A stretch of 64,000 nucleotides of DNA from Minisyncoccia bacterium. Lineage in GTDB: Bacteria; Patescibacteriota; Minisyncoccia; Phycocordibacterales; DATDWN01. The position numbers were made by a program, and so were the translations under genes. Positions within the stretch are counted from its first letter, which is position 1, and each line of letters begins with the position of its first letter. The notes beneath the pieces are model-generated. The model worked only from the letters and a program-made list of their open reading frames with translations, had not been told where the DNA came from and searched no databases. Positions 1 to 64,000 of the stretch are shown in pieces. The stretch spans positions 13,188 to 77,187 of the forward strand of contig JBAQUS010000004.1 in NCBI GenBank assembly GCA_049297675.1. The letters are read 5' to 3'.

Positions 1-813
1 AGTATATTCAACCCTGTCAACCTGTTCAGCTTTTGCTCGAGTAAGTCTCTCCAGCTGACTACTTGCATTTATCCCCTCGTCTGTAAGTCTTTGAATGATC
101 TGGATTTTTCCCTCGATTATTTTTGCTAAACTAAAGGCATCTTGGGTTTTAGTAGCTAACTGAGTTATCTCATCGTATGCCCTAAGAGCACTTGTCATAG
201 TCCTATCTATTGAATCTATTTTTTTCTTCAAAATCTCAATCTCACTTGTAAAATCCTCAACTTGCTTTTTTATTGTATATGTATTTTCTGAGAAATCTCT
301 AGGGTTAAGACTTTTTATTACCTCGACAACCTCTGGGACATTTTTGTGCAATACTTTGAACGTGTAGTTACAGCTCGTCTCAGACTCTGTGTTGTTTTCA
401 AAGACAACATAGGCTAGTGATTTGAGCTTCAAAATCTCCTGACAATCTCTCGACTTGTTTCTGGTTTCAATATTTGCGTTATAATCCGTCACTTCAAAAT
501 CTTCTGCTCCGTCACCTACCCCACCTCCACCACCGCCAACTGGTGGATATATCATGTTTCGAGTTGAAAGAGTAGGAGCGGATTTTTCATACATTTCATC
601 TGCATACGAATCATAGACAGGCATCTCAGCCATTCCACCATATCCAGGTGCTATTGAACTAACACTAGGATAACTTCCAGTAGTCAAAGTCGAAGGAAAA
701 CTAGAGTTAAAAAGATTATACGAGAAAACAATAACAAAAAGGCTTACGAACAGAACACCAAGAGCCTTAAGTACGTTTATGGGTGTGAAAGTGAAGTTTT
801 TAATGAAATCCAT
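1..813 (-). CDS. DUF4349-like membrane-anchored protein; C-terminus runs off the window start
   Basis: Absent from the ORF track. My hand translation from the ATG (811-813) stays open to base 1: MDFIKNFTFTPINVLKALGVLFVSLFVIVFS (TM), then a GGGGGG linker, then the coiled-coil-like EDFTSEIEILKKKIDSIDRT. The family call is from remembered architecture only. Confidence 0.5.
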   Translation of the reverse strand, partial: MDFIKNFTFTPINVLKALGVLFVSLFVIVFSYNLFNSSFPSTLTTGSYPSVSSIAPGYGGMAEMPVYDSYADEMYEKSAPTLSTRNMIYPPVGGGGGGVGDGAEDFEVTDYNANIETRNKSRDCQEILKLKSLAYVVFENNTESETSCNYTFKVLHKNVPEVVEVIKSLNPRDFSENTYTIKKQVEDFTSEIEILKKKIDSIDRTMTSALRAYDEITQLATKTQDAFSLAKIIEGKIQIIQRLTDEGINASSQLERLTRAKAEQVDRVEYT

Positions 814-841
814 AGGTAATTATATTATAATTATAATATCA

Positions 842-1969
842 CTATCTCCATTCTTTGACGATCTGGTGTTTTATAGAACCTATAACACCAACTGAAAGTA
901 ACATCATAATCACCTGGAAGATAAAACCGAAGAACGGAACTAATCCCAAAACCTTAAAGACGACGACACCAATAAATATTGTTTTCAAACTGATTTCCGT
1001 TTCATCTTTTTTAAAGTAACCATAAACCAAACTTCCGACAATTATAGGTGAGATTACCCATCCAAACAAAAGTAGAGAAACGAATGCTATTATCCCCATA
1101 AGCCCAAGTGGAGCTCCTATAATAGTCATAATCAAAAGAACTGAAAGTAGTGGTAATAGAAGTAGAATAAGTAAACCTCTTCCAATCTCAAGCATTGGAC
1201 GCTCCATTGCCTTACTTACAACTTCGCTACTGTATCGTTTCAAATTTAGCCCGATTACAGAAGCGGTAACAAATAGTGCCAGGAATTTCCCAATAACCCA
1301 TAGTGACAGAACTCCCAGGAGTACATCTTTAGGAATCTGCCTTTTAGTTTGAGGCTTAAATTCAATCTCTCCTAAAACTACTGCTCCATCCTCTTTTATT
1401 AGTTCACTATTGGCCTTGTATGACAACTTGCCTTTAATAATTGCTGATTTACCTAGAGTTACAGACTCAGCCATAATACTAATCTCGCCTTCAATCGGTG
1501 AATTAATATAAACTTCTCCTCCAGCAATTTTTACTTTCCCGGAAACCGGCGCGTCAATTCTGATGCTCCCCGCACCCACAGTGACATCCCCTCCTACACC
1601 ACTTCCTCCTATGGTAACCTGGCCACCGGCTATTACAACATCCCCAGAAACTTTTCCTTGTATAACAATATTGCCACCAGCTATGCGTAAGTCATCTAAT
1701 ACATTTGAGACCACAGTCACACTACCTCCGCCAGCCAAAAGATCTGCTCCGACCGTACCACTGACCAAAACATTTCCACCACCAACTATGAGATCTCCCG
1801 TTACTTCTCCCATGCTTGTAACACTTCCCCCACCCAAATAAGCATCTCCAGTAATTTTCTCCCCCGATCCGATAGTGGGCTGTTCTCCACCTCGAAACTC
1901 AGCACTAAAGGCAAGTAAAGGGATGAAAACAAACAAAATCGACAAGAAATAAAGATATGATTTTTTCAT
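842..1969 (-). CDS. Secreted/membrane protein with bactofilin-like beta-helical G-rich repeats and a C-terminal multi-TM domain
   Basis: Signal peptide MKKSYLYFLSILFVFIPLLAFSA. Repeated GD..(V/I)(A/G)GG.V.(V/I).G units. Hydrophobic C-terminal third. Confidence 0.5.
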   Translation of the reverse strand: MKKSYLYFLSILFVFIPLLAFSAEFRGGEQPTIGSGEKITGDAYLGGGSVTSMGEVTGDLIVGGGNVLVSGTVGADLLAGGGSVTVVSNVLDDLRIAGGNIVIQGKVSGDVVIAGGQVTIGGSGVGGDVTVGAGSIRIDAPVSGKVKIAGGEVYINSPIEGEISIMAESVTLGKSAIIKGKLSYKANSELIKEDGAVVLGEIEFKPQTKRQIPKDVLLGVLSLWVIGKFLALFVTASVIGLNLKRYSSEVVSKAMERPMLEIGRGLLILLLLPLLSVLLIMTIIGAPLGLMGIIAFVSLLLFGWVISPIIVGSLVYGYFKKDETEISLKTIFIGVVVFKVLGLVPFFGFIFQVIMMLLSVGVIGSIKHQIVKEWR

Positions 1970-2070
1970 GTTCTAATAGTTAATTTTAATGTTTATATTA
2001 TACACCCACATCTTTTTCATTCAAGACAAACCTAATCCCATGAATACCTGCAACAAATATGTAAAAATTC

Positions 2071-2098
2071 ATTCCAAAATTCTCAAGAATTTTGGAAT
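2071..2098. promoter_or_regulatory. 13+2+13 inverted repeat (attccaaaattct ca agaattttggaat); putative operator
   Basis: Verified by hand. It shares the 16-nt core aaattctcaagaattt with the repeat at 2471-2508. It overlaps the ArsR stop codon and lies about 100 nt upstream of the 842-1969 gene start. Confidence 0.45.
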
Positions 2099-2454
2099 TC
2101 AGTTAAAAATTTGACAAATCTTTCTCCGTAAGGAGTTAGAGAGTGAACAACATTATGACCTTTATAATTTTTATTTATTAGTCCTGCGCCTGAAAGCCTA
2201 CGTAAATGTTCGGATATAGTTTTAAAATTGCCTTTTAGGCTTGACGCAATATTTTCAACACTTGCTCCCTTTTCTTTTGATACTAGAAGTAAAATGGCTA
2301 TTCTCCAATGATTTGCGATTCCTTTTAAGTGCCTTTCCATTTGTTTGGCTGTTTTTGGAACACGATAAAAAGATGCTCCTCCATTAGATGATTTTTTTGA
2401 TTTACTTTTTTTGAAGGCTAATCCCGCTCCCATAGATTGACAGCATCCTAGCAC
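2083..2454 (-). CDS. ArsR/SmtB-family winged-helix transcriptional regulator
   Basis: HWRIAILLLVSKEKGASVENIASSLKGNFKTISEHLRRLSGAGLINK is an ArsR-type HTH. The true start may be an internal Met. Confidence 0.65.
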   Translation of the reverse strand: MLGCCQSMGAGLAFKKSKSKKSSNGGASFYRVPKTAKQMERHLKGIANHWRIAILLLVSKEKGASVENIASSLKGNFKTISEHLRRLSGAGLINKNYKGHNVVHSLTPYGERFVKFLTEFQNS

Positions 2455-2470
2455 AATTCCATATATTGTA

Positions 2471-2508
2471 AACTTATTCTTAAATTCTCAAGAATTTAAG
2501 AATAAGTT
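2471..2508. promoter_or_regulatory. 18+2+18 perfect inverted repeat upstream of the ArsR gene; putative auto-operator
   Basis: aacttattcttaaattct ca agaatttaagaataagtt, arms verified as reverse complements. It lies 17 nt upstream of the ORF start. Confidence 0.5.
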
Positions 2509-2567
2509 ATATTTGGATATTTATAATGAATAATTCTGACTACAAAAATTTCGATACTGACGTTTAC

Positions 2568-2882
2568 TCACTTAAACTCGAAAACAATTTTTTTAAAATT
2601 TATTATTTTGCCTTTTTCGACTTCTATTTTCTCTTTCTTGTACAATGCCATCCTCTCTTTTCTGTGTTTATTGTCCGTCCAGAACTTGCCGTCAGTATAA
2701 ACTATCCTATGCCATGGGATTTTATGATTGCCCTCCTGCCAAGCCTTGTACAAAATGCCTGTGATACTTCTCGAAGCCATGCTTCCCCCACCCCCTGCCT
2801 TAGCAATTTTACCGTAAGTCGTCACTCTGCCTTTTGGAATAGACATTGCCAGTTTTACAACTCTTTCTGAAAAAGTTTGCAT
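2568..2882 (-). CDS. Alkyltransferase-like (ATL) protein; MGMT DNA-binding domain without the catalytic Cys
   Basis: PWHRIV replaces the MGMT PCHRV motif. Upstream is the helix-turn-helix region TTYGKIAKAGG. Confidence 0.65.
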   Translation of the reverse strand: MQTFSERVVKLAMSIPKGRVTTYGKIAKAGGGGSMASRSITGILYKAWQEGNHKIPWHRIVYTDGKFWTDNKHRKERMALYKKEKIEVEKGKIINFKKIVFEFK

Positions 2883-2898
2883 GATATTTAAAAAAATC

Positions 2899-3768
2899 TT
2901 ATTTAACTATCATTTCTAAAAATTTAGAAAGTGAGATGAATGCTGCAGCGGCTTTTTTGTGACCATTTCCTCCCAAAATCTGAGCCAAGGTCAAGGCGTT
3001 TGGCTCATGACCATCTCTTCCTCGAAAACTTATTTTGACAGTGTTACCACTTATTCCAAATATACCTACGGTTTTGTTTTGTTGGCTAGAGAGAATATTT
3101 CCTCCAACCGATCTCAAACCAGAGTCAATGTTGTAAACTGGGACTTCAAAATCACCTATTTTTATAGTAATTGGCAGTTTCTCGAGCTCTTTAGTCAGCC
3201 TCTTGTCTTCGTATATGGATATCATTCTACCCTTATCCTTTTTTTCATCTAAATCAGAATTTATCAAACCAGCTACAGCTTTTGAATCATTTTGAAATAT
3301 TGATAAATAATTCCCCATATCTTTTGTATCATCTCTGTATTTCAACTTAAACAAGTCAGCATCTTCAACCAGTTTTATTAGTTCTGGAACTTCATCATCA
3401 GGGAAAAAATATGACCATGATAATGATGCCCCCGACTTATCATTATCAAAAATGAAAGTGAAATTTTTGTTTTCAATCGCCAACTTTTCGTATTCTTCCT
3501 TTGCACCTATATGATGATCTATTGATGTAACCTTAAAACCTAGACTCAAAATTTCCTTAACGCCCAAAACATTATCAACTGTATAGACATCTGTGCCTTC
3601 ATCAATCAAAGACAAAATATTCTCCAACTCTTCCCTCGTGTGTGAGTGAGATAGTGGAAAAACTTTTGCCTCAGGAAATTTCCTCAAAACCACCGCTCCG
3701 GCAGTTGTCCCGTCATTGCAATCCTTATGATATATGGCTATTACTTTTTTCATGATTTTTTCCTCCAT
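2899..3768 (-). CDS. DHH-family phosphoesterase (DHH/DHHA1)
   Basis: Motifs HKDCNDGTTAG, SIDHHIG and the C-terminal GGNGHKKAAAA. Confidence 0.65.
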   Translation of the reverse strand: MEEKIMKKVIAIYHKDCNDGTTAGAVVLRKFPEAKVFPLSHSHTREELENILSLIDEGTDVYTVDNVLGVKEILSLGFKVTSIDHHIGAKEEYEKLAIENKNFTFIFDNDKSGASLSWSYFFPDDEVPELIKLVEDADLFKLKYRDDTKDMGNYLSIFQNDSKAVAGLINSDLDEKKDKGRMISIYEDKRLTKELEKLPITIKIGDFEVPVYNIDSGLRSVGGNILSSQQNKTVGIFGISGNTVKISFRGRDGHEPNALTLAQILGGNGHKKAAAAFISLSKFLEMIVK

Positions 3769-3789
3769 CTTGGAGCAAAACCTGTAGAA

Positions 3790-4083
3790 CTACCAAACCT
3801 GGAATATTTCTCTTGAGCCGGTCAGGTACATCTCAGTATAACCCTTCATTTTCTCCATAGCCTTTTTCATTTCTTTTGTCGGATTTTTGTATTTTTCCCA
3901 ACTTTTTTCATAAGCTGTCAGATCTTTATATTTTGAAACCATAATCACTCTGTTATATTGACCAGTCATGTCGGTCATTATGTTGACCAGATTCTTGTCA
4001 CTAGCCATCACCCCTTTAAATAACTTAGCCATTTTCGAAGCATTACCAGGCTTACAAACAAATACATCATGTACGATAATCAT
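3790..4083 (-). CDS. Hypothetical small protein
   Basis: Clean 97-aa ORF in a gene-dense minus-strand run. No motif recognised. Confidence 0.35.
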   Translation of the reverse strand: MIIVHDVFVCKPGNASKMAKLFKGVMASDKNLVNIMTDMTGQYNRVIMVSKYKDLTAYEKSWEKYKNPTKEMKKAMEKMKGYTEMYLTGSREIFQVW

Positions 4084-4142
4084 AATTATTTTGGTTAATG
4101 ATAATTATTTATTATACACCTTTTAGATAAATACAAAGTGAA

Positions 4143-5330
4143 CTATATAAAAGTTAGTGCCTTACCAAGCTTTCCGGCTCTCCCTGTTCGTCCTATTCTA
4201 TGTATGTAGTCTTCATGCGTGCCCGGTACATCGAAGTTAATAACGTGGCTTACATTTGGAATGTCCAAGCCTCTTGCCGCCACGTCTGTTGCAACGAGTA
4301 CTTTAGTTTTGTTTGCTTTAAAATCATTTAGAGCTCTCTGTCTTTGAGTTTGGTTTTTATTTCCATGTATTGCTGTGGAAGAGACTCCTCTTTTTGAGAG
4401 CTCATCAGATAGTTTTTGAACACCATGTTTTGTTCTAGCAAAAACCAAAACCTTCTCGAATTCATCTTTTGAGAGTAATCCGTGTAACACATCAACTTTT
4501 GGCAAATCGTTAACCCGTACAACATCTTGATGAACATTTTTTGCAGTATCACCTGTTTTAACAGAAATTCTAACAGGATTATTCAAAAATTCAGAAATAA
4601 GTTTTTCGATCTCATTTGAGAGCGTTGCTGAAAAGAAAAGGGTTTGTCTTTCTTTTGGCATTTTAGACATAACAAGTCTCATGTCGTTTATAAAACCCAT
4701 GTCTAGCATCCTATCTGCTTCATCCAAAACCACAGATCTATAATTTGAAATATTCAGAACTCCTCTTTCCATTAAATCTTTTATTCTTCCGGGTGTACCG
4801 ATTACAAATTGATTGTGAAATCGTAGCTGTCTTATTTGCCCGCCAATAGGTACTCCTCCAACAGCACAAACCGAATGAATGCCTACATTGCCAACAAATC
4901 CTTTAAGTTCATCGTTTATCTGTACTGCCAGTTCACGTGTCGGAGCTATGATAAGAACCTGCTCATTGACACCGTTGTAAACTTTATGAATAAGCGGAAT
5001 AAGAAAAGCCGCAGTTTTGCCTGTACCTGTATTTGCAATTCCAACAATATCTCTGCCAGCTAAAATCTCTGGAATGGCACCGTCTTGAATAGGTGTAGGT
5101 GTTACGTAACCTTTTTTTATAATGTTACCCTTCAAACCTTCCACAATTTTAAAGTCAGCAAAACTATGCTTAGGCACGAATGGTATTTCCTTCGCTACTT
5201 CAACTTTAGTATTTATATATCTAGAGACATCAATGCTTTTTTGTGCAAATTTTCCTCTACCTCTACCTCTTCCATTAAATCGTGGACTGGAAAAACTTCC
5301 ACGTCCAAAATTTCCATTATTTCTGTACAT
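4143..5330 (-). CDS. DEAD-box ATP-dependent RNA helicase with an N-terminal RG-rich tail
   Basis: Motifs NTGTGKTAAF, PTRELA, LDEADRMLD, FSATL and HRIGRTGRAG. Confidence 0.9.
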   Translation of the reverse strand: MYRNNGNFGRGSFSSPRFNGRGRGRGKFAQKSIDVSRYINTKVEVAKEIPFVPKHSFADFKIVEGLKGNIIKKGYVTPTPIQDGAIPEILAGRDIVGIANTGTGKTAAFLIPLIHKVYNGVNEQVLIIAPTRELAVQINDELKGFVGNVGIHSVCAVGGVPIGGQIRQLRFHNQFVIGTPGRIKDLMERGVLNISNYRSVVLDEADRMLDMGFINDMRLVMSKMPKERQTLFFSATLSNEIEKLISEFLNNPVRISVKTGDTAKNVHQDVVRVNDLPKVDVLHGLLSKDEFEKVLVFARTKHGVQKLSDELSKRGVSSTAIHGNKNQTQRQRALNDFKANKTKVLVATDVAARGLDIPNVSHVINFDVPGTHEDYIHRIGRTGRAGKLGKALTFI

Positions 5331-5562
5331 ATTATTTAGCGAATACTCGCTATAACCCTGAGCGTTATATTAAAATCTTGCTCCGACTCAAGGGTTTTAT
5401 GAAGGTCTAGCCTTCGCAATTAGAGAGTTAAAAGTCCCTGAAACCACTGAGATATTAAGTTATCCCACCATTATAGCAAATCCACATATTTTTGTCAAAT
5501 AAGCCGAAATAAACGCTTTGTTAGTAAATAAAAATGATATAATTCTTAACATACTTTGAACT

Positions 5563-5688
5563 ATGAAACTCGACGAAAACACATGTTTTCTGGCGTATCT
5601 CGGAATGCGTGTAGCATGAGAGTTAAGGAAAATTTTCAGCAGAAAATTATTCCGGCACCATAAAATATGTGTTGAGTAAGAGTTTCAT
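5563..5688. ncRNA. Candidate structured RNA or repeat, copy A (related to 26279-26401)
   Basis: Closing stems atgaaactc/gagtttcat and aacacat/atgtgtt. The conserved centre ..tcggaa..gag.ttaaggaaaatttt cagcag aaaatta.. is shared with copy B. An extended -10-like tgatataat lies about 20 nt upstream. Confidence 0.3.
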
Positions 5689-5706
5689 GTTCCATAACAA
5701 AAAACA

Positions 5707-6897
5707 ATGCAATTTGGTTATACCAACATCTTTCCCTACTTTGTAATCAGTGCCTTTATGGTCGCATTTTCTATTTTTGTGTTAAAAAGAAGTAGTTTTT
5801 TTCAAAAAATAGCCGAGGCTGAAGTATCTGAGAGATACGAAGCCTTGGATGGTTTACGTGGGTTTCTAGCTATCGGGGTTTTCTTTCAGCATGCTGTACA
5901 AAATTTCTCTTTCTTTCAAACTGGTGTTTGGGTAATCACCGACTCACGGTTTTACAGATTTTTAGGGGGAGAAGCTGTTATATTATTTTTCATTACCACA
6001 AGCTTTTTATATTGGACAAAACTGGTCTTAGTAAAAAGTCACGGTGAAAATCAAATGTTTCGGTTGTATCGAAGCCGGTTACTTAGATTAGCTCCTCTTT
6101 ATCTTTTTTCGGGACTATTGGTCAGTATTATTGCCCTGTATAATGTTGACTTCAGTATTATTTCAATAAGTGGTTTTTTTAGAGATATTTTTTATTGGCT
6201 AACACTTGGACTACACACCATCCAAAGCTTTAACGGCACTGACATAATACCTATCAATGCCGGAATACACTGGACACTAAGATACGAATGGGCATTTTAT
6301 CTCTTACTACCCCTAGTAGCATTTTTGATGAAAAATTCACTTGGTAAAATTGCTTCAGTTCTTATTTTGATAGGAATATTCTCCCTTCCCGACAGAGGAT
6401 ACTGGGCAATATTTCTTTTTGGCATTCTCTCCGCCTATATTGTAAGTTACTACCCATCTATTCCATGGTTTAAGAAAAATAATTGGTCAGCTTTGGTTCC
6501 ACTCGTGGGCCTGTTTCTTGTGTACTCAATAAATTACAAACCATACTCTTATGTTCAATATTTTATCAGTATGATAGTCTTTCTGTGTTTCGTATATGGC
6601 AACAATTTATTTGGATTGTTGAAAACGCCTTTCGCAAAATTTTTGAGCACTATTAGTTACAGTGTCTATCTTTTACATGGAATAGTCCTGTATATTGTTC
6701 TAAATATTGTAAACAAGTTCTATCCCGTAGCATCTCTTAGTCCGCTTCAGTATTGGACTGTCATTCTCTTTGCTGGAATAATAGTTATTGTTGTTTCGGC
6801 TCTATCTTATAGGTTCATTGAACACAGGTTCATAGAGAAAATCAAACTTGGTAAGAAAGGGTCGTCGCCTACACCTGTAATAGAAAAAGTTATTTGA
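5707..6897 (+). CDS. Acyltransferase family 3 integral membrane protein
   Basis: Multi-TM protein. The N-terminal LDGLRGFLAIGVFFQH motif is typical of acyltransferase_3. Confidence 0.7.
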   Translation: MQFGYTNIFPYFVISAFMVAFSIFVLKRSSFFQKIAEAEVSERYEALDGLRGFLAIGVFFQHAVQNFSFFQTGVWVITDSRFYRFLGGEAVILFFITTSFLYWTKLVLVKSHGENQMFRLYRSRLLRLAPLYLFSGLLVSIIALYNVDFSIISISGFFRDIFYWLTLGLHTIQSFNGTDIIPINAGIHWTLRYEWAFYLLLPLVAFLMKNSLGKIASVLILIGIFSLPDRGYWAIFLFGILSAYIVSYYPSIPWFKKNNWSALVPLVGLFLVYSINYKPYSYVQYFISMIVFLCFVYGNNLFGLLKTPFAKFLSTISYSVYLLHGIVLYIVLNIVNKFYPVASLSPLQYWTVILFAGIIVIVVSALSYRFIEHRFIEKIKLGKKGSSPTPVIEKVI

Positions 6898-7910
6898 TTA
6901 TGCAACACCATATTCATCACAATCATAAAAGGAAAAGGAGAAAAGTTTTTTGGCTTGTCTCACTTTTGGTTATTTCAACTATTTTGATAGCAATGTATTT
7001 TAGCAATAAGGATTCACTCGTAGTAAACGAAAAAATTGCTGTTGCCACTACAACAAAAATAACAAAACCAAAAACAACAGTTAAACCTGAAAAAATCAAA
7101 CCACAGACAAATGGCGAAATGAGTATCTCCGTTTTTCCAGATTCTATTATGCAGGGAGAACCAGCTATTATAAAAGTAAATGGATTGTCATCGACAACAA
7201 ACGTAAAGTCTTTCACGTTCGACAGTCGCCCTCTTATCTTTTTTCTCTATGAGGATGAAGTTACAGCCTTTCTCGGTGTAGATCTAAACTATGCAACCGG
7301 TACTTTTCCACTTGTACTAACCATGAAAGACGGTAAGCAAATTCGTCAAGATTTTGTCATAAAGACACGCCCCGTGGTCAGAATTCCTTTTGATATTCCT
7401 GAAAAACTCGGCGGTAATACACCGCAGAGCGTCAAAATTCTTTTCGCAACACTTGCGCAGGAGGCAAAAATTGTTAACGCCATTCCAACCGGTTACACTA
7501 GACTCTGGACAGATAAATTTAGATCGCCATTAGACACTCCTATTGTTGTAGAAGATCCTTATGGCTACACAAGAATTACCGGAAACTCCACCATGCCTCA
7601 CAAAGGTACGGATATAAGAGCACCTATCGGCACCCCCGTCTATGCTATGAATCGCGGCTTGGTTAAATTTACAGACAATCTTCGCAACTACGGTAACACA
7701 GTGGTTATAGATCATGGACTGGGATTGCAAACTGTCTATATGCATCTTTCAGAAATTAAAGTAGCCAAAGACCAGATGGTAGAAAGAGGAGACATGATTG
7801 CCCTAAGTGGTGACACTGGTTATGTTCTAAACCCACATCTTCATCTGACAGTCAGAATTTGGGATATTTCCATAGACGCCATGAAATTTTTAGAACTTTT
7901 AGGTGAGTAA
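6894..7910 (+). CDS. M23-family metallopeptidase, membrane anchored
   Basis: HKGTDIRAPIGTPV ... DHGLGLQTVYMHLS ... GDTGYVLNPHLHL. There is a 4-nt overlap with the upstream gene. Confidence 0.8.
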   Translation: MIMQHHIHHNHKRKRRKVFWLVSLLVISTILIAMYFSNKDSLVVNEKIAVATTTKITKPKTTVKPEKIKPQTNGEMSISVFPDSIMQGEPAIIKVNGLSSTTNVKSFTFDSRPLIFFLYEDEVTAFLGVDLNYATGTFPLVLTMKDGKQIRQDFVIKTRPVVRIPFDIPEKLGGNTPQSVKILFATLAQEAKIVNAIPTGYTRLWTDKFRSPLDTPIVVEDPYGYTRITGNSTMPHKGTDIRAPIGTPVYAMNRGLVKFTDNLRNYGNTVVIDHGLGLQTVYMHLSEIKVAKDQMVERGDMIALSGDTGYVLNPHLHLTVRIWDISIDAMKFLELLGE

Positions 7911-7928
7911 AATTATCTGAGTGTTAAT

Positions 7929-8855
7929 TTAATTCTTTTTTGACTCCATTAGGTCGTAAATCTCTCTTGAGAGTTTTTTCAGTGAAAATTCCTGCCAAGG
8001 CCACTTAGTTTTAGTAATGGTCAGAACAGCAATAGCATAATGTGAATTTTTACCTTCCACAACTCCTGCATCTCCACTATATTTAATAACAGCATAGCCT
8101 TTATTAAAAGCAGTTCTAATACCATGGTATATGTTCCATTTATATCCATTAATTACTAACCATCCTCCTTTACGGTAGTAACTCTTAAAATCTTTGAGAT
8201 TTAAACCACCCCTTCTGTCCCTGTTCCATCTTAGTAAATAGCTTTTTAATTTTTCTGATACCCACGGATTAACTAATTGTCCTTGCTCCACTTTATAGAA
8301 AAATTCAGCTAAATGACGTGCATTGGATACTGTAATCTTAGAAACACGATATTCACCTTCCTCTTTTAATCTGTCTAGGAACTTTCTAGTTACATCACTC
8401 CCATTCCATCCATTCGGTAAAATTATATTGTTATTAATATTTTCTCTATTGGCTATATCAATAAGTACATTTGAGGCGGTGTTATCACTCCTTGTAAGCA
8501 TGAGGTCTAAAAGGTAGTCTGTGGTGACTTTATCTCCTGTTTTAAGTAGAGGTCTATAATCTTTGTGGGTACATTTTGGGAAAAATCTTACGTTTTTATC
8601 AACCTCATTTACAAGAGTAATCTCTACGACATCTTCAAGTTTTCTCAAACCAGCATTTATTTGTCTCAATATTTCAGCTCCAACAAAAACCTTGTATATA
8701 CTTGCTGGGTAAATAAAGTGATCCATATTAAATCCAGCAATTTGTGCTTCAGGATTTTTTAAATCAATGATGGCCAAAGATATTTCGTTTGGTTTTGGAT
8801 GGAAATTTTCAACAATTTCTTTTATTTTTTGACTAAGTTGTAGATTTTCTTTCAT
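7929..8855 (-). CDS. Class A beta-lactamase-like serine hydrolase
   Basis: SxxK (SIYK) and SDN (RSDNTASN) motifs. Confidence 0.6.
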   Translation of the reverse strand: MKENLQLSQKIKEIVENFHPKPNEISLAIIDLKNPEAQIAGFNMDHFIYPASIYKVFVGAEILRQINAGLRKLEDVVEITLVNEVDKNVRFFPKCTHKDYRPLLKTGDKVTTDYLLDLMLTRSDNTASNVLIDIANRENINNNIILPNGWNGSDVTRKFLDRLKEEGEYRVSKITVSNARHLAEFFYKVEQGQLVNPWVSEKLKSYLLRWNRDRRGGLNLKDFKSYYRKGGWLVINGYKWNIYHGIRTAFNKGYAVIKYSGDAGVVEGKNSHYAIAVLTITKTKWPWQEFSLKKLSREIYDLMESKKN

Positions 8856-8960
8856 GCTTTTTAATCATTTCCATTTCAGGTAATATTGCTCCACTTCTCA
8901 TCCTAAACCTTTCATCATTAAATCTTCTTCCTGTGTCTACAAAACCAAGTTTGTTGGGAG

Positions 8961-8983
8961 TAGTGGACACCGAGTGTCCACTA
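8961..8983. repeat. Orphan palindrome tagtggacac cga gtgtccacta
   Basis: 10-bp perfect arms with a 3-nt centre. About 50 nt further on is the motif cccctcgcttattcgctta, also seen at 59124-59142. Confidence 0.5.
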
Positions 8984-9060
8984 TTCGACTACATTTTATG
9001 GTTATTTTAGGATTTTGAACAGTAGTAGTGGGAATCCCCTCGCTTATTCGCTTAGACTGT

Positions 9061-9552
9061 TTAGAGCTCTATACGAAAAAATACTTGTGGTCCCCATTTT
9101 GATTCCAAGGGAAAACTTTTAATAATCCTCTCCTTATAATGCCTGGATATATTTTCAGCAAAGTCATTTGCAATAAGAGCATTTCTTTCTAGATATTTAA
9201 AGCCACGAATCTTTAATTCATTTTCCAATTTATCCATAATAACCCCGAGTAGACCCTTACCCCTATAATCTTTTTTAATCACCGTGTCCCACATCCATGC
9301 AGTTTCTCCAGGTAAGGCTGGACTACCAGATGTTTCTGGTTCCATTGGTTTAGCATAAGCAAAGCCAATTATTTCTTGATTATCAAGATTTTTTAATAAT
9401 ACAATGGTATTTTCAGAATTTATAAAATCTTTCTCCAGTTCATCTTCAGTAAAAGGATGTTGTTCAAAAGCCTCATTTTCCAAAGAAATAATAGAATCTT
9501 TTGTTTCATTCCAACTAGATTGGTTACTATTAAATACCTCTGCCAAAATCAT
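9061..9552 (-). CDS. GNAT-family N-acetyltransferase
   Basis: IKKDYRGKGLLGVIMDKLENELKIRGFKYLERNA is an acetyl-CoA-binding Q/RxxGxG-like segment. Confidence 0.7.
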   Translation of the reverse strand: MILAEVFNSNQSSWNETKDSIISLENEAFEQHPFTEDELEKDFINSENTIVLLKNLDNQEIIGFAYAKPMEPETSGSPALPGETAWMWDTVIKKDYRGKGLLGVIMDKLENELKIRGFKYLERNALIANDFAENISRHYKERIIKSFPLESKWGPQVFFRIEL

Positions 9553-9601
9553 GTATACATTATATCAGTTTTATTCTGCTAATGTTTCTGTTTCGTTTAT
9601 T

Positions 9602-10666
9602 TTAATTTTCCCTCTTAGCTTCATTATTTGCTCTTTCAACCATAAATTTCACTGATTCATTCATATTAATATCCTGTATCTGAATACTAGGTCTCTTATT
9701 TTTAAAAACTCTATAAATCTCATCTGCAAAAGCTTGTCCAACCGTAGGAACTTTATCGTAATCCATAATAATCACCTTAAATTTCTCAAGACCAGAAAGA
9801 ACTCTGCGGGCTTGTGATCGAGATATGTGTACTCCGCCCATAACATACAATCTAACTCTTATTTCAGTTTTATCAAATCCGTAGTCACTATTTTCACCTA
9901 CGTTTGTATACTTTTTAAATATATCACTCAGATGATGTCTATCACCAACATTCACACGAAAAGTAACCTTCGTGCCCTGTTTCTGACCTTTGACTTTTTT
10001 AATAAAAATATCTTTTATTACATTATTAGCAATAAATTGATAACCATAACTATTTAGTATAAACTCGTCACCAATTTTCGAAGTGAAAAAAATACCCTCA
10101 CCGGAGTGAAGCTTAGGGGCTGTTGTAGTTTTACCTTTAAGTAAATCTTGTATAGCTTCAATTTCAGAGTGTAAGTGTTTTTTTTGCATAATATTTCTAA
10201 AAGCACCAATACCAAAGTCGTCAACAATGAAAGTTAAGACATTTTTATTAAGAGAAACAAATATCTTTATTTTCTTTGAAGTTGAGTGTTCAATGGCATT
10301 ATTTAGCATTTCGGAAAACGCATATTCAAAAATACTTTTTACATTTTCAGATATTTTTAACACTGGAAGAAATTGCTTTTCAATATCATTAAAAATTTTA
10401 TGTTCTTCTAAATTTTTATTTGTTAGGATTTTTGAGTATGAGTTTGGCGCAAGTTTTGTATTCTTTTGCAAAAATTCTTCAGTAGTATAAAAGGCTGATC
10501 GTGTTGAGCCAATCTTAATAATCATGTTTTCATACACCAAACTTGATAGAAGTTTTGAAACGTACTGCCTAGACACACCAAAAGGCTCAATAAAATCCGA
10601 AGACCTTACCGTTCCCTTTTCTTTTATCTCTTGTATTATTTTTGCTTTAGTAAGCATTGTAAACAT
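9602..10666 (-). CDS. wHTH + histidine-kinase-like ATPase (HATPase_c) + C-terminal STAS-like (DUF4325-type) domain protein
   Basis: N-terminal FGVSRQYVSKLLSSL HTH. N-box EMLNNAIEHS, G-box DDFGIG. The C-terminal GQAFADEIYRVF segment is STAS-like. Confidence 0.5.
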   Translation of the reverse strand: MFTMLTKAKIIQEIKEKGTVRSSDFIEPFGVSRQYVSKLLSSLVYENMIIKIGSTRSAFYTTEEFLQKNTKLAPNSYSKILTNKNLEEHKIFNDIEKQFLPVLKISENVKSIFEYAFSEMLNNAIEHSTSKKIKIFVSLNKNVLTFIVDDFGIGAFRNIMQKKHLHSEIEAIQDLLKGKTTTAPKLHSGEGIFFTSKIGDEFILNSYGYQFIANNVIKDIFIKKVKGQKQGTKVTFRVNVGDRHHLSDIFKKYTNVGENSDYGFDKTEIRVRLYVMGGVHISRSQARRVLSGLEKFKVIIMDYDKVPTVGQAFADEIYRVFKNKRPSIQIQDINMNESVKFMVERANNEAKREN

Positions 10667-10667
10667 A

Positions 10668-10707
10668 ATTGTAAACTAATGCTTTTCAATTGTCAACCAA
10701 TTGTCAA
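10668..10707 (-). promoter_or_regulatory. Sigma70-like promoter with a duplicated -35 box
   Basis: On the minus strand: TTGACAattggTTGACA-17 nt-TACAAT-t-ATG. The -10 box ends 1 nt before the annotated ATG, so the transcript may be leaderless from Met4. Confidence 0.45.
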
Positions 10708-10725
10708 CCAATTCTACATCCTCTG

Positions 10726-11328
10726 TTAAATCCAGTTATTTTCCGTTAGAAAACCCTTAACCTTCTCATATATTTTACGATGTCCTTCAGCATTGGGATG
10801 CAGACCATCATCAAAGTCCTCATTTTCAAGTAACCCTACATCTAGAAAAGGAACGTTGTTTTCTCTACAAACCTCTTCCATTATCTTGCTATATTTCTTT
10901 ATATTCTCATTTGTGTAATAAATAGGAATCCAAGGTACTGGGGTTGTTTTAGATTCATCACAGTTTTTCAAATCCATAAAAACAATTTTGTCAGTAATCT
11001 TTTTTGCTCTTTTGATTATTTCTTCAAGATTACTCCTGAATTTCTCTGGCTGAACCATAAAATTACCTGGTTTATCATAAGAAGCATCATTACCACCAGT
11101 TTGAAATATAATTGCATCAGCACCTCTTATCTTTGCTTCATTTTCAAATCTCTCCAAAATTGTCTCTGTTGTTCCTCCAGAAATACTTTGATTATATATT
11201 TCTACATAATCTTCGTCTCTTTTTGCAACATAAAACCAAAGACGATTTACCCATCCACCTTTTTCCATATCCCAAGCGCCCCAAGCTGTGCTATCTCCAA
11301 ATATACAAATAGATTCTGGCTTTTTCAT
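10726..11328 (-). CDS. SGNH/GDSL hydrolase
   Basis: Block I ICIFGDSTAWG, block III GGND and block V DGLHPN. Confidence 0.8.
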   Translation of the reverse strand: MKKPESICIFGDSTAWGAWDMEKGGWVNRLWFYVAKRDEDYVEIYNQSISGGTTETILERFENEAKIRGADAIIFQTGGNDASYDKPGNFMVQPEKFRSNLEEIIKRAKKITDKIVFMDLKNCDESKTTPVPWIPIYYTNENIKKYSKIMEEVCRENNVPFLDVGLLENEDFDDGLHPNAEGHRKIYEKVKGFLTENNWI

Positions 11329-11413
11329 ATAGTTTCTAAAGGATAAATATCAATACCCCCGCAACATTTTCTTCAGTTTCTCCATGTCTAACTAAAAATA
11401 ATTTCATATAAAT

Positions 11414-11977
11414 TTATATATCTAAGTTAATTACTTTGTACTCATATTCCTTAAGAAATAAATTCTCTAAGTCTTGTGCTATATCTTTGAATACATCCTT
11501 ATATTCCTCTTTATAATGGGGAATGATTTTAAGAGGAAGAATACCAAGACCTTCCATTATTTGATTTGCACTTGGACTAAAGAAGAATCTACCAAATACA
11601 TTCGCACCAGCTGACTCTCCAGCTACGGTTTTTCCTTTCAATGAGTCTTTCAATTCAGGAAACTTTTTCAATGCCTCTAGTAGTTTTAGAGAAGTGCCAC
11701 CTTGAAAATATATAATATCCGCATATTTTACCTGTTCAATAAAAGACTCTTCATTCGCAACCTCAAAGTTAAGTTTCTCTTGGTGTTTATTTTGATTAAA
11801 TTCACCCTTAACTCTTTCTGTGGTGATATGTATTCGTTCAATATCTTTTGCAAAAGGAACAATCAAAACCTTTGCATTTTCAGGAGCATCTTTCAGGATT
11901 TCCTTATAGAAATCTGAATTATTCTCTTCTTGATTACCAGGAGTGAACCCCCCATGGAGAATAAACTTTGTTTTCAT
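11414..11977 (-). CDS. Peptidase S51 (dipeptidase E)-like protein
   Basis: FQGGTSLKLL ... GESAGANVF is the nucleophile-elbow pattern of the S51 family. Confidence 0.55.
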   Translation of the reverse strand: MKTKFILHGGFTPGNQEENNSDFYKEILKDAPENAKVLIVPFAKDIERIHITTERVKGEFNQNKHQEKLNFEVANEESFIEQVKYADIIYFQGGTSLKLLEALKKFPELKDSLKGKTVAGESAGANVFGRFFFSPSANQIMEGLGILPLKIIPHYKEEYKDVFKDIAQDLENLFLKEYEYKVINLDI

Positions 11978-12381
11978 ATAACTTTACCTAAATTACCATT
12001 CAAAATAATAGCGTCATAAGCCTGGAGTTCATCGTCAATGTATTTTTGATGTGGTAAAGAATTAAGAACAAAAATTTTCTTATCTCTATAATGAGCAAAC
12101 GCCATTTCAAGAAAAGTGCTAGCGCCAATATAATTTTCGATATCTCCTTTTGTATAATTACAGACTAATATAGCATCTGAGGCTTCAATTTTGTCTAAAT
12201 GTACTTTTGCTAAATTTAAACTTTTCTTTGCTTCCACACGACTCGAGCCATCTTCACTGAAATAATCTACATTTTCAACCTTTATTGGTCTGTACACTTC
12301 ATGACCATTGGCCTCAAGTTGTTTTTGAATTTCAATCATATTATCAAAAAACTTTATTGATCCACAAAGCGTAATTTTCAT
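11974..12381 (-). CDS. Nucleoside 2-deoxyribosyltransferase-like protein
   Basis: MKITLCGSIKF ... ASTFLEMAFA ... KIFVLN is a Rossmann-like pattern of that fold. There is a 4-nt overlap with the downstream gene. Confidence 0.45.
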   Translation of the reverse strand: MKITLCGSIKFFDNMIEIQKQLEANGHEVYRPIKVENVDYFSEDGSSRVEAKKSLNLAKVHLDKIEASDAILVCNYTKGDIENYIGASTFLEMAFAHYRDKKIFVLNSLPHQKYIDDELQAYDAIILNGNLGKVI

Positions 12382-12384
12382 AAG

Positions 12385-12945
12385 TTATGATTTTAATCCG
12401 AATAATTTTTGACCCTCATCAAACAAATCGAGCATATCCTTCGAAAGAATGAGTGGGATAAACTTTTGTCTATCTTCTGGAGTAAGATTGTTTAGAGAAT
12501 CAATCTTCCAAGCTTCAAAGCCTATCGCTTTACCGGACTCGACCTGAAGGTCGCTGACCTTACCATCAAAAAGATAAACGTATTGTGAACGAATAGTATT
12601 ATTCGTAAGTTTTGTTACTTCATCAAAACTTTTCTTAAACATCTTTTTTACTAGCTTTAATTTTGAAAGATCTACATTAATTCCAGTTTCTTCTTTACAT
12701 TCTTTAACCGCTGTCTCATCATAAGTCATTTTTGGATCAACATGCCCACCAACAGTTGCATCAAGAAGATCTGGATATGTGTCTTTATCTTTTGCTCGAT
12801 GTTGGAAAACAATCTCCCTATCTGGAGTTATAAACCAAATATGAATTTCGCGATGCAATAATCCTTTTTCATGAACAGTTTTCCTTGGTTCAAGACCAAT
12901 TATTTCATCATTTTCATTTACAACTTCAAGCATTTCTTCTTTCAT
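12385..12945 (-). CDS. NUDIX hydrolase
   Basis: Nudix box GGHVDPKMTYDETAVKECKEETGI. Confidence 0.8.
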   Translation of the reverse strand: MKEEMLEVVNENDEIIGLEPRKTVHEKGLLHREIHIWFITPDREIVFQHRAKDKDTYPDLLDATVGGHVDPKMTYDETAVKECKEETGINVDLSKLKLVKKMFKKSFDEVTKLTNNTIRSQYVYLFDGKVSDLQVESGKAIGFEAWKIDSLNNLTPEDRQKFIPLILSKDMLDLFDEGQKLFGLKS

Positions 12946-12960
12946 ATTTAGTATAATAAC

Positions 12961-12992
12961 AAAAAATCACCGAGTTGTATCGGTGATTTTTT
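12961..12992. terminator. Bidirectional hairpin aaaaaatcaccga-gttgta-tcggtgatttttt
   Basis: 13-bp stem flanked by A and T runs, downstream of tRNA-Gln. A near-identical copy lies at 33933-33964. Confidence 0.6.
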
Positions 12993-13085
12993 GTCTTGAA
13001 TACTGCACTCAGCAGGTATGCTATGTCGGAATAGGTACTTGAGCCATTTCGACCCTCCTCGGAGTCCGAAACTATCTCAAGCTGG

Positions 13086-13156
13086 CTGGGGGGGAAGGAA
13101 TCGGACCTTCATTAGAAGCTTCAAAGGCTCCTGTCCTACCATTAGACGACCCCCCA
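13086..13156 (-). tRNA. tRNA-Gln (anticodon TTG)
   Basis: Hand-folded cloverleaf: TGGGGGG/CCCCCCA acceptor (U1-A72), anticodon arm GGAGC-CTTTGAA-GCTTC, T arm GAAGG-TCCGATT-CCTTC. CCA is encoded after the discriminator. Confidence 0.85.
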
Positions 13157-13266
13157 AATTTCTAGAATCAGGAAATCGGTCACAAATAATTTTCTGATGA
13201 AAATTTTCGCGACCCCGCCTCCTTCGTCTTCACTCAGTCCGGCCTTGCAAAAACATAACATGTTTT

Positions 13267-13319
13267 CTCACCCCTCTAAAGGCTTCAAAGGCCTCTGTTC
13301 TAGCGTGGGGCGTCTCCCA
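13267..13319 (-). pseudogene. Degenerate tRNA-Gln-like fragment
   Basis: The minus strand reads TGGGAGAC...GAGGC-CTTTGAA-GCCTT. The anticodon arm and 5' acceptor resemble the adjacent tRNA-Gln, but there is no foldable T arm or 3' acceptor. Confidence 0.35.
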
Positions 13320-13435
13320 ATATGCAATACAGTAACACTTTTTTTTGTCATCCTCAACTATTAGTCTAATCCAATTCACAATTACATACAAATATAAATT
13401 GATTAAACTTTAACTACTAATTAATTTACTTTGCT

Positions 13436-13473
13436 ATACACTTAACTTATGCTATAGCATAAGTTAAGTGTAT
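13436..13473. promoter_or_regulatory. 38-nt perfect palindrome atacacttaacttatgcta|tagcataagttaagtgtat
   Basis: Verified base by base. It lies 26 nt downstream of the PaaX-like stop and is related to the repeat at 14082-14131. Confidence 0.5.
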
Positions 13474-13498
13474 GTAGTCTTAGTATAGTATTTTAAGT

Positions 13499-14071
13499 TC
13501 AATCGAGAGAAAGAGAAAATAATTTTCTAATTCTCTTATCACCTTCGATAGAATCTGCAATTATGTAAAGTAGATCCTTCCCTATTTTGAAATCAGCTTT
13601 CAGTAAATTAATAAAGTCCTCACAATCGTAAGGGTAAATCCAGACACTATCTTGTAATCTCAGAAAACCAACACTACTAAGAGTCAACCTGACCTTGTTT
13701 CTAAGAATTTTTCTTGTTTCGGGAATATCAAAAATGAGCATTCTCCATCTTTTATCCCATTTCTTTGGTTTGCTAATTTTCCAATCCCTTATTTCCATGC
13801 CTTCTAAATATTTTAGTCCCTTTTCAGTTATTCTTATTAACCCGTTCTCACGTCCTAAAAATCCATTTTGTAGCAATTTATCACGAGATCTAGCCATTAC
13901 TTCTCTCTGCCTCTTTATCGGCTTAAAACCTGCTTTCTCTAGATACTGAACGGCATTAGGAGCAAGCAGTGCGAGACTGACATACCCCGCTAACTTTACT
14001 GAGGTTAGTATTATTTTTTTGAGATCATTTCTTGCCTTCCTTTTTCTTGATTTATTCTCTATATCCCCCAT
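13499..14071 (-). CDS. PaaX-like transcriptional regulator (wHTH + PaaX C-terminal-type domain)
   Basis: WDKRWRMLIFDIPETRKILRNKVRLTLSSVGFLRLQDSVWIYP is the characteristic PaaX-family segment. Confidence 0.55.
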   Translation of the reverse strand: MGDIENKSRKRKARNDLKKIILTSVKLAGYVSLALLAPNAVQYLEKAGFKPIKRQREVMARSRDKLLQNGFLGRENGLIRITEKGLKYLEGMEIRDWKISKPKKWDKRWRMLIFDIPETRKILRNKVRLTLSSVGFLRLQDSVWIYPYDCEDFINLLKADFKIGKDLLYIIADSIEGDKRIRKLFSLSLD

Positions 14072-14081
14072 TATTCGAATA

Positions 14082-14131
14082 TATCATATACACTTAACTA
14101 GTGCTATAGCACTGATTAAGTGTATATGATA
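14082..14131. promoter_or_regulatory. 50-nt inverted repeat (two mismatched pairs) immediately upstream of the PaaX-like gene
   Basis: tatcatatacacttaactagtgctat|atagcactgattaagtgtatatgata. It shares the atacacttaa arms and the gctatagc centre with 13436-13473. Confidence 0.5.
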
Positions 14132-14280
14132 GTTACGTAATATGCGTTAGTGTGTCTAATTCGTGTGCTAATATGTTTGTCTAGGACTATCAATAATATA
14201 TTATGAATCTATAATCAGTTTATTTATTCTGCTATTATTACAAATGTTACTAATCCTTCGTAGAATTCAAGAAAACGATA

Positions 14281-14958
14281 ATGCAAACTAATGTGGACCA
14301 AGTAGAGAAATTAAAAAATAAATTAATTGGTAGTAGGATTTCAGGTTTAGCTCTAGACATAGATGAAACACTTGCAGATTCAAACACACATTGGTTCGAA
14401 AATATGTTTAAATTCCACGCACCAGAGGGACTGAATCTAAAGGACGTCATGAGTAAACATAAATTTGTGGAGGAGGTTCCTGAATGGTCTACTGTAGAAG
14501 CTTTTGAATTCATGCAGGAAATGCTCCATTCGGAAGAATTCAATGAGTCAGTTCCTCTAATTGAAGATTCTAACCATATTGTAAATAAAATAGACAAGCT
14601 AATTCCAATAGTTGCTTATATAACAGCAAGACCTAGCACTGTGATTAACGCCACAAATAGATGGCTAAAAAGACATGACTTTCCTGCGGTTGACTTGATA
14701 ACTCGCCCACATGACATACAAGCTACTGTAACTGATATTATAGACAGAAACAAATGGAAAGCGAAAATCCTAATTGATCTCTTTCCATATGTTTCAGGAA
14801 TTATCGATGACAACTTGCTATTAGCACAATCACTTGACGATCTAGGTTACAAAGGTACGCTCTATCTTTATGGAACCAAAACAACAAAGTTTGATCACAT
14901 GAATCATGTTATAACATGCCCTACATGGAATGATGTTTTAGATAATATAGTAAAATAA
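14281..14958 (+). CDS. HAD-superfamily hydrolase, 5'(3')-deoxyribonucleotidase-like
   Basis: DxDxT motif LDIDETLAD and a later IIDDN motif. Confidence 0.5.
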   Translation: MQTNVDQVEKLKNKLIGSRISGLALDIDETLADSNTHWFENMFKFHAPEGLNLKDVMSKHKFVEEVPEWSTVEAFEFMQEMLHSEEFNESVPLIEDSNHIVNKIDKLIPIVAYITARPSTVINATNRWLKRHDFPAVDLITRPHDIQATVTDIIDRNKWKAKILIDLFPYVSGIIDDNLLLAQSLDDLGYKGTLYLYGTKTTKFDHMNHVITCPTWNDVLDNIVK

Positions 14959-15005
14959 ATAAAAAAAATAATAATTACAATTGTCTTAATTTTACTAGGA
15001 AGTGA

Positions 15006-16025
15006 CTAACTATTTATAATATTTATAAGAGCAAGTTCAAGTGGAAGAGATGGAATATATGAGGTTCCCACTCTCTCATAAGAATTTAGAAGTTCAATAA
15101 GTGTTTTGGATGAAAAATCCCCTGAAGCTTTGGCTATTTTAGATACAAACTCAAATTCCTTTTCTGATAGTTTGTTTTTGACTGAATTTTCTGTCCCAAA
15201 GCGGACAAGTAATACTGCTCTGGTAGTTTGTAGTATTAGTTTCAAAAATACAGACATATCTATGTTTTGTGATACAGCTTTTTTTACTGCATTAAGTCCA
15301 TTTTCAAGTTTCTTTTCGCTAATTGACTCAAGTATTTCATGAACTAACTCAACAGATGGTGCTCCTGTAACAAGCCGGACTTCTTCTTCTGAAATTTTTT
15401 TGTCCTTTGTATAAGACAAGACTTTTTGTAAAATTCCTTGAGTATCACGAAAAGAACCATCTCCCAAAAGTGCGATGAGCTCGGCAGAAGAATCTTCAAT
15501 CGAATACCCTTCTTTTTTGGATATATTCAATGCAACCTTTTTCAATGTTTCTTCACTTGGTTTTTTGAAAGTAAAGACTTCACAGCGTGAGAGAACAGTT
15601 TCTGGAATTTTGTGCGTTTCCGTGGTGGCTAAAATGAAAACAACATGAGAGGGTGGCTCCTCCAAAGTTTTTAGTAGTGCATTTGAAGCGGACTTTGAGA
15701 GCATGTGAACTTCATCCAAAATGTAAACTTTGTATTTTGACTCAAAAGGTAATGTAAAAACTGATTCGTTCAGTGACCTAATATCATCTACTGAAGTATT
15801 TGAAGCGGCATCAATCTCATATATATCGTTTTGAGTTGTGCCAATTTCCTTTGCAAATATTCTGGCAACCGAAGTCTTACCGGTCCCCCTAGTACCAGAA
15901 AAAAGATAGGCGTGGGAGATGTTACCTGAGCCTACTTCAGCCTCTAAAACCTTTACAACATGGTCCTGACCAATAACATCTTTAAATTTTGCTGGGCGAT
16001 ATTTACGATATAGTGACTCTGACAT
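15006..16025 (-). CDS. dnaX: DNA polymerase III gamma/tau subunit (short form)
   Basis: Walker A GTRGTGKTS, Walker B ILDEVHML and sensor SRC. Confidence 0.85.
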   Translation of the reverse strand: MSESLYRKYRPAKFKDVIGQDHVVKVLEAEVGSGNISHAYLFSGTRGTGKTSVARIFAKEIGTTQNDIYEIDAASNTSVDDIRSLNESVFTLPFESKYKVYILDEVHMLSKSASNALLKTLEEPPSHVVFILATTETHKIPETVLSRCEVFTFKKPSEETLKKVALNISKKEGYSIEDSSAELIALLGDGSFRDTQGILQKVLSYTKDKKISEEEVRLVTGAPSVELVHEILESISEKKLENGLNAVKKAVSQNIDMSVFLKLILQTTRAVLLVRFGTENSVKNKLSEKEFEFVSKIAKASGDFSSKTLIELLNSYERVGTSYIPSLPLELALINIINS

Positions 16026-16088
16026 GAAAGTAGTATAAACGAATCAGACCGCGGAGTACACACGCGGTCTGATAATCTGAATGCTGAA

Positions 16089-16271
16089 CTACATAGGCGG
16101 CTTCTTCTCTACCCTGAGACCACGAAGTGTGTGATTACGTCGGAAACGCACCATTATGACATTTCCGTTTCGTTTGATGTATCTAAATGGAATATTGCGC
16201 TTTTTTGTGAAAACATGTGCAACACAATCCATTCTGGGGAAACTGGTTTTGAACACCAAAGGTGATCTCAT
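16089..16271 (-). CDS. Hypothetical basic 60-aa protein; GC-richer orphan
   Basis: AGGGGG sits 6 nt upstream of the ATG. A GC-rich 11-bp hairpin terminator (atcagaccgcg...cgcggtctgat) lies at about 16044-16074. Confidence 0.35.
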   Translation of the reverse strand: MRSPLVFKTSFPRMDCVAHVFTKKRNIPFRYIKRNGNVIMVRFRRNHTLRGLRVEKKPPM

Positions 16272-16394
16272 GATGGCCCCCTGTTTCTAGTAGAACAGTA
16301 ACATTGTATTAAAAATAAAGTCAAACAATTTTGTGTAAAAAAACAAAGAGGTCTAGTGACCCCTTGAAACAGACAAAACAAAACTGAATAAAAC

Positions 16395-16476
16395 GACTCG
16401 GTGCACAAAGCCCTCACCACCCCTGGTTATGGACAGCTTTGCGGAGAATCCCGCCGGACTGCCAATGCACCGAGTC
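16395..16476 (-). ncRNA. Candidate small structured RNA of unknown class
   Basis: A GC-rich 82-nt block closed by a perfect 11-bp stem, gactcggtgca/tgcaccgagtc. On the minus strand it is followed by a small hairpin plus T-run near 16345-16370. The strand assignment is tentative. Confidence 0.3.
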
Positions 16477-16500
16477 AATTACACACTACTATAAAAAATA

Positions 16501-17493
16501 TTAGTCGTCAATTTTTTTAATATATTTTTCGATTACCTTTTCTACATCTAGGGAATTATTAGTTTCCATGAGTTTAATTCTTAACTCCTTTGCACTCCAT
16601 CCACTTAGATGAACATCAAAACCCGTCACATATGCTTTGAAATGTTTTTTCATAATTGAAAAATTTTTATGAGGTAGCATTTCTTCAAATAGTTTTGTGT
16701 GCTCAATCAGAATTTTCAGTTTTTCTTCTACATTAATTGGTAATTTCGATTCAGAAAAAAGCCATGGGTTTCCAAAAATAGCTCTTCCGAGCATTGCACC
16801 ATCACAACGATTCTCAAGACACTTTCTTCTAGCGTCCTCAATATCAATCAAGTCACCATTTCCAAAAATTAGAGTTTTACTTTTCTTACCATTTGAGTTT
16901 ACAAACGCATTTCGAATCTTAACAGCTCTTTTTACATGTTCCCATCTAGCTGGCACGAGTGACATCTCCTTTCGGGTACGTGCGTGAATTGTTATAACAG
17001 CAGGCTCCGCTTCAAGCAAAGTAGGTAGCCACGTTTCGAGTTCATTTTTATTGTATCCAATTCTAGTTTTGACAGAAACAGGAAGATCTCCCGCACCCCT
17101 CTTAGCTGACAAAATTAACTCTTGAGCAAGTTTTGGGTTTTTAATGAGTGCGGCACCAGCACCCTGCTTCTCAACACTTTTATCTGGACAACCAATATTT
17201 ATGTCCACTCCGTCAAAACCAAGTTCATTAGCTAATCTTCCAGCCTTCTCCATCATCTCAAGACTTGATGTAAAGAACTGAGCAACAATTGGTCTTTCAC
17301 TTTCATCAAAAGCTAAATCTTTTATTAATACATCATAGCCACCTTTAAACAAACCATCAGCAGAGACAAACTCAGTCCACATTACATCGGGTTTACCATA
17401 TTTTGCAATAATATACCTAAAGGCCGGATCAGTAACGTCCGCCATAGGTGCTAGAGTCATTATCGGTTTTTTAAGTTGATCCCAAAAACTCAT
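16501..17493 (-). CDS. dus: tRNA-dihydrouridine synthase
   Basis: LAPMADVTD motif and TIM-barrel FMN motifs. I moved the start to Met28 (MSFWDQ), which overlaps the folD stop within ATATGA. Confidence 0.85.
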   Translation of the reverse strand: MSFWDQLKKPIMTLAPMADVTDPAFRYIIAKYGKPDVMWTEFVSADGLFKGGYDVLIKDLAFDESERPIVAQFFTSSLEMMEKAGRLANELGFDGVDINIGCPDKSVEKQGAGAALIKNPKLAQELILSAKRGAGDLPVSVKTRIGYNKNELETWLPTLLEAEPAVITIHARTRKEMSLVPARWEHVKRAVKIRNAFVNSNGKKSKTLIFGNGDLIDIEDARRKCLENRCDGAMLGRAIFGNPWLFSESKLPINVEEKLKILIEHTKLFEEMLPHKNFSIMKKHFKAYVTGFDVHLSGWSAKELRIKLMETNNSLDVEKVIEKYIKKIDD

Positions 17494-18290
17494 ATGTTTA
17501 AAAACAAACAAGATAAAGTTACCGGACCAACTCCCCCAGGAACAGGAGTCACGAGTAGAGCCTTTGGAAAACAATCTGGATCAACATCACCAACAATTTT
17601 TCCCTCTGACTCACTTGTTCCTGCGTCAATTAAGATCACTCCTTCCTTTATCATGTCGGGTTTAATAAAATGAGAATCACCAGCACCAGAAATAATAATG
17701 TCAGAAGTTTTAAGTAATTCATCTTTTTTTGTTGGATCAGTATTTTTATCTATTTGAGCATAGTTTATTTTCTTCATACTAAGCATGTTTGAAACAGGCT
17801 CACCCACCAATTTTCCAGAACCAATAATCAAAATTTTTTTGTCACTTAAATCAATACCGTGATATTTTATTATTTCTTCAACGGCTCTCGAAACAGGTGG
17901 GACTTTATCTGTTTGTCCTAACTTGTATTGTCTTTTAGCATTTTCACTTAGAACATCAATATCTAAATCAACTGGAACTAGATTTAAAACTTGATCAGTG
18001 TCAAGATTTTTAGGTAATGGAAGCTGTATAACAATACCAGAATAATTTCTCAATGTAATTTCATCAATAATTCTTTTTACATCTGTAAAAGTAACGTTCT
18101 CCGGATGTTCTGAAACAATTGCTTTAATACCCAAACCTTCAGCAAAACGACATTTCATATTTATAAACTGTCTACTACCTGGATCATTTCCAAATATAAT
18201 AAAGCAAACCTTCTTTTGAGAAGCTTTTGATAGATTATTTATTATTTGCTCTTTTAACAAAGAAGCGACTTGTTTTCCGTCAGCGATCAT
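17490..18290 (-). CDS. folD: Methylenetetrahydrofolate dehydrogenase/cyclohydrolase
   Basis: Short FolD: GNDPGSRQF, VIQLPLP, GSGKLVGEP and PVPGGVGPVT. Confidence 0.85.
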   Translation of the reverse strand: MIADGKQVASLLKEQIINNLSKASQKKVCFIIFGNDPGSRQFINMKCRFAEGLGIKAIVSEHPENVTFTDVKRIIDEITLRNYSGIVIQLPLPKNLDTDQVLNLVPVDLDIDVLSENAKRQYKLGQTDKVPPVSRAVEEIIKYHGIDLSDKKILIIGSGKLVGEPVSNMLSMKKINYAQIDKNTDPTKKDELLKTSDIIISGAGDSHFIKPDMIKEGVILIDAGTSESEGKIVGDVDPDCFPKALLVTPVPGGVGPVTLSCLFLNI

Positions 18291-19165
18291 TATTCTCCCT
18301 TAAGTTTATAGAACAACTTATTACCATACCTCAAATCAATGTATTGTACAGGCAAATCCCCATCATTAGTTAAATTCAGATCTGGAGTTTTTAGTAAAGC
18401 CTCGAGATTATCATAAACTTTGGTGAGCGACTCGGCTGTGTCAAAATATATCTCCGTTCCACCAGAAAGAGTTAATGTAAACTCACCATTATCATTTCCG
18501 ACTATGTATAACGGATTTAGAGATAGCTCTTTGATTTTTGAAACAAAAATGTTTATGTCCCTAAACAAAGTGCTAGATGCCATATACTCCTTTCCTAAGA
18601 TAGATTCACCTGAAATTATTCCGTAATACTTAAAATAAGCGTCCCCGGAAAAATTTGGTGCCATGGCAAAAATAGTGCTATTTTGATCAATGAAATAACA
18701 ATTCTCCAAACTAGCAACCTCACTTATCACACCTTCAATTGTAGCATTATCCCTTCCAGGAACTGTGTTGCACCAAATAGCATAGGGCTTTCTCTCTCTA
18801 ATACTGACTATAAGTGTTTTAAAACCAGTTAATGAGATATCAATTTCTTCAATCCTTTTAAATGATTCCTTTAAATGATTATTTAAACCAGTCTTTGAGT
18901 ACCAAAAAAAGTTGTCTTTTGGAAAAAGCCACAGGTATGATCCTTCCAGATATTCTTTTGATTTTTTTCCTACTTCCTCCTCTGTCACTAAAACACCCCC
19001 AGAAAGCTTGATCTTTGATATTCGAAATTCAGAACGATGAGATATGTAGGAGAAGGCAGAAATAAAAATAATGACAAGCAAAACAGAAAGTCCTAATTTT
19101 ATCTGTCTTTGTTTTCTTTTTTTTCTTAAATATTCCTCTCTGTGTGTTAAATTGCTTATTGGCAT
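18290..19165 (-). CDS. FtsQ/DivIB-like POTRA-domain cell-division protein
   Basis: Basic N-terminus, one TM, then FRISKIKLSGGVLVTEEEV, a POTRA-like start. Confidence 0.5.
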   Translation of the reverse strand: MPISNLTHREEYLRKKRKQRQIKLGLSVLLVIIFISAFSYISHRSEFRISKIKLSGGVLVTEEEVGKKSKEYLEGSYLWLFPKDNFFWYSKTGLNNHLKESFKRIEEIDISLTGFKTLIVSIRERKPYAIWCNTVPGRDNATIEGVISEVASLENCYFIDQNSTIFAMAPNFSGDAYFKYYGIISGESILGKEYMASSTLFRDINIFVSKIKELSLNPLYIVGNDNGEFTLTLSGGTEIYFDTAESLTKVYDNLEALLKTPDLNLTNDGDLPVQYIDLRYGNKLFYKLKGE

Positions 19166-19230
19166 GTGACTAATTTCAAATTTTAATGAGTGTTTTTTAG
19201 AAATTAAAAATTAGAAATTAGAAATTTAGA

Positions 19231-20502
19231 TTATTTTCTTGAAATAATTTTCCTCCCTCCCATGTAAGGCACTAGTACTTCAGGAATTTTTACGGAGCCA
19301 TCTGCCTGCTGATAATTCTCAATAATCATTATGAGTGGTCTACCAGAGAGAGCAGTATTGTTTAGAGAGTGAACAAATCTCATTTTCCCGTTGTCATCTT
19401 TGTAGCGAATATTTAGTCTCCTAGTTTGAAAATCATGGAAATACGAAGCTGAACCAGTTTCTCTATATGTATTCTCACTTGGAAGCCATACCTCGATGTC
19501 ATATTTTTTTACCTGACCTAATCCCAAATCACCTCCACAATTTGCTACAACATGATAAGGAAGTCCGAGTACTTCTGTCATTTCTTCAGTATTTCTTTGA
19601 ACCTCCTCATGTAATCTTACTGACTCCTCGTGACTTGCTTCACACAAAACAACCTGCTCAAACTTGTAAAATTCATGGACTCTTAGAATTCCTTTTGTAT
19701 CTTTTCCATGACTCCCCGCTTCTCTTCTGAATGAGTCAGAAAATGACAAAAACTTCATGGGTAAACTTTTCTTGTCTATTACTTCGTCCATAAAATAACC
19801 CATTGTGGCAACCTCTGCAGTTCCTGAGAGGTATTCTCCATCTTGAGTTTTGTACAAATCCTCCTCTCCCTGTGGAATGTATCCAGTTCCTAGTAATAAT
19901 TCACGTTTTAAAAGTGAAGGAACGATCATCGGAGTAAATCCACTTTTTTTTGCAAAAAAATCTTGAACAAATCTCCACAAGGCAAACTGCAGACTTGCTC
20001 CATCGCCTTTCAAAAAATACCCTCTAAACCCAGCGATCTTTGTCCCTCTTTCCAAATCAAGCATATCTAAGTTTTGCATAATCTCAATGTGACTTTTGGG
20101 AATAAAATCAAACTTTGGAATTTCTCCCCAAACTTTAACTTCCTTATTATCTTTATCATCCAACCCTTCTGGCACAGAAATATCTGGAACGTTAGGAACT
20201 GCAATCATCAGAGTCTGCCATTCATGCATTACTGTTTTTAGTTCCTCCTCCTCTTTTTGCATTTCTTGCTTAAGTGATTGCATTTTTACAATCATCTCAT
20301 TTTTTTCATTTTCATTACTAATATTTACAATTTTTTGACTTACTTCATTTTGCTCTGAACGTTTTTTTTCAACTGAGGTAAGCAAATCCTTTCTTTTATC
20401 ATCAACTAAAATAAGTTTATCAACATCAAAATCAAGGTGTTTTTTTTTGGCACCCATAACCACTGTATCTTTATTTTCTCGAATAAATTTAATATCTAGC
20501 AT
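19231..20502 (-). CDS. serS: Seryl-tRNA synthetase
   Basis: N-terminal coiled-coil arm and class II motifs (FRREAGSHGKDTKGILRVHEF, GSASYFHDFQ). Confidence 0.9.
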   Translation of the reverse strand: MLDIKFIRENKDTVVMGAKKKHLDFDVDKLILVDDKRKDLLTSVEKKRSEQNEVSQKIVNISNENEKNEMIVKMQSLKQEMQKEEEELKTVMHEWQTLMIAVPNVPDISVPEGLDDKDNKEVKVWGEIPKFDFIPKSHIEIMQNLDMLDLERGTKIAGFRGYFLKGDGASLQFALWRFVQDFFAKKSGFTPMIVPSLLKRELLLGTGYIPQGEEDLYKTQDGEYLSGTAEVATMGYFMDEVIDKKSLPMKFLSFSDSFRREAGSHGKDTKGILRVHEFYKFEQVVLCEASHEESVRLHEEVQRNTEEMTEVLGLPYHVVANCGGDLGLGQVKKYDIEVWLPSENTYRETGSASYFHDFQTRRLNIRYKDDNGKMRFVHSLNNTALSGRPLIMIIENYQQADGSVKIPEVLVPYMGGRKIISRK

Positions 20503-20582
20503 GATTCTATCAGTTTAACAAAATTTCACTAATATGAGAACCCCCGCAGAGGTTGGTAGAAAATGAACATTCTCTACCAAAC

Positions 20583-20828
20583 TCATGCGGGGGAAAACAA
20601 ACGAAACAAAAACAGTAGTCCACCTGAAAAAATTAACCAGACAGTAAGACCGGCCAGTAGCGAGACAACTAGGCTTATCACTACGGCCATGCAACCCATT
20701 ACAACTGCCTGATTATCTCCTCTTGACATATACTCTCGACCCTCCTCAGAGCCGATTATGTTTCGCATCGACGCCACAAAAACCAGAATCGCCACTACTG
20801 ACAGAAAAATGTAAGCCTTGGGTTCCAT
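20583..20828 (-). CDS. Small two-TM membrane protein; GC-richer orphan
   Basis: GGAGG sits 5 nt upstream of the ATG (gaaggaggcagtATG). Nested GC-rich hairpins overlap the 3' end. Confidence 0.45.
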   Translation of the reverse strand: MEPKAYIFLSVVAILVFVASMRNIIGSEEGREYMSRGDNQAVVMGCMAVVISLVVSLLAGLTVWLIFSGGLLFLFRLFSPA

Positions 20829-20908
20829 ACTGCCTCCTTCTATATTTCAGCAGTTTTTAGTAATAAAATCAACTTCAAAGTCTCGGGAATTTGTGTACTA
20901 TTTAGTTC

Positions 20909-21763
20909 ATGATAATTAAGAACCTACCAAGAGAAGACTTTCCGCCCTTACTCCTCCAAATCAACGACCCGCCGAAGTCCTTGAGAATCGTCGGAGAATT
21001 ACCTAAAACCGAAAAATACTTGGCAGTGGTCGGCTCAAGAAAATACAGTGAGTATGGCAAAAATGTTTGTGAAAAACTTATCGAGGGACTTTCTGGATAC
21101 TCTATTACAATAGTATCTGGCTTGGCTCTTGGTATTGATTCAATCGGACACAGGTCGGCGATAAGAGCGGGACTCCCAACAATCGCTATCCCAGGGTCAG
21201 GTTTAGCAGAAGAAGTCCTGTATCCACACAGTCATAAAAATTTAGCAAAAGAGATCGTTGAGAAAGGCGGATGTTTGCTTTCTGAATTCCCTGATACTTA
21301 TCCATCTCTACCAAAAAATTTTCCTGAAAGAAACAGGATCATTGCTGGAATGTCACATGCTACCCTGGTTATTGAAGCGGAACTACAATCAGGTACACTC
21401 ATCACATCCAAACTAGCCACAGAATATAACAGGGACGTCTTTACAGTTCCAAATTCCATTTTTTCCAAAACATCTGAAGGTCCACACATGCTCCTGCGTC
21501 TTGGTGCAACACCAATAACACAGTCAGCAGATATTGTTTCAGCACTTGGGCTAACTCCCCACGATAACTTATTTCAAAAGAGAGATTATAAAAATTGTTC
21601 ATCTGATGAACATGAAGTCATTTCACTACTTTCTGAACCGTTTTCCCGCGATGAAATAATTCGTAAACTAGAAAAGCCTGTTTACGTAACTCAGACCATA
21701 CTAGCCACAATGGAGATCAAAGGACTAATAGAGGAAACAATGGGAGAAATACACTTAAAATAA
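20909..21763 (+). CDS. dprA: DNA-processing protein DprA (Smf)
   Basis: VVGSRKYSEYG ... SGLALGIDSIGH ... ERNRIIAG. Confidence 0.85.
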   Translation: MIIKNLPREDFPPLLLQINDPPKSLRIVGELPKTEKYLAVVGSRKYSEYGKNVCEKLIEGLSGYSITIVSGLALGIDSIGHRSAIRAGLPTIAIPGSGLAEEVLYPHSHKNLAKEIVEKGGCLLSEFPDTYPSLPKNFPERNRIIAGMSHATLVIEAELQSGTLITSKLATEYNRDVFTVPNSIFSKTSEGPHMLLRLGATPITQSADIVSALGLTPHDNLFQKRDYKNCSSDEHEVISLLSEPFSRDEIIRKLEKPVYVTQTILATMEIKGLIEETMGEIHLK

Positions 21764-21803
21764 ATTTCTAATTAACATAATTTCTAATTTCTAAATAAAA
21801 ACA

Positions 21804-22154
21804 ATGAACAACAACTCAAAATATGATCTCGAAGAGAGGACTGCAAAGTTTGGAGAAAATATAATAGTATTTTGTAAAGACTTGCCTAAAAATGAAATAA
21901 CCAAACCCTTAATCAATCAACTAATAAAATGTGGCACCAGTGTTGGTGCAAATTATTGCGAAGCAGACGATGCAGAGAGTAAAGCTGATTTTAAACATAA
22001 AATTGGAATTTGTAAAAAAGAAGCAAGAGAATCAAAACATTTCTTAAGAATGGTGGTTACAGCAGCACCAGAAACTAAATCGAGTGCAACAAAACTTTGG
22101 TTAGAGGCAAAAGAAATAAACTTAATTTTTAATTCGATATACAAAAAGTGCTAA
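21804..22154 (+). CDS. Four-helix-bundle protein (23S rRNA intervening-sequence / Avd family)
   Basis: LINQLIKCGTSVGANYCEADDAESKADFKHKIGICKKEARESKHFL is the family signature. Confidence 0.7.
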   Translation: MNNNSKYDLEERTAKFGENIIVFCKDLPKNEITKPLINQLIKCGTSVGANYCEADDAESKADFKHKIGICKKEARESKHFLRMVVTAAPETKSSATKLWLEAKEINLIFNSIYKKC

Positions 22155-22266
22155 TTGAGTATTGTGACTTATTTAGAAATTAGGTTAATTAGAAATTAGA
22201 AATTTAAATATAAATTTGCTTTTTATAATATTTTTCTGTAATACTTAGTAAACAAAATAAAATAGT

Positions 22267-24516
22267 ATGAAATTACTTATTGTCGAATCCCCTGCCAAAG
22301 CTAAAACCATTTCAAAATATTTGGATGGCAAATATAAAGTGGTCGCATCTGTTGGTCATATTCGCGATTTGCCAAAATCAAACAAAAAAGCCATCGACAT
22401 CGAGGGTGGGTTTATTCCGCATTACGAAATATCCAAAGGTAAAGAACGTATTGTAAAAGAACTCCATGATCTTGCAGACAAAGCAGATGAGATACTTTTG
22501 GCAACTGACCCCGACCGAGAAGGCGAAGCTATCGCCTGGCATATTGCCCAAGCCACAAAGCTCAAAAATCCGAAGAGAGTAGTTTTTAACGAAATCACTA
22601 AAGAGGCAGTGACTGAAGCGGTAGAGCATCCTAGAAAGATAGATATGAATCTCAAGGAAGCACAGGAAGCAAGGAGAGTCTTAGATCGCTTAGTGGGTTA
22701 CGACCTATCCGGACTTATTTGGAAAAAGGTTCGTTACGGTCTGTCAGCTGGTAGAGTTCAATCCCCTGCTCTTCGAATAATAATGGAGCGTGAGCGTGAA
22801 ATCCGAGCTTTCAAACCTGAAGATTACTGGGTTATCTCCGCCTTAGTTTCCCCTACTTCGGATATAGGGGAAAAATTCACAACAATATGTGAGGAAGAGC
22901 CGAGAGATAAGAAGGAGTTTGAAAAAATTGTTGAGCTTACGGAAAAAGCCGGAAAGGAAAAAAGATGGAGAGTTGTAGATGTTAAAGAAACTGAAGCCAA
23001 AAAAACTCCAAAGCCTCCTTTTATTACTTCAACACTTCAGCAGTCAGCTTCTTCGAGACTAGGATTTTCTCCATCGAGAACAATGGGTATCGCTCAGAAA
23101 CTTTATGAAGCTGGATATATTACATACATGAGAACAGACTCTACAAATCTTTCAAATCAAGCTCTGGGAGATATTGGTCAAACTGTTGAGAAAAAATATG
23201 GAAAGGAGTTTTTACAAATTAGAAAATATGCAACAAAAAGTAAAAACGCACAGGAAGCCCATGAAGCTATCCGCCCAACACACTTTAGTGTAGAAAACGC
23301 CGGTCACAACGAAGAGCAGATAAAACTTTACAAACTTATATGGCAGAGGACCTTATCATCACAGATGGTTGATGCACAAATGATAAGAACAAAAATTTCA
23401 ACTAACGTTCACAATACTAATATACGAATTAATGCGAATGAAACGAATGAAAGTCAAATTCCGGACTTTTCAATAACTGGTTCGAGAGTTAAATCACCTG
23501 GGTGGCTTTTGGCAGATCCAGCCTCTCGTGGTGAAGAAGTGGAACTACCAAAAGTAGTGAAAGATGAAAAATTAGATTTAATAAAAATAAATACTGAGGA
23601 AAAACAAACCGAGCCACCAGGAAGATATTCGGAGGCTGGGCTAGTAAAGGAGCTTGAAAAAAGAGGTATCGGCAGACCTTCTACGTACGCATCAATCATT
23701 AAGACTTTGGAGGATAGAGGTTATGTTGAGAAAATAAACAAAGCTTTAGTGCCAACAGATACGGGTGATGTGGTTTCGTCTTTTCTTGAGGACAACTTCC
23801 CTACTTATATAAGTGATGATTTTACGGCACACATGGAAGATGATTTAGATGAGATAGCTCTAGGTAAGAAAGAGTACATCAAAACTCTAAGTGATTTTTA
23901 TAAACCATTTTCTAAGGAAGTTAAGAGCAAAGAAAAAATGGATAAAGTCACAAACATGGGTGATGCTGATCCGAAAATGAAATGCCCAACTTGCGGAGAC
24001 TCTATGATAATAAAACTTTCCAGAAATGGAAAATTTTTATCGTGTTCTCGATATCCTGAATGCGAGGGAGCACTGACGATGGATGGATTAGAGATAAAGA
24101 AAGATGAACCAATTGGTATCGACCCTGAGTCAGGACTGCAAGTTTTTATTCAAGTCGGGAAATATGGTCCATATGTTCAGTTGGGTGAAAGGGTGAAAGG
24201 AAAAGGAAGCAAGAAAGCATTGAAACCCAGGATGGCAAGCATCCCGAAAGAGAAACCTCTAAACGAAGTATCAATGGAAGATGCTATGAAATATCTCTCT
24301 CTTCCAAAAGTTTTAGGTTCACACCCAGAGACTGGTGAGACCATTACTGCAAATATAGGTCGCTTTGGGCCTTACATAGCTCATAATACCAAACCTAAAG
24401 CTGACTTCCGTTCGCTTAAAGTGGATGATGTTTACGAAATCGAGCTTCCTCGAGCACTAGAAATTCTGAAGGAAGAGAAAAAAAAGCGTGGATTTTTGAG
24501 AAAAAAGAAAGCTTAG
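22267..24516 (+). CDS. topA: DNA topoisomerase I
   Basis: TOPRIM start MKLLIVESPAKAKTI, active-site region YITYMRTDS and a C-terminal CPTCG...CSRYPEC zinc ribbon. Confidence 0.95.
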   Translation: MKLLIVESPAKAKTISKYLDGKYKVVASVGHIRDLPKSNKKAIDIEGGFIPHYEISKGKERIVKELHDLADKADEILLATDPDREGEAIAWHIAQATKLKNPKRVVFNEITKEAVTEAVEHPRKIDMNLKEAQEARRVLDRLVGYDLSGLIWKKVRYGLSAGRVQSPALRIIMEREREIRAFKPEDYWVISALVSPTSDIGEKFTTICEEEPRDKKEFEKIVELTEKAGKEKRWRVVDVKETEAKKTPKPPFITSTLQQSASSRLGFSPSRTMGIAQKLYEAGYITYMRTDSTNLSNQALGDIGQTVEKKYGKEFLQIRKYATKSKNAQEAHEAIRPTHFSVENAGHNEEQIKLYKLIWQRTLSSQMVDAQMIRTKISTNVHNTNIRINANETNESQIPDFSITGSRVKSPGWLLADPASRGEEVELPKVVKDEKLDLIKINTEEKQTEPPGRYSEAGLVKELEKRGIGRPSTYASIIKTLEDRGYVEKINKALVPTDTGDVVSSFLEDNFPTYISDDFTAHMEDDLDEIALGKKEYIKTLSDFYKPFSKEVKSKEKMDKVTNMGDADPKMKCPTCGDSMIIKLSRNGKFLSCSRYPECEGALTMDGLEIKKDEPIGIDPESGLQVFIQVGKYGPYVQLGERVKGKGSKKALKPRMASIPKEKPLNEVSMEDAMKYLSLPKVLGSHPETGETITANIGRFGPYIAHNTKPKADFRSLKVDDVYEIELPRALEILKEEKKKRGFLRKKKA

Positions 24517-24549
24517 TAACTTTCCTTTAAAGTTATATAATTATATCTT

Positions 24550-25953
24550 GTGAATGATCTAAAAGAAATAACCTCTTTGATGCTAAATCCGACGGAGAAT
24601 GATATTTCTCTTGTCGAAAAAGCCTTTAGTTTTGCTAAAAAGGCTCATGAAGGTAGTATGAGAAAAAGTGGTGAACCTTATTTTAACCATGTTTTTGGCA
24701 CCGCGAAAAATATTGCTGAGATTGGCATGGGAGCTACCACAATAGCTTCTGGACTTTTGCATGACACTATTGAGGACACAAAAGTAACCGAGGAGGAAAT
24801 CGAGAGAGAATTCGGAAGTGAGATATTGTTCCTAGTTGAAGGTGTAACCAAGCTCGGTAAATTGAAATATCACGGTACTGAGAGATATAACGAGAGTCTA
24901 AGAAAGCTTTTTGTGGCAACTTCAAAAGATATTAGGGTTCTTATCATAAAACTCTGTGACAGGCTTAATAATATGCAAACTCTTTCTGCCATTCCGAAGG
25001 AGAAACAAATTCGTATTGCTAAAGAAACTCTTGAGATATATGCACCTATCGCCTACCGGCTGGGCATAAAGAAACTCCAGAGAGATCTAGAGGACACTTC
25101 TTTCGGCTACGTATATCCAAAAGAATATGAGGAAATAAAAAAGATTTTGAATGTAAAGAAGAACGAAGTCGAGAAACATCTTGATAAATTTCAAAAGTCA
25201 TTAAAAAAGGAGTTGGCAAAAAACGATATTACAGATTTTAAGATTGATTACAGAGTAAAAAGCCTATACTCACTTTATAAAAAATTACAAAAATACAAAT
25301 GGAATGTTGAATCAGTTTACGATATTTCAGCCATTCGCATAACTGTTCCAGAGATTTCCGATTGTTATAGAGTTTTAGGAGTAGTTCACGGATCATGGAG
25401 ACCACTTCCTGAGAGAATAAAAGACTACATTGCATCCCCTAAGCTAAACGGGTATAGATCGATACACACGACTATTTTCACAGGAGATGGTGGAATTATA
25501 GAGGTCCAGATCCGAACTGAGGAGATGCATAAGGAAGCGGAGTACGGTATCGCTTCTCATTTATCGTACAAGCAAGGAGGAAAATCCGCCACTGGCTGGA
25601 TAAAAGACTTGATAGAATATCAAAAAGAAGCTGGCGACGAATTCATTGAAAACATAAAGACTGACTTTTTCGAGGAGAGAATTTTTATTTTCACCCCCAT
25701 AGGAGACGTCATGGACCTACCCAAAGGCTCATCAGTTATAGACTTTGCCTATGCTGTTCACACTGATATTGGAGACCACATGTCGGGGGCAAAAATAAAC
25801 GGTAAATTTGTGGCAATCACTACCACGCTTCAAAACGGCGACAGGGTTGAGATAGAAACCAAAAAATCCGCCAAGCCAAGCTCCAAGTGGCTAGAGTTCT
25901 GCAAGACTACCGTTGCCCGTCGAAAAATCCAACATTCACTCGAGAGAAAATAA
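24550..25953 (+). CDS. rel: RelA/SpoT-homologue (p)ppGpp synthetase/hydrolase (HD + synthetase + TGS)
   Basis: GTG start. HD domain LLHDTIEDT, synthetase region GYRSIHTTI, and a TGS-like C-terminus. Confidence 0.85.
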   Translation: MNDLKEITSLMLNPTENDISLVEKAFSFAKKAHEGSMRKSGEPYFNHVFGTAKNIAEIGMGATTIASGLLHDTIEDTKVTEEEIEREFGSEILFLVEGVTKLGKLKYHGTERYNESLRKLFVATSKDIRVLIIKLCDRLNNMQTLSAIPKEKQIRIAKETLEIYAPIAYRLGIKKLQRDLEDTSFGYVYPKEYEEIKKILNVKKNEVEKHLDKFQKSLKKELAKNDITDFKIDYRVKSLYSLYKKLQKYKWNVESVYDISAIRITVPEISDCYRVLGVVHGSWRPLPERIKDYIASPKLNGYRSIHTTIFTGDGGIIEVQIRTEEMHKEAEYGIASHLSYKQGGKSATGWIKDLIEYQKEAGDEFIENIKTDFFEERIFIFTPIGDVMDLPKGSSVIDFAYAVHTDIGDHMSGAKINGKFVAITTTLQNGDRVEIETKKSAKPSSKWLEFCKTTVARRKIQHSLERK

Positions 25954-25961
25954 TCACTACA

Positions 25962-26042
25962 CAAAATTTCTTTCTCACTATTTATTTTTCCAGACCGCAT
26001 AAATCCTTGGTAGGATTTTGCTTAGCCTCGGCACTCTAAGAG
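25962..26042 (+). repeat. Conserved ~82-nt post-stop element, copy X1
   Basis: caaaatttctttctcac...tttttccagaccgcataaa-[hairpin]-ttgcttagcctcg...tctaaga. About four-fifths identical to 63919-64000 by hand alignment. Confidence 0.55.
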
Positions 26043-26278
26043 ACTCATCAAAGGATTACCTTTGTGATTCTCTAAAGTGCCTGCGGAGTCTTCCGAAGAG
26101 TTCACACTGACTACTGCGTCGGATATAAGACTTCGCATGCTAAACCTCCCTGTTCTTGCAAAAGGATACCAATCAAATCTAGTTTTGTCAAAAAATATTT
26201 TACAAATAAATAAACGAAGACTCCCATCGCTTGTTCACAATTGTGGCAAAAAATTCTCACAATGAGAACATGATGAAT

Positions 26279-26401
26279 AAAATCTCGTTGACTTGTAATT
26301 TTTTCAGAATATGTCGGAAGCCGAAGAGACCGAGACTTAAAGGAAAATTTCAGCAGAAATTTATCATGGTTCTGAAAAAATTATAAGGAAAAAGAGATTT
26401 T
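26279..26401. ncRNA. Candidate structured RNA or repeat, copy B (related to 5563-5688)
   Basis: Outer stems aaaatctc/gagatttt and ttgtaattttttcagaa/ttctgaaaaaattataa. The centre tcggaagcc..gagacttaaaggaaaattt cagcag aaatttatc is conserved with copy A. Confidence 0.3.
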
Positions 26402-26414
26402 GTAATTGAAGTTT

Positions 26415-27461
26415 TTATATGCTGAAGTTTTTGATGGAGTATAATTCTTCATCACTGCTATTTTCATCTCGAGACTTCTCTAGAGGTGTTCGGTCGTCCA
26501 TTTCCTTTAGGTCGCTTATAGTAAGGTCAACTGCAGTTGAGTCGTTAATATAGTTTGGAACATTTTCGTTTTTTGGGGGAATGGGATTTTCTACAATATG
26601 TTTATCTAACATTTCTGTGCCAGTCATTTTTTGATTGGATTTTATAAGTTCGAGAATTTGATGGAGGTCTTCGTTTGAGAAATAATCTATAAGAATTTTC
26701 CCGCCATTTTCTCTTTTCTCGATCGAAACCCTTGTTCCTAGTGTCTCTGTTAGTCTCTCTTCCATCTCCTGCGTTTCAGGATCTAGTGTAGCTCCCTTCT
26801 TTTTTATTTTGTCATAGGCAATCCTCCTACCAATTGCTTCGGTTTCCCTAACGGTCAATTTTTTATACATTATTTCCTTAAACAGTGTTTGTTGTTCGTC
26901 TGGTCTGTCACCCAGCATCATGAGGGGTCTTGCATGACCCTCTGTGATCTTGCCTTGAGAGATAGCATCTAGAATCTCCTTGGGAAGGGCTAAGAGCCTT
27001 ACGGAGTTTGAAACATATTCACGGCTCTTTCCAACTTTCTTGCCAATCTCATGGTGTTTAAAACCAAACTCATCAATAAGTCTTTGAAAAGCTCTGGCTC
27101 TATCAACAGGATTTAGATCCTCTCTTTGGATATTTTCTATTATTGCTAACTCAAGCTTCAATAAATCATTTTCTTCATCCCCTACTTTTATAAGTGCAGG
27201 CACTTGAGAAAGCCCGGCTATCTTCGATGCTCGAAGTCGTCTTTCGCCCGCTATGAGTTCATACTGAACATCGAGTCCTCCATCTTCTTTTTGAATCTCC
27301 TTTCGAGTGACAACGAGTGCTTGCAAAACTCCGTACTGCCTTATTGAATCTGCAAGAGACTGGAGTTCAGCTTCGTTAAATTCCCTTCTAGGTTGAAAGG
27401 GGTTAGGAATTATTTTGTCTACATCTATCCAGAAAATTGAATCCTTATAAAACTGGGACAT
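26415..27461 (-). CDS. parB: ParB/Spo0J partition protein
   Basis: LIAGERRLRASK ParB box, an HTH region and an acidic C-terminal extension. Confidence 0.85.
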   Translation of the reverse strand: MSQFYKDSIFWIDVDKIIPNPFQPRREFNEAELQSLADSIRQYGVLQALVVTRKEIQKEDGGLDVQYELIAGERRLRASKIAGLSQVPALIKVGDEENDLLKLELAIIENIQREDLNPVDRARAFQRLIDEFGFKHHEIGKKVGKSREYVSNSVRLLALPKEILDAISQGKITEGHARPLMMLGDRPDEQQTLFKEIMYKKLTVRETEAIGRRIAYDKIKKKGATLDPETQEMEERLTETLGTRVSIEKRENGGKILIDYFSNEDLHQILELIKSNQKMTGTEMLDKHIVENPIPPKNENVPNYINDSTAVDLTISDLKEMDDRTPLEKSRDENSSDEELYSIKNFSI

Positions 27462-27535
27462 AAAATAGTTAAAGTTTGTAAAGTTATAAAGTTTGTAAAG
27501 TTATGAGATCATTTTATCACATAAGAAAATCTGGC

Positions 27536-28618
27536 TCAATCAAAATCTCCGACTAGTTCTGGCTCTATCCTAAGCCTTATTCCAAATTCTTTATACACTT
27601 TTTCTGACACCTCTTTTGAAAGATTGTAAATATCCTTGGCCTTAGCACGACCAGTAAAGTTATTTATTACCCCAGCATGACTCTCTAAAATCTTTGCACC
27701 CCCTCTGGATTTTCCTCTGTAGCCAAGTATCTCCACAAACAATCCTGGTGTAACTTTCATACCCTGCTTAACCCTAAATACACTTTTTTTGTCTACCATT
27801 TCTTGTGCCTTTTTATTGTGACCCATCTTTCTTAATTTATGAATTATTGAATCGAATGTTTTTGAATTTACGGATTTGGCATTCCAGAAACTGCCGACAG
27901 AACCATTCTTAGGACTGCCGGGAAATGGAAATTTGTTATCTCTTACTGAAATAATTGCCATCCTCAATGTTTTTAAACTAGGAATAATTTTAGGATGATT
28001 CTCAAAGTACTTCTTTAGATCGTTGTATTCAAAATTTAGTTTTCCTTTTTTCCATAATCGAAAGACTATACTTGTTACAACATATTTATTTTTATATTTT
28101 CTAGGATCATTTAAACAACTTTTTCTATAAGAAAATTTTATTTCTTTTCTGGATAAGATTTTCTCTTTTAGGGTTTTTCTATTTATTACTTTCACAAAAA
28201 CAACACTACTTGAAACTTCCTGACCGTATGCGCCTATATTCTGGACAACTGAAGCACCAACAGTTCCAGGAATATGTGAGAGATTTTCAACTCCATATAG
28301 TTTCTGATTTACTGAAAACTTAGCAAAATCATCCCAAATTTCACCGGAAAAAACCTCATAATCCCTATACTTACTACTCTCTCTCACAACCTTCACACCT
28401 CTCAAATTTACTTTTATAACTAATCCAGAAAAACCACTATCTGAAACAATAATATTACTTCCTCCCCCAAGAATAAAAACTGGAACTCTTTTTTCTTTTG
28501 CAAAAATTAAAGCCATTTTTAGTTCAGCGAGACTAGATACTGATGCAAAAAACCTTGCTTTACCTCCTACATGCATGCTTGTTAGAGGTTTAAGACTATG
28601 ATTTTCTTTAATCTTCAT
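27536..28618 (-). CDS. murB: UDP-N-acetylenolpyruvoylglucosamine reductase
   Basis: FAD-binding GGGSNI motif and the MurB C-terminal domain. Start moved to MKIKENHSL. Confidence 0.8.
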   Translation of the reverse strand: MKIKENHSLKPLTSMHVGGKARFFASVSSLAELKMALIFAKEKRVPVFILGGGSNIIVSDSGFSGLVIKVNLRGVKVVRESSKYRDYEVFSGEIWDDFAKFSVNQKLYGVENLSHIPGTVGASVVQNIGAYGQEVSSSVVFVKVINRKTLKEKILSRKEIKFSYRKSCLNDPRKYKNKYVVTSIVFRLWKKGKLNFEYNDLKKYFENHPKIIPSLKTLRMAIISVRDNKFPFPGSPKNGSVGSFWNAKSVNSKTFDSIIHKLRKMGHNKKAQEMVDKKSVFRVKQGMKVTPGLFVEILGYRGKSRGGAKILESHAGVINNFTGRAKAKDIYNLSKEVSEKVYKEFGIRLRIEPELVGDFD

Positions 28619-28657
28619 ATTCAGCCCAAATATACCATATATGATATAATCGCCAAC

Positions 28658-29980
28658 GTGGAAAAAACTCAAAAAAACACAGACGATTTTGAGATAGAGG
28701 GCGGGAGAAAACTTTCTGGAACAATAAAAACTAACTACTCCAAAAACGGTGCAATGGGTCTTTTTTGCGCATCTCTTTTAAACAAAAGTACTACTATTCT
28801 TCATGGAATTCCTAGGATAGAGGAAATCGCTAGAGCAATGGAGATATTTGAAAGCATTGGGGTAAAAACCGAATGGATAGCAAAAAATTCTGTAAAAATC
28901 ACACCGCCGAAAAGATTTAAACTCCACAATATAAATATGAAATCTGCTGGGAGAATACGATCGGTGCTTATGATGATCGGTTCACTTATCCATTCTGAAA
29001 AAAAATTTAAAATTCCTCATGAAGGTGGATGCAAAATGGGTCAGAGAACAATCGCTGCGCACAGGTTCGGACTAGAATCCCTCGGAGTAAAAATTGTTAC
29101 CAAAGAATCATATTATGAGATAAGTCGTGGAAACCTTAAACCTGGAGAGATAGTGATGTATGAAGCTAGCGACACAGCTACAGAAAACTTGCTTATGGCA
29201 TCTTCACTTATACCAGGTAAAACCACTATAAAGTTTTGCCCATCAAACTATCAGGTTCAGGAGATTTGTTTTTTTCTGGAAAAATGTGGAGTAAAGATAG
29301 AAGGTATCGGAACAACCACACTAACAGTTCACGGCATAAAAAGAATAAACAAAAAAATCGAGTATCACAATAGTGAAGACCCTATTGAATCCATGATGTT
29401 TATTTCCTCCGCTATCGTTACAAAATCAAAACTAAAAATAACACGATGTCCTATTGATTTTCTTTCTCTAGAACTCCTGAAGTTAGAAAAAATGGGTTTA
29501 AAATTTTTAAAATCAAAGGAATACACTTCAGAAAATGGAAGAACCAAACTTGTCGATATTACAGTTTACCCATCAAAGCTTAAGGCTTTGTATGACAAAA
29601 TTCACGCCTCAGCCTACCCAGGAATAAATTCAGACAATCTTCCTTTCTTTGTGCCTATCGCCACACAAGCTAAGGGAACGACTCTTATTCACGATTGGAT
29701 GTGGGAAAACCGAGCTATATACTTTACAGAACTGAATCGCCTCGGAGCCAATATTGTCTTAGCCGATCAGCATAGGGTTTTTGTAAACGGCCCGACGGAA
29801 CTCAAAGCTAATCAGGTTATTTGTCCACCAGCCCTCAGGCCTGCCATGATAGTTTTCGTAGCAATGCTAGGAGCAAAGGGCACATCAATTCTAAGAAATG
29901 TATACTCTATAAAGCGCGGATACGAGAACGTAGCAGAGAGACTAAATGTAATCGGCGCAAAAATAAAACTATTGGAGTAA
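28658..29980 (+). CDS. murA: UDP-N-acetylglucosamine 1-carboxyvinyltransferase
   Basis: FEIEGGRKLSGTIKTNYSKNGA N-terminus and the active-site loop HEGGCKMGQRTI. The start is uncertain; an in-frame GTG at 28658 avoids overlap with murB. Confidence 0.8.
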   Translation: MEKTQKNTDDFEIEGGRKLSGTIKTNYSKNGAMGLFCASLLNKSTTILHGIPRIEEIARAMEIFESIGVKTEWIAKNSVKITPPKRFKLHNINMKSAGRIRSVLMMIGSLIHSEKKFKIPHEGGCKMGQRTIAAHRFGLESLGVKIVTKESYYEISRGNLKPGEIVMYEASDTATENLLMASSLIPGKTTIKFCPSNYQVQEICFFLEKCGVKIEGIGTTTLTVHGIKRINKKIEYHNSEDPIESMMFISSAIVTKSKLKITRCPIDFLSLELLKLEKMGLKFLKSKEYTSENGRTKLVDITVYPSKLKALYDKIHASAYPGINSDNLPFFVPIATQAKGTTLIHDWMWENRAIYFTELNRLGANIVLADQHRVFVNGPTELKANQVICPPALRPAMIVFVAMLGAKGTSILRNVYSIKRGYENVAERLNVIGAKIKLLE

Positions 29981-29985
29981 AAGCA

Positions 29986-30273
29986 CTATTTTATTTCATC
30001 TTTTTTCACAATACCAGCCTCCCTAAGTGTGTCGATTTCCGCAGAAACAGTGGTATCATACACTGATTCATCGTTAGCTTTTTTTTTAACTGTAGCAGAC
30101 AAACTATCTTCTGACACGTATAAATAGTACAAGTTTGGTTCGTATATAAGATGTTTTATTGCAGAACTAAATGCACCTAAAATACTCTCTTCTGACTCCA
30201 TTGGACCTTCAAGTTCAGACTGGATTTGATCTGGTTTCAATTCCTCTATATTCCTTATTTGTTCATTATTCAT
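29986..30273 (-). CDS. Hypothetical acidic 95-aa protein
   Basis: Clean ORF adjacent to a tRNA. No motif recognised. Confidence 0.3.
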   Translation of the reverse strand: MNNEQIRNIEELKPDQIQSELEGPMESEESILGAFSSAIKHLIYEPNLYYLYVSEDSLSATVKKKANDESVYDTTVSAEIDTLREAGIVKKDEIK

Positions 30274-30301
30274 ATCTTTCTATTTTAACATAAAAACTTG
30301 G

Positions 30302-30384
30302 TGCCGGGAGAGAGAATCGAACTCTCAATGGATTGCTCCGCACGATTTTGAGTCGTGTGCGTCTACCAATTCCGCCATCCCGGC
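30302..30384 (-). tRNA. tRNA-Leu (anticodon CAA)
   Basis: Hand fold: GCCGGGA/TCCCGGC acceptor, CACGA-CTCAAAA-TCGTG anticodon arm, long variable arm, GAGAG-TTCGATT-CTCTC T arm. Confidence 0.85.
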
Positions 30385-30464
30385 ATTTGTAAAATAAATA
30401 TATCACAAGTCTTAAAAAAGTTCAGGGTCAGCTCTCGCTAACCCTTAAACATCTTATAATTATC

Positions 30465-30872
30465 TCACTCTTTCCTTCTTCTCCGCAATTTCTTGTTGAG
30501 TGAATTGATCTCAGAAACTATCTCGGGCTTCATGCAATTGATCGAAGAGACTCTCAAGACAAGGCCACGAATTCCAGGACCAGCATTTGACGTCCCCTTT
30601 TGCTCTTGATTCCAGCTAAAGATCATGCCCACTTGAGCATGTGGACCCCTTTGCTTTAACATTATCCCACTAACAACTATTACCGCTTGACGTGATGCAT
30701 CCTCAAGTCTTTTGAGACTGGGAAGATTAAGTAGTGGACTTTCAATTCTTTCCTCAAAGATTCGAACTACAGCCACTTTCTGCCCCCTCCTACTTCCTAT
30801 CCAAACTGCATTGAGCAGTTTAGTTAGAATCGACTTGTTCAAAACATCCTGTGACTCAATTTTCTTGATCAT
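30465..30872 (-). CDS. Hypothetical 135-aa protein; GC-richer orphan
   Basis: ggaggaaaaATG gives the start at MIKKIES. The C-terminus is basic (KKLRRRRKE). No family recognised. Confidence 0.4.
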   Translation of the reverse strand: MIKKIESQDVLNKSILTKLLNAVWIGSRRGQKVAVVRIFEERIESPLLNLPSLKRLEDASRQAVIVVSGIMLKQRGPHAQVGMIFSWNQEQKGTSNAGPGIRGLVLRVSSINCMKPEIVSEINSLNKKLRRRRKE

Positions 30873-30930
30873 TTTTCCTCCAATCAACGTTGCGGGAATC
30901 TACAATCCATTGTAAAGTATCTCTTAATTT

Positions 30931-31845
30931 ATGAAAAAATCAAGTGTTAAAAATGGACTTCCGAAAGTCCTTGTTATTCTCGGACCAACTTCAATGGGAA
31001 AAAGTGACCTAGCTGTTAGGCTTGCAAAAAAATTTAATGGTGAAATTATTTCCGCTGACTCAAGACAGGTTTATAAAGGACTAAACATTGGCACTGGAAA
31101 AATCACAGAAAAGGAAATGCTAGGTGTCCCCCATCATCTCCTGGACGTGGTTTCTCCTAAAAAAATTTTTTCTGTGTCAGATTTTCAAAAAATAGCAATC
31201 GAGAGAATCGAGAATATTTTATCAAGAGGTAAACTGCCCATAATCTGTGGCGGTACTGGATTTTATATCGACTCAATCGTCCACGGCATAGTTTTACCAG
31301 AAGTTCCACCAAATCCTAAATTGAGAAAAATCTTAGAGAAAAAAAGTCTGGAGGAATTAGTAAAAATATTAAAAAAATTAGACAAAAATAGACTGGAAAA
31401 TATTGATCAAAAAAACAAAGTCAGGTTAATCCGTGCTATTGAGATAGCAAAAAGTCTTGGTAAAGTACCAAAAGTTAAAAAGGAGGAAAGTAAGTATGAT
31501 TTTTGCCAAATAGGACTGAGGATTGATGACTATAATTTGAAAAAAAAGATTCGTAACAGGCTATTTTTGAGAATAAAAAAAGGAATGATAAAAGAAGCTG
31601 AAAATATTCACAAAAATGGGCTCACATACAAGCGAATGAAAGAGCTCGGTCTTGAATATAGGTTTTTAACTGACTTTTTAGAGAAGAAAATTACAAAAGT
31701 GGAATTGTTTAAAAAAATTATGGATGGAAATTGGAACTATGCCAAGAGACAAGTAACTTGGTTTAAAAGAGATGAAAAAATAAAGTGGTTCAAACCCACA
31801 GAGGAAAACTCAATTAAAAGAACTGTGGAAAAATTTTTGACATAA
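30931..31845 (+). CDS. miaA: tRNA dimethylallyltransferase
   Basis: P-loop GPTSMGKS, then ISADSRQVYKGLNIGT. Confidence 0.9.
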   Translation: MKKSSVKNGLPKVLVILGPTSMGKSDLAVRLAKKFNGEIISADSRQVYKGLNIGTGKITEKEMLGVPHHLLDVVSPKKIFSVSDFQKIAIERIENILSRGKLPIICGGTGFYIDSIVHGIVLPEVPPNPKLRKILEKKSLEELVKILKKLDKNRLENIDQKNKVRLIRAIEIAKSLGKVPKVKKEESKYDFCQIGLRIDDYNLKKKIRNRLFLRIKKGMIKEAENIHKNGLTYKRMKELGLEYRFLTDFLEKKITKVELFKKIMDGNWNYAKRQVTWFKRDEKIKWFKPTEENSIKRTVEKFLT

Positions 31846-31884
31846 ATTCGTAACACATATAAAATCAAAAAGGAGGTCTTCAGA

Positions 31885-32433
31885 ATGAAGTTGCCGACTG
31901 TATCAGCGAATACTATCGTCCGAAGTTGGGATGGTAGACTAGTCATTGTCAAACACAAACAGAAAGCCTACGACATTAGGCTCGAATGTCCGTGGGGTCT
32001 GCCAGGAGGTGGACTTGAAGACGGTGAAACTCCAATCGAAAATGCGATAAGAGAAACGAGACAAGAGATTGGAGTGGATATCAAAGCTCCAAAACTCATC
32101 GGAACGTTCATCCAGAGAGTTAGGGATGACGAAGCTCCGGGTGGCTTCGTCAGTGGCGTACTCCACCTTTTTGTATCAATTGAGTCAGATTTGGAAGGAA
32201 GGATCAGATGGGAAGGATGTGACGAAATAGAGGAGATTGCCCTTCTTGCACCCAAATCCATCTGCGAAAAACGACAGGAGATCGGACTCGGCTACTTTCG
32301 CATGATTCTCAAGTACATGAGATGCATCGACGGTGCTGACAGGTACGGATTCCAAAACCTCCGACTGTCCTTACCTGTTGAGTATCCACGATTCGGACTA
32401 AAAGACAAAGACCAACTTGTTCTTCAGACTTAA
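31885..32433 (+). CDS. NUDIX hydrolase; GC-richer, with SD and GC-rich terminator
   Basis: Nudix box GGGLEDGETPIENAIRETRQEIGV. aaaggaggtcttcagaATG start. Hairpin aaggggtgtgcc...ggcacgcccctt at 32433-32467. Confidence 0.75.
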   Translation: MKLPTVSANTIVRSWDGRLVIVKHKQKAYDIRLECPWGLPGGGLEDGETPIENAIRETRQEIGVDIKAPKLIGTFIQRVRDDEAPGGFVSGVLHLFVSIESDLEGRIRWEGCDEIEEIALLAPKSICEKRQEIGLGYFRMILKYMRCIDGADRYGFQNLRLSLPVEYPRFGLKDKDQLVLQT

Positions 32434-32617
32434 GGGGTGTGCCAGTAATCTCGGCACGCCCCTTAAAATTTTACATGAAATTTAATATGAATTAGTGTAG
32501 ATTAATATATATGAATCCCGTTAGAAGTTGTAATATAAAACAATTCTTGAGAAATAATTATCAACTAGATTTAATTTTTGTACCAAAGAGTTAACAGCTA
32601 CTGGTACTTCTAACGGG

Positions 32618-33295
32618 ATGAAATCTGTGATACTTTGTGCAGGCGAAGGAACGAGAATGAGACCACTTACCTTTACTTTGCCTAAACCACTCATTGACGT
32701 ATCTGGCAAAACAATAATTGAAAGAATTTTAGAGTCTCTTCCAGAGGAAATCGATGAAGTTATTTTGGTTGTGGATTATTTGAGAGAGAAAATCATATCT
32801 CATCTTGTAGAAAACTTTTTAGGAAGAAAAATAAGCTATGCCATTCAAGGAGAAAAAAGGGGTACATTTGGTGCACTACTTAGTGCAAAAAATTTTATAG
32901 AGGAAAATGAAAGATTTCTTGTTCTAAATGGTGATGACATACATGATAAGTTTGAGTTAAGAGAATATTTAAAACACCCAAGAAGTTTCGGTATACAGAA
33001 AATGATAATGCCAAACTATTATAGTGTTTCAGTGGATGAGAACAAACATGTTATTGGTTTTGCCAAACAAACAGATAAGGAAAAACTATATGGAACCTTT
33101 GTCGCAACTGGAGCTTATGTTTTGGATTCAAATATATTTAAACATCCTGGAGTGATAGTTTTTGGCGGAGAATTAGGGCTTCCTCAAACTATTCTTGCCC
33201 AAAAAGACTACCCTATCAATGCAGTAGTCACAGAAAGGTGGGTACCTATAAACTCGTTTGAGGATCTAGAAAAAGCTAAAAAAATATTTTCTTAA
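32618..33295 (+). CDS. Sugar-phosphate nucleotidyltransferase
   Basis: LCAGEGTRMRPLTFTLPKPL signature. Confidence 0.75.
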   Translation: MKSVILCAGEGTRMRPLTFTLPKPLIDVSGKTIIERILESLPEEIDEVILVVDYLREKIISHLVENFLGRKISYAIQGEKRGTFGALLSAKNFIEENERFLVLNGDDIHDKFELREYLKHPRSFGIQKMIMPNYYSVSVDENKHVIGFAKQTDKEKLYGTFVATGAYVLDSNIFKHPGVIVFGGELGLPQTILAQKDYPINAVVTERWVPINSFEDLEKAKKIFS

Positions 33296-33349
33296 TTTAC
33301 AGACGATCTTGTCCTGTGTGAATCCACTCTTTTCTGGATCATGAGTTTC

Positions 33350-33397
33350 CTAAATAGCACTATCTCCAAATATGCAAATTCATTCTGGTTTTTTCAT
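33350..33397 (-). pseudogene. Remnant of an SGNH-hydrolase paralogue (first ~16 codons only)
   Basis: About 42 nt align with the 5' end of the gene at 10726-11328 (6 mismatches by hand). It reads MKKPE*ICIFGDSAI*. Confidence 0.6.
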
Positions 33398-33401
33398 ACT
33401 T

Positions 33402-33917
33402 TCATTTTAAGATCTTGTAATGTAGCTGGATCGTATCCTCATTAAGTTTGTTAACTTCCATAAGTTTTAGATCGTATTCAAAATCAGCCTCAGAAAAAAC
33501 TTTTATTCCTTTTCCAAATATCAATGGTTCAACATCTAAATAAATCTCATCTATTAAGTTTTCTTTAAGAAAAGAACTATTTAATTGACCTCCTCCAGCC
33601 ACAAACGCTGTTTTAAAGTTTTTTGTTTCTAATAAATTCAATATATCTTTTGGTGACTTTTTTGTAATCAAAACATTGTCACCCCATTTATTTTCTATCT
33701 CCTGGTTAGATACTACAATATTCAAAGCATCTGGAAATGGAAAATATCCATACTTAGAAGTTTCTATATATGTATTTTTACCCATTATTGTATTTCCTGC
33801 TGATTTACTATGTTCGTAAAATCCTTTCAAGTCTTCTTCTTAAGTAAACTCTGAATTACCATTTTCTCTAGCAATATAACCATTAGCAGATATTCCCATA
33901 TAGATAATTGTCTTCAT
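33402..33917 (-). pseudogene. RibD-C/dihydrofolate-reductase-like gene interrupted by an in-frame TAA
   Basis: My translation from the ATG at 33915-33917 gives MKTIIYMGISANGYIARENGNSEFT-TAA(33840-33842)-EEDLKGFYEHS... This is in frame with the 142-aa ORF, whose first codon is TTG. Confidence 0.6.
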
Positions 33918-33932
33918 AATCATCATAATAAC

Positions 33933-33964
33933 AAAAAATCACTGATTTGTATCGGTGATTTTTT
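33933..33964. terminator. Bidirectional hairpin aaaaaatcactga-tttgta-tcggtgatttttt
   Basis: Second copy of the 12961-12992 hairpin, within a shared ~50-nt block, downstream of tRNA-Trp. Confidence 0.6.
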
Positions 33965-34030
33965 GTCTCAAATATTGCTTTACTTTCTCGCAAAAACGTC
34001 ACATTGACGCGTCTCGTGCGACGCTCGACT

Positions 34031-34104
34031 TGGCGGGGGGTGGAAGAATCGAACTCCCGACAACGGTTTTGGAGACCGTAGTTATACCACTTAACTAACC
34101 CCCC
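34031..34104 (-). tRNA. tRNA-Trp (anticodon CCA), CCA end encoded
   Basis: Hand fold: GGGGGGT/ACCCCCC acceptor, ACGGT-CTCCAAA-ACCGT anticodon arm, GGGAG-TTCGATT-CTTCC T arm. Confidence 0.85.
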
Positions 34105-34162
34105 AGATTTACAAAATATAGCAAAAAAACGCCTGATTGGCGAATAAAAAAACAAAATATAG

Positions 34163-35296
34163 CTAAATAACTATCCTCTCTATTAGTGGATTAAGTCGAG
34201 TAACAAATTCATAGTTTGTAGTTCCAGATACTTCTGCTAATTCATTTACTAAAACAGACAAACTGCCGGATCTACCCAAGAGAATAACTTCATCAAAAAT
34301 TTTTGCATTTTTTACATCTGTAACATCTACAACTATCATATCCATTGAAACTCTCCCTAAAACTTTGCAAAATTTATTTCCTATTATTACAACCCCTTTG
34401 CTTGAAAGACTTCTGGAATATCCATGCCAGTAACCAATAGGAATAATAGCAATTTTGGAGTCTCTTTTTAATTTTTCGGTTAGATCATATCCGACGCCAC
34501 TACCTTTTGGAACGTTTTTTATCTGGGAAATAATACTTTTCCAAGTTAACACAGGTTTAAGTATTACTTTATTTTTGTAATATTCTTCGATTTTTTTCGA
34601 TGGCCACAAACCGTAAATACCGATACCAATTCTAAGCATATCCATTTTATTACTTATAAGTATCGCTCCGCTTGTGGATTGACTATGAGTAATAAAATTT
34701 TTAAACCTAGCTTCTTTAAAAAAGTCGACGGCTATTTGGAATTTTTTTACCTGCAGCTCCGTCTGAGTTTTATCATCAGGATCTTTGGCTGAGGAAAAAT
34801 GCGTGTAAATCCCTTCTAACTTTATATTTTTTGATACTTTAATTAGCTCAATTACTTTTGGAATTTCCTCTAGAAAAAAACCTTGTCTGTGCATGCCTGT
34901 ATCAACTTTGACGTGAACGTTAATTTTTTCCTTAGACTTTCTAAGTTTATTTAAAGATTCGAAATCAGAAACGGTAATAGAAACACGATTCTTTATGGCC
35001 TCCTTAACTCTATCCGGAAGTGTAAAACCTAAAACAAGTATTGGTTTTCTTATCCCATTTTCTCTCAAAGCACTTGCTTCAACAATAGAATCCACTCCTA
35101 AAAAATCCACAGCAAGGTTTTGAAGTATACTAGAAATTGTGAGAAGTCCGTGACCATAAGCGTTTGATTTAACCACTCCCATGAGTTTCATTCCTTTAGC
35201 AATTTTTCTAAAAGTTTTGTAGTTACTTTTTATCGCCTTTTCGTCAATTTCAATCCAAGTTCTTAGCTTTTTTTTAATATTTACTGATTTAATCAT
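34163..35296 (-). CDS. alr: Alanine racemase
   Basis: PLP-lysine motif VVKSNAYGHG and the C-terminal beta domain. Confidence 0.85.
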   Translation of the reverse strand: MIKSVNIKKKLRTWIEIDEKAIKSNYKTFRKIAKGMKLMGVVKSNAYGHGLLTISSILQNLAVDFLGVDSIVEASALRENGIRKPILVLGFTLPDRVKEAIKNRVSITVSDFESLNKLRKSKEKINVHVKVDTGMHRQGFFLEEIPKVIELIKVSKNIKLEGIYTHFSSAKDPDDKTQTELQVKKFQIAVDFFKEARFKNFITHSQSTSGAILISNKMDMLRIGIGIYGLWPSKKIEEYYKNKVILKPVLTWKSIISQIKNVPKGSGVGYDLTEKLKRDSKIAIIPIGYWHGYSRSLSSKGVVIIGNKFCKVLGRVSMDMIVVDVTDVKNAKIFDEVILLGRSGSLSVLVNELAEVSGTTNYEFVTRLNPLIERIVI

Positions 35297-35338
35297 TTAA
35301 TATTATGTTGAAAGTAAAAAAACGCTATTAAGCGTTTT

Positions 35339-35494
35339 TTACTTTTTTGCCTCTTTGAAAGCAACTCTCTTACGGAGTTTTTTGCTGTACTTTTTGAGTT
35401 CGATTTTTCTCTCGACTTTTTTCTTGTTTTTCCTGGTCCAGTATACTTCCCCAGATTCTTTATTTCGAAGTGGTATTAATCTATCTTGTGACAT
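35339..35494 (-). CDS. rpmG: 50S ribosomal protein L33 (non-zinc type)
   Basis: Absent from the ORF track at 51 aa. Hand translation: MSQDRLIPLRNKESGEVYWTRKNKKKVERKIELKKYSKKLRKRVAFKEAKK. A hairpin terminator aaaaaacgct-atta-agcgtttttt follows. Confidence 0.7.
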   Translation of the reverse strand: MSQDRLIPLRNKESGEVYWTRKNKKKVERKIELKKYSKKLRKRVAFKEAKK

Positions 35495-35711
35495 AGTACC
35501 TTGAGATTAATATAAAATTAGAGAAAATGCAAGGAGACCAACCCGTTCGGATTGGCCTCTAGAAATCACAAACCATCGTCTGGAAAAACTCCTGGCAGTA
35601 TGAGCTGAATACTTCTGACAAATTTCTCGTACTCAGTAATGAATACATAGGAAATTCCTATGTAAGTGCCGTACGAAAAAATCCCAAGCAGTTGGGATTT
35701 GTTTCGTCGTG

Positions 35712-35857
35712 TGCGCCGGGTTGGAATTTCTCCCTCGCCTCTCAAGTTTGCCGTCGCAAACTCTCGGGCTGGTCACCGACTCGCGTTCGGCTTTTACTAA
35801 AGCCGAAATCGCTCCGTCGTTCGAATCCAACACGCAAAGCATGCTTTGCTCCGGCAC
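35712..35857 (-). ncRNA. tRNA-like structured RNA candidate carrying a duplicated tRNA-Tyr 3' end
   Basis: 5' GUGCCGG pairs with 3' CCGGCGC+A, and GUUGG...CCAAC form a T-stem identical to that of tRNA-Tyr. About 95 nt of GC-rich hairpins are inserted in the T-loop position, and a palindrome gcaaagcatgctttgc replaces the D and anticodon arms. It has its own terminator hairpin at 35680-35700. Confidence 0.3.
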
Positions 35858-35889
35858 ACACGAAAAAATCCCTTGCGGGATTTGTCGTG

Positions 35890-35972
35890 TGCGCCGGGTT
35901 GGATTCGAACCAACGAAGCCCGAGGGCGACAGATTTACAGTCTGTTGTGATAGACCACTCCACCACCGACGC
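35890..35972 (-). tRNA. tRNA-Tyr (anticodon GTA), long variable arm
   Basis: Hand fold: GCGTCGG/CCGGCGC acceptor, ACAGA-CTGTAAA-TCTGT anticodon arm, GTTGG-TTCGAAT-CCAAC T arm. Confidence 0.85.
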
Positions 35973-36027
35973 AACAGTTAGAGAATATCATAAAGCAACA
36001 CAATTTCAAATTTTTATATTCACAAAC

Positions 36028-38712
36028 TTACGCCATAGTAGATTCTGGAATGAAGCTTTCTGAAACAAATGAGCCGTTTCTTCCCTTCTTTACGTTGAAA
36101 TTAAACTCACCTCCCTTTAAATCAACATGAATTGTTCCGCCTTTTGAAATGCCTTTGCTGACCATGAGGGATGCAATGGGTGTTAGAATTTTGGACTGAA
36201 TCAGACGCTTCAGAGGTCTCGCCCCATATTGTGGGTTATAACCCTCTTTTGCTAGATGCTCTATAACGGAATTTGAAAACACCAGCTTTATTTCTTTTTG
36301 CAAGAGTCTATCTTTGACTTGTTCTACCTGAATATTAACAATTTCTGCTATGGCTTCTTTGGATAAAATATCAAATATTATTATCTCATCCAATCTGTTT
36401 AAAAATTCTGGTCTAAAGTGATCCTTAAGAGCTGACATGACATTAGTTTTGGCATTTTCATAATTTGCCTTCTCTCCACTACCAGAGGCAAAACCGATTT
36501 TCTCCATTTTGTCTATGAATCTCGAGCCAATATTTGATGTCAAAATAATAACTGTATTTCTAAAGTTTACCACCCTGCCCTTTGAGTCTGTTAGTTTGCC
36601 ATTATCAAGCACCTGAAGCAGAATATTGAAAACCTCTGGATGAGCCTTTTCTATCTCGTCGAAAAGAATAACCGAATATGGTCTGTGTCGAACCATTTCC
36701 GTAATGGTTCCTCCTTCATCATGACCTACATAACCTGGTGGAGCACCTATAATTTTTGAAACTGAGTGCTTTTCCATAAACTCCGACATATCGATACGTA
36801 TAAGAGCTTTGTCGTCGTCGAACATAAATTGGGCAAGAGCTTTAGTAAGCTCGGTCTTTCCAACCCCTGTTGGACCAAGAAAAAGAAAAGATCCTATTGG
36901 TCTGTTGGGGTCAGAAATCCCAACCCTACTTCTCTTTATAGTATCCGAAATCTTCTGCACTGGTTCGTTTTGACCGACTATTCTTTTCGTTAAGACTTCT
37001 TCCATTCTGCCAAGCTTTTCTGCCTCTTCCTCTAGCATTCTAGTAACTGGAATTCCTGTCCATTTTGAAACTATAGTTGCAATATCGTTTTCAGTTATTT
37101 CTTCTTTCAAAATTCTTCTTGACGATTGAAGTTTTTTTAATCGCTTTAACTTGCCATCTAGTTCTTTCTCAAGCGCCGGAATTTTACCATAGCGAATCTC
37201 AGCAGCACGTGAAAGGTCCGTTCTAGCCTCTGCGCTATCTGCCTCTAACCTCAAACTCTCAAGTTGTTTCTTTATTGATTTAATATCATTAACTGTTTCT
37301 TTCTCGTTATTCCATTTGAGCTCTATCTCACTAATGTCTTCCTTCAAATCGGCAACACTTTTTTCTATCTCCTTTAATCGTGTCTTTGATTTTGTGTCAG
37401 TCTCTTTTTTTAAGGCTTCTTGCTCGATCTGGAGCTTGACGATTTTTGAGTGAGCAGTCTGCAGAACTGGAGGTTTGTTCTCTAGTGCTATTTTTAAGTA
37501 GGATGAAGCTTCATCAATAAGATCGACTGCCTTGTCCGGTAAAAATCTATCAGAAATATATCTTGCTGAAAGATTTACAGCAGAAACTATTGCCTCGTCT
37601 GTGATATGAACTCCATGATACAGTTCATACTTCTCCTTAAGCCCTCGTAAAATAGTTACAGCATCATCGATAGAAGGTTCATTTACGTAAACTGGCTGGA
37701 AACGTCTTGTCAGAGCTGGATCTTTCTCGATATGCTTTTGGTACTCCTTAAGTGTCGTAGCTCCAATTGCTCTTAACTCTCCACGAGCCAAAGCAGGCTT
37801 CAGCATGTTTGAGGCATCAAGCGACCCTTCAGCCGCACCTGCTCCGACAATAGTATGAATTTCATCAACAAAAAGAACTATTTTGCCGTCAGCTCTCTCG
37901 ACTTCTTTCAAAATATTTTTAAGTCTTTCCTCAAACTCACCTCTATATTTTGTTCCAGCAATAAGAAGTCCTAGATCAAGTGAAACTAGCTCTTTATCCC
38001 TCAAAGATTCTGGCACTTCCCCCATAGACATTCTTGTAGCCAGTCCTTCAACAATGGCAGTCTTTCCCACACCAGCTTCGCCAATAAGTATCGGATTATT
38101 TTTTGTTCTTCGAGAGAGAATTTGTATTATCCTACCTATTTCATCATCTCTTCCTATAACAGGATCAAGTTTGTTTTGTTGGGCAAGTTTAGTAAGTGAC
38201 CTAGTATACTTTGAAAGAGCCTTAAATTTTTTCGGAGCCTCACTTTCAACAGTTTTAGCACTTCGAATATCTTCTAAAACCTTCAAAACCGCATCCTTGT
38301 TTATTTTAAATTTCAAAAGTAAATCTCTTGCTGAACTTTGAACTTCCGTAAGTGAAAGAAAAAGGTGTTCTGTCGATACAAACTCATCTTTCAGGCTAGA
38401 TGCTTCTTTTGCTGAAATTTCTATGGTCTGTGCCAAATCAGGTGTGAGATAAATCTGATACGAAGCAGATAAGGTTTGTCCGGCCTCAGTACCTTCTATG
38501 AGCTCAAGAAGTGAGTCCGTCAGTAATATTGTATCAATCTCCATTCTGTCCAATATAGAGGCGACTATACTCTCTTCCTGAAGAATAAGCGCTGTCAAAA
38601 GATGGTTGGTATTAACATGATTTTGACCACGTTCAATAGCCAGCTCATGAGCCTTTCTTATAGCTTCTTTAGCCTTTGTGGTAAATTTCCCAAATGGTGG
38701 CATGCTGTTCAT
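36028..38712 (-). CDS. clpB: ATP-dependent chaperone ClpB
   Basis: Clp_N domain, two AAA+ modules ([18 protein letters not shown]) and a long coiled-coil M-domain between them. Confidence 0.9.
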
Positions 38713-38750
38713 TACACCACTATATCAGAAATTATTGCAAAATCAAAAAT

Positions 38751-39599
38751 TTATTGAGTTACAGTTTTCTTTTCGGATACTGTCTCAGTAAGACTATTTA
38801 GCTCATTTTTTAATACTGAAATTGGTGTAAAAATCCTAGTTTCGTTGTTTGAAAGTTTTATCCCAACAACATCACCAGAGAGATTAAATATCGGACTACC
38901 AGATACCATATCCCTTGAAGTAATATCAGTATTTATACTTGATATAACTTTTACTGTTGAAGTCCCAACACCAGAATCTTTGGTTGAAAGTGATGTAACT
39001 CTGCCTACTGTGACCGAGTTATCCGAAGTACCACCAAGACCTATAAGAGTCTGCCCGAGCTTAACTTCTGCTTCTGATATTACACTCGGCTCTAGATTTA
39101 TTTCCGATTTCTCAGGTAGGTTAGCTAGAAATAAAATAAAGTTTGTCTGTTTATCAATACCTTGGGGAATAATTTCAACAACTTCCCCATCGCTTAGTTC
39201 CGCAGAATATTTGTTTGTCTTCAAAACAGTTTTTCTGTCAGTAGCTATGCCCCCTCCGCCAATTATTATTCCTATCCCGTAAAAACTAGCCTCTTCTGTG
39301 AAAGGATTTCTCTCCCTTATCCTGACAACACTTTTTAAATTTTTGTTGATCGAATCTATTATTCTGTCTTCTTCCTTAACTACAACAGTAGTTATCTCCT
39401 TTTGGTTCGACTGAATGATGGACGGCGTTGCTGGCACGATCGTCTCAACAGTCTTTTCCACAATACTGTTTATGTTTCGTGTTATTTCTATCGGAGCCTC
39501 TTGAAGAAGAGCATTAGTCATTATTCCTGTGGCAATCGAGGTGACAAAACTAACAAGAAGTGTCAGCAGTACAATCTGATTTTTGTTAAGGTCCTCCAT
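38751..39599 (-). CDS. Membrane-anchored trypsin-like serine protease (no PDZ domain)
   Basis: N-terminal TM and a C-terminal VSGSPIFNLSGDVVGI serine motif. Confidence 0.5.
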   Translation of the reverse strand: MEDLNKNQIVLLTLLVSFVTSIATGIMTNALLQEAPIEITRNINSIVEKTVETIVPATPSIIQSNQKEITTVVVKEEDRIIDSINKNLKSVVRIRERNPFTEEASFYGIGIIIGGGGIATDRKTVLKTNKYSAELSDGEVVEIIPQGIDKQTNFILFLANLPEKSEINLEPSVISEAEVKLGQTLIGLGGTSDNSVTVGRVTSLSTKDSGVGTSTVKVISSINTDITSRDMVSGSPIFNLSGDVVGIKLSNNETRIFTPISVLKNELNSLTETVSEKKTVTQ

Positions 39600-39665
39600 A
39601 TATGCTGCATAATATCATTTCTTTTTATAATGGTAAACGACTACATTTATGATAGTATAAAATGT

Positions 39666-40778
39666 ATGAGTTTTGAATTACATACAATTGAAAATCCGAG
39701 TAGTCGAGATGACCAAGGTCACTTAAGTAGAAAGTTGGAAAAAATTAATCCTGGGAGAGACAGGGTTGAGGCTTTTAGAGTAGCCCGAGAAAGAATTCTC
39801 GGTAACCCTGATCTATACGAGAAATTTATAAAAGGCTTCATAAAAAGCAGTGATTCAATCCCTGTTGAGCTTGCCAGTGTACAAAATGAATTTCTATCAA
39901 ACTGTGTTGAATTATCTGATCAAGAGATAGACTCTCTGGTTAGACAATTCAACAAGGGATTAGCAGATTATCTAATAAAAAATTATGCAAAATTAGGAAT
40001 AGACTCGCAAAGAAAGGAGCATCTACTTTCTTCTCTTGATAGCCTTGGGATGAATTCAGTAGGAATAATTAGTGCAGTTGAATACATTAGGTCCAGAAAA
40101 AAACTATTCGAATTGGGTCCTGAACAGGATTATGGTTTTTATTTCGAGGATAGTCTAGATGCTAGATATAAAATTGATCTAATTGAAGTTTTATATTTGG
40201 ACGGGAAAGTAAATTCAATGAATTTAGTACAAATTAAATCGCGTAAACCCGATGACAACGAGATAGAAAAAATATTAGATGACCATAGGAGTTGGGTAGC
40301 AAGTTCTATGATGGATTTAGAGACTTTTGAGAGAGAATACACTGACGGTATTCCTGATAATTTGACTATAGAAATCATGTTAGAAAATGCTCAAGATGTC
40401 GAGGATTTACTTGTGGATGTCTGTACTGATCCAGACGGATTTAAACCTGATAAATTCATTGAAAAATTAGATCTGGGAAATCTAAATAACAAACAAAAAG
40501 CGTGGTTGCTACTTAAATACGGAAAAATCATGATTGAAAAAATTGCTAGTGCTGTCAAAAACCAAGTTCTTGATGCTAATCAAGCTGAAGAAATACTAGG
40601 AGCACTTAGCAAACTAACAAATAAAGTTATTGCAAAAGCAAAACTTCCAAAAAATTTTTCAACAGTAAGAAATATAAACTCAGTAATTGCTGTTGGTCCT
40701 GAGATTATTCGTGAAGAAAGAATACATGGAGATAGTATTTCAGACATACATAAAAAAGTTGTCGGTCTAAGTAATTGA
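39666..40778 (+). CDS. Hypothetical protein with a possible PD-(D/E)xK-like motif
   Basis: The track ORF overlaps the upstream gene, so I start at MSFELHT (Met77 at 39630 is an alternative). DARYKIDLIEVLY...MNLVQIKSRK loosely fits D..(D/E)xK. Confidence 0.4.
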   Translation: MSFELHTIENPSSRDDQGHLSRKLEKINPGRDRVEAFRVARERILGNPDLYEKFIKGFIKSSDSIPVELASVQNEFLSNCVELSDQEIDSLVRQFNKGLADYLIKNYAKLGIDSQRKEHLLSSLDSLGMNSVGIISAVEYIRSRKKLFELGPEQDYGFYFEDSLDARYKIDLIEVLYLDGKVNSMNLVQIKSRKPDDNEIEKILDDHRSWVASSMMDLETFEREYTDGIPDNLTIEIMLENAQDVEDLLVDVCTDPDGFKPDKFIEKLDLGNLNNKQKAWLLLKYGKIMIEKIASAVKNQVLDANQAEEILGALSKLTNKVIAKAKLPKNFSTVRNINSVIAVGPEIIREERIHGDSISDIHKKVVGLSN

Positions 40779-40819
40779 TAAATAGACCAAATAATGATAT
40801 AAAATAAGTGGAGTCAGAC

Positions 40820-40969
40820 ATGAAAAAATCATCCTTACCTGGTCTTAAATCAATATCAGTGAATAATAAACCCACGGATAGAGGAGTGGCTAAGGTCAGG
40901 CTTGAAAAGGCGCGTGCTGAGTTCGAACGTCGCTTAGATCGTGTATTGAACGAAGGTAAGAAAAAGTGA
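40820..40969 (+). CDS. Hypothetical basic 49-aa protein; GC-richer orphan
   Basis: Absent from the ORF track. gtggagtcagacATG start. Sequence MKKSSLPGLKSISVNNKPTDRGVAKVRLEKARAEFERRLDRVLNEGKKK. A hairpin gggttactacca...tggtggtagccc follows. Confidence 0.35.
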   Translation: MKKSSLPGLKSISVNNKPTDRGVAKVRLEKARAEFERRLDRVLNEGKKK

Positions 40970-41008
40970 GGGTTACTACCAGTATGCCTTGGTGGTAGCC
41001 CTTTTCGT

Positions 41009-42217
41009 TTATTTAAAAATCTTTTTCAAGACAGAAACAAGCTCATCAATATCCCTCTTTGTGCTTTCCCTTCCTAGAGTAAACCGAAGAGAAGACATTT
41101 TGCATTCCTCCTTTCCGAGAGCCTCAACCACATACGAAGATGAATCCTCTTTTAGTGTTCGACAAGACGATGAGTATGAAGCTGAAATCCCTGCGACATC
41201 TAGTGAGATGACCCCAAACTCTGCATCCAAACCCGGAAAACAAATATTAATGTTGTTTGGAAGTCTTTCCTCCTTTGAGCCATTTAGACTAGTCTTCGGA
41301 AAGGTATTGAGAATTTTCTCAATTTCATAATCTCTAATTTCTTTAAGTCTAGTGGATTCGCTTTCTTTCATTTTTTCTGCAATTTCCAATGCCTTAGCAA
41401 ATCCTATTGCACTTGAAACGTTCTCCGTGCCACTCCTAAGCCCTCCCTCTTGTCCTCCGCCGAAAATAATAGGTGATATTTCTACTCCATTCTTTACAAA
41501 CAGAACTCCAGTGCTTCTCGGACCATAAATTTTAATGCCATCAAGTGTCATCATATCCACACCAAGTTTCAAAACGTTTACATCGAGATAAAGTGGTGCT
41601 TGGCAGGCATCTGTATGAAAATAAGGATACTCGGTGTTGTTCTTTATCCTAAAATCCTTAATCACTTTGCTGATTTCCTTTATTGGTTGGATTGTTCCAA
41701 TCTCATTGTTTGCGTACATTATTGAAACCAGAACAGTCTCTTTTTTTATTGCATCTCTTATGTCCTTAATTGAAACTAATCCCTCGGAATTTACTGAAAG
41801 TTTTGTCACCTCTCCTCCTCTTTTTTCTATTTCACTAAAAACTTCCAGGACAGACGGATGCTCGATTTGTGAAGTAATGAAATGTGGTCTAGAAATAAAA
41901 CTTTTGCTTTTTTCAAAAACTCCTAAAATAGTCATATTGTTTCCCTCAGTCCCACCACTGGTGAAATAAATAGATTTACTTTGAGTGCTTAGAATTTCTG
42001 CAACCTTTCTTCTAGCTTTTTCAAGATTTTCCTTTGCCGTAATTGCCTGACTGTAAAGTGCAGAAGGGTTAGCAAAAATTTTCTCTTCATATTCACGCAT
42101 TACTCTCACTACTTCCTTGTCTATGGGAGTGGTCGATGCATAATCTAAAAAAATCCTCTCTTTTTTACCTAATAAATTAAATAAATTCATGATTTTATGA
42201 TACAGATTATTTTGCAA
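41009..42217 (-). CDS. Cysteine desulfurase (class V aminotransferase, NifS/IscS-like)
   Basis: FLDYASTTP, HTDACQA and SASYSSSC (catalytic Cys loop). Confidence 0.8.
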   Translation of the reverse strand: MQNNLYHKIMNLFNLLGKKERIFLDYASTTPIDKEVVRVMREYEEKIFANPSALYSQAITAKENLEKARRKVAEILSTQSKSIYFTSGGTEGNNMTILGVFEKSKSFISRPHFITSQIEHPSVLEVFSEIEKRGGEVTKLSVNSEGLVSIKDIRDAIKKETVLVSIMYANNEIGTIQPIKEISKVIKDFRIKNNTEYPYFHTDACQAPLYLDVNVLKLGVDMMTLDGIKIYGPRSTGVLFVKNGVEISPIIFGGGQEGGLRSGTENVSSAIGFAKALEIAEKMKESESTRLKEIRDYEIEKILNTFPKTSLNGSKEERLPNNINICFPGLDAEFGVISLDVAGISASYSSSCRTLKEDSSSYVVEALGKEECKMSSLRFTLGRESTKRDIDELVSVLKKIFK

Positions 42218-42240
42218 ATGACAACAAATTATGACATACT

Positions 42241-42717
42241 ATGGAAATGTCATTTGATCTACTAACTATAATTTATATTACTTTAGTAATACTTGTAGTT
42301 TTAGTTGGATGGATTATAAGACTTGAAATAAAGTTAGGAAGGCTACTTTTGGGTAAAAATGCCAAAACGCTTGAAGACAGCATCTTTTTTGCCAAGGATA
42401 ATCTTGAAAAACTTAACAATTTCGAGAAGAAAACTTTGGAAAATTTCTCCCAAATGGAGAAGAAACTTAAAAGAAGCGTGCAGGCTGTTGAAACAATCCG
42501 TTTTAATCCCTTTAAAGGAAATGGGGATGGTGGAAGTCAGAGTTTTTCCACTTCTTTTTTATCTGAAGACGGAAACGGAGTGGTCATTTCCAGTCTATAT
42601 TCAAGAGATAGGGTCAGTATTTTTTCGAAACCACTTCAAAAGTTTGAGAGTAGTTTCGAACTAACGGGTGAAGAAAAAGAAGTGGTAGAAAATTCTAAGA
42701 AAGTTTTAGTAAATTAA
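42241..42717 (+). CDS. DUF4446-like membrane-anchored protein
   Basis: N-terminal TM, a coiled segment, then RFNPFKGNGDGGSQSFSTSFLSEDGNGVVISSLYSRD. Confidence 0.5.
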   Translation: MEMSFDLLTIIYITLVILVVLVGWIIRLEIKLGRLLLGKNAKTLEDSIFFAKDNLEKLNNFEKKTLENFSQMEKKLKRSVQAVETIRFNPFKGNGDGGSQSFSTSFLSEDGNGVVISSLYSRDRVSIFSKPLQKFESSFELTGEEKEVVENSKKVLVN

Positions 42718-42751
42718 TGCCAGATGGTCATGAACCAGCCCAAACACTGCT

Positions 42752-44257
42752 ATGAAAACAGAAAATCAAAATTCAGAAAAGCGTGGTCCTATCGTGGCTG
42801 TAATGGGTCATATTGATCATGGCAAGTCAACTCTCCTCTCTTTCATAAGAAAAAGTACTAAGCCTCTAGATGAAGCCGGAGGTATCACTCAACACATTTC
42901 TGCCTATGAAGTCCCCCACACAGACAAGGAGGGAAAAACAAGGAATATAACTTTTCTCGATACTCCTGGTCACGAGGCGTTTTCGGGAATAAGAAAAAGA
43001 GGGGCAAAAGTGGCTGATATAGCTGTTCTTGTTGTATCTGCAGAAGATGGAGTGAAACCTCAAACAAAAGAGGCACTGGAATCCATAAAGAACAGCAAAA
43101 CTCCATTCATTGTTGCTATAAATAAAATAGACAAGCCAGATGCAAACATAGAGAGAACTAAACAAAGTCTGGCAGAAAATGAAATTTATATTGAGGGATA
43201 TGGAGGAGATGTTCCATGTGTAAACATTTCAGCGAAGAACGGTGATGGCGTTGAAGATCTATTGGATATGATTATTCTAATTTCTGAACTTGAAAATCTT
43301 TCAGGAAACCCAGATGAAAACGCAGAAGGAATAGTAATAGAAAGTAATAGAGACTCCAAAAAAGGAATCTCTTCGACTTGTATAATAATTGATGGCAAAA
43401 TTCAAAAAGGAATGTATATTACTTCAGGAACCTCGAGTTCACCGGTTAGGATTATTGAAAACTTTCTTGGAAAACAAGTTGAATCAGCTCAATTTCCAAG
43501 CCCAGTAAAAATTATCGGTTGGGATTCGCTTCCAGAGGTTGGCGATAGTTTCCATGTTTGGAAAACAAGGGAAGAAGCAAGAGAAGCTGTACAGAAAGAG
43601 GTGGAAAATAAAAGCTCTAAGTCAATAAGTGGTGAGGACCTCAAATGTGAAAATTCCATAGCAATTGTAGTCAAGGCGGATACGGGTAGCAGTCTTGAAG
43701 CTATGATTGGTGAAATAAATAAACTTAGGCTTGAAAAAATATGTCCGGAAATTATTGCCTCAGGAATAGGAAATATTTCTGAAAATGATGTGAGACTTGC
43801 CGATGGTGGAAATAAAAAGGCTATTGTTGTTGGTTTCAATGTTGATACCGATTCTCTAGCAAAAAACTTATCGGAAAGAAACGGAACTCAAATAAAAACT
43901 TTCAACATTATTTATAAAATGAGTGAATGGTTAAGTAAGCTACTTATTGAAAACACGCCAAAGGAAAAAGTCTCTGAGAGCGTTGGTGTGGCTAAAATTT
44001 TGAAGATTTTTAGTAAAGTTCGTGACAAACAGATTGTCGGTGGGAAGGTTGAGAAAGGTAAAATCGATCTTGGCTCTCAAGTAAAAATTTTAAGGAGAGA
44101 GGCTGAAATTGCAGAAGGCAAAATAAGAGAGCTTCAAAGCCAGAAAAATCAAGTCAGTGAAGTCGTTGAGGGTAAAGAATTTGGAGCAATGATAGAATCA
44201 AAAATCGAAATAGTGCCGGGAGATAGGATTGAATGTTTTATTATTGTTGAAAAATAA
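42752..44257 (+). CDS. infB: Translation initiation factor IF-2 (lacks the long N-terminal domains)
   Basis: G domain VMGHIDHGKSTL, DTPGHEAF, NKID, then the domain II-IV pattern. Confidence 0.9.
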   Translation: MKTENQNSEKRGPIVAVMGHIDHGKSTLLSFIRKSTKPLDEAGGITQHISAYEVPHTDKEGKTRNITFLDTPGHEAFSGIRKRGAKVADIAVLVVSAEDGVKPQTKEALESIKNSKTPFIVAINKIDKPDANIERTKQSLAENEIYIEGYGGDVPCVNISAKNGDGVEDLLDMIILISELENLSGNPDENAEGIVIESNRDSKKGISSTCIIIDGKIQKGMYITSGTSSSPVRIIENFLGKQVESAQFPSPVKIIGWDSLPEVGDSFHVWKTREEAREAVQKEVENKSSKSISGEDLKCENSIAIVVKADTGSSLEAMIGEINKLRLEKICPEIIASGIGNISENDVRLADGGNKKAIVVGFNVDTDSLAKNLSERNGTQIKTFNIIYKMSEWLSKLLIENTPKEKVSESVGVAKILKIFSKVRDKQIVGGKVEKGKIDLGSQVKILRREAEIAEGKIRELQSQKNQVSEVVEGKEFGAMIESKIEIVPGDRIECFIIVEK

Positions 44258-44580
44258 TGAGTAACAGAAATCAAAGACTAAGTGAAATTCTAAGAGATTT
44301 AGGTGCCCGTTTTCTGCTTCTTAATGGAAACAAATCCTCGCTTTTAACCGTGACAAAATTGGAATTAACAAGGGATGGAAAAAATGCTACTATTTTCTTT
44401 ACGGTTTTTCCAAATAGTTTTGAAAAAACTGCTCTTGAGTTTGCCAAGAGAAAAAGAAGTGATTTTAGAGAATTCGTTAAGGAAAATTCAAAACTAGGAC
44501 ACCTCCCCCAGTTTGATTTTGAAATTGATCTAGGAGAGAAAAACCGTCAAAAAATTGACGGATTATTAAATGAAAAATGA
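44257..44580 (+). CDS. rbfA: Ribosome-binding factor A
   Basis: RLSEILRDLGARFLLL...LTVTKLELTRDGKNATIFF. The ATGA overlap with infB couples the two genes. The gene ends in TGA. Confidence 0.75.
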   Translation: MSNRNQRLSEILRDLGARFLLLNGNKSSLLTVTKLELTRDGKNATIFFTVFPNSFEKTALEFAKRKRSDFREFVKENSKLGHLPQFDFEIDLGEKNRQKIDGLLNEK

Positions 44581-44650
44581 CCTAGTCGCCAAGTGGTAAG
44601 GCAAAGCTCTGCAAAAGCTTTATACGGCGGTTCGATTCCGCCCTAGGTCT
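44579..44650 (+). tRNA. tRNA-Cys (anticodon GCA)
   Basis: Hand fold: GACCTAG/CTAGGTC acceptor, AAGCT-CTGCAAA-AGCTT anticodon arm, GGCGG-TTCGATT-CCGCC T arm. It starts inside the rbfA stop codon. Confidence 0.85.
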
Positions 44651-44719
44651 CCCTAAAACATTTACACAGTAAGTGTTTGGGTGAACAATTCATCCAGAGA
44701 GTTGTTGTAACCAAATTTT

Positions 44720-44801
44720 GCTCGGGTGGCGGAACTGGTATACGCGTTCGACTTAAAATCGAATCCCGAAAGGGGTATGGGTTCGATTCCCATCCCGAGC
44801 A
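44720..44801 (+). tRNA. tRNA-Leu (anticodon TAA)
   Basis: GCTCGGG/CCCGAGC acceptor, TTCGA-CTTAAAA-TCGAA anticodon arm, long variable arm, ATGGG-TTCGATT-CCCAT T arm. Confidence 0.85.
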
Positions 44802-44850
44802 CAAAATTGAAATAAACTAAAATTAATGTTATAAATTTAAAGTAAAATTT

Positions 44851-44923
44851 GCGCCTATAGCTCAGCTGGTAGAGCAGATCCCTCTTAAGGATAAGGTCCC
44901 AGGTTCGATCCCTGGTGGGCGCA
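44851..44923 (+). tRNA. tRNA-Lys (anticodon CTT)
   Basis: GCGCCTA/TGGGCGC acceptor, GCTC-AGCTGGTA-GAGC D arm, CTCTTAA anticodon loop, CCAGG-TTCGATC-CCTGG T arm. Confidence 0.85.
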
Positions 44924-45119
44924 CAAGCCGAAATAATCTAAACTGCTTTAGATTATTTCGGACTTGTGCGCAACCAGAATATACCTTTAGGTGATTCTGG
45001 TTGAGGTTTCGGGCTTGTGCGTTATTAAAACATGTTTACTAAATAGTTTGAATCGTGGTTTCAAATTTGTGTGTGAAAGTAAGATAGCAATATAATGTTT
45101 TAGTTTCAAGTTAACAATT

Positions 45120-45203
45120 GGGCGAGTGGCGTAACAGTAGCCGCGCCAGTCTTAGGAACTGGTCCCGTAAGGGGTGGAGGTGCGATTCCTCTCTCGCCCA
45201 CCA
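45120..45203 (+). tRNA. tRNA-Leu (anticodon TAG), atypical D and T loops, CCA encoded
   Basis: GGGCGAG/CTCGCCC acceptor, perfect CCAGT-CTTAGGA-ACTGG anticodon arm, long variable arm. The D loop lacks GG, and the T loop is TGCGATT rather than TTCGA.. . Confidence 0.6.
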
Positions 45204-45490
45204 ATAAGGAACTAAAGGGTTCTGAATGCGAACCCAAGCGGAACGCCCGAAGGGCGTGCCAAGGATTTTCGCCTGATTCTGCAAGAGAATTCGGGAATTT
45301 TGGTGTGCAAGCGTGCAAGGTTTTTTCGTCGAGACGCAGGTTCGAGCCAAAGATTTCTTTGGCATAGACCTTTTTAGTAAAAAGATCTGAATCAGAAGCG
45401 ATTCTGTCCAATGATTCCGCGTCTTTTAGCCATTGTTGGAAAGGTGCGAGCCAATCATTCTACTTGTGTGAAAGAGAGGTCATTTCTCAT

Positions 45491-46277
45491 CTGTCAAACA
45501 TCCGATGTTTGACAGTAAGTTAGGGGTAGATTATTACCGAAAATGTTAAAACTTTTTATACTTCAAAAGTTTTGGTGTCAGCTTTTACCCCGCTATTTTT
45601 TACAAATTTATAATATTCATATTTATCCTCAAATTGGTCTAATACTACTTCCCTTTTTAATATTTCCTTCCAACGATTTTCTGTAACGTAATCCTGATAG
45701 CTAGACCACTCATATTTTTCTGGATTATTACTCCAATGTGAAAGCTCTTTTGGATTTAAATGAACATACGCAGATAAATGTAGTAGTTGTTCATTACTTT
45801 CAACATGAACTGCTTTATACGGACCTTCAAAAAGATGCCCCGAAATTTTATATTTAGTATTGAAGTATTTTGTATACGAGTTAAGTACACGTTGCATATA
45901 TTTCCCAGTTCCACCTTCTTCATTTTCACGAACTATTAGATGAAAATGGTTAGTCATCATCGCAAAAGAAACTAGGTCAACGTATCTTTTCGAAATTATC
46001 TTTTCGTAATCATCACTGTTAATGTCAAACATCCGATGTTTGACATAATTCGAGATCATTCTTGAAACTTGAGGAAAAATAACATTTGCTTGAAAGTATA
46101 AAATGAGAAATAAAAATCTAATTCTATCTCTATCATCCTTGAAGATGATTTTCTTCCCAACTCCCCGATTATATATATGATAGTGTTCCCCAATTTCAAT
46201 ATTATCTCTTCTCATAACCTCTCATCCTACATGGACAACTATCCATCTGTCAAACATCGGATGTTTGACAGATGGAT
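45491..46277 (-). mobile_element. RAYT/IS200-like unit 1: Y1 gene bracketed by copies of the palindrome tgtcaaacatc-N-gatgtttgaca
   Basis: Palindromes at 45491-45515 (12+c+12), 46022-46046 (inside the CDS) and 46241-46277 (18+g+18). The centre base is complemented in the third copy. Confidence 0.6.
45556..46215 (-). CDS. HUH/Y1 tyrosine transposase-like protein (REP-associated, IS200-like domain)
   Basis: HYHIYNRGVGK, HUH motif TNHFHLIV and the catalytic-Tyr region LSAYVHLNP. Confidence 0.75.
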   Translation of the reverse strand: MRRDNIEIGEHYHIYNRGVGKKIIFKDDRDRIRFLFLILYFQANVIFPQVSRMISNYVKHRMFDINSDDYEKIISKRYVDLVSFAMMTNHFHLIVRENEEGGTGKYMQRVLNSYTKYFNTKYKISGHLFEGPYKAVHVESNEQLLHLSAYVHLNPKELSHWSNNPEKYEWSSYQDYVTENRWKEILKREVVLDQFEDKYEYYKFVKNSGVKADTKTFEV

Positions 46278-46367
46278 AAGATCGATTATTAGAAAGGCTT
46301 GTGATTTTTTTAAAATCGATCTTGTTGCAAATAACGGCTTAATGGTGGGGGTTTTTTGACGACACCC

Positions 46368-46401
46368 TTGACTTGACTTTTGGATTTAATTGTGATAGAA
46401 T
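46368..46401 (+). promoter_or_regulatory. Consensus sigma70-type promoter of the GC-rich cassette
   Basis: TTGACTTGACT (overlapping -35 boxes), then a 17-nt spacer, then TAGAAT (46396-46401) preceded by tgtga. Confidence 0.5.
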
Positions 46402-46499
46402 GGTGAGCAGAACGGGAGCGGCAATTCTTGCCCCTTTCGTCGCTCCTTGACACTCTAGTTTTTAGTTTACAAGCGCTTAAATGCGCAGAAGAGGTTAGC

Positions 46500-48038
46500 A
46501 TGTTTTACACTATCGCAATTTCCGTTCTCGTTGCAGTGACAATCTCGGTCCTGATCGTCGTCGGTTGGCTTATCTTCCGTGTCGTACAGACACGGAGGAG
46601 GACACCAGTCATTCATGATTGGGCGCGGAGGGATGATAGTCGCGAGACGACACCCTCCCCGACTCCTACCACGACATCCGGAATTGATGTCGACCTCACA
46701 CTGAATCCTCCCCGCCATACTCCGAAAGGAAATAGCGGAAGAGAACCCGAACCGTTGCCTCCATGTAAATGGAAAAAAGGCACGTTTCGTATCATCTACT
46801 GGGCGGTAATAATTCCGCTCGGAATGATATCTGTCTTCGTTCTGGAGTGGGGTATCCTATCGGGTCTGCCACTCACGTGGAATACCCTGTTGGAATTCAA
46901 CGCAACTTCAGTTGGGCTGACCCTTGTTGTTCTCTGGGTAGCCTACTTCTTGGACACATTCAAGATCGTCAAGTTCAATGAACTCGGCGGTCGTGTGGTA
47001 CTTGGTAGTTTCGAGTCCTACTCTGACGGGATAACTCTCGCACCGAGATGGATTACCGATCTGGTCAAGGTAACGAGAGCAACTGAAGAACTTGATCAAC
47101 CTCACAGTGACCCGTCAAAAATTTTCTGGGGAGACCTAAGCAAACTTCCAGACGGGAAAATCCCGGACGGTATGGTACTACCAATTCGTGTGCCATTCCT
47201 CCAGAGGTCAAGCGATGAAGACTTCGAAGTTCGCTGGCCACTTGAAACAGGAGAGGTCAAAACCAGAATTACAAAGGGCTATGACCTTCTTAGTGCAACG
47301 GATGCTCCTGTCGAGTATTCGATCGGAATCAGATTCATCGACATCCAACGTGTTATCGTTCGACTCAGGTCACTCAAAGCAGCCTACGACTTGGCAACAG
47401 ACTATGCAGAGACGCTCATAACGGGCACTTTGCAGAAAATGTCCGCTGCCGAAGCCCAAGTACTGAAACAGGAAATTTCAGTACATCTTGAGGAACAGAC
47501 GGACAACCGTGTTTTCCAATCGTACGGCTTCGTGATCGACTTCGTGACTTTGAAGTCAATCGGGACTTCGCACACAATCGCGGAATCGCGAGCGCAGGCG
47601 GCAGCAGCTGTCAACCTTGCGAATAAAACGGTTAGAGACGCAAAAGCTACAGCTAAGGCAACCGAACTTCAAGGTGCTTCTGTGGCTGGAGCTGAATTGG
47701 CACTACTCAACGCGAGGTCAGTAGGACTACGCAACATCGTCGACGCTGCGACTTCACGGTCAGGGGGAGTTGAACTCGCCAAAGCTATGGAAGCGGCACG
47801 CGCTATTCAGTTTGGCGCAGATTCGACAGTTGTTGTCCCAGGTGGAAACACTGGGGACGGTCTCGGACTCTTTGGCGCAGCGGTCGGTACAGCAATTAGT
47901 GCTTCGGCCGCACTTGGGAGAAAACCAGCTGGTGAAAAAGCTCTAACAGAGACCCAACCAGCACAACCAACAACTACTACAACACCCCCTGCACGTGGCG
48001 ACAGACGTGGCCATAAGAAAGGGGGTAAGAGGAGTTAG
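46500..48038 (+). CDS. Multi-TM SPFH/band-7 (prohibitin/HflK-like) domain protein with Ala-rich coiled C-terminus and basic P/T tail
   Basis: Start set at MFYTIAIS (GAGG 5 nt upstream). FKIVKFNELGGRVVLGSF ... YSIGIRFIDIQRVI ... YGFVIDFVTLKSIGTSHTIAESRAQAAAA fits the SPFH pattern. The DNA is GC-rich. Confidence 0.6.
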   Translation: MFYTIAISVLVAVTISVLIVVGWLIFRVVQTRRRTPVIHDWARRDDSRETTPSPTPTTTSGIDVDLTLNPPRHTPKGNSGREPEPLPPCKWKKGTFRIIYWAVIIPLGMISVFVLEWGILSGLPLTWNTLLEFNATSVGLTLVVLWVAYFLDTFKIVKFNELGGRVVLGSFESYSDGITLAPRWITDLVKVTRATEELDQPHSDPSKIFWGDLSKLPDGKIPDGMVLPIRVPFLQRSSDEDFEVRWPLETGEVKTRITKGYDLLSATDAPVEYSIGIRFIDIQRVIVRLRSLKAAYDLATDYAETLITGTLQKMSAAEAQVLKQEISVHLEEQTDNRVFQSYGFVIDFVTLKSIGTSHTIAESRAQAAAAVNLANKTVRDAKATAKATELQGASVAGAELALLNARSVGLRNIVDAATSRSGGVELAKAMEAARAIQFGADSTVVVPGGNTGDGLGLFGAAVGTAISASAALGRKPAGEKALTETQPAQPTTTTTPPARGDRRGHKKGGKRS

Positions 48039-48040
48039 TC

Positions 48041-49396
48041 ATGCCTATCGTCGCAATCGTTATCGTACTCCTCTTTCTCGTCTTCGGACGAAGGAAAGGA
48101 AACGATAGCAAATACATTCGAGAGTCAGAGGTCGTTGATACCAAGCCAAATGGTAAAACAGAGACGGAAAAACACACTCTGTGGTGGCACGTCGGCCACT
48201 ACAAACTCGTGTGGCTACAGCACTGGAGGAGGTCAACAACCCTCCGTGTCTCCGCCGGACTGCTTGCTTTCGGGCTGGGAGTCTGGATCTTCCCTCTAAC
48301 GAGGGAATGGTGGAGTTCGCAGTGGGTTAGCTTCGGCCTTTACCTAATTGCCGCTCTGGCCATTATCTGCCTTGGGTTCATGTTGGGCCCGGCGCAGAAA
48401 GTGCCGTTCGAGTACAGGCTCCGGCCTTTATTGCTCATCATTGGAATTGCGATCGCAGTCTACGGACTCGGTGCGAACACCAAGTTCGGTCAGAGCACCT
48501 GGTCGTGGATCGCCTCTCACTTCGGGAGAACAGATGGAAACATCGGTCTAACTCCAGAGGAGACAGCTGACCTACCGGACGGGTTCGTCGAGAGCGACAA
48601 TCCGAACCACTGGTCAAACCACGTCACCGATGAAAATCGTGATGTGGTCAACATGGTCCGGGCTGCCGTCCAGAGCGAACTTGTCCCAACCCATTGGGAC
48701 CTCGCCATGCAGATCTGCGGTATGGAATCGGCATGGTTTCGTCAGTTCGATGAGGACGGTAATGTTCTCAGAAACGTCAAAAACAATGACGGGTCAATCG
48801 ACTACGGAGTCTGTCAGATCAACTCCATATGGATGAAAAAGTCCAAGGAGTTGGGAGATGGTTTCCGGATCGACGGGCCGGCTGACGAAAACATTCGAAT
48901 GGCCATGTGGATCTGGACGAATCCAGAAACACGTGGGCCACGCGAGTGGACCGGTACGTACAACACAGCTCTTGCTGTTGTCCGCAATGCGCGGACAACG
49001 CCAGAGACTGTGAACGCACGTCGAACTCCAGAGAGGTCACCGGCTGAACAGGAGACTGTTCAGGCTGGGATCGCACTGGTCTCACAAACTGAGCCAATTC
49101 ACCAGCAACGCAACCCACAAAGAGAGGTGTCTGTCACAGCCATGTTTCCAGGATGGGTCACCGACAAGTCCTCCATGACCTGCGACCTCGAAGAGGACGC
49201 AGAAATCGAGGCGGTCGGTGAGCCTGGAATATTTTACTGGAGTGACACAAACTTCAGTACGAACATCCTAAAGCCTGGAGAAACTGCTTCACTTGCTGGA
49301 TTCAAATGCGTTGCAGTCAGATACTTTTCCCCAACGTTTGGGGGAAAACTGACTGAGGGTCAGAGCCCTTACGCAATCGTGAGACGATACAAATAA
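48041..49396 (+). CDS. Membrane-anchored lytic transglycosylase (SLT domain) with a C-terminal domain of unknown function
   Basis: Four to five N-terminal TMs. ICGMESAWFRQFDEDGNV ... DYGVCQINSIW contains the SLT catalytic E-S and the Q-I-N motif. AGAGGAG SD. The ATG lies 2 nt after the upstream stop. Confidence 0.7.
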   Translation: MPIVAIVIVLLFLVFGRRKGNDSKYIRESEVVDTKPNGKTETEKHTLWWHVGHYKLVWLQHWRRSTTLRVSAGLLAFGLGVWIFPLTREWWSSQWVSFGLYLIAALAIICLGFMLGPAQKVPFEYRLRPLLLIIGIAIAVYGLGANTKFGQSTWSWIASHFGRTDGNIGLTPEETADLPDGFVESDNPNHWSNHVTDENRDVVNMVRAAVQSELVPTHWDLAMQICGMESAWFRQFDEDGNVLRNVKNNDGSIDYGVCQINSIWMKKSKELGDGFRIDGPADENIRMAMWIWTNPETRGPREWTGTYNTALAVVRNARTTPETVNARRTPERSPAEQETVQAGIALVSQTEPIHQQRNPQREVSVTAMFPGWVTDKSSMTCDLEEDAEIEAVGEPGIFYWSDTNFSTNILKPGETASLAGFKCVAVRYFSPTFGGKLTEGQSPYAIVRRYK

Positions 49397-49430
49397 ACTA
49401 GAGTTAGAGAGGAGTACACATGTTCGCATG

Positions 49431-49466
49431 AGGCCGTTACCCGATAAGGGAACGGCCTCTTTTTAT
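49431..49466 (+). terminator. Rho-independent terminator of the GC-rich cassette
   Basis: aggccgtt...aacggcct stem followed by ctttttat. Confidence 0.6.
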
Positions 49467-49492
49467 GCATGATGATATATAAAATTTCTCTA

Positions 49493-49525
49493 CAGAAAAC
49501 CGCTCAAGTTGTGAGCGGTTTTCTG
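49493..49525. terminator. Bidirectional 14-bp hairpin cagaaaaccgctca-agttg-tgagcggttttctg
   Basis: Perfect arms, verified. It lies between the convergent cassette and the pilin operon. Confidence 0.6.
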
Positions 49526-49536
49526 TGACTAACTTG

Positions 49537-49827
49537 TTAATAGTTTCGTATTATAGCGTTGACTGCTGCGTTATTAGGTGCCACCCCGAAAGTGTTAAGG
49601 ACGAAGTGAACCAACCCATAAACCGAAAACATTATGACCATTCCCACTATTCCCCAGACCATGGAATCTCTGGACTCCTTTCTGGTATTTCCTTTATCGT
49701 CTGCATCAGAAGATAAAAACTTGATGGCCCCCCATACAAAGTACAGAAAGGCTATAGCAAACATGAGGAAAATCAATGGATTCAGTATAACGTTTGCTAC
49801 ATTACGTAGAAAAGGAACAATAGTCAT
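49537..49827 (-). CDS. VirB2/TrbC-like mini-pilin paralogue a (no signal peptide; possibly truncated)
   Basis: Core YFVWGAIKFLSSDADDKGNTRKESRDSMVWGIVGMV (TM-loop-TM). It lacks the leader present in the other six copies. Confidence 0.5.
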   Translation of the reverse strand: MTIVPFLRNVANVILNPLIFLMFAIAFLYFVWGAIKFLSSDADDKGNTRKESRDSMVWGIVGMVIMFSVYGLVHFVLNTFGVAPNNAAVNAIIRNY

Positions 49828-49852
49828 GTACTAGTTTCGTTAACTAGACTGA

Positions 49853-50206
49853 TTACAGACCTGTAACTGTTGGAACTGTACCAGTTGTGATGTTTTGAAC
49901 ACCAAATGTAGATTGTAACCATGCAACCAATCCGTAGATTGAGATCATGACTGCTATTGCAATCACACCCCAAATCATCTGGTTTCTACCTGCCTCCTGT
50001 GCCTTAGGATCCCCAGCTGAACGTAGGAATGTAACCAAGCCCCAGAAGAAGAACACTATCGCTAGACCGAAAACTATAGGGATAAGTGTTCTAACTGTTG
50101 TTGCAATGAAAGTAAGAAGTGCTTGCAAACCTGTTAAGTTTGGAGTCTGGGCGAAAGCCAAGACTGGAGCAAGAAAAGATCCTACTGAAATGACAATTTT
50201 TTTCAT
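49853..50206 (-). CDS. VirB2/TrbC-like mini-pilin paralogue b
   Basis: Leader ...PVLAFAQ. Core FFFWGLVTFLRSAGDPKAQEAGRNQMIWGVIAIAVM. Confidence 0.6.
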   Translation of the reverse strand: MKKIVISVGSFLAPVLAFAQTPNLTGLQALLTFIATTVRTLIPIVFGLAIVFFFWGLVTFLRSAGDPKAQEAGRNQMIWGVIAIAVMISIYGLVAWLQSTFGVQNITTGTVPTVTGL

Positions 50207-50311
50207 TTTTTTGTTAATATTACGATTAATAATGCTATTATAGTACTTTTTAAAAATAATGCAAGTCCTCGGTCAAATAGACTCTGTGGATTAGTTTACT
50301 TCCAGTTATAC

Positions 50312-50689
50312 TTAGTTTGGACTAAAACATGTTTCAAAGTTAGTACAAGACTCAATACTAAAGACATTTCCAAGAAATGCCACTATTCCAAATAATGATA
50401 GAATGATGAACATGCCTATAATACCCCATAACATCCTTTGTTTTCCTTCCTCACGGGATTTAGAATCACCAGAATTTAGTACAAATTGTGCCACACCCCA
50501 TATAAAGAAAAGCAAAGCAACACTGCCTAGGATTGGTACTAATATATCAACTAAATCCTTAAATTCCTGAGCAAAAGTCTGAATAGTTTGAGCCGAAAGA
50601 ATGGTTGGAAAAATAGACCAAGACAAAGACACTACAAAAAATATTCTGCTGGTGTAACCATGAGAAAATATAAATTTTCTTACCATCAA
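50312..50689 (-). CDS. VirB2/TrbC-like mini-pilin paralogue c
   Basis: Leader ...ILSAQ. Core FFIWGVAQFVLNSGDSKSREEGKQRMLWGIIGMF. The C-tail has a Cys pair. Confidence 0.6.
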   Translation of the reverse strand: MMVRKFIFSHGYTSRIFFVVSLSWSIFPTILSAQTIQTFAQEFKDLVDILVPILGSVALLFFIWGVAQFVLNSGDSKSREEGKQRMLWGIIGMFIILSLFGIVAFLGNVFSIESCTNFETCFSPN

Positions 50690-50711
50690 AATAGTTAATG
50701 TTACAAAATTA

Positions 50712-51071
50712 TTATAAAGAAGTACAGATCATTGACCCGATTGGACACCCTGTTTGTGGTATCCCTAGAGCAGTATTTATAAATGCCACTATTCCGAATA
50801 TAGACATTATTACGAACATACCAACTACACCCCATATCATCCTTTGTTTTCCCTCTTCTCTCAGTTTGGTATCGCCAGCATTTAGAATAAATGTAGCTAC
50901 ACCCCACATAAAGAACATAAAAGCCAAACCGAAGACGATGGGTATAAGAAGTCGAACTATATTTCCGAATTCAGTCACTAGTGTTCTTACCACGGCTAGA
51001 CTCTGGGCAAAAATAAAAACAGGAAATAAAAGTTGTGGTGCATAAATTAAAAATTTTAGATTTTTCTTCAT
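50712..51071 (-). CDS. VirB2/TrbC-like mini-pilin paralogue d
   Basis: Leader ...FIFAQ. Core FFMWGVATFILNAGDTKLREEGKQRMIWGVVGMF. The C-tail has a Cys pair. Closest to paralogue c at the DNA level. Confidence 0.6.
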   Translation of the reverse strand: MKKNLKFLIYAPQLLFPVFIFAQSLAVVRTLVTEFGNIVRLLIPIVFGLAFMFFMWGVATFILNAGDTKLREEGKQRMIWGVVGMFVIMSIFGIVAFINTALGIPQTGCPIGSMICTSL

Positions 51072-51140
51072 ATTTTTTATTTATTTCTATTTATTACTAT
51101 CAGTTATGCATTATAATACATACAACACAAAAGTACAAGG

Positions 51141-51524
51141 CTAAAATCTAATGAAAACAAAGGCAGGATCAGCATCAGTAGAGCCATTCAACCCTACAGC
51201 GTTTATAACAACACCAATGATTGCTCTTACAGATAGTAGGACAAATAAAGCAATTGTTCCCCAAAGCATATATTTTCTTCCATTTTCTATTTCCGTTTTA
51301 TTTCCAGATCGAATAAAAAATTTAGAAAGACCCCAAATAAATACTAAAACAGCTAAAGAAAGAAAGGCTGGCAGGATTGTGTTGTAAATAAGTTCTCCTG
51401 TGGTGAAGGCGGCATCTCCAAATGTGCCACCCGGAGGTATAAGTTGGGCATAAGCAATAATCGGAAAAACACTGACAACAAGGTTTGAAATGAACCTGTA
51501 GTGCTTTAAAAAAAAAGTTTTCAT
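51141..51524 (-). CDS. VirB2/TrbC-like mini-pilin paralogue e
   Basis: Leader ...IIAYAQ. Core VFIWGLSKFFIRSGNKTEIENGRKYMLWGTIALF. Confidence 0.55.
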   Translation of the reverse strand: MKTFFLKHYRFISNLVVSVFPIIAYAQLIPPGGTFGDAAFTTGELIYNTILPAFLSLAVLVFIWGLSKFFIRSGNKTEIENGRKYMLWGTIALFVLLSVRAIIGVVINAVGLNGSTDADPAFVFIRF

Positions 51525-51536
51525 TATTGATAAATT

Positions 51537-51899
51537 TTAACCAACAGTGATTAGTTGACTAACCGTATTTCTAACCAGCTCTGATATGGCCACAGCTCCG
51601 AGGAGAATTCCTCCGCCTATGAGAGCCCAGAGAAGTCTCTGTTTTGCCTCGCCAAGTTTTTTCTCATTACCTTGGGCAGTTACAAAAGTAAAGCCTGCAT
51701 AAATAATGTACATTACAACCACCACGGCTCCTATAGGCAAAACCACGTTGTTAAGGAGTGCAGTTAAAATATCAATGAGATTGCTTCCTGCTTTGGTGGC
51801 CGGATTGGTAATGGTAATATTTTGAGCGAACAAAACTACTGGCAAAATAATATTAGCGAGTATCAGAAGAATTTTTGTGTATTTTTTATATATTTTCAT
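51537..51899 (-). CDS. VirB2/TrbC-like mini-pilin paralogue f
   Basis: Leader ...VVLFAQ. Core IYAGFTFVTAQGNEKKLGEAKQRLLWALIGGG. Confidence 0.55.
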   Translation of the reverse strand: MKIYKKYTKILLILANIILPVVLFAQNITITNPATKAGSNLIDILTALLNNVVLPIGAVVVVMYIIYAGFTFVTAQGNEKKLGEAKQRLLWALIGGGILLGAVAISELVRNTVSQLITVG

Positions 51900-51903
51900 A
51901 TTA

Positions 51904-52314
51904 TTAACCTAGAAAAGTTGGAATATTATCATCTAATAATGCTGTGGTGATAAGTCTAACTAACACCCAGGCGATTATTATAATAGCAATACCCTGTACA
52001 ACTTTAAGAAGCATACCCGCGGCTTTTGCCCGCTCCGAAGCACTCTCTCCACCCATCATAAACCTAAAGCCAGCCCAAGCGATAACTATAACAGAAAAAC
52101 CTAGGGCAAACTTAGTTCCTTCGTTTGTCACTCGTCTTACGGCTCTTATCAGGTCATCAAATGTACACTCTCCTGCTATCCCACCAACTCCGGGACACTC
52201 GTAAACAAACTGGGCATGGCTTACTAGTGGTGTAAAAAGAAAAAGAAAAACAAGAAACAGGAGAATTTTTGATGCCAAATTATTTAAAAATGTACTTCTC
52301 ATTTTGTTAAACAT
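51904..52314 (-). CDS. VirB2/TrbC-like mini-pilin paralogue g (most divergent)
   Basis: Leader ...LVSHAQ. The mature N-terminus has CPGVGGIAGEC. Core IAWAGFRFMMGGESASERAKAAGMLLKVVQGIAII. Its start overlaps the stop of the upstream gene. Confidence 0.5.
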   Translation of the reverse strand: MFNKMRSTFLNNLASKILLFLVFLFLFTPLVSHAQFVYECPGVGGIAGECTFDDLIRAVRRVTNEGTKFALGFSVIVIAWAGFRFMMGGESASERAKAAGMLLKVVQGIAIIIIAWVLVRLITTALLDDNIPTFLG

Positions 52315-53603
52315 TATGATTTGATTAGAGCAGTCAGTTCTGTTTCCGCTCTGTTTAAGGCATCAGATGCTCTAGACCTTCCACTAGTTATGCTCTCAAT
52401 CATATCACGAAACAGATTTGAAGTTGCCTGTGGTTCAGGATCAATCCACGACCTGGAGATTAAGGCAGAATCATAGAATACTTGCATGTGAGCCTCTGGA
52501 GGCTTCACAGAAAGCATGTCTCTTCTTACAGGAGGTAGGTTTGTAATGCCACCTATTCCCTTTATAGCTTCGACCTCTGTCAGAGCGTTTAGGGCTATAA
52601 AGGAGGCCTGGATATTTTTGGATTGCTTTACAATGGATATACCGTAGAGATGTCCGAAAACTACTTTCTTTTTGCTATCTCTTATTTGTGGAACCGAAGT
52701 GACACCGTAATTTAGATTTGGATTTTTTTGTTGAATACCAACTAGCTCACTAGCAAAACCAAAATAAATAGCCAAATTTCCGGAGAGAAAGAAGTTGGAT
52801 GAAGATGGAAGGGACCTATTCCAGGAATATGAGACAAGGTTTGGATTAGAAAATTGGATGTAAAAATCTGTTGCTGACTGGCTCGGAGTCCTAGGATATC
52901 CGAACTGAAGGTTAAGCACTGTATCAAGCCCATTTTCCTCCCTCTGTATTATTGGTGTTCCAGCTTGGAGCATGAGCATTATGAGTAACTCCTTGGCACT
53001 TGTGATATTTCTCCATTCACCGAAAGCTATAGTTGATTGAGAAATATTGGCCTGACCGTCTTTTTTGGTGATCTTTGGAACCAAGTCTGGAATCTCGTCC
53101 CAGTATTTAGGAGGGGACGCAATAAAGTTGCTGGAGAATAAGTCTCTATTCCAATACATAACCATGGGATCAATAATGAATGGCAAAGCTAATATGCCTT
53201 CTGGAGTAAGAAACAATTCCCCTTCTTCTATAAACCTGTCCTTGAAATCCCTCTCTGGATAAAATTCCGATGGTATTGGATAAAGTTTATTTCTATTTTT
53301 GTAAACCAAATCCTCTCTAAGAATAACTATGTCTGGCCCTCTACCTTCTGCCAGAGCCTCGACAAAGTCTCTATCAAAATCTGATGGGTCCTTTCTGACA
53401 TACATCACTCTTATGTTTTTATTTCCAGAAAGTGACGAAGCTATATAAGCATTTGTAAATGCATCGTCCGAAATAGTTCCCCATGCGACTAGACCAGCAG
53501 ATACATTTGCTGTACCGGTATTTTTACTCAAGGCAAAAACCATAATACCTGCAACTATGGCCACAGAGAAGACGGCTATGACAGCTATTTTAAACGTACT
53601 CAT
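52314..53603 (-). CDS. Membrane-anchored extracellular solute-binding-fold protein (orphan; no permease or ATPase nearby)
   Basis: N-terminal TM, then ...PDIVILREDL...ALPFIIDPMVMYWNRDLF...PPKYWDEIPDL..., an SBP family-1-like pattern. Confidence 0.55.
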   Translation of the reverse strand: MSTFKIAVIAVFSVAIVAGIMVFALSKNTGTANVSAGLVAWGTISDDAFTNAYIASSLSGNKNIRVMYVRKDPSDFDRDFVEALAEGRGPDIVILREDLVYKNRNKLYPIPSEFYPERDFKDRFIEEGELFLTPEGILALPFIIDPMVMYWNRDLFSSNFIASPPKYWDEIPDLVPKITKKDGQANISQSTIAFGEWRNITSAKELLIMLMLQAGTPIIQREENGLDTVLNLQFGYPRTPSQSATDFYIQFSNPNLVSYSWNRSLPSSSNFFLSGNLAIYFGFASELVGIQQKNPNLNYGVTSVPQIRDSKKKVVFGHLYGISIVKQSKNIQASFIALNALTEVEAIKGIGGITNLPPVRRDMLSVKPPEAHMQVFYDSALISRSWIDPEPQATSNLFRDMIESITSGRSRASDALNRAETELTALIKS

Positions 53604-53640
53604 ATTCGCTGATTATAACAAGAAATCATTTTTTCTAAAA

Positions 53641-54168
53641 TTACATCTTCTTAAAGATTAATCCGTAGTGATGTGCTCCGGCGGAAATTTCCCTGTCTAT
53701 ACTAAAGCCCTGCTTTTCAAAAAGCTCTTTGGCTTTTGGTTTTTTAACAACATCGATCGGTTTTGGACCAATTCCACCGAATGAATCTGACCAGTCTATT
53801 ACCAATACCCTTCCCCCGGGTTTTAAAATTCTTTTGGCCTCTTTTATTGCCCCGACTTTATCATCTAGCTGAAAAAGAAGATTGCAAATAAAAACCAGAT
53901 CAACAGAAGAATCCCTAAGTTTTGCTCCATTTGGCTTTTCGACATTACCCCATACTACTTCTATGTTATAAAGGCCTTCTTTTGTTGAGTTATTTTTCAA
54001 TCTGGTCAGTAGCTCTTTATCTACGTCAATAGCGTAAACCCTACCAGTTGAAATGAGCGCCCTTGAAGCAGCCATGGAGTAATGTCCCGAGCCAGAACCA
54101 AAATCTGCAATATCCATCCCGGCCTGTATTCCACACTGCTCTATGTTTTTTATTGGATCGGAGAACAT
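53641..54168 (-). CDS. Class I SAM-dependent methyltransferase
   Basis: Motif I IADFGSGSGHYS and post-I/II LKPGGRVLVIDW. Confidence 0.75.
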   Translation of the reverse strand: MFSDPIKNIEQCGIQAGMDIADFGSGSGHYSMAASRALISTGRVYAIDVDKELLTRLKNNSTKEGLYNIEVVWGNVEKPNGAKLRDSSVDLVFICNLLFQLDDKVGAIKEAKRILKPGGRVLVIDWSDSFGGIGPKPIDVVKKPKAKELFEKQGFSIDREISAGAHHYGLIFKKM

Positions 54169-54341
54169 TGGCTAGTTATGAAGTTGAAAGTAAAAAGTTA
54201 GAAGTAATACAAACAGTATACTAACAAAATTACGTGCTATTTATTATACAACCAAAAAACCAAATCAACACTATAGTTGTTCACAAATTAGAGTTTAAAT
54301 TTTGTTAATTTTATATAAGGACTCAATATAAAAAACCTGTT

Positions 54342-55076
54342 TTACTAGGGTAACCCTAGTAATTACTAGTAACTATCTTTATATTCTAACCAATCAGTTA
54401 TATTATCATTAAAATCAAAGATACTTGAAAAATACTCAGGGAAATTAGTTTTGTCTAAAATCATACCCGCTTCCCTCTTTTGTCCGACATAATCTAAATA
54501 ACTAGAACAATCATAATTCGATAGAAATTTTTTAGCTTTACTAATGTTTTTTATTCCAGATTCTTTCCAGTCATATTCAATTAATTTAACTGGATTAAGA
54601 TGAATGTAAGAAAATAAATATTTCAAATATTCATCAGAGTCAGCATGTTCTGCTTTATATGTACCCTGAAACAACGAACCCACTCTATCATTTAATTTAT
54701 TAAAGTAGGTAGAATAGCCCGTAGTCAATTTTTCCATAAACATAGCTGTACCGCCCTCAACAATTTCTCTAACAAGAATATGAAAATGATTTGGCATTAA
54801 AACCCATGCTCCTATTGCAACGAGTTGCTCGCCCCTGTTAATATCTTTCAATGGTAAGTCTATTGTTGTGCTGTACCTATAAGGAAGAGTATTGTTTGCA
54901 AGATATAAGAGTCTAATAAATCTCTTATAATCATTCTGTGAAATAAAAATATCGCGCTTTTCAACTCCTCGATTATATATATGGTAAAACTCGCCTTCAG
55001 ATATGACTATTTTTCTTTGCATAGAAGCACTATATACTAACAACTCTCATCTTACTAGGGTAACCCTAGTAAGATG
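54342..55076 (-). mobile_element. RAYT/IS200-like unit 2: Y1 gene bracketed by the palindrome ttactagggt-a-accctagtaa
   Basis: 21-nt copy at 54342-54362 and an extended 29-nt copy (catcttactagggt a accctagtaagatg) at 55048-55076. Confidence 0.6.
54366..55022 (-). CDS. HUH/Y1 tyrosine transposase-like protein (second, divergent paralogue)
   Basis: FYHIYNRGVEK, HUH motif PNHFHILV and Tyr region LFSYIHLNP. Start moved to MQRKIVIS by analogy with paralogue 1. Confidence 0.75.
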   Translation of the reverse strand: MQRKIVISEGEFYHIYNRGVEKRDIFISQNDYKRFIRLLYLANNTLPYRYSTTIDLPLKDINRGEQLVAIGAWVLMPNHFHILVREIVEGGTAMFMEKLTTGYSTYFNKLNDRVGSLFQGTYKAEHADSDEYLKYLFSYIHLNPVKLIEYDWKESGIKNISKAKKFLSNYDCSSYLDYVGQKREAGMILDKTNFPEYFSSIFDFNDNITDWLEYKDSY

Positions 55077-55133
55077 AAATTTTGATACCATGAAGCCCTG
55101 AGACTTCATGGTCCCAGGGCTGTTACCTGCTTT

Positions 55134-55343
55134 TTATTCTTCCTTCTCAGGTTTTTGTGGTGTGAAAGTGACAGAACCTGGGAGTTGACCTGAGGCACGT
55201 CTTTGCTGACGCACGGCTTCTTTGTAAAGTAGACATTGACGGTCAGCCTCAGCAGCATCACCACGTTCCCGTGCTTCTGACGCTCTGCACATACGAGTGA
55301 GCCACTCTGGGTTTGGTTCTGGATCAGTACCACGATTCGCCAT
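55134..55343 (-). CDS. Hypothetical 69-aa helical protein; GC-rich orphan
   Basis: gaggaggttaatcATG start. Sequence MANRGTDPEPNPEWLTRMCRASEARERGDAAEADRQ... A hairpin gccctgaga...tcccagggc lies downstream. A hand-counted 60-nt line (55201-55260) is 50% G+C. Confidence 0.5.
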   Translation of the reverse strand: MANRGTDPEPNPEWLTRMCRASEARERGDAAEADRQCLLYKEAVRQQRRASGQLPGSVTFTPQKPEKEE

Positions 55344-55372
55344 GATTAACCTCCTCAAATTTTCCACATACA

Positions 55373-57841
55373 TTATAAACAAATAAGTGAGGCAATACTA
55401 TCTCCTTCGCGGAGTTTCATGATACGGACACCTTGAGTTTGACGACCAAGAACTGGGATTTCTTTGCTGTCCACTCGGATGACTTGTGATTTTTTAGATA
55501 TTGCCACAATTTCACCTTCAACACTAGCAAAAACTTTAGCGGAAATCAGACTACCTGTTTTTGGAGTAACTTTGGCAGTTTTTATTCCCGAGCCACCGCG
55601 GTTTTGGATTTTGTATTCATCAATATCTGTGCACTTGCCATACCCGTTTGCAGAGATGACCATAACGTTTGCATTGTCTAGATCATTTGGAACTGTCTCA
55701 GCAGAAATAATCTCATCACCCTTTTTTAGTTTAATAGCCCGCACTCCCATAGCGGTTCTTCCCATCTCACGAATATCTGATTCTTTGAAATGAATGGCCT
55801 GTCCCTTGCTTGTTACAACGATAACTGTATCTTTTTTTCTAGTAAATGAAGCTGAGATGAGTGCGTCACCGTCATCTAGCTTTATTGCAATAATACCCGA
55901 AATTCGTACATCGTGAAAACTAGCAGTGGCTACTTTTTTTACTGAGCCTTGTTTAGTAACCATCATTGTTGAAGACTCTTCGCCCTTAACTTTCTTTGGC
56001 ATTGGCAAAATAGAAGTGATTTTCTCACCTTCTGAAAGTGGTAAAAAGTTCATGATTGATTTCCCACGAGTAGCCCTGCGTCCCTCTGGAATGTCATACA
56101 TTTTTGTCTGATAAACTTTTCCTCTGTTAGTAAAGAAAAGCAAATCGGAGTGAGTAGAAGTTATGAGTAGATTTGTAACAAAGTCTTCTTCTTTTGTGTC
56201 CAGGTCAATCACCCCGACTCCCCCACGTTTTTGTTTTCTAAACTCATCTGGATTGGTTCGCTTTATGTATCCACCAGCGGTCAATACTAGCGCGTTTTCC
56301 TCATCAGGAACGAGATCTTCGACGGAAAGTACTTGTGCTCCACCCTTTATTATTTTTGTGCGCCTCTCGTCACCATATTTTTCCTTAATATCTTCCGACT
56401 CTTTTTTTATTATTAAAATAACTTTCTTTGGAGAGTTTAATATGGACTTTAGTTCCTCAATCATAATCTGCACTGCCTTGAGTTCATCCTCTATCTTCTT
56501 TCTCTCAAGTCCGGCCAAACGTGAAAGCTTCATTTCCAAAATAGCATTGGCTTGAATTGACGAGAATTTAAACTCTTTCATCAATCTCATGTGAGCCTCG
56601 GGAGTATCTTTGGAAGATTTGATGAGTTTAATAATGGCATCAATATGATCGAGTGCTTTTTTCAATCCCAAAAGAATATGCTCTCTTTCCAGTGCTTTTT
56701 TGAGATCAAACTCTGTTCGTCTTTTTATTACTGTTACTCTGTGAGAAATAAATTCCTCCAAAATATCTTTTAGGGAGACTGTCTCTGGTATCCCTTTTAC
56801 GAGACCAACCATATTGTAATGAAAAGTGTCTTCGAGTTGAGTATGTTTATATAAATAATTCAGAACTGTTTGAGGATGAGCTGTACCTTTTAACTCAATA
56901 ACTATTCTTATATCTTTTGCAGACTCATCACGAATGTCTTTTATTCCCTCGACTTTTTTCTCCTTGTGAAGATCAACTATTTTTAATATTAGGTCAGCCT
57001 TGTTTACTCTAAATGGTAGCGAAGTAATAACGATTTGATACTGTCCAGATTTTGTCTCAACAACTTCTGCCATACCACGCACAACTACACCACCTTTTCC
57101 TGAAGAATAAGCATGATGCATGTCCTTAGCTCCAAAAGCTATTGCTCCTATCGGAAAATCTGGACCTTTGACGAACTGCAGAAGATCCTCTGTTGTAGCA
57201 TCTTTATTATCTGCCAAATGGATAACCGCATCCATCACTTCGTTTAGGTTATGAGGCGGAATATTTGTTGCCATTCCAACGGCAATACCTAGTGTGCCGT
57301 TTAGAAGCAAGTTAGGTACAGCGGTTGGCAAAACTTTCGGCTCCTTTTTTGTGCCGTCGTAATTTGGCACAAAATCAACAGTTTCTTTTTCAATATCGTG
57401 CAGAAGTTCGGATGCCAATTTAGTCATTTTTGCCTCCGTATAACGCATGGCTGCCGCATTGTCTCCATCAATCGAACCAAAATTTCCCTGACCTAATATG
57501 AGAGGGTAACGCATAGTAAAATCCTGCGCCATCTTAACCATTGAATCATAAACTGCTACATCACCATGCGGGTGATAATTTCCCAAAACTTCTCCGACTA
57601 CCGCAGCAGATTTTCTGGATTTGGCACCAGATGTCAATCCGAGTTCTGACATAGCAAAAAGAATTCTCCTATGCACAGGTTTTAGTCCATCACGAACATC
57701 TGGTAATGCACGATCGGTAATAACAGACATTGCATAATCTATAAAAGATGTCTTCATCTCAGAAGTTATTTCCTGCGAGATAACATTTTTTACAGCTAAA
57801 GCCGAATTGGTCTCTTCTGGATTATTTTTTTTACCTGACAT
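55373..57841 (-). CDS. gyrA: DNA gyrase subunit A
   Basis: [10 protein letters not shown] active-site Tyr region, YHPHGD and C-terminal beta-pinwheel repeats. Confidence 0.95.
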
Positions 57842-57905
57842 TTAGGTGGTAAGTTAAATTAATCAGTGGATTATAGCACAACAAAAAGGCAAATTCAAAG
57901 CTTTT

Positions 57906-58274
57906 TTAATCGGAGGAAGGATTATTTTCTATTAGTAAATCTGAGGTACTAGAGGTATTTTTTGGAATATTTTCTGAATTGTTTTGAACGTAAGTCTCAG
58001 AACCAGACAAACCACCTAGAGAATTTTTAAAATTTGCCACCTCTCCTCCAAATGTCAAAAGGGATGAATAAACCAAATCAGAAAATGCCGATAAAGGACT
58101 TGGTTCACTATTTATGGCCTCAATGTCTCTTTTCTCTTGTTCCCTAAAACTGGGATATATAACAATTGCCCACATAAGCAAGATTATCCCAGAAAAAGTA
58201 ACAGCAATAAGTAAAGCAATTTTTTTTCTTATTTTATGGGGTTTTTCTCTTAATCTCTCAATGAGGTTGAGCAT
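57906..58274 (-). CDS. Hypothetical single-TM protein
   Basis: N-terminal basic stretch plus TM (IALLIAVTFSGIILLMWAIVIY). Confidence 0.4.
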   Translation of the reverse strand: MLNLIERLREKPHKIRKKIALLIAVTFSGIILLMWAIVIYPSFREQEKRDIEAINSEPSPLSAFSDLVYSSLLTFGGEVANFKNSLGGLSGSETYVQNNSENIPKNTSSTSDLLIENNPSSD

Positions 58275-58322
58275 TTAATAGTTATAAAGTTTAAAGTAGA
58301 AAGTTATAAAGTTGGTATTAAA

Positions 58323-58958
58323 TCAGATGGATTCGAGGACTAGTACGTCGCCTTCCTTGCCTTCTAGATCTTTTCTTTTGACAGTCAGTTTGTCGACAGG
58401 TTTTATTCCTTCCTCACCAGACTCCTTTAGAAATTTTTTCAATGAATCTTTTTCACCTACTTCCTCAAAATGACTAGGAATTATTATTTTTGGTTCAAAC
58501 TGCACAGCCACCTTGTGAGCTACAGCGGGATCTAAGACATCTCCACCACCTATTGGCACAAAAAGAATATCCACGCCGTCGATTCCCTCCTTTGTCTCAG
58601 AGGATAATTCCTTCTCTGAAAGTGCTCCAAGAAAACAAAGACTTATTCCCTCAAGTGAGACAGTATATATCGTGTTAATCCTTTCCTTGCCTCCGTAGTT
58701 GGACTTTGATAAAAAACCTTTTATGAAAACGCCAGAGACTTCATACTCACCCGGACCGTTTATAAGAAATGATTCCTTTTCTCCACGAGAAGTTGAGTCA
58801 GAGCCGTTGTGCTCCGGAGAATTGAGGGAAACAAGAGTAATGTCGCTTCCAAAACTCTTGCCTTTTATTTCGGAGTCCTTGGAAATTGGATTAACAGCAA
58901 TGGTGGTCTCACCAAAAGAAACCTTAAAAAAATCCGCTCCGTGGTATGTGATTATCAT
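58323..58958 (-). CDS. MBL-fold metal-dependent hydrolase (UPF0173-like)
   Basis: MIITYHGADFFKV start and later D/H-rich segments. The family call is moderate. Confidence 0.5.
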   Translation of the reverse strand: MIITYHGADFFKVSFGETTIAVNPISKDSEIKGKSFGSDITLVSLNSPEHNGSDSTSRGEKESFLINGPGEYEVSGVFIKGFLSKSNYGGKERINTIYTVSLEGISLCFLGALSEKELSSETKEGIDGVDILFVPIGGGDVLDPAVAHKVAVQFEPKIIIPSHFEEVGEKDSLKKFLKESGEEGIKPVDKLTVKRKDLEGKEGDVLVLESI

Positions 58959-59023
58959 AACGTTAGTCTAACAGAAAAATTTATTTTTTCAAACTGAGAA
59001 ATTTCAAAATTAAATTTCTTAAC

Positions 59024-59054
59024 AGGTACTTGGCGGTTTAACCGCCAAGTACCT
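59024..59054. repeat. Orphan 31-nt perfect palindrome aggtacttggcggtt-t-aaccgccaagtacct
   Basis: All 15 pairs verified. About 70 nt further on is cccctcgcttactcgctta (59124-59142). Confidence 0.55.
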
Positions 59055-59220
59055 AAGAATTTTGAAAGTTATTTATTTGACTACTCAGTTGTAGAAATCA
59101 GTCGTAGAAAATAAAGCGAGGACTCCCCTCGCTTACTCGCTTAAAATACTTAGAGAAACAGAAAACCCGCCGACCGATGCCGACGGGTTTCATAATCGTC
59201 GCTTGAGGTGATTTCCATTG

Positions 59221-59424
59221 TCAGTACGAATCGCTCATTGTTTTCCACCCGCAATATGTACAAGTTGAGTAGACAAACGTGTACATCTTGTCTTCAGTAT
59301 TACGTGCCTCCTGGCTAATCTTTCTAGAAAAGCACTCAGGGCACGACTTGATTTTGAGGGACGGGGGAACTCCAATCCCAAGACCCTTCGACAAATCTTC
59401 GATCAAATCTCTGACGATGCTCAT
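59221..59424 (-). CDS. Small zinc-ribbon protein (67 aa); GC-richer orphan
   Basis: gcggaggtttcaaccATG start at MSIVRDL. CPEC...(22 aa)...CTYC motif. Confidence 0.5.
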   Translation of the reverse strand: MSIVRDLIEDLSKGLGIGVPPSLKIKSCPECFSRKISQEARNTEDKMYTFVYSTCTYCGWKTMSDSY

Positions 59425-59696
59425 GGTTGAAACCTCCGCAACCATTATACACCCAAACACAACGCTTGTCAAGATGGTAAAAATGTGTTACTTCTGTATA
59501 CTGTTTGGGTATTTTACAAGCAGAGTCTAAAAGGAGTTAAACCATCACATTTGTGTAATCCCCTAGGTGTCACCTAGGGGAAAATGTGATAGCCTCCTCT
59601 CTAAAATACTCAAGAATACTAATGTCAAGAAAAATAAAGGAGGAAGTTAAGAGCGAAGCGCTTGAAAAAGAAGCCAAGCAAAAGGAGGAGGGGGTA

Positions 59697-60740
59697 ATGT
59701 CAAAAATGCTAAACGACGACATGATCCCCCCGGGAATTGATGATGTTGTCGAAGGAAAAGTCATAGGAATTGAAAAATCAAAAGTTTACATAGATATTCC
59801 CCCATTCGGTACGGGAATCATTTTCGGTAAGGAATATATAAACGCAAGAGACATTATAAAAAAAATAAATGTTGGTGATTCTGTTGCTGGAAAAGTAATA
59901 TCACTTGGAAACACGGAAGGCTACATTGAAATTTCCCTTAAGGAAGCTCGTCAGGCACTTATATGGTCTGAAGCAGAAGATGCAATAAGGGATAAGAAAG
60001 TTTTTGAACTCTCAGTCACAGAAGCAAATAAGGGTGGTCTTATACTTTCATGGCAAGGTATTTCAGGATTTCTACCAGCCTCACAACTGAAAACCGAACA
60101 CTACCCAAGAGTTTCCGATGGCGATAAAGACAGAATCCTAGAGGAGCTTAAGAAACTTGTTGGTCAGAGAATTTCCGTAACCATAATCGGAGCCAGTCCA
60201 AAAGAGGGAAAACTTATTTTCTCTGAAAAAAGTCCGGAGCAGAAAAATAAAGACTACATTATCGGAAAGTACGAGCTTGGTGAGGAAGTTGCTGGAGAAG
60301 TAACTGGTATGGTTGACTTCGGAGTTTTCGTAAAGCTTGAGGAGGGACTGGAAGGTTTGGTACACATATCAGAAATTGATTGGGCGCTAGTAGAGAATCC
60401 GAAGCTTATGTTTCATATTGGCGAAAAAGTCAGAGTAAAAATAATTGAAATAAAGGATGGGAAGATTTCCCTTTCAATAAAGGCTCTCAAAGAAAATCCT
60501 TGGAAAGATGCAGAAAAGAAATACAAAAAAGACGACATTGTGGATGGTGTGGTTATTAAGTTCAATAAACACGGAGCTCTAGCATCCATAGAAGAAGGCA
60601 TTGCAGGCTTGGTTCATATTTCAGAGTTCGGAAGTGACCAAACACTACATGAAAAACTTGAGCTAGGTAAGAACTACAAGTTCAAGATTAGTATGTTCGA
60701 CTCAAAGGAACAGAAAATGACATTAAATTTTGTAGGATAA
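59697..60740 (+). CDS. rpsA: 30S ribosomal protein S1-like (four S1 domains)
   Basis: Repeated G.V.G.V..i..fG.FV units. Start placed at MSKMLNDD, after ggaggagggggta. Confidence 0.75.
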   Translation: MSKMLNDDMIPPGIDDVVEGKVIGIEKSKVYIDIPPFGTGIIFGKEYINARDIIKKINVGDSVAGKVISLGNTEGYIEISLKEARQALIWSEAEDAIRDKKVFELSVTEANKGGLILSWQGISGFLPASQLKTEHYPRVSDGDKDRILEELKKLVGQRISVTIIGASPKEGKLIFSEKSPEQKNKDYIIGKYELGEEVAGEVTGMVDFGVFVKLEEGLEGLVHISEIDWALVENPKLMFHIGEKVRVKIIEIKDGKISLSIKALKENPWKDAEKKYKKDDIVDGVVIKFNKHGALASIEEGIAGLVHISEFGSDQTLHEKLELGKNYKFKISMFDSKEQKMTLNFVG

Positions 60741-60762
60741 TCTCCACTCTACTAGTGGCATG

Positions 60763-60787
60763 AAGGGCGACCTTGTGGGTCGCCCTT
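60763..60787. terminator. Bidirectional GC-rich hairpin aagggcgacc-ttgtg-ggtcgccctt
   Basis: 10-bp perfect stem between convergent genes. Confidence 0.65.
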
Positions 60788-60799
60788 TGGCACGAATAC

Positions 60800-60988
60800 T
60801 TACTTCGTCCTGATAACTGCCTCTAGAATTTTTACGAGAGATTGCTTGGCAGTAGAAATGACTTCGGCAGCTTCGTTGCTTGTGACCTGATCCGACCTTC
60901 GCCAGGTTGGAGGGTGAGACAAGAGAGACTTGGATGATTCTTGTGAACTACCTCTCCTCCACATTTTTTCGATTTCTTGATGTGACAT
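60800..60988 (-). CDS. Hypothetical 62-aa protein; second gene of a GC-richer pair
   Basis: The start lies 8 nt after the upstream stop. A G-rich stretch (agggggaaat) precedes the ATG. Confidence 0.4.
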   Translation of the reverse strand: MSHQEIEKMWRRGSSQESSKSLLSHPPTWRRSDQVTSNEAAEVISTAKQSLVKILEAVIRTK

Positions 60989-60996
60989 ATTTCCCC

Positions 60997-61224
60997 CTAT
61001 CTTTCCTCAACTCCAAAACGTCTCAGGACTATACCATGGAAATTTTCTATTCTCCCCCATGATTTAGGGTCAAGTGTGAGAGTAGTCAAGAATGCCATCT
61101 CATACGAGGAAAAGCCAATTTCTACTACTTTCCACTCGCCTACAGACGATCTAGGGTCAGGAATGTAGTAAAAGAGTATTACTGGATCACTCTGAGACTC
61201 ACTAGAACGAGAATTCATACACAT
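60997..61224 (-). CDS. Hypothetical 75-aa protein; first gene of a GC-richer pair
   Basis: gaggagggtgaaaATG start at MCMNSRS. No family recognised. Confidence 0.4.
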   Translation of the reverse strand: MCMNSRSSESQSDPVILFYYIPDPRSSVGEWKVVEIGFSSYEMAFLTTLTLDPKSWGRIENFHGIVLRRFGVEER

Positions 61225-61306
61225 TTTCACCCTCCTCAGGATGAAGTTCTGACATAGACTATGCCACAACATAACACCAAAAACAAGGGAGTCTAACGAT
61301 TTAGAT

Positions 61307-61894
61307 TCAATTAAACCCTGTCATGGTTTTCTCCAGTCCCATAGTGACGAAAGTCTCTAATGACTCGTTTACTTTCTTTGATAACTTTTTCAGTTCCTTA
61401 ATTTCCTCGTCCTTAAACTTTCCTAATATAACTTTTGTTACAGCTTCATCACCACTTGGTTTTTTGATTTTTCCGCTAGAGGTCACAGGCGAAATCCCAA
61501 CACGAATACGTGCAAATTTTTCTGTTTTGACAGCCTTTATTATTGATTCCAGTCCCTTGTGTCCGCCGGAAGATTTGTTAAAGGAAATTTTAGATTTTCC
61601 AAAAGATAAATCGAGATCATCGTATATCACAACCATTTTTTCTGCTCCCTTAATACTAGATACAAGATTCTTTATGCTACTCCCTGATTTATTCATGAAA
61701 GTTTCTGGCAAAACAAGAGTCACAGGTGATTTACCCACTTTTACCTTAGCCAATGTAGCATTCTGCTTTTTATCAAAATTCCACTCTGCATCAAGGGTCT
61801 TTCCAAACCATGTGAGGAGCATCCGTCCAGTGTTATGACGAGTGTCTTTGTATTCTTCTCCCGGATTACCAAGACCTACAAAAATATATGACAT
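61307..61894 (-). CDS. pth: Peptidyl-tRNA hydrolase
   Basis: IFVGLGNPGEEYKDTRHNTG and GGHKGLESI. Confidence 0.9.
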   Translation of the reverse strand: MSYIFVGLGNPGEEYKDTRHNTGRMLLTWFGKTLDAEWNFDKKQNATLAKVKVGKSPVTLVLPETFMNKSGSSIKNLVSSIKGAEKMVVIYDDLDLSFGKSKISFNKSSGGHKGLESIIKAVKTEKFARIRVGISPVTSSGKIKKPSGDEAVTKVILGKFKDEEIKELKKLSKKVNESLETFVTMGLEKTMTGFN

Positions 61895-61921
61895 TTGATT
61901 ATCTTAGCATAAGATAATCAA
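61895..61921. promoter_or_regulatory. 12+3+12 perfect inverted repeat abutting the pth start codon
   Basis: ttgattatctta gca taagataatcaa. It begins 1 nt upstream of the pth ATG. Confidence 0.45.
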
Positions 61922-62052
61922 AAATTTCCAATTACTAATTTCTAATTGCTAATTACTAAAATTACGTGTCTAAGTTTAAAAATTATAAATTTGAAATTAA
62001 AAATTAACTTTTTCTATTGTGTCAAACGAGCTTTGCTTGTATACTTCTTTTT

Positions 62053-62652
62053 ATGAATTCTGAAAATCCAGATAAAATTGTTGTTGAAAAAAATCAGGAA
62101 AAGAAAAGTACTTGGAAAGACATTGTCAAAGAAATAGTTATTTTTGTAATCATTGCTTTTGGTATTGTCTTACCTTTTAGAATGTATGTGGCTGAGCCGT
62201 ATTTAGTTGATGGCAGGTCAATGGATCCGACATTTAAAACAGGAGACTATCTGATAGTCAACAAAATACTTTACAGATACAAGACTCCAGAAAGAAATAC
62301 AGTTCTAGTCTTCAAATACCCAAACGATCCCAAAAAAAGCTTTATAAAAAGAGTGATTGGGCTTCCTGGTGAGACTGTAGAAATCAAGGGCAACACTGTC
62401 ACAATAAAAAACAAGGAAAATCCAGAGGGTTTGGTTTTAGACCAATCTTATGTTATACATACCTCTCAACAGGATATTAAGAGGGTGCTCTCCGAAGATG
62501 AATATTTTGTTATGGGAGATAATAGAACTGAAAGCTTTGACTCGAGAGCTTGGGGTCCGCTTAACAAAAAATACGTATCTGGTGAGCCACTTATTAGGCT
62601 TTGGCCACTAAATAAAATTGAACTTTTGCCAGGCATTTTGCAAGTTAAGTAA
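62053..62652 (+). CDS. lepB: Signal peptidase I
   Basis: DGRSMDPTF (catalytic Ser), KRVIGLPGE and GDNRTESFDSR. The track ORF begins at a TTG, so I use the first ATG. Confidence 0.85.
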   Translation: MNSENPDKIVVEKNQEKKSTWKDIVKEIVIFVIIAFGIVLPFRMYVAEPYLVDGRSMDPTFKTGDYLIVNKILYRYKTPERNTVLVFKYPNDPKKSFIKRVIGLPGETVEIKGNTVTIKNKENPEGLVLDQSYVIHTSQQDIKRVLSEDEYFVMGDNRTESFDSRAWGPLNKKYVSGEPLIRLWPLNKIELLPGILQVK

Positions 62653-62674
62653 TTAGGCAAGTAATTAGAAAAAG

Positions 62675-63910
62675 ATGACAAAAAAATTAGGAAAAAACTC
62701 CGGTGAAAAGCAGTCTAAATCGCACTTAGAGAGTGTTACTGATAAGGTTGGTGAAACAGCAATTCACTATGGATTTACGGTTGTCAGACCTCCCCAAATA
62801 ACATCTGATGATATTTCAAAGTATAAACAATTCAAAGAATCCGATCACTACGGTGACGCACTAGAAAAAATAGCTTTGACTCGCTGGTATATAGAAAACA
62901 GACTTGAAACAGAAGCCCAACCTATTACAATTCATTATAAACGGCCTCTTCTGGGAGGACACTTAAAGAAAAAACCAAACATTGAGATGTATGGCTTTGA
63001 AGTAATGGGTAACACCAAAGCTACTTCTGAAGCTCTGATTTTAAAAACCATTTTGGCAGTTTTAGACGATTTGGGATATAGGGATTTGTATTTAGACATA
63101 AATAGTATAGGTGACAGAGAATCTATTTCAAGATTTGAAAGAGAGCTTCAGTCATACTTTAGAAAAAATCAACACATACTACCAGCCAAACTACGTAATG
63201 ATTTTAAAAAGAATCATTACTCTTTTGTCATAGAAAACCACCCTGAATCAAAAGAGTTTTTAAAAAATGCTCCACAAACCGTCGGCACTCTCTCTGAAGC
63301 AGGCCGTCTTCACTTTAAAGAAGTTTTAGAGTCAATTGAAGCTTTTGACGTGTCCTACAAAATTAAGCCACACGCAATAGCAAGCAAACATTATGCTTCC
63401 TATACAATATTTGAAGTTAGACAAATTTCAGAGAAAAAAGAGGAGGATGGAATCCTTTTGGCTTACGGTTACAGATACAACCACTTGGCCAAGAAAATAG
63501 GAGGAAAAAAGGATATATCAAGTGTCGGTGGCACAATCCTTGTAAAAAAGCACCCCTCATTTACAAAAAAAGTAGCTATAAAAAATATAAAGAAACCAAG
63601 ATTTTACTTGGTTCAGCTAGGCTCCATTGCTAAACTAAAAGTTCTAAACGTTGTTGAAATGCTTCGTAAAAATAAAATCGGCGTTTATCACTCTATAACT
63701 AAAGACAAAATCACGGGACAACTAAATGGGGCTGAATACATGAAAGCCTCTCACGTTCTCATAATGGGTCAGAAGGAAGCCATAGAAAACAGTATCGTTG
63801 TCAGAAACCTAATAAACCGAGAACAAGAAACTGTCTCACTTGAGAAACTACCTGAGTTTTTAAAAAGTTTGGATAAAGATGAGGTAAAGAAGAAAAAGAT
63901 GAAGAAATAG
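62675..63910 (+). CDS. Histidyl-tRNA synthetase-like protein (divergent class II core + HGTP anticodon-binding-type domain)
   Basis: LDINSIGDRE and YGYRYNHLAKKIGGKKD resemble HisRS-specific blocks. The C-terminus FYLVQLGS...HVLIMGQKE is anticodon-binding-like. Motif 2 looks degenerate. Confidence 0.5.
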   Translation: MTKKLGKNSGEKQSKSHLESVTDKVGETAIHYGFTVVRPPQITSDDISKYKQFKESDHYGDALEKIALTRWYIENRLETEAQPITIHYKRPLLGGHLKKKPNIEMYGFEVMGNTKATSEALILKTILAVLDDLGYRDLYLDINSIGDRESISRFERELQSYFRKNQHILPAKLRNDFKKNHYSFVIENHPESKEFLKNAPQTVGTLSEAGRLHFKEVLESIEAFDVSYKIKPHAIASKHYASYTIFEVRQISEKKEEDGILLAYGYRYNHLAKKIGGKKDISSVGGTILVKKHPSFTKKVAIKNIKKPRFYLVQLGSIAKLKVLNVVEMLRKNKIGVYHSITKDKITGQLNGAEYMKASHVLIMGQKEAIENSIVVRNLINREQETVSLEKLPEFLKSLDKDEVKKKKMKK

Positions 63911-63918
63911 TTGATTTT

Positions 63919-64000
63919 CAAAATTTCTTTCTCACCAAATCTTTTTCCAGACCGCATAAAAGTTTGCTAACTTTTTGCTTAGCCTCGAAAATCTAAGAAA
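63919..64000 (+). repeat. Conserved post-stop element, copy X2 (runs to the window end)
   Basis: Aligns over 82 nt with 25962-26042. The internal hairpin changes from AAATCC/GGATTT to AAAAGTT/AACTTTT. Confidence 0.55.

Follow-up and report, generated by a model that had tools for sequence, protein, structure and literature searches.

A GC-rich, tRNA-shaped structured RNA element behind tRNA-Tyr in a Minisyncoccia genome and the family to which it belongs

What is the GC-rich stretch that lies between a tRNA-Tyr gene and a second copy of that gene's 3' end in the genome of a Minisyncoccia bacterium? We analyzed a stretch of 64,000 nucleotides of this genome (the window), in which a preliminary description had pointed out a duplicated block, made up of the tRNA-Tyr 3' end and a terminator, that encloses a minus-strand RNA candidate. 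The duplication is plainly there. A 23-nt direct repeat (D1) relates 35703-35725 to 35881-35903 at 96% identity, the exact 13-mer ACGAAAAAATCCC occurs at both 35673-35685 and 35860-35872, and the second copy of the direct repeat overlaps the 3' end of the genuine tRNA-Tyr gene (35889-35972). The 3' arm of the element and the tRNA-Tyr 3' end are identical over 20 consecutive nucleotides, for which we calculated a chance probability of ~5e-10 within 600 nt. The features of the locus, all on the minus strand, are listed here in the direction of the tRNA.

35982..36009, minus strand: promoter-like site just 5' of tRNA-Tyr (TTGAAA, 16-nt spacer, TG, TATTCT), from a consensus scan
35889..35972, minus strand: genuine tRNA-Tyr, anticodon GTA, CCA not encoded (ARAGORN; Rfam RF00005, 59.5 bits)
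35860..35888, minus strand: terminator 1, AAAUCCC-GCAA-GGGAUUU plus U tract (inverted repeat I3)
35851..35862, minus strand: acceptor-5'-like strand GUGCCGG (35857-35851) with the 5' extension CGUGU (inverted repeat I1; MFE fold)
35834..35849, minus strand: hairpin H0, GCAAAGC-AU-GCUUUGC, the palindrome gcaaagcatgctttgc (read from the sequence; conserved in relatives)
35820..35831, minus strand: T-stem-5'-like strand GUUGG (35831-35827) plus AUUCGAA (inverted repeat I2, 16 nt, 94%)
35777..35819, minus strand: insert arm P1, with CGAC/GUCG, a G-A internal loop, GCG/CGC and the hairpin UUUCGGCUUU-AGUA-AAAGCCGAA (model R1; covariation)
35725..35776, minus strand: junction strand GUGACCAG, P3/P2 hairpin CCCGAGAGUUUGC-GACG-GCAAACUUGAGAGG and junction strand CGAGGGAGAAAUU (model R1; helix 4 covariation)
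35703..35724, minus strand: 3' arm, with CCAAC, CCGGCGC, discriminator A (35712) and trailer CACGAC (direct repeat D1, the tRNA-Tyr 3' end copy)
35674..35702, minus strand: terminator 2, AAAUCCCAA-CUGC-UUGGGAUUU plus U tract, -13.2 kcal/mol (inverted repeat I4; direct repeat D2)

The two terminators enclose a GC-rich structured RNA element of ~150 nt, a tRNA-shaped candidate that does not decode. Its outline, as drawn in the preliminary description, can be read directly: GUGCCGG pairs with CCGGCGC (35719-35713) at 7/7 positions in an acceptor-like stem (I1, 18 nt, 83%) that runs on into the trailer CACACG, GUUGG pairs with CCAAC (35724-35720) in a T-like stem, the palindromic hairpin H0 stands where the D, anticodon and variable arms would be, a structured insert takes the place of the T loop, and the element has a terminator of its own. 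The element has the acceptor 3' strand of tRNA-Tyr and the same discriminator, A73, and CCA is not encoded. The minus-strand fold has a free energy of -74.3 kcal/mol (z = -6.7, 0/200 shuffles as good) and the plus-strand fold one of -65 kcal/mol (z = -6.0). ARAGORN and Rfam call only the genuine tRNA-Tyr at the locus, with no second tRNA and no tmRNA, and the element has neither the cloverleaf nor the decodable anticodon of the tRNA family RF00005, in agreement with the earlier statement that it cannot decode. Rfam searches of the whole window at the gathering threshold, of 35500-36050 at E <= 10 and of 8 related loci at E <= 1 returned only tRNAs. The open reading frames called here had been dismissed as artefacts, and they probably are, judging from their overlap with the tRNA or with the structured element on both strands.

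The preliminary description can be refined on one point, the T-stem, which it gave as that of tRNA-Tyr. The 5' arm, GUUGGAUUCGAAC, is instead the reverse complement of the tRNA T loop and the 3' strand of the T stem (UUCGAAU-CCAAC), and not a copy of the tRNA 5' T strand; it forms the 5' strand of the helix P0 that closes the insert. On the same strand, the acceptor-like strand follows the end of tRNA-Tyr by ~32 nt and the T-like 5' strand by 58 nt. Terminator 1 is weak, with 3 G-C pairs and -11.4 kcal/mol, and its stem can be extended, the tRNA 3' end being able to pair with the 5' arm of the element. Terminator 2 is the stronger of the two; it is a diverged copy of terminator 1, and two relatives (L044 and L009) have a matching native terminator behind tRNA-Tyr. 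In the consensus scan of the locus, the sole promoter-like site was the one 5' of tRNA-Tyr, with none between terminator 1 and the element, and that site is the probable start of a transcription unit of tRNA-Tyr and the element.

The element belongs to a widespread family that carries no annotation and that no Rfam family matches. We found more than 100 distinct copies of the module in Parcubacteria genomes and metagenomes; for model R1 the count is 16 at clpB loci of Parcubacteria and 94 at loci from metagenomes. R2, a covariance model built without the window sequence, matches 35720-35831 on the minus strand with 29.7 bits (E = 7.5e-7). Copies on the same contig are as diverged as copies on different contigs (38-90% identity, median ~0.57) and have kept the fold, keeping in mind that detection by covariance model counts only copies in which the fold is retained; decayed copies include L009, L075 and a tRNA-Gln copy in the window. 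With this family, organisms whose genomes are very small gain a candidate for an abundant non-coding RNA, and the family would account for GC-rich "orphan" intergenic islands and spurious ORF calls beside tRNA genes in these genomes.

The preliminary description had set conservation or covariation in relatives as the test of its candidate, and this is what we found, the element being conserved, compensatory changes included, in upwards of 85 distinct copies. The insert forms a three-way junction (of P0, P1 and P3/P2) with strong covariation. In the family alignment 91.5% of cells are paired, compared to 37-55% when the partners are slid, double changes are present in 27/29 pairs, and 0/500 shuffles reach any of these measures. 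Helices 2 and 3, in arm P1, are paired in 99% and 94% of cells, and every one of their pairs has double changes. The G-A internal loop of P1 (GGAG.../...CGAG) is conserved, as are CGGUGcCCAG and uCG.GGg in the region of the junction strands, where P3 pairs change from C-G to A-U. Overall there are 61 G-U/U-G against 20 A-C/C-A pairs, and 23 against 2 in hairpin P1b, an excess from which it follows that the structure is read on the tRNA-sense strand. The fold is under structural selection. The window copy and its orthologue (L015) differ by 17 substitutions, 8 of which fall in predicted pairs and make up 4 compensatory doubles with 0 broken pairs, while the intergenic DNA flanking the element is unalignable between the two. 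H0 has one G-C to A-U double change between the same two copies, and in relatives the hairpin (pairs 11-17 with 26-32) is kept with compensatory changes. In another relative (L018), the tRNA-Tyr 3' end is as in the window and there is no element, so that presence is patchy among close relatives. An exact-protein look-up with L33 returned only the same strain, in contigs that break inside the tRNA.

One account of the locus would be a local duplication without function, or else a second tRNA-Tyr gene in decay, whose fold is stable by chance. GC-rich palindromes do fold well on both strands, and there is a decayed tRNA copy elsewhere in the window, but the family-wide covariation and conservation and the compensatory changes against the orthologue are not what this account would predict, and in-silico removal of the insert yields a tRNA in 0/83 copies. 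In addition, the 5' arm repeats the 3' arm in inverted form and is not a copy of the tRNA's own 5' strands; in L014-Trp, for example, the 5' arm is GAAGAATCGAA and the tRNA's own strand is GGGAG. Because the reverse complementarity of the two arms includes T-loop bases, we reject a decayed tandem tRNA gene for the Tyr element, and on the comparative data we would count the whole account as already refuted. The intron hypothesis was also rejected, as swapping the insert for a T loop restores a tRNA in 0/83 copies.

Insertion into a second tRNA copy, also offered in the preliminary description, finds no support in the Tyr element, which has the inverted 5' arm and no remnants of the D and anticodon arms, but it is exactly what a second locus in the window displays.

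13169..13319, minus strand: second family member, an insert in the T loop of a decayed tRNA-Gln copy (R2, 43.3 bits, E = 5e-11)

Here a type-A2 insert (13276-13169) follows the 5' half of a pseudo-tRNA-Gln (13319-13277), and the decayed copy lies 12 nt upstream of the intact tRNA-Gln (13156-13083). Aligned to tRNA-Gln, the pseudo 5' half scores 16, compared to -8.9 +/- 3.7 for shuffles, with 0/2000 as good. In total, the model search found two copies in the 64 kb of the window, each at a tRNA.

Linkage to tRNA genes is a general feature of the family. Of 101 distinct copies, 76 lie 19-240 nt (median 56.5) downstream of a same-strand tRNA, and among the first R1 matches in loci with a nearby tRNA, all are on the strand of the tRNA. 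The link to tRNA-Tyr that had been noted earlier holds at this locus, but it is not specific, because tRNAs of 16 named isotypes have this insert behind them, and its arms match the neighbouring tRNA in each case. In many copies the spacer between tRNA and element is short and contains no terminator. Tandem arrays also occur, as do orphan copies, which have no upstream tRNA and retain the fold, and the genes downstream of the element differ between loci. Over the T-stem and acceptor 3' strands, the 3' arm agrees with the neighbouring tRNA at an identity of 0.87-1.0 (at least 0.95 except at two acceptor positions); the value is 0.84 at the discriminator and +1, then 0.55 and then ~0.4, indicating that the constraint stops where the mature tRNA stops. 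A C is present at +1 in 47/55 elements and 54/55 tRNAs. The full acceptor-5'-like strand (7/7) was found in just 12/55 copies, so the complete minihelix of the window copy is not universal. There are five cases in which the element has CCA where the tRNA gene has none; however, the overall frequency of CCA is no higher in elements (8/55) than in tRNA genes (12/55), and we rejected CCA as a signature of retroposition.

A repeated tRNA 3' end raises the question of integration. Integrases that target tRNA genes leave a classic geometry, with an intact tRNA on one side and a displaced 3' fragment on the other. An attL/attR scar, left by a phage or integrative element that integrated at the tRNA-Tyr 3' end and was mostly deleted later, would fit a direct repeat that starts in the T loop, with an intact tRNA on one side and a displaced 3' fragment followed by a native-looking terminator on the other. 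However, between the repeats there is a folded insert of ~100 nt, and this same insert, with RNA-type covariation, compensatory changes and the sense-strand G-U bias, is found behind all 16 isotypes. No integrase or longer cargo was seen between the repeats in ~180 loci (repeat spacing found, 117-310 nt). The repeats of the window locus are not flanking an integrase, and the insert splits the T-like 5' and 3' strands, whereas an att core would be contiguous. With the element as query, blastn (distant mode) found no match in phage and plasmid collections, and there was no genuine viral-contig match. One pattern match in viral_contigs (n=1) was rejected as chance, as it falls within a GC-rich coding region and has no model match and no tRNA. 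We consider the integration scar close to refuted.

The reading that we prefer, with a probability of about 0.5, is that the element is a tRNA-linked structured small-RNA gene, the Patescibacteria counterpart of the E. coli tRNA-linked repeats (TLR / RtT). Most likely it would be co-transcribed with the tRNA, and the tRNA-mimic helix would be its closing and processing handle. Transcription would start at the tRNA-Tyr promoter, read through the weak terminator 1 and stop at terminator 2. The transcript is predicted to fold as a tRNA-shaped scaffold, in which the 7-bp acceptor-like stem and the T-like stem have the sequences of tRNA-Tyr, H0 replaces the D and anticodon arms, and the conserved three-way junction of ~95 nt replaces the T loop. 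The mimic helix would close and protect the RNA, and tRNA-processing enzymes would most likely excise it at its tRNA-like ends, with RNase P as a candidate on the 5' side and, at position 73/74, RNase Z or exonucleases, possibly also the CCA-adding enzyme. The working part would be the conserved strands of the junction (GAACG, CGGUG(A/C)CCAG and CGAGGGAGAA), probably a surface that binds a protein or RNA in trans. The regulatory or mimic role suggested in the preliminary description is a putative one.

The main rival to the small-RNA reading is a selfish module of ~100 nt, mobile but non-autonomous and without host function, that targets the T loop or 3' part of tRNA genes or of their duplicates. 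It would spread between tRNA loci by recombination at the T-arm sequence, which is universally conserved and palindromic, or with the help of an enzyme acting in trans. The fold would serve to propagate the module itself, whether as RNA or as single-stranded DNA, and the repeat of the tRNA 3' end would arise as a side effect of the insertion or of a partial duplication. Several observations point this way. Near-identical inserts stand behind different isotypes, with only 6/37 nearest-neighbour pairs having the isotype in common and cross-isotype pairs reaching 85% identity (Ala vs Ser 85%, Trp vs Tyr 81%), and the likeness between such copies ends at GGATTCGAA ... CGAATCC, which are the T-arm-derived ends. 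Near neighbours behind different isotypes indicate that the module moves between tRNA loci, as a selfish element would. There are also several copies per contig, recent intragenomic duplicates (L177 at 90%, L108 at 89%), the tandem arrays and orphan copies, the patchy presence among close relatives (L018 without the element), the insert inside the T loop of a decayed but otherwise recognisable tRNA-Gln copy, and a gene for an IS200-like Y1 (single-strand DNA) transposase in the window at 45556-46215. On the other hand, most intragenomic copies are old and diverged, and yet every helix has been kept by compensatory change, which is unusual for dead selfish copies, and the conservation of the 3' arm ends at tRNA position 73/74, a boundary at the RNA level. 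We found no transposase-type target-site duplication, no autonomous gene-bearing version and, as above, no blastn match in the phage and plasmid collections. The models have no match beside the Y1 gene, and a tie to this transposase was rejected because no element adjoins it. A MITE or a palindromic element derived from IS200/IS605 would be expected to have many near-identical copies at unrelated sites and ends that match an autonomous IS of the genome; in the 64 kb of the window there are two copies, both at tRNAs, and the copies of the family are mostly old and diverged. As a general matter, the small genomes of Patescibacteria tend to drop useless DNA. We regard a selfish origin as somewhat unlikely, though it stands ahead of the other alternatives considered here.

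A processing handle alone fails to explain why the arms match the neighbouring tRNA, since tRNA-processing enzymes need no exact neighbour sequence. A cis-acting folding or processing switch for the upstream tRNA does explain it. In such a switch the 5' arm would be antisense to the 3' half of the tRNA and the 3' arm would be a decoy, so that in the read-through transcript either the tRNA 3' end pairs with the 5' arm or the 5' arm pairs with the 3' arm, setting the yield of mature tRNA or of read-through. The tRNA 3' end, terminator 1 and the 5' arm make up a long near-perfect palindrome in the window (I3, 17 nt, 88%), and in relatives (L076, L056 and L042) the sides of the palindrome reach up to ~35 bp each. 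The MFE fold of the 299-nt read-through transcript adopts exactly the alternative pairing, with the 3' half of the tRNA paired with the 5' arm of the element and the 5' acceptor strand of the tRNA paired with the downstream copy, and by this fold a cis role fits at least as well as processing. RtT is also classed as cis-regulatory by Rfam. We nevertheless find the switch doubtful, because orphan copies without an upstream tRNA retain the fold, a simple three-segment switch needs no conserved three-way junction, the acceptor-antisense strand is present in only ~1/4 of copies, and the downstream genes vary between loci. Where the 3' arm of the element and the tRNA differ (L049 and L128), the 5' strand fits its own 3' arm and not the tRNA.

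A bolder version of the small-RNA reading, which we think improbable, is that these modules may be general and ancient parasites or partners of tRNAs that copy the 3' end of the adjacent tRNA, by the same process as for the E. coli TLRs, and that full-length forms may be processed into anticodon-less look-alikes of tRNA-Tyr that act as isotype-specific mimics or decoys. Such look-alikes could be recognised by the CCA-adding enzyme, and possibly by TyrRS or sensors of uncharged tRNA.

How does the element compare to known systems? Processing handles of tRNA-like form are found in mascRNA on MALAT1, gammaherpesvirus tRNA-miRNA units and plant mitochondrial t-elements. In these, as proposed here, RNase P or RNase Z may be drawn to a tRNA-shaped helix that does not decode, by which the ends of another RNA are defined. 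They differ in being eukaryotic or viral, in having a full cloverleaf mimic beside the cargo and in lacking a copy of the neighbouring gene, whereas here the cargo would sit in the T loop of a minihelix. Introns are another form of extra structured RNA in or attached to tRNA genes. In archaea, T-loop introns are found in tRNA genes, and the tRNA-Gln pseudogene of the window has its insert in the T loop. In the same phylum as the window, some tRNA genes of Patescibacteria are interrupted at position 35/36 by group I introns (PMC13011429). An intron of this kind would be larger than the insert, which matches none of the Rfam intron models, and the units that carry the element are without D and anticodon arms.

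The rrA, rrB and rrF RNAs of E. coli rrn operons are TLRs between dual terminators, for which transcription by read-through of terminator 1, followed by processing, has been reported (PMC8144298). Like the window element, they lie between two terminators, and their last part copies the 3' end of the stable-RNA gene that precedes them. Unlike it, they stand behind 5S rRNA, and they have no sequence similarity to it; Hfq and CsrA bind them in vitro.

The closest known system is the E. coli tRNA-linked repeat (TLR, RtT RNA, RF00391), in which the layout is alike and homology is not detectable. The TLRs include RtT RNA, or rttR, of the tyrT-tyrV operon (Egan & Landy 1978; Bosl & Kersten 1991; Rudd 1999, as cited in PMC8144298). 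This analogue does not appear in the preliminary description. RF00391 gives 133-137 bits on the E. coli copies and had no match in the window at the gathering threshold (45 bits), in 35500-36050 at E <= 10 or in 8 relatives at E <= 1. Conversely, R1 finds nothing on RtT, and the 7-9 bits (E ~1-4) that R2 reaches on each of the four E. coli copies are not significant; we rejected homology to RtT. The order of parts is the same in both: the 3' end of the gene, terminator T1, a repeat that ends in 18-19 nt of the gene's 3' end, and terminator T2. Both RtT and the window element lie immediately 3' of a tRNA gene on the same strand, and tRNA-Tyr is also the tRNA of the type case. In E. coli, as here, the element closes with 18-20 nt that are the same as those at the 3' end of the gene before it, starting from the T loop (20 identical nt in the window, where 18-19 are required of a TLR), the 5' arm is complementary to this copy (GGGGAAGGAU with AUCCUUCCCC) and closes a GC-rich insert of ~95 nt, and the repeat spacing is ~178 nt. 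Tandem arrays are found in both families, as is one insert behind different tRNAs with arms matching each. The two differ in host, a Patescibacteria lineage here and an enterobacterium for RtT, and in the insert, which in RtT is a nested multibranch within one arm and in the Patescibacteria family is a three-way junction. The window copy further differs from RtT in its acceptor-5'-like strand and H0 hairpin, which give it the tRNA-like outline.

The E. coli TLRs have been known since 1978 without an accepted function or origin, in part because the copies in enterobacteria resemble one another too closely to be analyzed comparatively. The diversity of the Patescibacteria family, with more than 100 diverged copies, makes it possible to define the fold, the conserved junction nucleotides and the boundary of constraint at 73/74. 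A family that looks unrelated to the TLRs but is architecturally identical to them suggests that this arrangement, in which a stable-RNA gene and its terminator are followed by a folded insert, closed by a repeat of the 3' end of that gene, and then by another terminator, is a recurrent solution and not an enterobacterial oddity.

Downstream of clpB, we found a GC-rich minus-strand module of about 150 nt, the Tyr element, that follows tRNA-Tyr and lies between two terminator hairpins.

Features of the Tyr locus (window coordinates)
38712..36028, minus: clpB, first in gene order
35972..35889, minus: tRNA-Tyr(GTA), after clpB, called by ARAGORN and Rfam
minus: terminator 1, a short hairpin directly after tRNA-Tyr
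minus: Tyr element, ~150 nt, GC-rich, between terminators 1 and 2
minus: terminator 2, after the Tyr element and before rpmG
35494..35339, minus: rpmG, after terminator 2, with alr next
35703-35725 and 35881-35903: direct repeat, 23 nt, 96% identity
35673-35685 and 35860-35872: exact 13-mer repeat
35702-35719 with 35851-35868: inverted repeat
35819-35834 with 35895-35910: inverted repeat

The repeats that the preliminary description had placed around the tRNA-Tyr 3' end are present, the longer direct one and the 13-mer alike. Along the minus strand, from 5' to 3', the Tyr element consists of an acceptor-5'-like strand (GUGCCGG), an A, a small hairpin in place of the D, anticodon and variable arms (H0, GCAAAGCAUGCUUUGC), GU, GUUGG-AUUCGAA, a 95-nt insert, CCAAC-CCGGCGC-A, the trailer CACGAC and terminator 2. 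The CCAAC-CCGGCGC-A segment is the T-stem 3' strand, acceptor 3' strand and discriminator of tRNA-Tyr, and the trailer is also common to both. The element had been described as unable to decode, and neither ARAGORN nor Rfam calls a tRNA there, the genuine tRNA-Tyr being the only call; no Rfam family matched it at E up to 10. Its folding energy is -74.3 kcal/mol on the minus strand (z = -6.7), and the plus strand folds less stably. The 180-nt leader that runs from terminator 2 to rpmG contains a strong hairpin (GAGGCCAAUCCGAACGGGUUGGUCUC, 35534-35559, minus) with a U-rich tail behind it, which could serve L33 as a leader or attenuator.

The neighbouring ClpB was used to gather relatives: 80 loci, their ClpB 69-87% identical, in MAGs of Parcubacteria (Paceibacteria / Minisyncoccia). 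At least 31 of the 57 clpB loci carrying tRNA-Tyr have an inverted and/or direct copy of their own tRNA-Tyr 3' end just downstream, and these copies enclose a structured insert.

Insert types
Window type: GAACG, hairpin 1, CGGUG(A/C)CCAG, hairpin 2, CGAGGGAGAAAUU
A2 type, akin to the window type: ...GAGGCGGGGUCG, hairpin, GUGACCGAAUCC
B type: ...AAGGUGUACUGA, hairpin with UGUAA loop, UCGAAUCC

Units can form tandem arrays of two or more, sometimes of mixed types (L007, L016, L017, L030, L033, L034, L132), and the same inserts occur behind tRNA-Trp and tRNA-Lys, with arms that match that tRNA. R1, a covariance model built on the window type, matched a single copy in the window and another 15 among the clpB loci, all on the tRNA strand where a tRNA is nearby. 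A metagenome scan with a degenerate pattern from two invariant strands returned at least 120 loci, and in the first 100 of these R1 confirmed 94 copies (85 distinct), often several per contig. For 76 of 101 distinct copies there is a same-strand tRNA 19-240 nt upstream (median 56.5 nt); about half of the other 25 are at contig starts. The upstream tRNAs are Tyr, Ser, Gln, Lys, Arg, Pro, Val, Trp, Leu, Asn, Ile, Ala, Asp, Gly and Cys, with one more without an isotype, and the named isotypes upstream of family copies total 16. The Tyr element belongs to a large family and is not a unique curiosity of tRNA-Tyr.

The clpB locus itself rearranges often around tRNA-Tyr, since in about a dozen related genomes (L005, L006, L025, L026, L033, L038, L044 and others) this gene is inverted with respect to clpB. 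Independent assemblies of the strain (Logan contigs L001-L003) break inside tRNA-Tyr (~35917) or the left repeat (~35704); assembly graphs apparently come apart at these two places.

The conservation and covariation on which the preliminary description had hung its RNA are borne out across the family: standard pairs fill 91.5% of cells in the 85 distinct sequences, a shift of the 3' partners by 1-3 columns lowers this to 37-55%, 27 of 29 pairs have changes on both sides, and none of 500 shuffles reached any observed pairing measure, figures that are somewhat inflated because the alignment was fitted to the model, with hairpins that are unambiguous by eye. Over the whole fold there are 61 G-U/U-G pairs against 20 A-C/C-A combinations, and the main hairpin alone has 23 against 2, so the structure is read on the tRNA strand; this bias suggests RNA or, with less likelihood, a single DNA strand. 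An extra short helix closes hairpin 2 (GCCC/GGGC, with variants GACC/GGUC), making the insert a three-way junction. Between the Tyr element and its L015 orthologue (ClpB 84% identical) there are 17 substitutions in 149 positions, eight of them in predicted pairs as four compensatory doubles, with no pair broken, and the DNA past the 3' arm is unalignable. We regard a conserved three-way-junction fold, predicted for RNA on the tRNA strand, as established, and the predicted fold as being under selection on that strand. A functionless duplication is essentially excluded.

The closing arms follow the neighbouring tRNA. Its copy in the 3' arm starts near position 58, in the T loop, and is 0.87-1.0 identical along the 3' strands of T stem and acceptor stem; identity drops to 0.84 at the discriminator and +1, 0.55 at +2 and ~0.4 further on, and constraint therefore ends at the mature tRNA end; residual identity beyond it reflects recent duplications that took in the trailer and terminator (L107, L109, L132 and the window). 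The two arms are reverse complements, T-loop bases included (at the Trp locus L014 the 5' arm is GAAGAAUCGAA, versus GGGAG in the tRNA's own 5' T strand), which rules out a simple decayed tandem tRNA gene. By sequence, the predicted closing helix mimics the neighbour's T and acceptor stems. A perfect acceptor-5'-like strand is present in only 12 of 55 copies, the Tyr element included, and swapping the insert in silico for a T loop gave a detectable tRNA in none of 83.

The tRNA genes beside elements (L085-L204 and the clpB loci) have C at +1 in 54 of 55 cases, and after the discriminator CA in 34/55 and CCA in 12/55. Locus L177 has two 90%-identical copies (1567-1675 and 4164-4272) with a common H0 and a 3' arm ending ..GCACCAA, a CCA, next to a tRNA-Leu gene that encodes no CCA; the duplication extends from the beginning of H0 as far as the CCA, both RNA-like boundaries.

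In the window, the preliminary description's insertion into a second tRNA copy, which is not evident for the Tyr element with its inverted 5' arm, is literally true at tRNA-Gln.

The tRNA-Gln locus
13169-13276, minus: second tRNA-linked module, type A2 (R2, 43.3 bits, E = 5e-11)
13169-13319, minus: decayed tRNA-Gln copy including the A2 insert, 12 nt upstream of intact tRNA-Gln
13156-13083, minus: intact tRNA-Gln

R2, the covariance model of the A2 type, was built without window sequence and also scores the Tyr element (29.7 bits, E = 7.5e-7). The A2 insert occupies the T-loop site of the decayed copy, whose 5' half is still recognisable, with an anticodon arm carrying UUG (alignment score 16 versus -8.9 +/- 3.7 for shuffles, none of 2000 as good). 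Near-identical terminators (caaaaaatcaccgatacaa(c/a)t(c)(g/a)gtgattttttg, minus) follow tRNA-Gln (12960-12993) and tRNA-Trp (33925-33962); in both cases a GC-rich spacer of 50-90 nt that forms hairpins separates the tRNA from its terminator. About 350 nt from tRNA-Leu(TAG), a 219-aa ORF (45556-46215, minus) matches an IS200-like Y1 transposase (PF01797, E = 5.7e-7); no tRNA-linked module was found beside it. Directly after this tRNA, a GC-rich stretch (45204-45420, plus, 45-60% GC) has a modest folding z of -2.4, no Rfam match at E up to 5 and no tRNA 3'-end copy. A 3-kb island (46428-49396, plus, 50-56% GC in a 37% GC genome) adjoins a tRNA cluster and a transposase gene, has two abutting long ORFs (536 and 451 aa) without Pfam match, and may have been acquired horizontally.

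Isotypes agree in only 6 of 37 nearest-neighbour insert pairs, and Ala and Ser copies are up to 85% identical, with similarity ending at the T-arm-derived ends; it follows that the module spreads from one tRNA locus to another. Copies on one contig are mostly as diverged as copies across contigs, and the spread, to judge by these comparisons, is no recent burst. The main rival, which we consider unlikely, is a selfish T-loop-targeting insertion whose fold would serve its own spread; an integrase scar is essentially excluded.

A promoter-like site is found directly upstream of tRNA-Tyr and none was found between terminator 1 and the Tyr element, and terminator 1 is weak (-11.4 kcal/mol versus -13.2 kcal/mol for terminator 2). 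The predicted signals put the element inside the tRNA transcription unit, between its two terminators. A long palindrome is made up of the tRNA 3' end together with terminator 1 and the 5' arm, and the MFE fold of the full read-through transcript uses pairing between the tRNA 3' end and the 5' arm; both speak for a cis-acting switch, a reading we consider quite improbable. The reading we prefer, at a probability of about 0.5, is that RNA polymerase would read through terminator 1, the RNA would fold into an anticodon-less tRNA-like scaffold with ends defined by tRNA-processing enzymes, and the conserved junction strands would be the acting part.

The closest known parallel is in E. coli, where the tyrT-tyrV operon contains four RtT units (RF00391, 133-137 bits), each made up of a 5' arm (GGGGAAGGAU, the complement of AUCCUUCCCC), a GC-rich insert of ~95 nt and a tRNA-Tyr 3'-end copy (..AAUCCUUCCCCCACCACCA). 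The architecture is that of the Tyr element, even to the ~178-nt repeat spacing, although the topology differs and homology is not demonstrable, as the Patescibacteria copies give no RF00391 hit, R1 does not detect RtT and R2 reaches only 7-9 bits on it. [quoted passage not shown] Literature searches turned up no account of such elements in Patescibacteria, only of group I introns in their tRNA genes. The Patescibacteria family is real, conserved and structured, a new family of a known and unexplained kind; it extends the 45-year-old TLR puzzle to a distant phylum and brings a comparative depth that is missing from the E. coli copies.

Follow-up and report, generated by a model that had tools for sequence, protein, structure and literature searches.

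A probable conserved chromosomal home for a cell-envelope gene cluster between a tRNA cluster and gyrA in a Minisyncoccia genome

Among the closest described counterparts of the locus analyzed here are tRNA-linked integrative genomic islands and the arrays of VirB2-like PF18895 pilin genes found in Patescibacteria (PMC12102498). We studied a 64-kb window of a Minisyncoccia genome (the whole stretch of DNA that was analyzed; GC ~36%), in which the interval between a tRNA cluster and gyrA adjoins tRNA genes and holds a block of atypical composition along with transposase-like genes, as such islands do. Unlike them, it lacks an integrase, no tRNA 3' end recurs as a direct repeat, and its content is conserved in relatives. 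With the patescibacterial arrays (PMC12102498) it shares seven small paralogues in tandem, all matching PF18895/TrbC, each carrying two transmembrane helices besides a signal peptide and highly divergent from one another, with relaxase and coupling protein absent nearby. A pilin series is essential in Southlakia epibionticum (PMC10633639). In contrast to the described arrays, the one here is not near virB4, is fixed beside gyrA with a solute-binding protein (SBP) gene and a methyltransferase (MT) gene, and faces a convergent operon for an SPFH protein and a lytic transglycosylase (SLT).

Gene order between the tRNAs and gyrA

The conserved left flank is formed by infB (42752-44257) and rbfA (44257-44580, + strand; PF02033, E = 4e-11), followed on the + strand by tRNA-Cys(gca) (44579-44652), tRNA-Leu(taa) (44720-44802), tRNA-Lys(ctt) (44851-44924) and tRNA-Leu(tag) (45120-45203), detected with ARAGORN and Rfam. 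The conserved right flank is gyrA (55373-57841, - strand; Pfam annotation in L001), and the only open reading frames (ORFs) of at least 500 aa in the window encode TopA, ClpB, IF-2, SPFH and GyrA. The interval is laid out as two transcription units converging on a pair of terminator hairpins (49430-49459, with a T run behind it, and 49493-49526; fold z -8.9). The first contains gyrA, a small protein gene, the MT and SBP genes and seven paralogous VirB2-like pilin genes, while the second is promoter-driven and is predicted to encode an SPFH scaffold protein and a membrane-anchored SLT. Every element listed in a preliminary description of this DNA (tRNAs, two RAYT-like units, SPFH/SLT, pilin/SBP, MT and a 69-aa ORF) was present at its place.

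With gyrA as anchor, we compared the interval with ~80 species-level relatives (Patescibacteria/Paceibacterota; gyrA 67-96% identical), which are MAG contigs, one per species, and phylogenetically non-independent. The order lactB-h122-gyrA-(RAYT)-MT-SBP-pilins-SLT-SPFH was kept in ~80 species-level loci, with 6-8 VirB2-like genes between SBP and SLT; MT, SBP, the pilin array and SLT/SPFH, amounting to ~8 of the 10 kb, were unchanged in order and orientation beside gyrA. The four tRNAs and rbfA-infB followed the cluster in all 15 loci that reach rbfA, but this left junction is not universally conserved, since in the nearest relatives (L005, L008 and L084) SPFH is followed by something other than the tRNA cluster. 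In three kinds of slot (gyrA|MT, SPFH|tRNA-Leu and the tRNA spacers), content differed among relatives by up to ~2 kb.

We consider it probable, at roughly 80%, that this interval houses a cell-envelope gene cluster at a conserved chromosomal position in this Paceibacterota clade and was not built up by insertions. The preliminary description had instead proposed a 10-kb accessory island, accessory in every gene up to gyrA and put together through repeated insertions at a hotspot near tRNA genes. Proximity to tRNAs, two transposase-like genes, a 2.9-kb GC-rich block and the varying contents of the tRNA spacers and the SPFH|tRNA gap would fit such an island, but 10 of the 14 interval genes stand in conserved order in ~80 relatives, the tRNAs are conserved, tRNA-Leu(tag) included, and the codon usage of MT, SBP, pilins and small ORF is host-like. 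Furthermore, the 64-kb window contains no integrase-like ORF, no repeat of any tRNA 3' end and no att-like repeat, in agreement with the earlier failure to find one. Conserved synteny already refutes the island for the bulk of the interval, and as a whole it is extremely unlikely. What survives of serial insertion is the two RAYT-like units, which are lineage-specific; MT, SBP, pilins, SLT and SPFH, in their conserved order, speak against it.

Although tRNA-Leu(tag) scores 49 bits against 58-65 for the other three tRNAs, it lies above the Rfam threshold; it is kept in relatives and is not foreign. Beyond it, the supposedly hairpin-rich non-coding DNA of ~290 nt does exist (45204-45482; 45% GC; not part of RAYT-like unit 1), but its + strand folds no better than shuffles (z -1.2) and its - strand moderately better (z -2.95), and it had no homologue in any of the loci retrieved. 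The truly strong hairpins lie outside this stretch, as a pair 3' of tRNA-Lys (44919-45003, + strand; fold z -6.6) whose first member uses the tRNA-Lys 3' end as one arm and whose conservation is partial in L040.

On the gyrA side, the 69-aa ORF (55134-55343, - strand) has a GGAGG ribosome-binding site and a terminator hairpin (55088-55121, - strand). Previously called a GC-rich orphan, it is GC-rich at codon positions 1 and 2 only, with a host-like GC3 of 0.31 (z -0.3 vs host), and homologues 71-91% identical directly follow gyrA in L089, L090 and L091; it is a native small gene restricted to close relatives. The class I SAM-dependent MT (53641-54168, - strand; Methyltransf_11/31), which is 93% identical in L089 and 42-72% in most relatives, is a core neighbor of the SBP gene. 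Nearly all relatives retain the extracellular SBP (52314-53603, - strand; SBP_bac_1, E = 3e-14), with 41-62% identity (84% in L084), and its stop and the start of the first pilin gene overlap. All seven pilin (T4SS_pilin) genes (49537-52314, - strand) match PF18895/PF04956 (TrbC), and the array has positional orthologues in relatives. Codon usage is host-like in MT, SBP and pilins.

VirB2-like pilins and a VirB1-like transglycosylase are T4SS-type parts, and monoderm conjugation machinery has been proposed as the source of the patescibacterial T4SS (PMC12102498), which would suit an origin of the whole MT-SBP-pilin-SLT-SPFH cluster from an integrated conjugative element that carried a T4SS, was ancient and left this cluster as a fixed remnant; the cluster also stays together where the outer flanks differ (L084 and L085). 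However, the window holds no VirB4/VirD4-sized ORF, relaxase and integrase are both absent, and codon usage outside the SPFH-SLT cassette is host-like, making this origin unlikely.

The SPFH-SLT operon

The second unit starts from a predicted promoter (TTGACT-17-TAGAAT, 46373-46401, + strand; promoter scan) within a conserved region of promoter and GC-rich 5'UTR (46350-46499, + strand), which shares 79% nucleotide identity with L084 and 77-90% over 31-54 nt with at least 11 relatives; the 5'UTR has 50% GC vs 32% in intergenic DNA. The first gene encodes a stomatin/HflK-like SPFH membrane protein (46500-48038, + strand; 51% GC) whose family profile matches stomatin, QmcA and HflK in the PDB (E = 3e-15); a search of 1.84 billion representatives returned only 92 matches (best, 36% identity). 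The second encodes the SLT (48041-49396, + strand; 53% GC), with a lysozyme-like core (~48557-49016) containing ES and GVxQIN catalytic motifs (profile vs lysozyme, E = 3e-5) and a variable, beta-rich C-terminal domain; its homologue P0003 carries PF01464, and its structure model (pLDDT 41) was too poor for use. Iterated profile searches identified positional orthologues of SPFH in 29 relatives (distal ORF only) and of SLT in 25 (proximal ORF only), and when databases of 5.8 billion and of 1.84 billion proteins were searched, the nearest cassette homologues all lay beside pilin arrays.

Divergence is far faster in the cassette than in the flanking genes, and the degree of similarity between its versions does not follow phylogeny. 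Against L084 and L089, gyrA is 91%, MT 93%, SBP 84% and the pilins 52-95% identical, but SLT only 43%, SPFH is undetectable by BLAST, and nucleotide homology is confined to the promoter and SLT core. SPFH is closer to that of L008, L025, L029, L031 and L049 (gyrA 71-85%) than to the closest genomes. We read the operon as a putative replacement-type hypervariable surface cassette, with a conserved promoter and pilin flank but a coding sequence that, even among close relatives, is mosaic or non-homologous. From the mosaic homology and incongruent similarity we infer recombination: alleles may be exchanged between the conserved arms, possibly driven by diversifying selection that acts on an epibiont's wall-cutting proteins at the cell surface.

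The operon is also the sole GC-rich block of its kind in 64 kb, with GC3 of 0.48 in SPFH (z +9.3) and 0.60 in SLT (z +12.7) relative to host codon usage. This excess is clade-wide and real: cassette GC3 exceeded core GC3 in 27/29 (SPFH) and 24/25 (SLT) relatives, although with non-independent relatives such counts overstate the number of independent events. Among relatives, cassette GC3 was uncorrelated with host GC3. The three compositions reported for the interval held up only in part: by codon usage, SPFH/SLT are GC3-rich and the RAYT genes mildly AT3-rich, everything else being host-like.

Recent horizontal transfer of the pair into this genome alone, from a donor richer in GC, would explain a GC of 51-53% in a 36% window, GC3 at z +9 to +13 and the near absence of close homologues from very large databases. 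It is nevertheless very unlikely, as the same slot holds the same two families, GC3-rich, in 24-27 other species, which share the promoter and an SLT catalytic core that is equally GC3-rich in them, and searches for a source among phages, plasmids and IMG/VR found none. The composition is indeed foreign-looking, as previously described, but the trait is clade-wide and so points to no recent insertion here. Still less credible, to the point of being negligible, is an assembly chimera with a co-occurring organism: one NCBI contig does stop 23 nt past the SLT gene, but independent Logan assemblies (L001, L003 and L088) span both junctions with identical sequence, and dozens of independent MAGs show the same arrangement.

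A more serious, if doubtful, alternative to the replacement-type cassette is that the operon evolves vertically and very fast in place, its GC3 excess held by a local force, either GC-biased gene conversion at a hot spot or codon/mRNA selection on the transcript. The promoter and SLT core are conserved in place, the GC-rich tract begins at the 5'UTR and stops at the terminator, and the flanking genes are saturated at their synonymous sites (dS ~2.5), so that a persistent force is needed to keep GC3 high; biased gene conversion is documented in recombining bacterial genes (PMC4450053). Against this, SPFH similarity is incongruent with gyrA relatedness, and the adjacent pilin gene has no GC3 gradient (shift +0.02, p = 0.08), a result that speaks against a simple gradient produced by a recombination hotspot or by biased gene conversion. 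Core genes here, those of ribosomal-protein size included, lack the GC3 excess, so that GC3 shows no evident link to expression level.

Two RAYT-like units

In each RAYT-like unit, an HUH/Y1 gene is bordered on both sides by a palindrome specific to it; unit 1 lies between tRNA-Leu and the promoter and unit 2 between the small gene and MT. In unit 1 (45483-46274, - strand), the gene (45556-46215, - strand; Y1_Tnp, 30.1 bits vs a cut-off of 23) is flanked by 28-nt inverted copies of one hairpin (45488-45515 and 46244-46274; 0 matches expected by chance), with an internal in-frame copy at 46019-46046, and nucleotide homology to RAYT1 units on unrelated contigs (L111 and L113) ends at the hairpins. 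In unit 2 (54200-55086, - strand), a lineage-specific replacement, the gene (54366-55022, - strand; Y1_Tnp, 23.8 bits) is bracketed by identical 21-nt palindromes (hairpins 54342-54362 and 55047-55077). HUH and YxHxNP motifs were found in the proteins, and both genes are mildly AT3-rich vs host codon usage (z -2.8 and -2.6).

Homology to L089/L091 breaks off at 55086/55087 and restarts at 54199, and relatives with gyrA 91-96% identical hold a different RAYT unit at the exact site of unit 2, indicating that whole hairpin-gene-hairpin units are exchanged there. Across relatives, 10/36 ORFs in the gyrA|MT slot are Y1_Tnp genes of one orthologous group at 50-84% identity, except in L040 (38-44%), and relatives' RAYT genes are likewise hairpin-flanked. 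Judged by these breakpoints, the two units are genuine, independent, lineage-specific insertions or replacements. Exchange might occur by Y1-mediated single-strand transposition next to hairpins or by homologous recombination through the conserved flanks.

Comparison with known mobile and hypervariable loci

The units share with REP/RAYT systems (PMC3116915, PMC5581495) the HUH and Tyr motifs and Y1_Tnp fold, one copy per type in the window with its own short palindrome on both sides, retention of an orthologous RAYT in one slot across species, and solitary hairpin copies elsewhere. They score 28 and 40 bits against the NCBIfam RAYT equivalog, far under its cut-off of 80, and differ from REP/RAYT systems in that the hairpins are not over-represented within the 64-kb window, close relatives differ by exchange of whole units and one hairpin copy lies in frame within a gene. 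In minimal, tnpA-only IS200/IS605 elements, subterminal hairpins likewise enclose a Y1 HUH transposase gene, and like those elements the units have no terminal duplication or att site, with the hairpins of unit 2 in direct orientation. Unlike in those elements, the proteins here are ~219 aa long and bear YxHxNP, a motif typical of RAYTs, tnpB is absent, the hairpins of unit 1 are inverted and no multiple identical copies were seen, RAYT1 being recorded at one place.

The SPFH-SLT cassette can be compared with O-antigen/capsule-type replacement islands, with which it shares a fixed chromosomal position between conserved flanks, envelope-related products (predicted here) and alleles that are non-homologous or deeply divergent and whose similarity is independent of the core phylogeny. 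Such hypervariable surface loci are usually AT-richer, whereas this cassette is GC-richer than its genome, comprises two genes of constant family and architecture, and retains its promoter and catalytic core.

Gene order between rbfA and gyrA

The window is AT-rich (~36% GC) and carries housekeeping genes along its length (topA, relA/spoT, serS, clpB, infB, rbfA, gyrA, S1 and hisS), with the block at 46.3–49.4 kb as its sole GC-rich stretch in 64 kb. Four tRNAs, Cys(gca), Leu(taa), Lys(ctt) and Leu(tag), lie directly after rbfA. They are followed by a RAYT-like gene (45556–46215, −), two GC-rich genes referred to here as SPFH (46500–48038, +) and SLT (48041–49396, +), seven pilin-like genes (49537–52314, −; PF18895/TrbC), genes for a solute-binding protein (SBP; 52314–53603, −) and a methyltransferase (MT; 53641–54168, −), a second RAYT-like gene (54366–55022, −), a 69-aa open reading frame (ORF; 55134–55343, −) and gyrA (55373–57841, −). 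Every element listed for the interval in the preliminary description was found.

Using GyrA as the synteny anchor, we fetched 80 species-level loci (GyrA 67–88% identical), all from MAGs of Patescibacteria (Paceibacterota, Parcubacteria and Zambryskibacteria), and mapped the window proteins onto them. Wherever a contig was long enough, the order was constant: a lactamase-B-like gene, the small gene, gyrA, MT, SBP and six to eight pilin genes, with a RAYT-like gene between gyrA and MT in about 12 loci and MT absent from a distant subgroup. In nearly all loci, the stretch from the last pilin gene to the tRNAs is occupied by two ORFs oriented as in the window. Iterated profile searches with the SPFH protein found the distal ORF in 29 loci and never the proximal one, and those with the SLT protein found the proximal ORF in 25 loci and never the distal one; the GC-rich pair and the ORFs of the relatives are positional orthologues. 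The relatives share a conserved two-operon envelope cluster.

The interval had been proposed to be a 10-kb accessory island, a view that a conserved and compositionally uniform gene order across relatives would overturn. On gene order it fails: about 80 relatives keep MT, SBP, pilins, SLT and SPFH in constant order, and about 8 of the 10 kb is, judged by these alignments, core synteny of the clade. Lineage-specific DNA is limited to the two RAYT units (~1.7 kb). The tRNA-Leu(tag), previously called atypical, adjoins rbfA together with the other three tRNAs in all 15 loci that reach that gene (L017, one such relative, has an extra Leu(cag)) and is therefore a core gene, neither foreign nor atypical. 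The 69-aa ORF had been taken for a GC-rich orphan. It is GC-rich at codon positions 1 and 2 only, its third-position GC (GC3) is host-like (z = −0.3) and homologues 71–91% identical lie directly after gyrA on three contigs of close relatives, features of what is, by sequence comparison, a native, lineage-restricted small gene. The claim of atypical composition holds for 46.4–49.4 kb (z = +9 to +13) and, mildly, for the AT3-rich RAYT genes, but not for the host-like remainder.

The idea of serial insertions at a tRNA hotspot likewise fails for most of the interval and holds only for the ~1.7 kb of RAYT units and the cluster edges. Spacing differs among relatives from gyrA to MT (13–1914 nt), from SPFH to tRNA-Leu (157–2131 nt) and from tRNA to tRNA, with various small genes in these gaps, and the tRNA cluster does not come next after SPFH in the nearest relatives. 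In two of these, L005 (19348–20826) and L008 (10438–11649), the gene at that place encodes a fusion of pyruvate kinase with a histidine-phosphatase domain, which makes the SPFH–tRNA junction a rearrangement point and, with the variable gaps, the cluster edges soft. No integrase- or recombinase-like ORF was found in the window, and a window-wide search for the 3′ ends of the four tRNAs (16–25 nt, 2–5 mismatches allowed, direct or inverted) found no match, in line with the reported lack of an att repeat. For the annotation of Patescibacteria, a GC jump, transposase-like genes and adjoining tRNAs do not together make a genomic island; here, synteny comparison across relatives overturns that call.

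Other searches of the interval added little. PADLOC and PHROGs returned only a generic methyltransferase-domain match and, for RAYT2, a marginal PHROG of unknown function (E = 0.005), while Rfam searches of the window and of 44.4–46.5 kb gave no matches beyond the tRNAs, apart from a weak permuted-tmRNA match (E = 0.1) that we dismissed. Two hairpins follow each other at 44919–45003 (fold z = −6.6), the first of 25 bp and with the tRNA-Lys 3′ end as one arm; this one is partly kept adjoining tRNA-Lys in the relative L040 and may be a processing or terminator element. The non-coding stretch at 45204–45482 (45% GC against an intergenic mean of 32%) has no homologue among the fetched loci, no convincing structure in a fold test and no significant Rfam match. 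A 101-aa ORF overlapping tRNA-Leu(tag) (45106–45411, −) is probably spurious.

RAYT-like genes and their hairpins

Both RAYT proteins match Y1_Tnp (PF01797; 30.1 bits for RAYT1 and 23.8 bits for RAYT2 against a cut-off of 23) and, aligned with relatives, carry an N-terminal HIYNRG block, the HUH motif NHFH and the tyrosine motif Y(V/I)HLNP. Scores against the RAYT equivalog model NF047646 (27.8 and 40.4 bits) fall far below its cut-off of 80, and the two proteins (218–219 aa) share 38% identity. A palindrome of its own flanks each gene on both sides. In unit 1, 28-nt inverted copies of TGTCAAACATC(C/G)GATGTTTGACA (the TGTCAAACATCCGATGTTTGACA hairpin) lie either side of the gene (0 expected by chance); in unit 2, the copies of TTACTAGGGTAACCCTAGTAA are identical, direct and 21 nt long (0 expected by chance). 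Neither palindrome was found beyond its own unit in the 64-kb window. The RAYT1 coding sequence itself contains a third, in-frame copy of its hairpin (46019–46046, read YVKHRMFDI), placed in a variable loop that separates the N-terminal block from the HUH motif; this internal hairpin is likewise present in RAYT1 homologues 50–54% identical on two metagenome contigs (L098, 2997–3019; L101, 5080–5102).

The units have defined ends. Homology of unit 1 to RAYT1-type units on unrelated metagenome contigs (68–70% protein identity) stops at 45483 and 46272–46274, coinciding with the outer edges of the hairpins. At the unit 2 site, relatives with gyrA 91–96% identical are homologous from gyrA through the small gene and terminator to 55086/55087 and again from 54199; between these points they hold another RAYT, 37% identical, in opposite orientation and with TGTCAAAGAC-type hairpins. 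Genes of this other type form an orthologous group occupying one slot in ten relatives (50–84% identical; 38–44% for L040), and the hairpins flanking the slot RAYTs co-vary. Read from these junctions, both units are real, independent insertions, and unit 2 replaces a different RAYT. They would move through Y1-type single-strand cleavage at the hairpins, or would be swapped by recombination across conserved flanks. Natural competence is documented in Saccharibacteria (PMC10633639).

The exact 23-nt hairpin TGTCAAACATC[C/G]GATGTTTGACA occurs on 26 metagenome contigs (L092–L117; GC 0.33–0.54), with a RAYT1 homologue alongside in 9 and no RAYT nearby in 17, and the flanks of these contigs are unrelated save for evident duplicates of one locus. 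A single 23-nt hairpin is conserved exactly across many genomes. RAYT1 itself was recorded at one place; an exact look-up of RAYT2 returned no record, yet the gene is called in the Logan assembly L001. As further observations on the hairpin contigs, their RAYT proteins are merely 46–70% identical, the hairpin abuts a tRNA gene in two (L099 and L114) and in several it lies within long open frames, read VKH(R/P)MFD.

Divergence and composition of the SPFH–SLT operon

Single-sequence Pfam and NCBIfam searches with SPFH and SLT were sub-threshold (SPFH reached only E = 0.23), so family profiles were required. The SPFH family profile matches stomatin, QmcA, HflK/C and prohibitin (E = 3e-15 to 1e-7), and PF01145 is present in the homologue from the relative L084, with a weak match only in that from L118. 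Lytic transglycosylase motifs (Glu-Ser and a downstream G-V-x-Q-I-N) occur in 13 of 14 aligned SLT members, the SLT family profile matches C-type lysozymes (E = 3e-5) and a database homologue, P0003, carries PF01464; SLT is accordingly described here as a predicted lytic transglycosylase of lysozyme-like type. Both proteins have N-terminal membrane segments, and SLT ends in a variable beta-rich domain. An AlphaFold2 model of SLT from four input sequences was too poor for use (pLDDT 41, pTM 0.22), and its secondary structure, at that pLDDT of 41, has helices in the core and, after them, seven strands in the C-terminal domain. The pair has a promoter-like site (TTGACT-17-TAGAAT with an extended −10; 46373–46401) and its own terminator, with a second hairpin serving the convergent pilin operon. 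An NCBI contig apparently from the same organism (L002, JBAQRY010000020.1) ends 23 nt past the SLT stop, at the convergent terminators (~49419), and Logan assemblies continue across that end point.

The closest available genome is represented by L084 and L089, which we infer to be one organism because they share an assembly and their SBP fragments abut. Compared with it, identity is 91% for gyrA, 93% for MT, 84% for SBP and 52–95% for the pilins but just 43% for the SLT core, and BLAST does not detect SPFH. Nucleotide homology is mosaic with conserved arms, covering the promoter/5′UTR (79%) and the SLT core (72%) and resuming from the pilins on; the promoter segment is recognisable in at least 11 further relatives. 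The window SPFH does not match these closest genomes; it matches L008, L025, L029, L031 and L049 (gyrA 71–85%), and across all pairs cassette identity barely follows gyrA identity. With conserved flanks, deeply divergent alleles and decoupling from the core phylogeny, the aligned operon fits a replacement-type hypervariable locus. Among 5.8 billion proteins, SLT had three non-self matches and SPFH none, and HMMER, run in full against 1.84 billion representatives, recovered 92 SPFH relatives (best, 36% identity). The three homologues with context examined (P0003, P0004 and P0008) all lie beside a pilin array. The divergence of the cassette alignments precluded locus searches by pattern.

Relative to expectation from amino acids and host codon usage, GC3 is elevated in both SPFH (0.48 against 0.30, z = +9.3) and SLT (0.60 against 0.33, z = +12.7), and the GC excess spans the entire operon including the 5′UTR (50% GC against 32% for intergenic DNA). 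GC3 of the SLT catalytic core is 0.64 in the window and 0.66 in L084. The excess extends across relatives: GC3 exceeds that of flanking core genes in 27 of 29 loci for SPFH (mean, +0.15) and 24 of 25 for SLT (mean, +0.22), with no correlation between the excess and host GC3. L084, L085 and L118 show it too. The next-highest GC3 in the window, 0.45 in a NUDIX hydrolase gene (31885–32433; z = +2.3 on gene-to-gene spread), is far under the cassette and over all other identified genes.

Several explanations of the GC3 excess were weighed. A diffuse recombination or biased-gene-conversion hotspot would leave a gradient into the pilin array; none was found, and the adjoining pilin gene is just +0.02 over core, a sharp boundary that argues against such a hotspot. 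A link to high expression is not evident: core genes, including two by tRNA-Trp that we take to be ribosomal protein genes, have low GC3. Nor can the excess be the fading remnant of one old import, since the flanking genes have reached synonymous saturation between relatives (dS about 2.5). Its upkeep therefore takes either repeated replacement by alleles from a GC-richer pool or a local force that persists. Candidate causes are a shared allele pool, GC-biased gene conversion (PMC4450053) or selection on the SPFH–SLT transcript. No source for the cassette was matched among phage, plasmid or IMG/VR sequences. We regard dN/dS against the closest relative as unreliable because dS is saturated, at about 2.5 or more.

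Proposed role and relation to known systems

In a housekeeping neighbourhood that is otherwise conserved, no part changes faster or is odder in composition than the SPFH–SLT operon, which makes it a candidate host-interaction specificity module. It is the one feature of the interval deserving follow-up. Pilins, SBP, a wall-cutting enzyme and an SPFH scaffold may act jointly at the cell surface, and the cassette would diversify by allele exchange across its conserved arms, with hosts or phages as selective agents. A more far-reaching reading, given a probability of roughly 30%, is that throughout a clade of AT-rich Paceibacterota SPFH–SLT is a dedicated diversification cassette opposite the pilin array, that its alleles are swapped between lineages through the promoter and pilin arms, that exchange or GC-biased repair holds GC3 at 0.5–0.7 whatever the host composition and that it is a specificity determinant of presumed epibionts. 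If so, it would be both a host-range or interaction determinant and a rare bacterial example of a sharply bounded, lineage-persistent GC3 island. The operon also offers a tractable test of what lets a short tract stay GC-rich while the reduced genome around it is AT-rich.

All seven pilins match PF18895/PF04956. Four exceed the PF18895 cut-off and pil6 exceeds that of TrbC, with pil5 (25.8 bits) and pil7 (23.2 bits) just under 26.6. Two local features of the array were recorded. Gene pil2 (49853–50206) is 95% identical to L084 7344–7697 with a dS of 0.46, against saturated values of 2.4 or more for pil1, gyrA and MT, which suggests a recent recombination tract or synonymous constraint within the array. 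The pil3 and pil4 genes share a 164-nt stretch 74% identical (50375–50538 and 50781–50944) and are the most similar paralogue pair; the other paralogues are far more divergent, with one-to-one positional orthologues in relatives.

The RAYT-like genes and the pilin array belong to known kinds. Like REP/RAYT systems, the RAYT units combine a Y1 HUH protein bearing a catalytic tyrosine motif with cognate flanking palindromes, and their predicted behaviour is REP/RAYT-like at low copy number. Unlike IS200/IS605 elements, which have several near-identical copies in a genome, a short TnpA and often tnpB, they comprise two genes of 218–219 aa and 38% identity with no tnpB in the window. Such hairpin-bounded units carry REP/RAYT-like biology into Patescibacteria. 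VirB2-like pilin arrays are widespread in this group, and Southlakia has an essential pilin series (PMC12102498, PMC10633639). Few other Patescibacterial features have been demonstrated to be essential for epibiotic growth. The window shares their tandem PF18895/PF04956 genes but not their linkage to virB4, virB6 and trsD, which was not found in the window; no VirB4-sized ORF was present, the ORFs of at least 500 aa being TopA, ClpB, IF-2, SPFH and GyrA. A clade-wide, sharply bounded, GC3-rich and hypervariable SPFH–SLT operon attached to the pilin array appears not to have been described before, judging by its absence from the survey consulted. This clade joins the pilin array to SBP, MT and a convergent SPFH–transglycosylase operon.

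Follow-up and report, generated by a model that had tools for sequence, protein, structure and literature searches.

This locus raises the question of why a palindrome that brackets the gene for a Y1/HUH nuclease should also lie, in frame, inside that gene. The window, by which we mean the whole 64 kb stretch of Minisyncoccia DNA that was analysed, holds the 23-nt core TGTCAAACATC-S-GATGTTTGACA (also written TGTCAAACATC-N-GATGTTTGACA) at three sites around one gene. With up to 3 mismatches allowed, no site beyond those three was found in the 64 kb, and 100 shuffles gave 0 matches against the 3 real sites. The three palindromes had been described in the original prediction, and on re-checking the window sequence the observation and all of its coordinates proved exact. 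The features of the locus are these:

45556..46215, minus strand: Y1/HUH (RAYT-like) nuclease gene, an ORF of 219 aa recognised by Pfam, motifs and fold
45940-45948, minus strand: HUH motif HFH, codons 90-92
45766-45768, minus strand: codon of the catalytic Tyr150, in the Y150-x-H-x-N-P motif
45491..45515, no strand: downstream hairpin, CTGTCAAACATC-C-GATGTTTGACAG, 40 nt past the stop at 45556
46022..46046, no strand: in-gene hairpin, ATGTCAAACATC-C-GATGTTTGACAT, in frame
46241..46277, no strand: upstream hairpin, an 18+1+18 palindrome with centre G, core 46248-46270
46224..46253, minus strand: promoter-like site, TTGACA at 46253-46248, 18-nt spacer, TAGGAT at 46229-46224, 8 nt to the ATG

The upstream hairpin sits 25 nt 5′ of the ATG at 46215, and the in-gene copy lies ~220 bp downstream of this promoter copy. 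On the minus (coding) strand the in-gene hairpin spans the stretch from the second base of codon 57, through codons 58-64, to the second base of codon 65; the full codons read TAT GTC AAA CAT CGG ATG TTT GAC ATT and encode Y-V-K-H-R-M-F-D-I (residues 57-65). Folded as single-stranded DNA, the three window hairpins reach -18.2, -9.3 and -10.4 kcal/mol (z = -9.6, -4.4 and -6.3), equally well on both strands.

The enzyme and its promoter

The HUH (HFH) and Y-x-H-x-N-P motifs that had been claimed for the protein are both present, with H90, H92, Y150 and N154 invariant in 32 homologues. A search with the Y1_Tnp profile, suggested along with the original prediction, agreed (Pfam PF01797, 30.1 bits with a threshold of 23, E = 5.7e-7); NF047646, the curated model for RAYT in NCBIfam, gave 27.8 bits, under its cut-off of 80. 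The AlphaFold (AF2) model of the window protein has a pLDDT of 79 and places Y150 within helix 141-153. Its top Foldseek match is 4er8_A, the RAYT-REP hairpin complex of E. coli TnpA-REP (E = 6e-5, target-normalised TM-score 0.66). Entries 4er8, 2a6m, 2xm3 and 2vjv are each matched with probability 1.00, and the TnpA proteins of IS608 and ISDra2 rank after 4er8. Profile, motifs and model show the enzyme to be of the Y1/HUH type, with a predicted fold that is RAYT-like. Homologues number more than 1,256, all of ~220 aa, and those with a named source are from Patescibacteria/CPR; an exhaustive search yielded 17,763 cluster representatives at E ≤ 1e-3 and 116 at E ≤ 1e-30.

The promoter-like site is the best match in its region (10/12 positions), and its -35 box is contained in the gene-proximal arm of the upstream hairpin. 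Relatives share this arrangement: in 36 of 70 upstream hairpins the match scores 10/12 or better and its -35 falls inside a hairpin arm, the TTGACA-like hexamer of the arm lies 16-18 nt from a TATAAT-like box, and in 41 of 51 the -10 box ends 6-10 nt (mode 6) before the ATG. Of the in-gene hairpins 1 of 73 passed the same test, and of the downstream ones 2 of 70, counts that leave an internal promoter arising from the -35-like arm of either copy unsupported. The placement of the promoter-like site implies that the mRNA of the window gene is probably leaderless or near-leaderless. Because it holds the -35 box, the upstream copy would be untranscribed DNA, and this, together with a leaderless mRNA, argues against a role purely at the RNA level.

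The in-gene palindrome across the gene family

Residue 58 was located in 80 loci of GTDB species representatives. The family counts refer to 82 homologous CPR genes, in which we called the palindrome present when at least 8 of 10 Watson-Crick pairs formed at the same codons. It was present in 63 of the 82 genes, as against 0.1% of the other windows in those genes, and was intact in Y1 genes down to 47-55% protein identity. Both flanking hairpins were found in 60 of the 82, and all three copies together in 51. The in-gene copy is dispensable: the site has decayed in 9 of the 82 genes while the flanking hairpins stayed perfect, and the second Y1 paralogue of the window has no in-gene hairpin. 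A recent nested insertion is ruled out, since the homologues are all ~220 aa with the site at the same codons.

An alignment of 32 homologues gives the conserved protein motif F-VKHRVFD-I at the site. Its residues change in pairs that preserve the stem (V-D/V-N/I-N, K-F/E-F/Q-L and H-V/H-M/S-A). The outer codon pairs are V(GTC)-D(GAC), V(GTT)-N(AAC), I(ATT)-N(AAT) and I(ATC)-D(GAT), the middle ones K(AAA)-F(TTT), E(GAA)-F(TTC) and Q(CAA)-L(TTG), and the inner ones H(CAC)-V(GTG), H(CAT)-M(ATG), S(AGC)-A(GCT) and T(ACT)-S(AGT). At the centre stands a codon for Arg (CGA or CGG), Ser (TCG) or Pro (CCG), which amounts to one loop in either orientation. Wholly different peptides, such as VQSSTLH, also occur at the site.

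Covariation was counted in an 81-sequence alignment of the in-gene site. There pairing holds in 84.6% of stem cells and, once the partners are slid, in 31-49%; 86 compensated cells were observed against 29 ± 4 in shuffles, with 0 of 500 shuffles reaching 86, and 10 of the 11 stem pairs have changed on both sides. Synonymous-codon identity at codons 57-64 is 0.72 against a gene mean of 0.49, which makes this the top window of the gene. A scan of proteins alone for palindrome-compatible 7-mers is unspecific, since 53% of shuffled sequences score somewhere, and serves for positional enrichment only; in this weak test the loop window held such a 7-mer in 29% of 129 cluster representatives and in 8% of shuffles.

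The flanking copies vary along with the in-gene one. An independent palindrome scan found a homologue of the upstream hairpin in ~70 of the 82 related genes, its centre at a median of 39 nt before the ATG. Most relatives have a homologue of the downstream hairpin as well (centre at a median of 17 nt after the stop), and in some of them it provides the last codons and the stop codon. The palindrome varies between lineages and is alike within one locus. Per 20 stem nt, the in-gene copy has 2.5 mismatches to its own upstream copy and 5.8 to those of other loci, and 2.9 to its own downstream copy and 6.2 to those of other loci; for the upstream and downstream copies the figures are 1.8 within the locus and 6.4 between loci. 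This within-locus likeness was reached by 0 of 10,000 permutations. Where the flanking hairpins have TCT, the in-gene copy retains TTT, giving a G.T wobble.

The consensus of the hairpins is TGT-NNN-ACAY-[YCG/CGR]-RTGT-NNN-ACA. The ends of the arms and their loop-proximal part are fixed, and the middle NNN is free to vary yet still paired, which favours intrastrand pairing over a fixed duplex sequence read by a protein. Over the three positions all eight combinations of loop orientation are about equally frequent, and the orientation flips between syntenic orthologues; such freedom points to no strand-specific mechanism. Profiles of the flanks of 69 upstream and 67 downstream hairpins showed weak A/T richness alone, and no conserved guide or cleavage tetranucleotide (e.g. 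GTAG) at the hairpin foot.

As judged from these comparisons of sequence, the in-gene copy is constrained as DNA and shares in the concerted evolution of the flanking copies. For the most part the peptide VKHRMFD passively reflects the DNA hairpin, with some residual protein constraint (F63 and H60 are at least 90% conserved among homologues). The original prediction had reasoned that a conserved motif in homologues devoid of flanking hairpins would point to coincidence. The motif is conserved, but the flanking hairpins of the homologues are present and co-vary with the in-gene copy, and coincidence is therefore excluded; covariation, concerted evolution and synonymous constraint together rule out a coincidentally palindromic protein motif.

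Residues 55-62 have a pLDDT below 50 and are the lowest-confidence stretch in the N-terminal half of the AF2 model. The second paralogue of the window is missing 11 residues in the region of the in-gene hairpin, and several relatives at 35-39% identity are without ~27-35 residues, corresponding to residues 44-76. Judged by these shorter relatives, the hairpin is housed in a clade-specific insert of ~30 aa. Within the Y1 fold the insert comes after helix 1 and before strand 2, and the in-gene copy is predicted to encode a disordered, clade-specific surface loop. The original prediction had offered either a self-targeting or regulatory site or the scar of a nested insertion. A scar can stand only as an ancient event; the hairpin lies in the ~30-aa insert and is actively maintained rather than decaying. 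A self-targeting or regulatory site is the more probable of the two.

Dispersed copies and inheritance of the gene

Orphan hairpins in the related loci number 25 in 801 kb, or one per ~32 kb. The exact 23-mer of the window was found in 26 metagenome loci, 9 with a Y1 gene in the usual layout and 17 solitary, meaning that no Y1 gene lies within the stretch of DNA examined. In-frame orphans occur in genes with strong Pfam matches to UvrC, TsaD, TGT, MnmA, YceG, transketolase (as a doublet) and KsgA, and also in a surface protein gene. Those in UvrC, TsaD, TGT, MnmA and YceG read as VKH(R/P)MFD, and the KsgA and transketolase copies are in other frames.

A doublet hairpin occurs in TGT as well, and a single loop of TGT is occupied, depending on the lineage, by three distinct palindromic elements; one of them, not a hairpin of the window type, is a clean 51-nt in-frame indel between syntenic loci. 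In TsaD the hairpin centre alternates among R, P and Q in orthologues 87-90% identical to the query, and most orthologues at ~75-80% identity no longer encode the palindrome. For the exact window-type hairpin no clean case of presence and absence was found in TGT, whose loops are hypervariable, or in TsaD, where the element is old. The TsaD element is an old one that has lost its palindrome in most of these orthologues, while the copy in the Y1 gene persists at ~50% identity, and the hairpin copies at the enzyme's own gene appear to be actively maintained at the DNA level.

A second, more distant Y1 subfamily (37% identity) has unrelated hairpins, e.g. ACTTGGCGC-TTCGG-GCGCCAAGT, found in the flanks or upstream and at one or two in-frame positions of the coding sequence. 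The in-frame positions are at ~+180-210 and, in 2 of the 3 genes examined, also at ~+450. Two low-confidence loops of the window protein, 55-62 and 155-162, correspond approximately to these in-frame positions.

In many pairs of loci 5-10 flanking genes are shared, and Y1 identity is no lower than that of the neighbors (syntenic examples are L061/L064, L005/L007, L012/L014/L016 and L027/L032/L041). Other pairs, with Y1 identity of 80-83%, share no neighboring genes. The Y1 gene would thus be largely vertically inherited, a behavior that looks RAYT-like rather than IS-like, on neighbor evidence that is mixed. Several genomes hold two Y1 paralogues, which within a genome share just 38-56% identity and differ in their hairpins. 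An identical protein, from a Minisyncoccia (CPR) MAG, was found in two places, both of which show one genomic context. A tandem 1,136-nt repeat in locus L013 reaches the end of the contig; as a possible assembly artefact it was left out of the analysis.

Explanations and known systems

Our best explanation, to which we give a probability of about 0.6, is that this is a gene of CPR bacteria (Minisyncoccia) for a RAYT-class Y1/HUH single-stranded DNA nuclease, accompanied by its own REP-like palindromes, three copies of which are maintained for self-control in cis. The upstream copy would double as the -35 element of a leaderless transcript. Upon unwinding of the DNA the three copies would form hairpins or a cruciform on either strand and would be the binding or processing sites of the enzyme, the promoter and in-gene copies together allowing it to monitor and restrain its own gene in cis. 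The loop flips and the paired changes may then come from repair or conversion templated by the palindrome. Our best guess for the role of the in-gene copy is autoregulation. We regard as decidedly doubtful the proposal that the in-gene hairpin functions in self-recognition, with the enzyme binding the promoter and ORF copies to set its level or to protect or renew the locus. The same nucleotides encode the surface loop, so target sequence and protein segment change together automatically; were the proposal true, and were the loop to touch the hairpin, the co-evolution of specificity and substrate would be built in. As counter-points to the best explanation, template-switch 'correction' of quasi-palindromes could yield paired changes without selection on each pair, the hairpin is low in copy number (the 64 kb window has it at this gene alone), the curated RAYT model scores under its cut-off, no GTAG-like tetranucleotide flanks the hairpins, the in-gene copy can be lost, and loop orientation varies.

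The main rival takes the in-gene copy for a passive selfish passenger, an old REP-like insertion without function in a tolerant loop, whose palindromy and likeness to the other copies are kept solely by mutation (quasi-palindrome template switching, and short-patch conversion with copies 200-500 bp away). Such a passenger would fit with the same element in loops of unrelated housekeeping genes, with a low-confidence loop as the site of the encoded peptide, with the in-gene losses among genes that retain their flanking hairpins, and with the in-place loop flips between orthologues that are syntenic or 87-90% identical. It is harder to reconcile with a copy at the same codons over 47-70% protein identity, with in-gene hairpins of unrelated sequence in the second subfamily, with the TsaD orphan being mostly non-palindromic by ~75-80% identity, or with the gene's strongest synonymous constraint falling on the in-gene site, and we think it unlikely. 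The remaining readings fit less well. The unit from upstream to downstream hairpin could be an autonomous IS200-like insertion sequence, with the flanking hairpins for ends and the in-gene copy as a further, third site of the transposase, serving either for control or as an alternative end. The Y1 transposase fold, the hairpins at fixed short distances from both gene ends, the pairs with 80-83% Y1 identity that share no neighbors and the two paralogues in several genomes, the window included, are all in keeping with this. No identical multi-copy elements were seen, however, the paralogues of one genome being so divergent and differently equipped with hairpins; synteny holds over long ranges, and Y1 is no less conserved than its neighbors; solitary hairpins are dispersed without the gene; and the ends are symmetric perfect palindromes whose loops are oriented at random, where IS200/IS605 has ends that are strand-specific and differ from each other. 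These points make an insertion sequence very unlikely.

Still less probable is a role of the palindromes as duplex operators, bound by a dimeric DNA-binding protein (the C-terminal part of the Y1 protein or another factor), with looping from the -35 to the ORF repressing the promoter in the manner of lac O1/O2 or gal OE/OI. The overlap of the upstream copy with the -35 box, the distance of ~220 bp to the in-gene copy, and the symmetry and freedom of orientation of the sites would all suit operators, but the lineage-variable positions co-vary between the arms, for which a hairpin is the simpler account, and orphans lie in unrelated genes. Known Y1 enzymes, moreover, bind single-stranded hairpins (entries 4er8, 2vjv and 2xm3), and a Pfam profile search of the window protein detected no helix-turn-helix or other duplex-binding domain. 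We find it scarcely credible that the hairpins are RNA structures controlling mRNA stability, termination or translation. The in-gene copy is indeed transcribed, and the downstream one is where REPs are known to stabilise mRNA 3′ ends; sense-strand mismatches are also slightly more often G.T than A.C (26 vs 15), a weak strand or RNA bias that is confounded by coding. Yet the upstream copy, holding the -35 box, is located before the transcript, loop orientation is random, a promoter and terminator scan of the window locus found no U-tract or terminator-like site, and no Rfam family matches the hairpins.

Among known systems, the RAYT/TnpA-REP system ('REPtron'; E. coli YafM, PDB 4er8) is the closest in structure, its Y1/HUH fold being the best structural match. 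It is also alike in having a gene bracketed by putative cognate hairpins of a paralogue-specific type, mostly one copy per type with conserved synteny, and dispersed solitary and doublet hairpins. Unlike it, the CPR protein falls under the curated RAYT HMM cut-off; its hairpins are AT-rich perfect palindromes without the GTAG or CGTC tag of classical REPs, are low in copy number and supply a promoter -35 box; and one conserved copy lies within the enzyme's own ORF. PMC3733652 does not speak of a REP lying in a RAYT gene, nor PMC6006769 of a repeat inside a RAYT coding sequence, and in the literature searched we found nothing on CPR REPs or on REPs within RAYT genes. Intragenic REPs (PMC3733652) and Rickettsia palindromic elements, RPE (PMC10969869), have already been described; such palindromic repeats lie in frame in housekeeping genes, often of repair or tRNA modification, and can supply stop codons (PMC3733652; PMC10969869). 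The CPR repeat is likewise in frame within genes of known function. It differs in being just 23-37 nt long, in having an identifiable cognate Y1 gene, and in that one copy is a conserved, co-evolving feature of that gene.

TnpA of IS200/IS605 belongs to the same enzyme superfamily, and there too hairpins adjoin both ends of the gene. The left-end hairpin of IS200 overlaps expression signals. The CPR protein is ~70 aa longer, however, its ends are symmetric and identical where those of IS200/IS605 are strand-specific and imperfect, and the unit is without sign of proliferation as a unit. Auxiliary operators in coding DNA, such as lacO2 in lacZ and galOI in galE, are duplex sites for dedicated repressors. 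They resemble the CPR case in that a recognition site in an ORF is paired with one at a promoter (recognition by the CPR enzyme being our supposition), and differ in that they force no family-wide covariation of the encoded amino acids.

We read the locus as part of what appears to be a new RAYT/REP-like system, in which a conserved REP-like copy lies in the gene of its own enzyme, an arrangement absent from the literature searched. It would extend systems of the RAYT/REP type to CPR bacteria and add a new, untagged class of hairpin. Over about a hundred clusters at 50% identity, a 'conserved protein motif' is fixed by DNA structure and not by protein function, a clear natural example and a warning for motif-based annotation. 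With three sites in less than 800 bp, the locus offers a compact and testable system of what may be a domesticated HUH nuclease recognising and controlling its own gene. In small genomes with little intergenic space, such repeats are seen to be housed in reading frames.

Hairpins in and beside Y1 genes

We found hairpins in frame in a second Y1 subfamily, which carries hairpins of its own, among related CPR loci retrieved for comparison:

L002:340-1035, second-subfamily Y1 gene with its own hairpins in frame
L039, minus-strand second-subfamily paralogue, likewise
L052, minus-strand second-subfamily paralogue, likewise

One or two sites occur per gene, at about +180-210 and, for L002 and L052, also at about +450, and are read as peptides such as NHQLGASGAKLVE and QLGARSAKL. 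Flanking copies lie upstream in L002 and downstream in L039; none was found in the flanks of the L052 paralogue. In some relatives (L004, L006 and the homologous Y1 proteins P0006, P0007 and P0022), the downstream hairpin is read in a different frame, and it supplies the final six codons and the stop (…CQTSGV-TGA). At L013:5722-8051 the entire Y1 unit, hairpins included, forms a head-to-tail repeat with a 1,136-nt period that reaches the contig end, and is either a true tandem array or an assembly artefact.

Y1 genes and other palindromes of the window

The window holds a second Y1/RAYT-like paralogue, with 38% identity to the first Y1 gene and a flanking palindrome of its own, unrelated to that of the first:

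54366-55022, minus strand, second Y1/RAYT-like paralogue
54341-54363, downstream copy of the palindrome CTTACTAGGGT-W-ACCCTAGTAAG, adjoining the stop of the paralogue
55047-55077, upstream copy of the same palindrome, 5′ of the paralogue

A TATAGT box stands 6 nt ahead of its ATG, and a search allowing up to 3 mismatches found no copy of its palindrome inside the gene.

The surroundings of the first Y1 gene, namely a G+C-rich island beginning immediately upstream and a tRNA gene cluster, may be an integration hot spot:

46400-49500, G+C-rich island (51-53% G+C vs. about 36% elsewhere)
44579-45203, four-gene tRNA cluster (Cys, Leu, Lys and Leu), immediately downstream of the gene

The island's ORFs include ones of 536 and about 455 aa; for the corresponding gene calls of locus L081 (512 and 451 aa) no Pfam match is recorded. 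An inverted repeat also lies near the gene:

46278-46322, 10-bp inverted repeat AAGATCGATT ... AATCGATCTT with 25-nt spacer, just upstream of the upstream hairpin

Two long palindromes of the window have no relation to the Y1 hairpin finding:

13436-13473, perfect palindrome, 19-bp stem without loop
44928-44961, perfect palindrome, 15-bp stem, between tRNA-Lys and tRNA-Leu

Palindromic elements within TGT and a possible repeat in TsaD

Two intergenic palindromes of the window share the core AATTCTCAAGAATT:

2071-2098, intergenic palindrome
2471-2508, intergenic palindrome

The 12-nt centre of this core, ATTCTCAAGAAT, recurs as its reverse complement ATTCTTGAGAAT within L109:389-439. In one CPR lineage, this stretch of the TGT gene is a clean indel of 51 nt, in frame, when set against the syntenic L110; other TGTs have peptides akin to that of the indel (SHILENVGM and similar). 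Depending on lineage, a single TGT surface loop in CPR holds at least three distinct in-frame palindromic elements (columns 120-155 of the TGT alignment A3; L095, L111:3338-3389 and L109), one of them a doublet of hairpins whose loops are opposite (IKHSVFN...VQHRVFN); insertions seem to recur at this site, an apparent hot spot. In TsaD, a separate stretch of about 17 inserted residues (…LPADATRQALQAGTL…) is confined to the three closest proteins, that of L087 and those of the two relatives nearest to it (columns 128-146 of the TsaD alignment A5). It may be another intragenic repeat, a candidate recognized from the protein alignment.

Orphan hairpins

One hairpin of the same superfamily as those at the Y1 genes lies in the window apart from any Y1 gene:

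8961-8983, intergenic orphan hairpin TAGTGGACAC-CGA-GTGTCCACTA

Its subtype flanks the Y1 genes of L052 and L065, and its cognate Y1 gene is absent from the 64-kb window, which hints at a third Y1/hairpin system elsewhere in this genome. Other orphans start with ATG and match ORF starts (L035:1380, L048:8058), the L035 hairpin encoding MLKARFLT, after which the sequence resembles a signal peptide; ORFs may therefore obtain start codons from the element.
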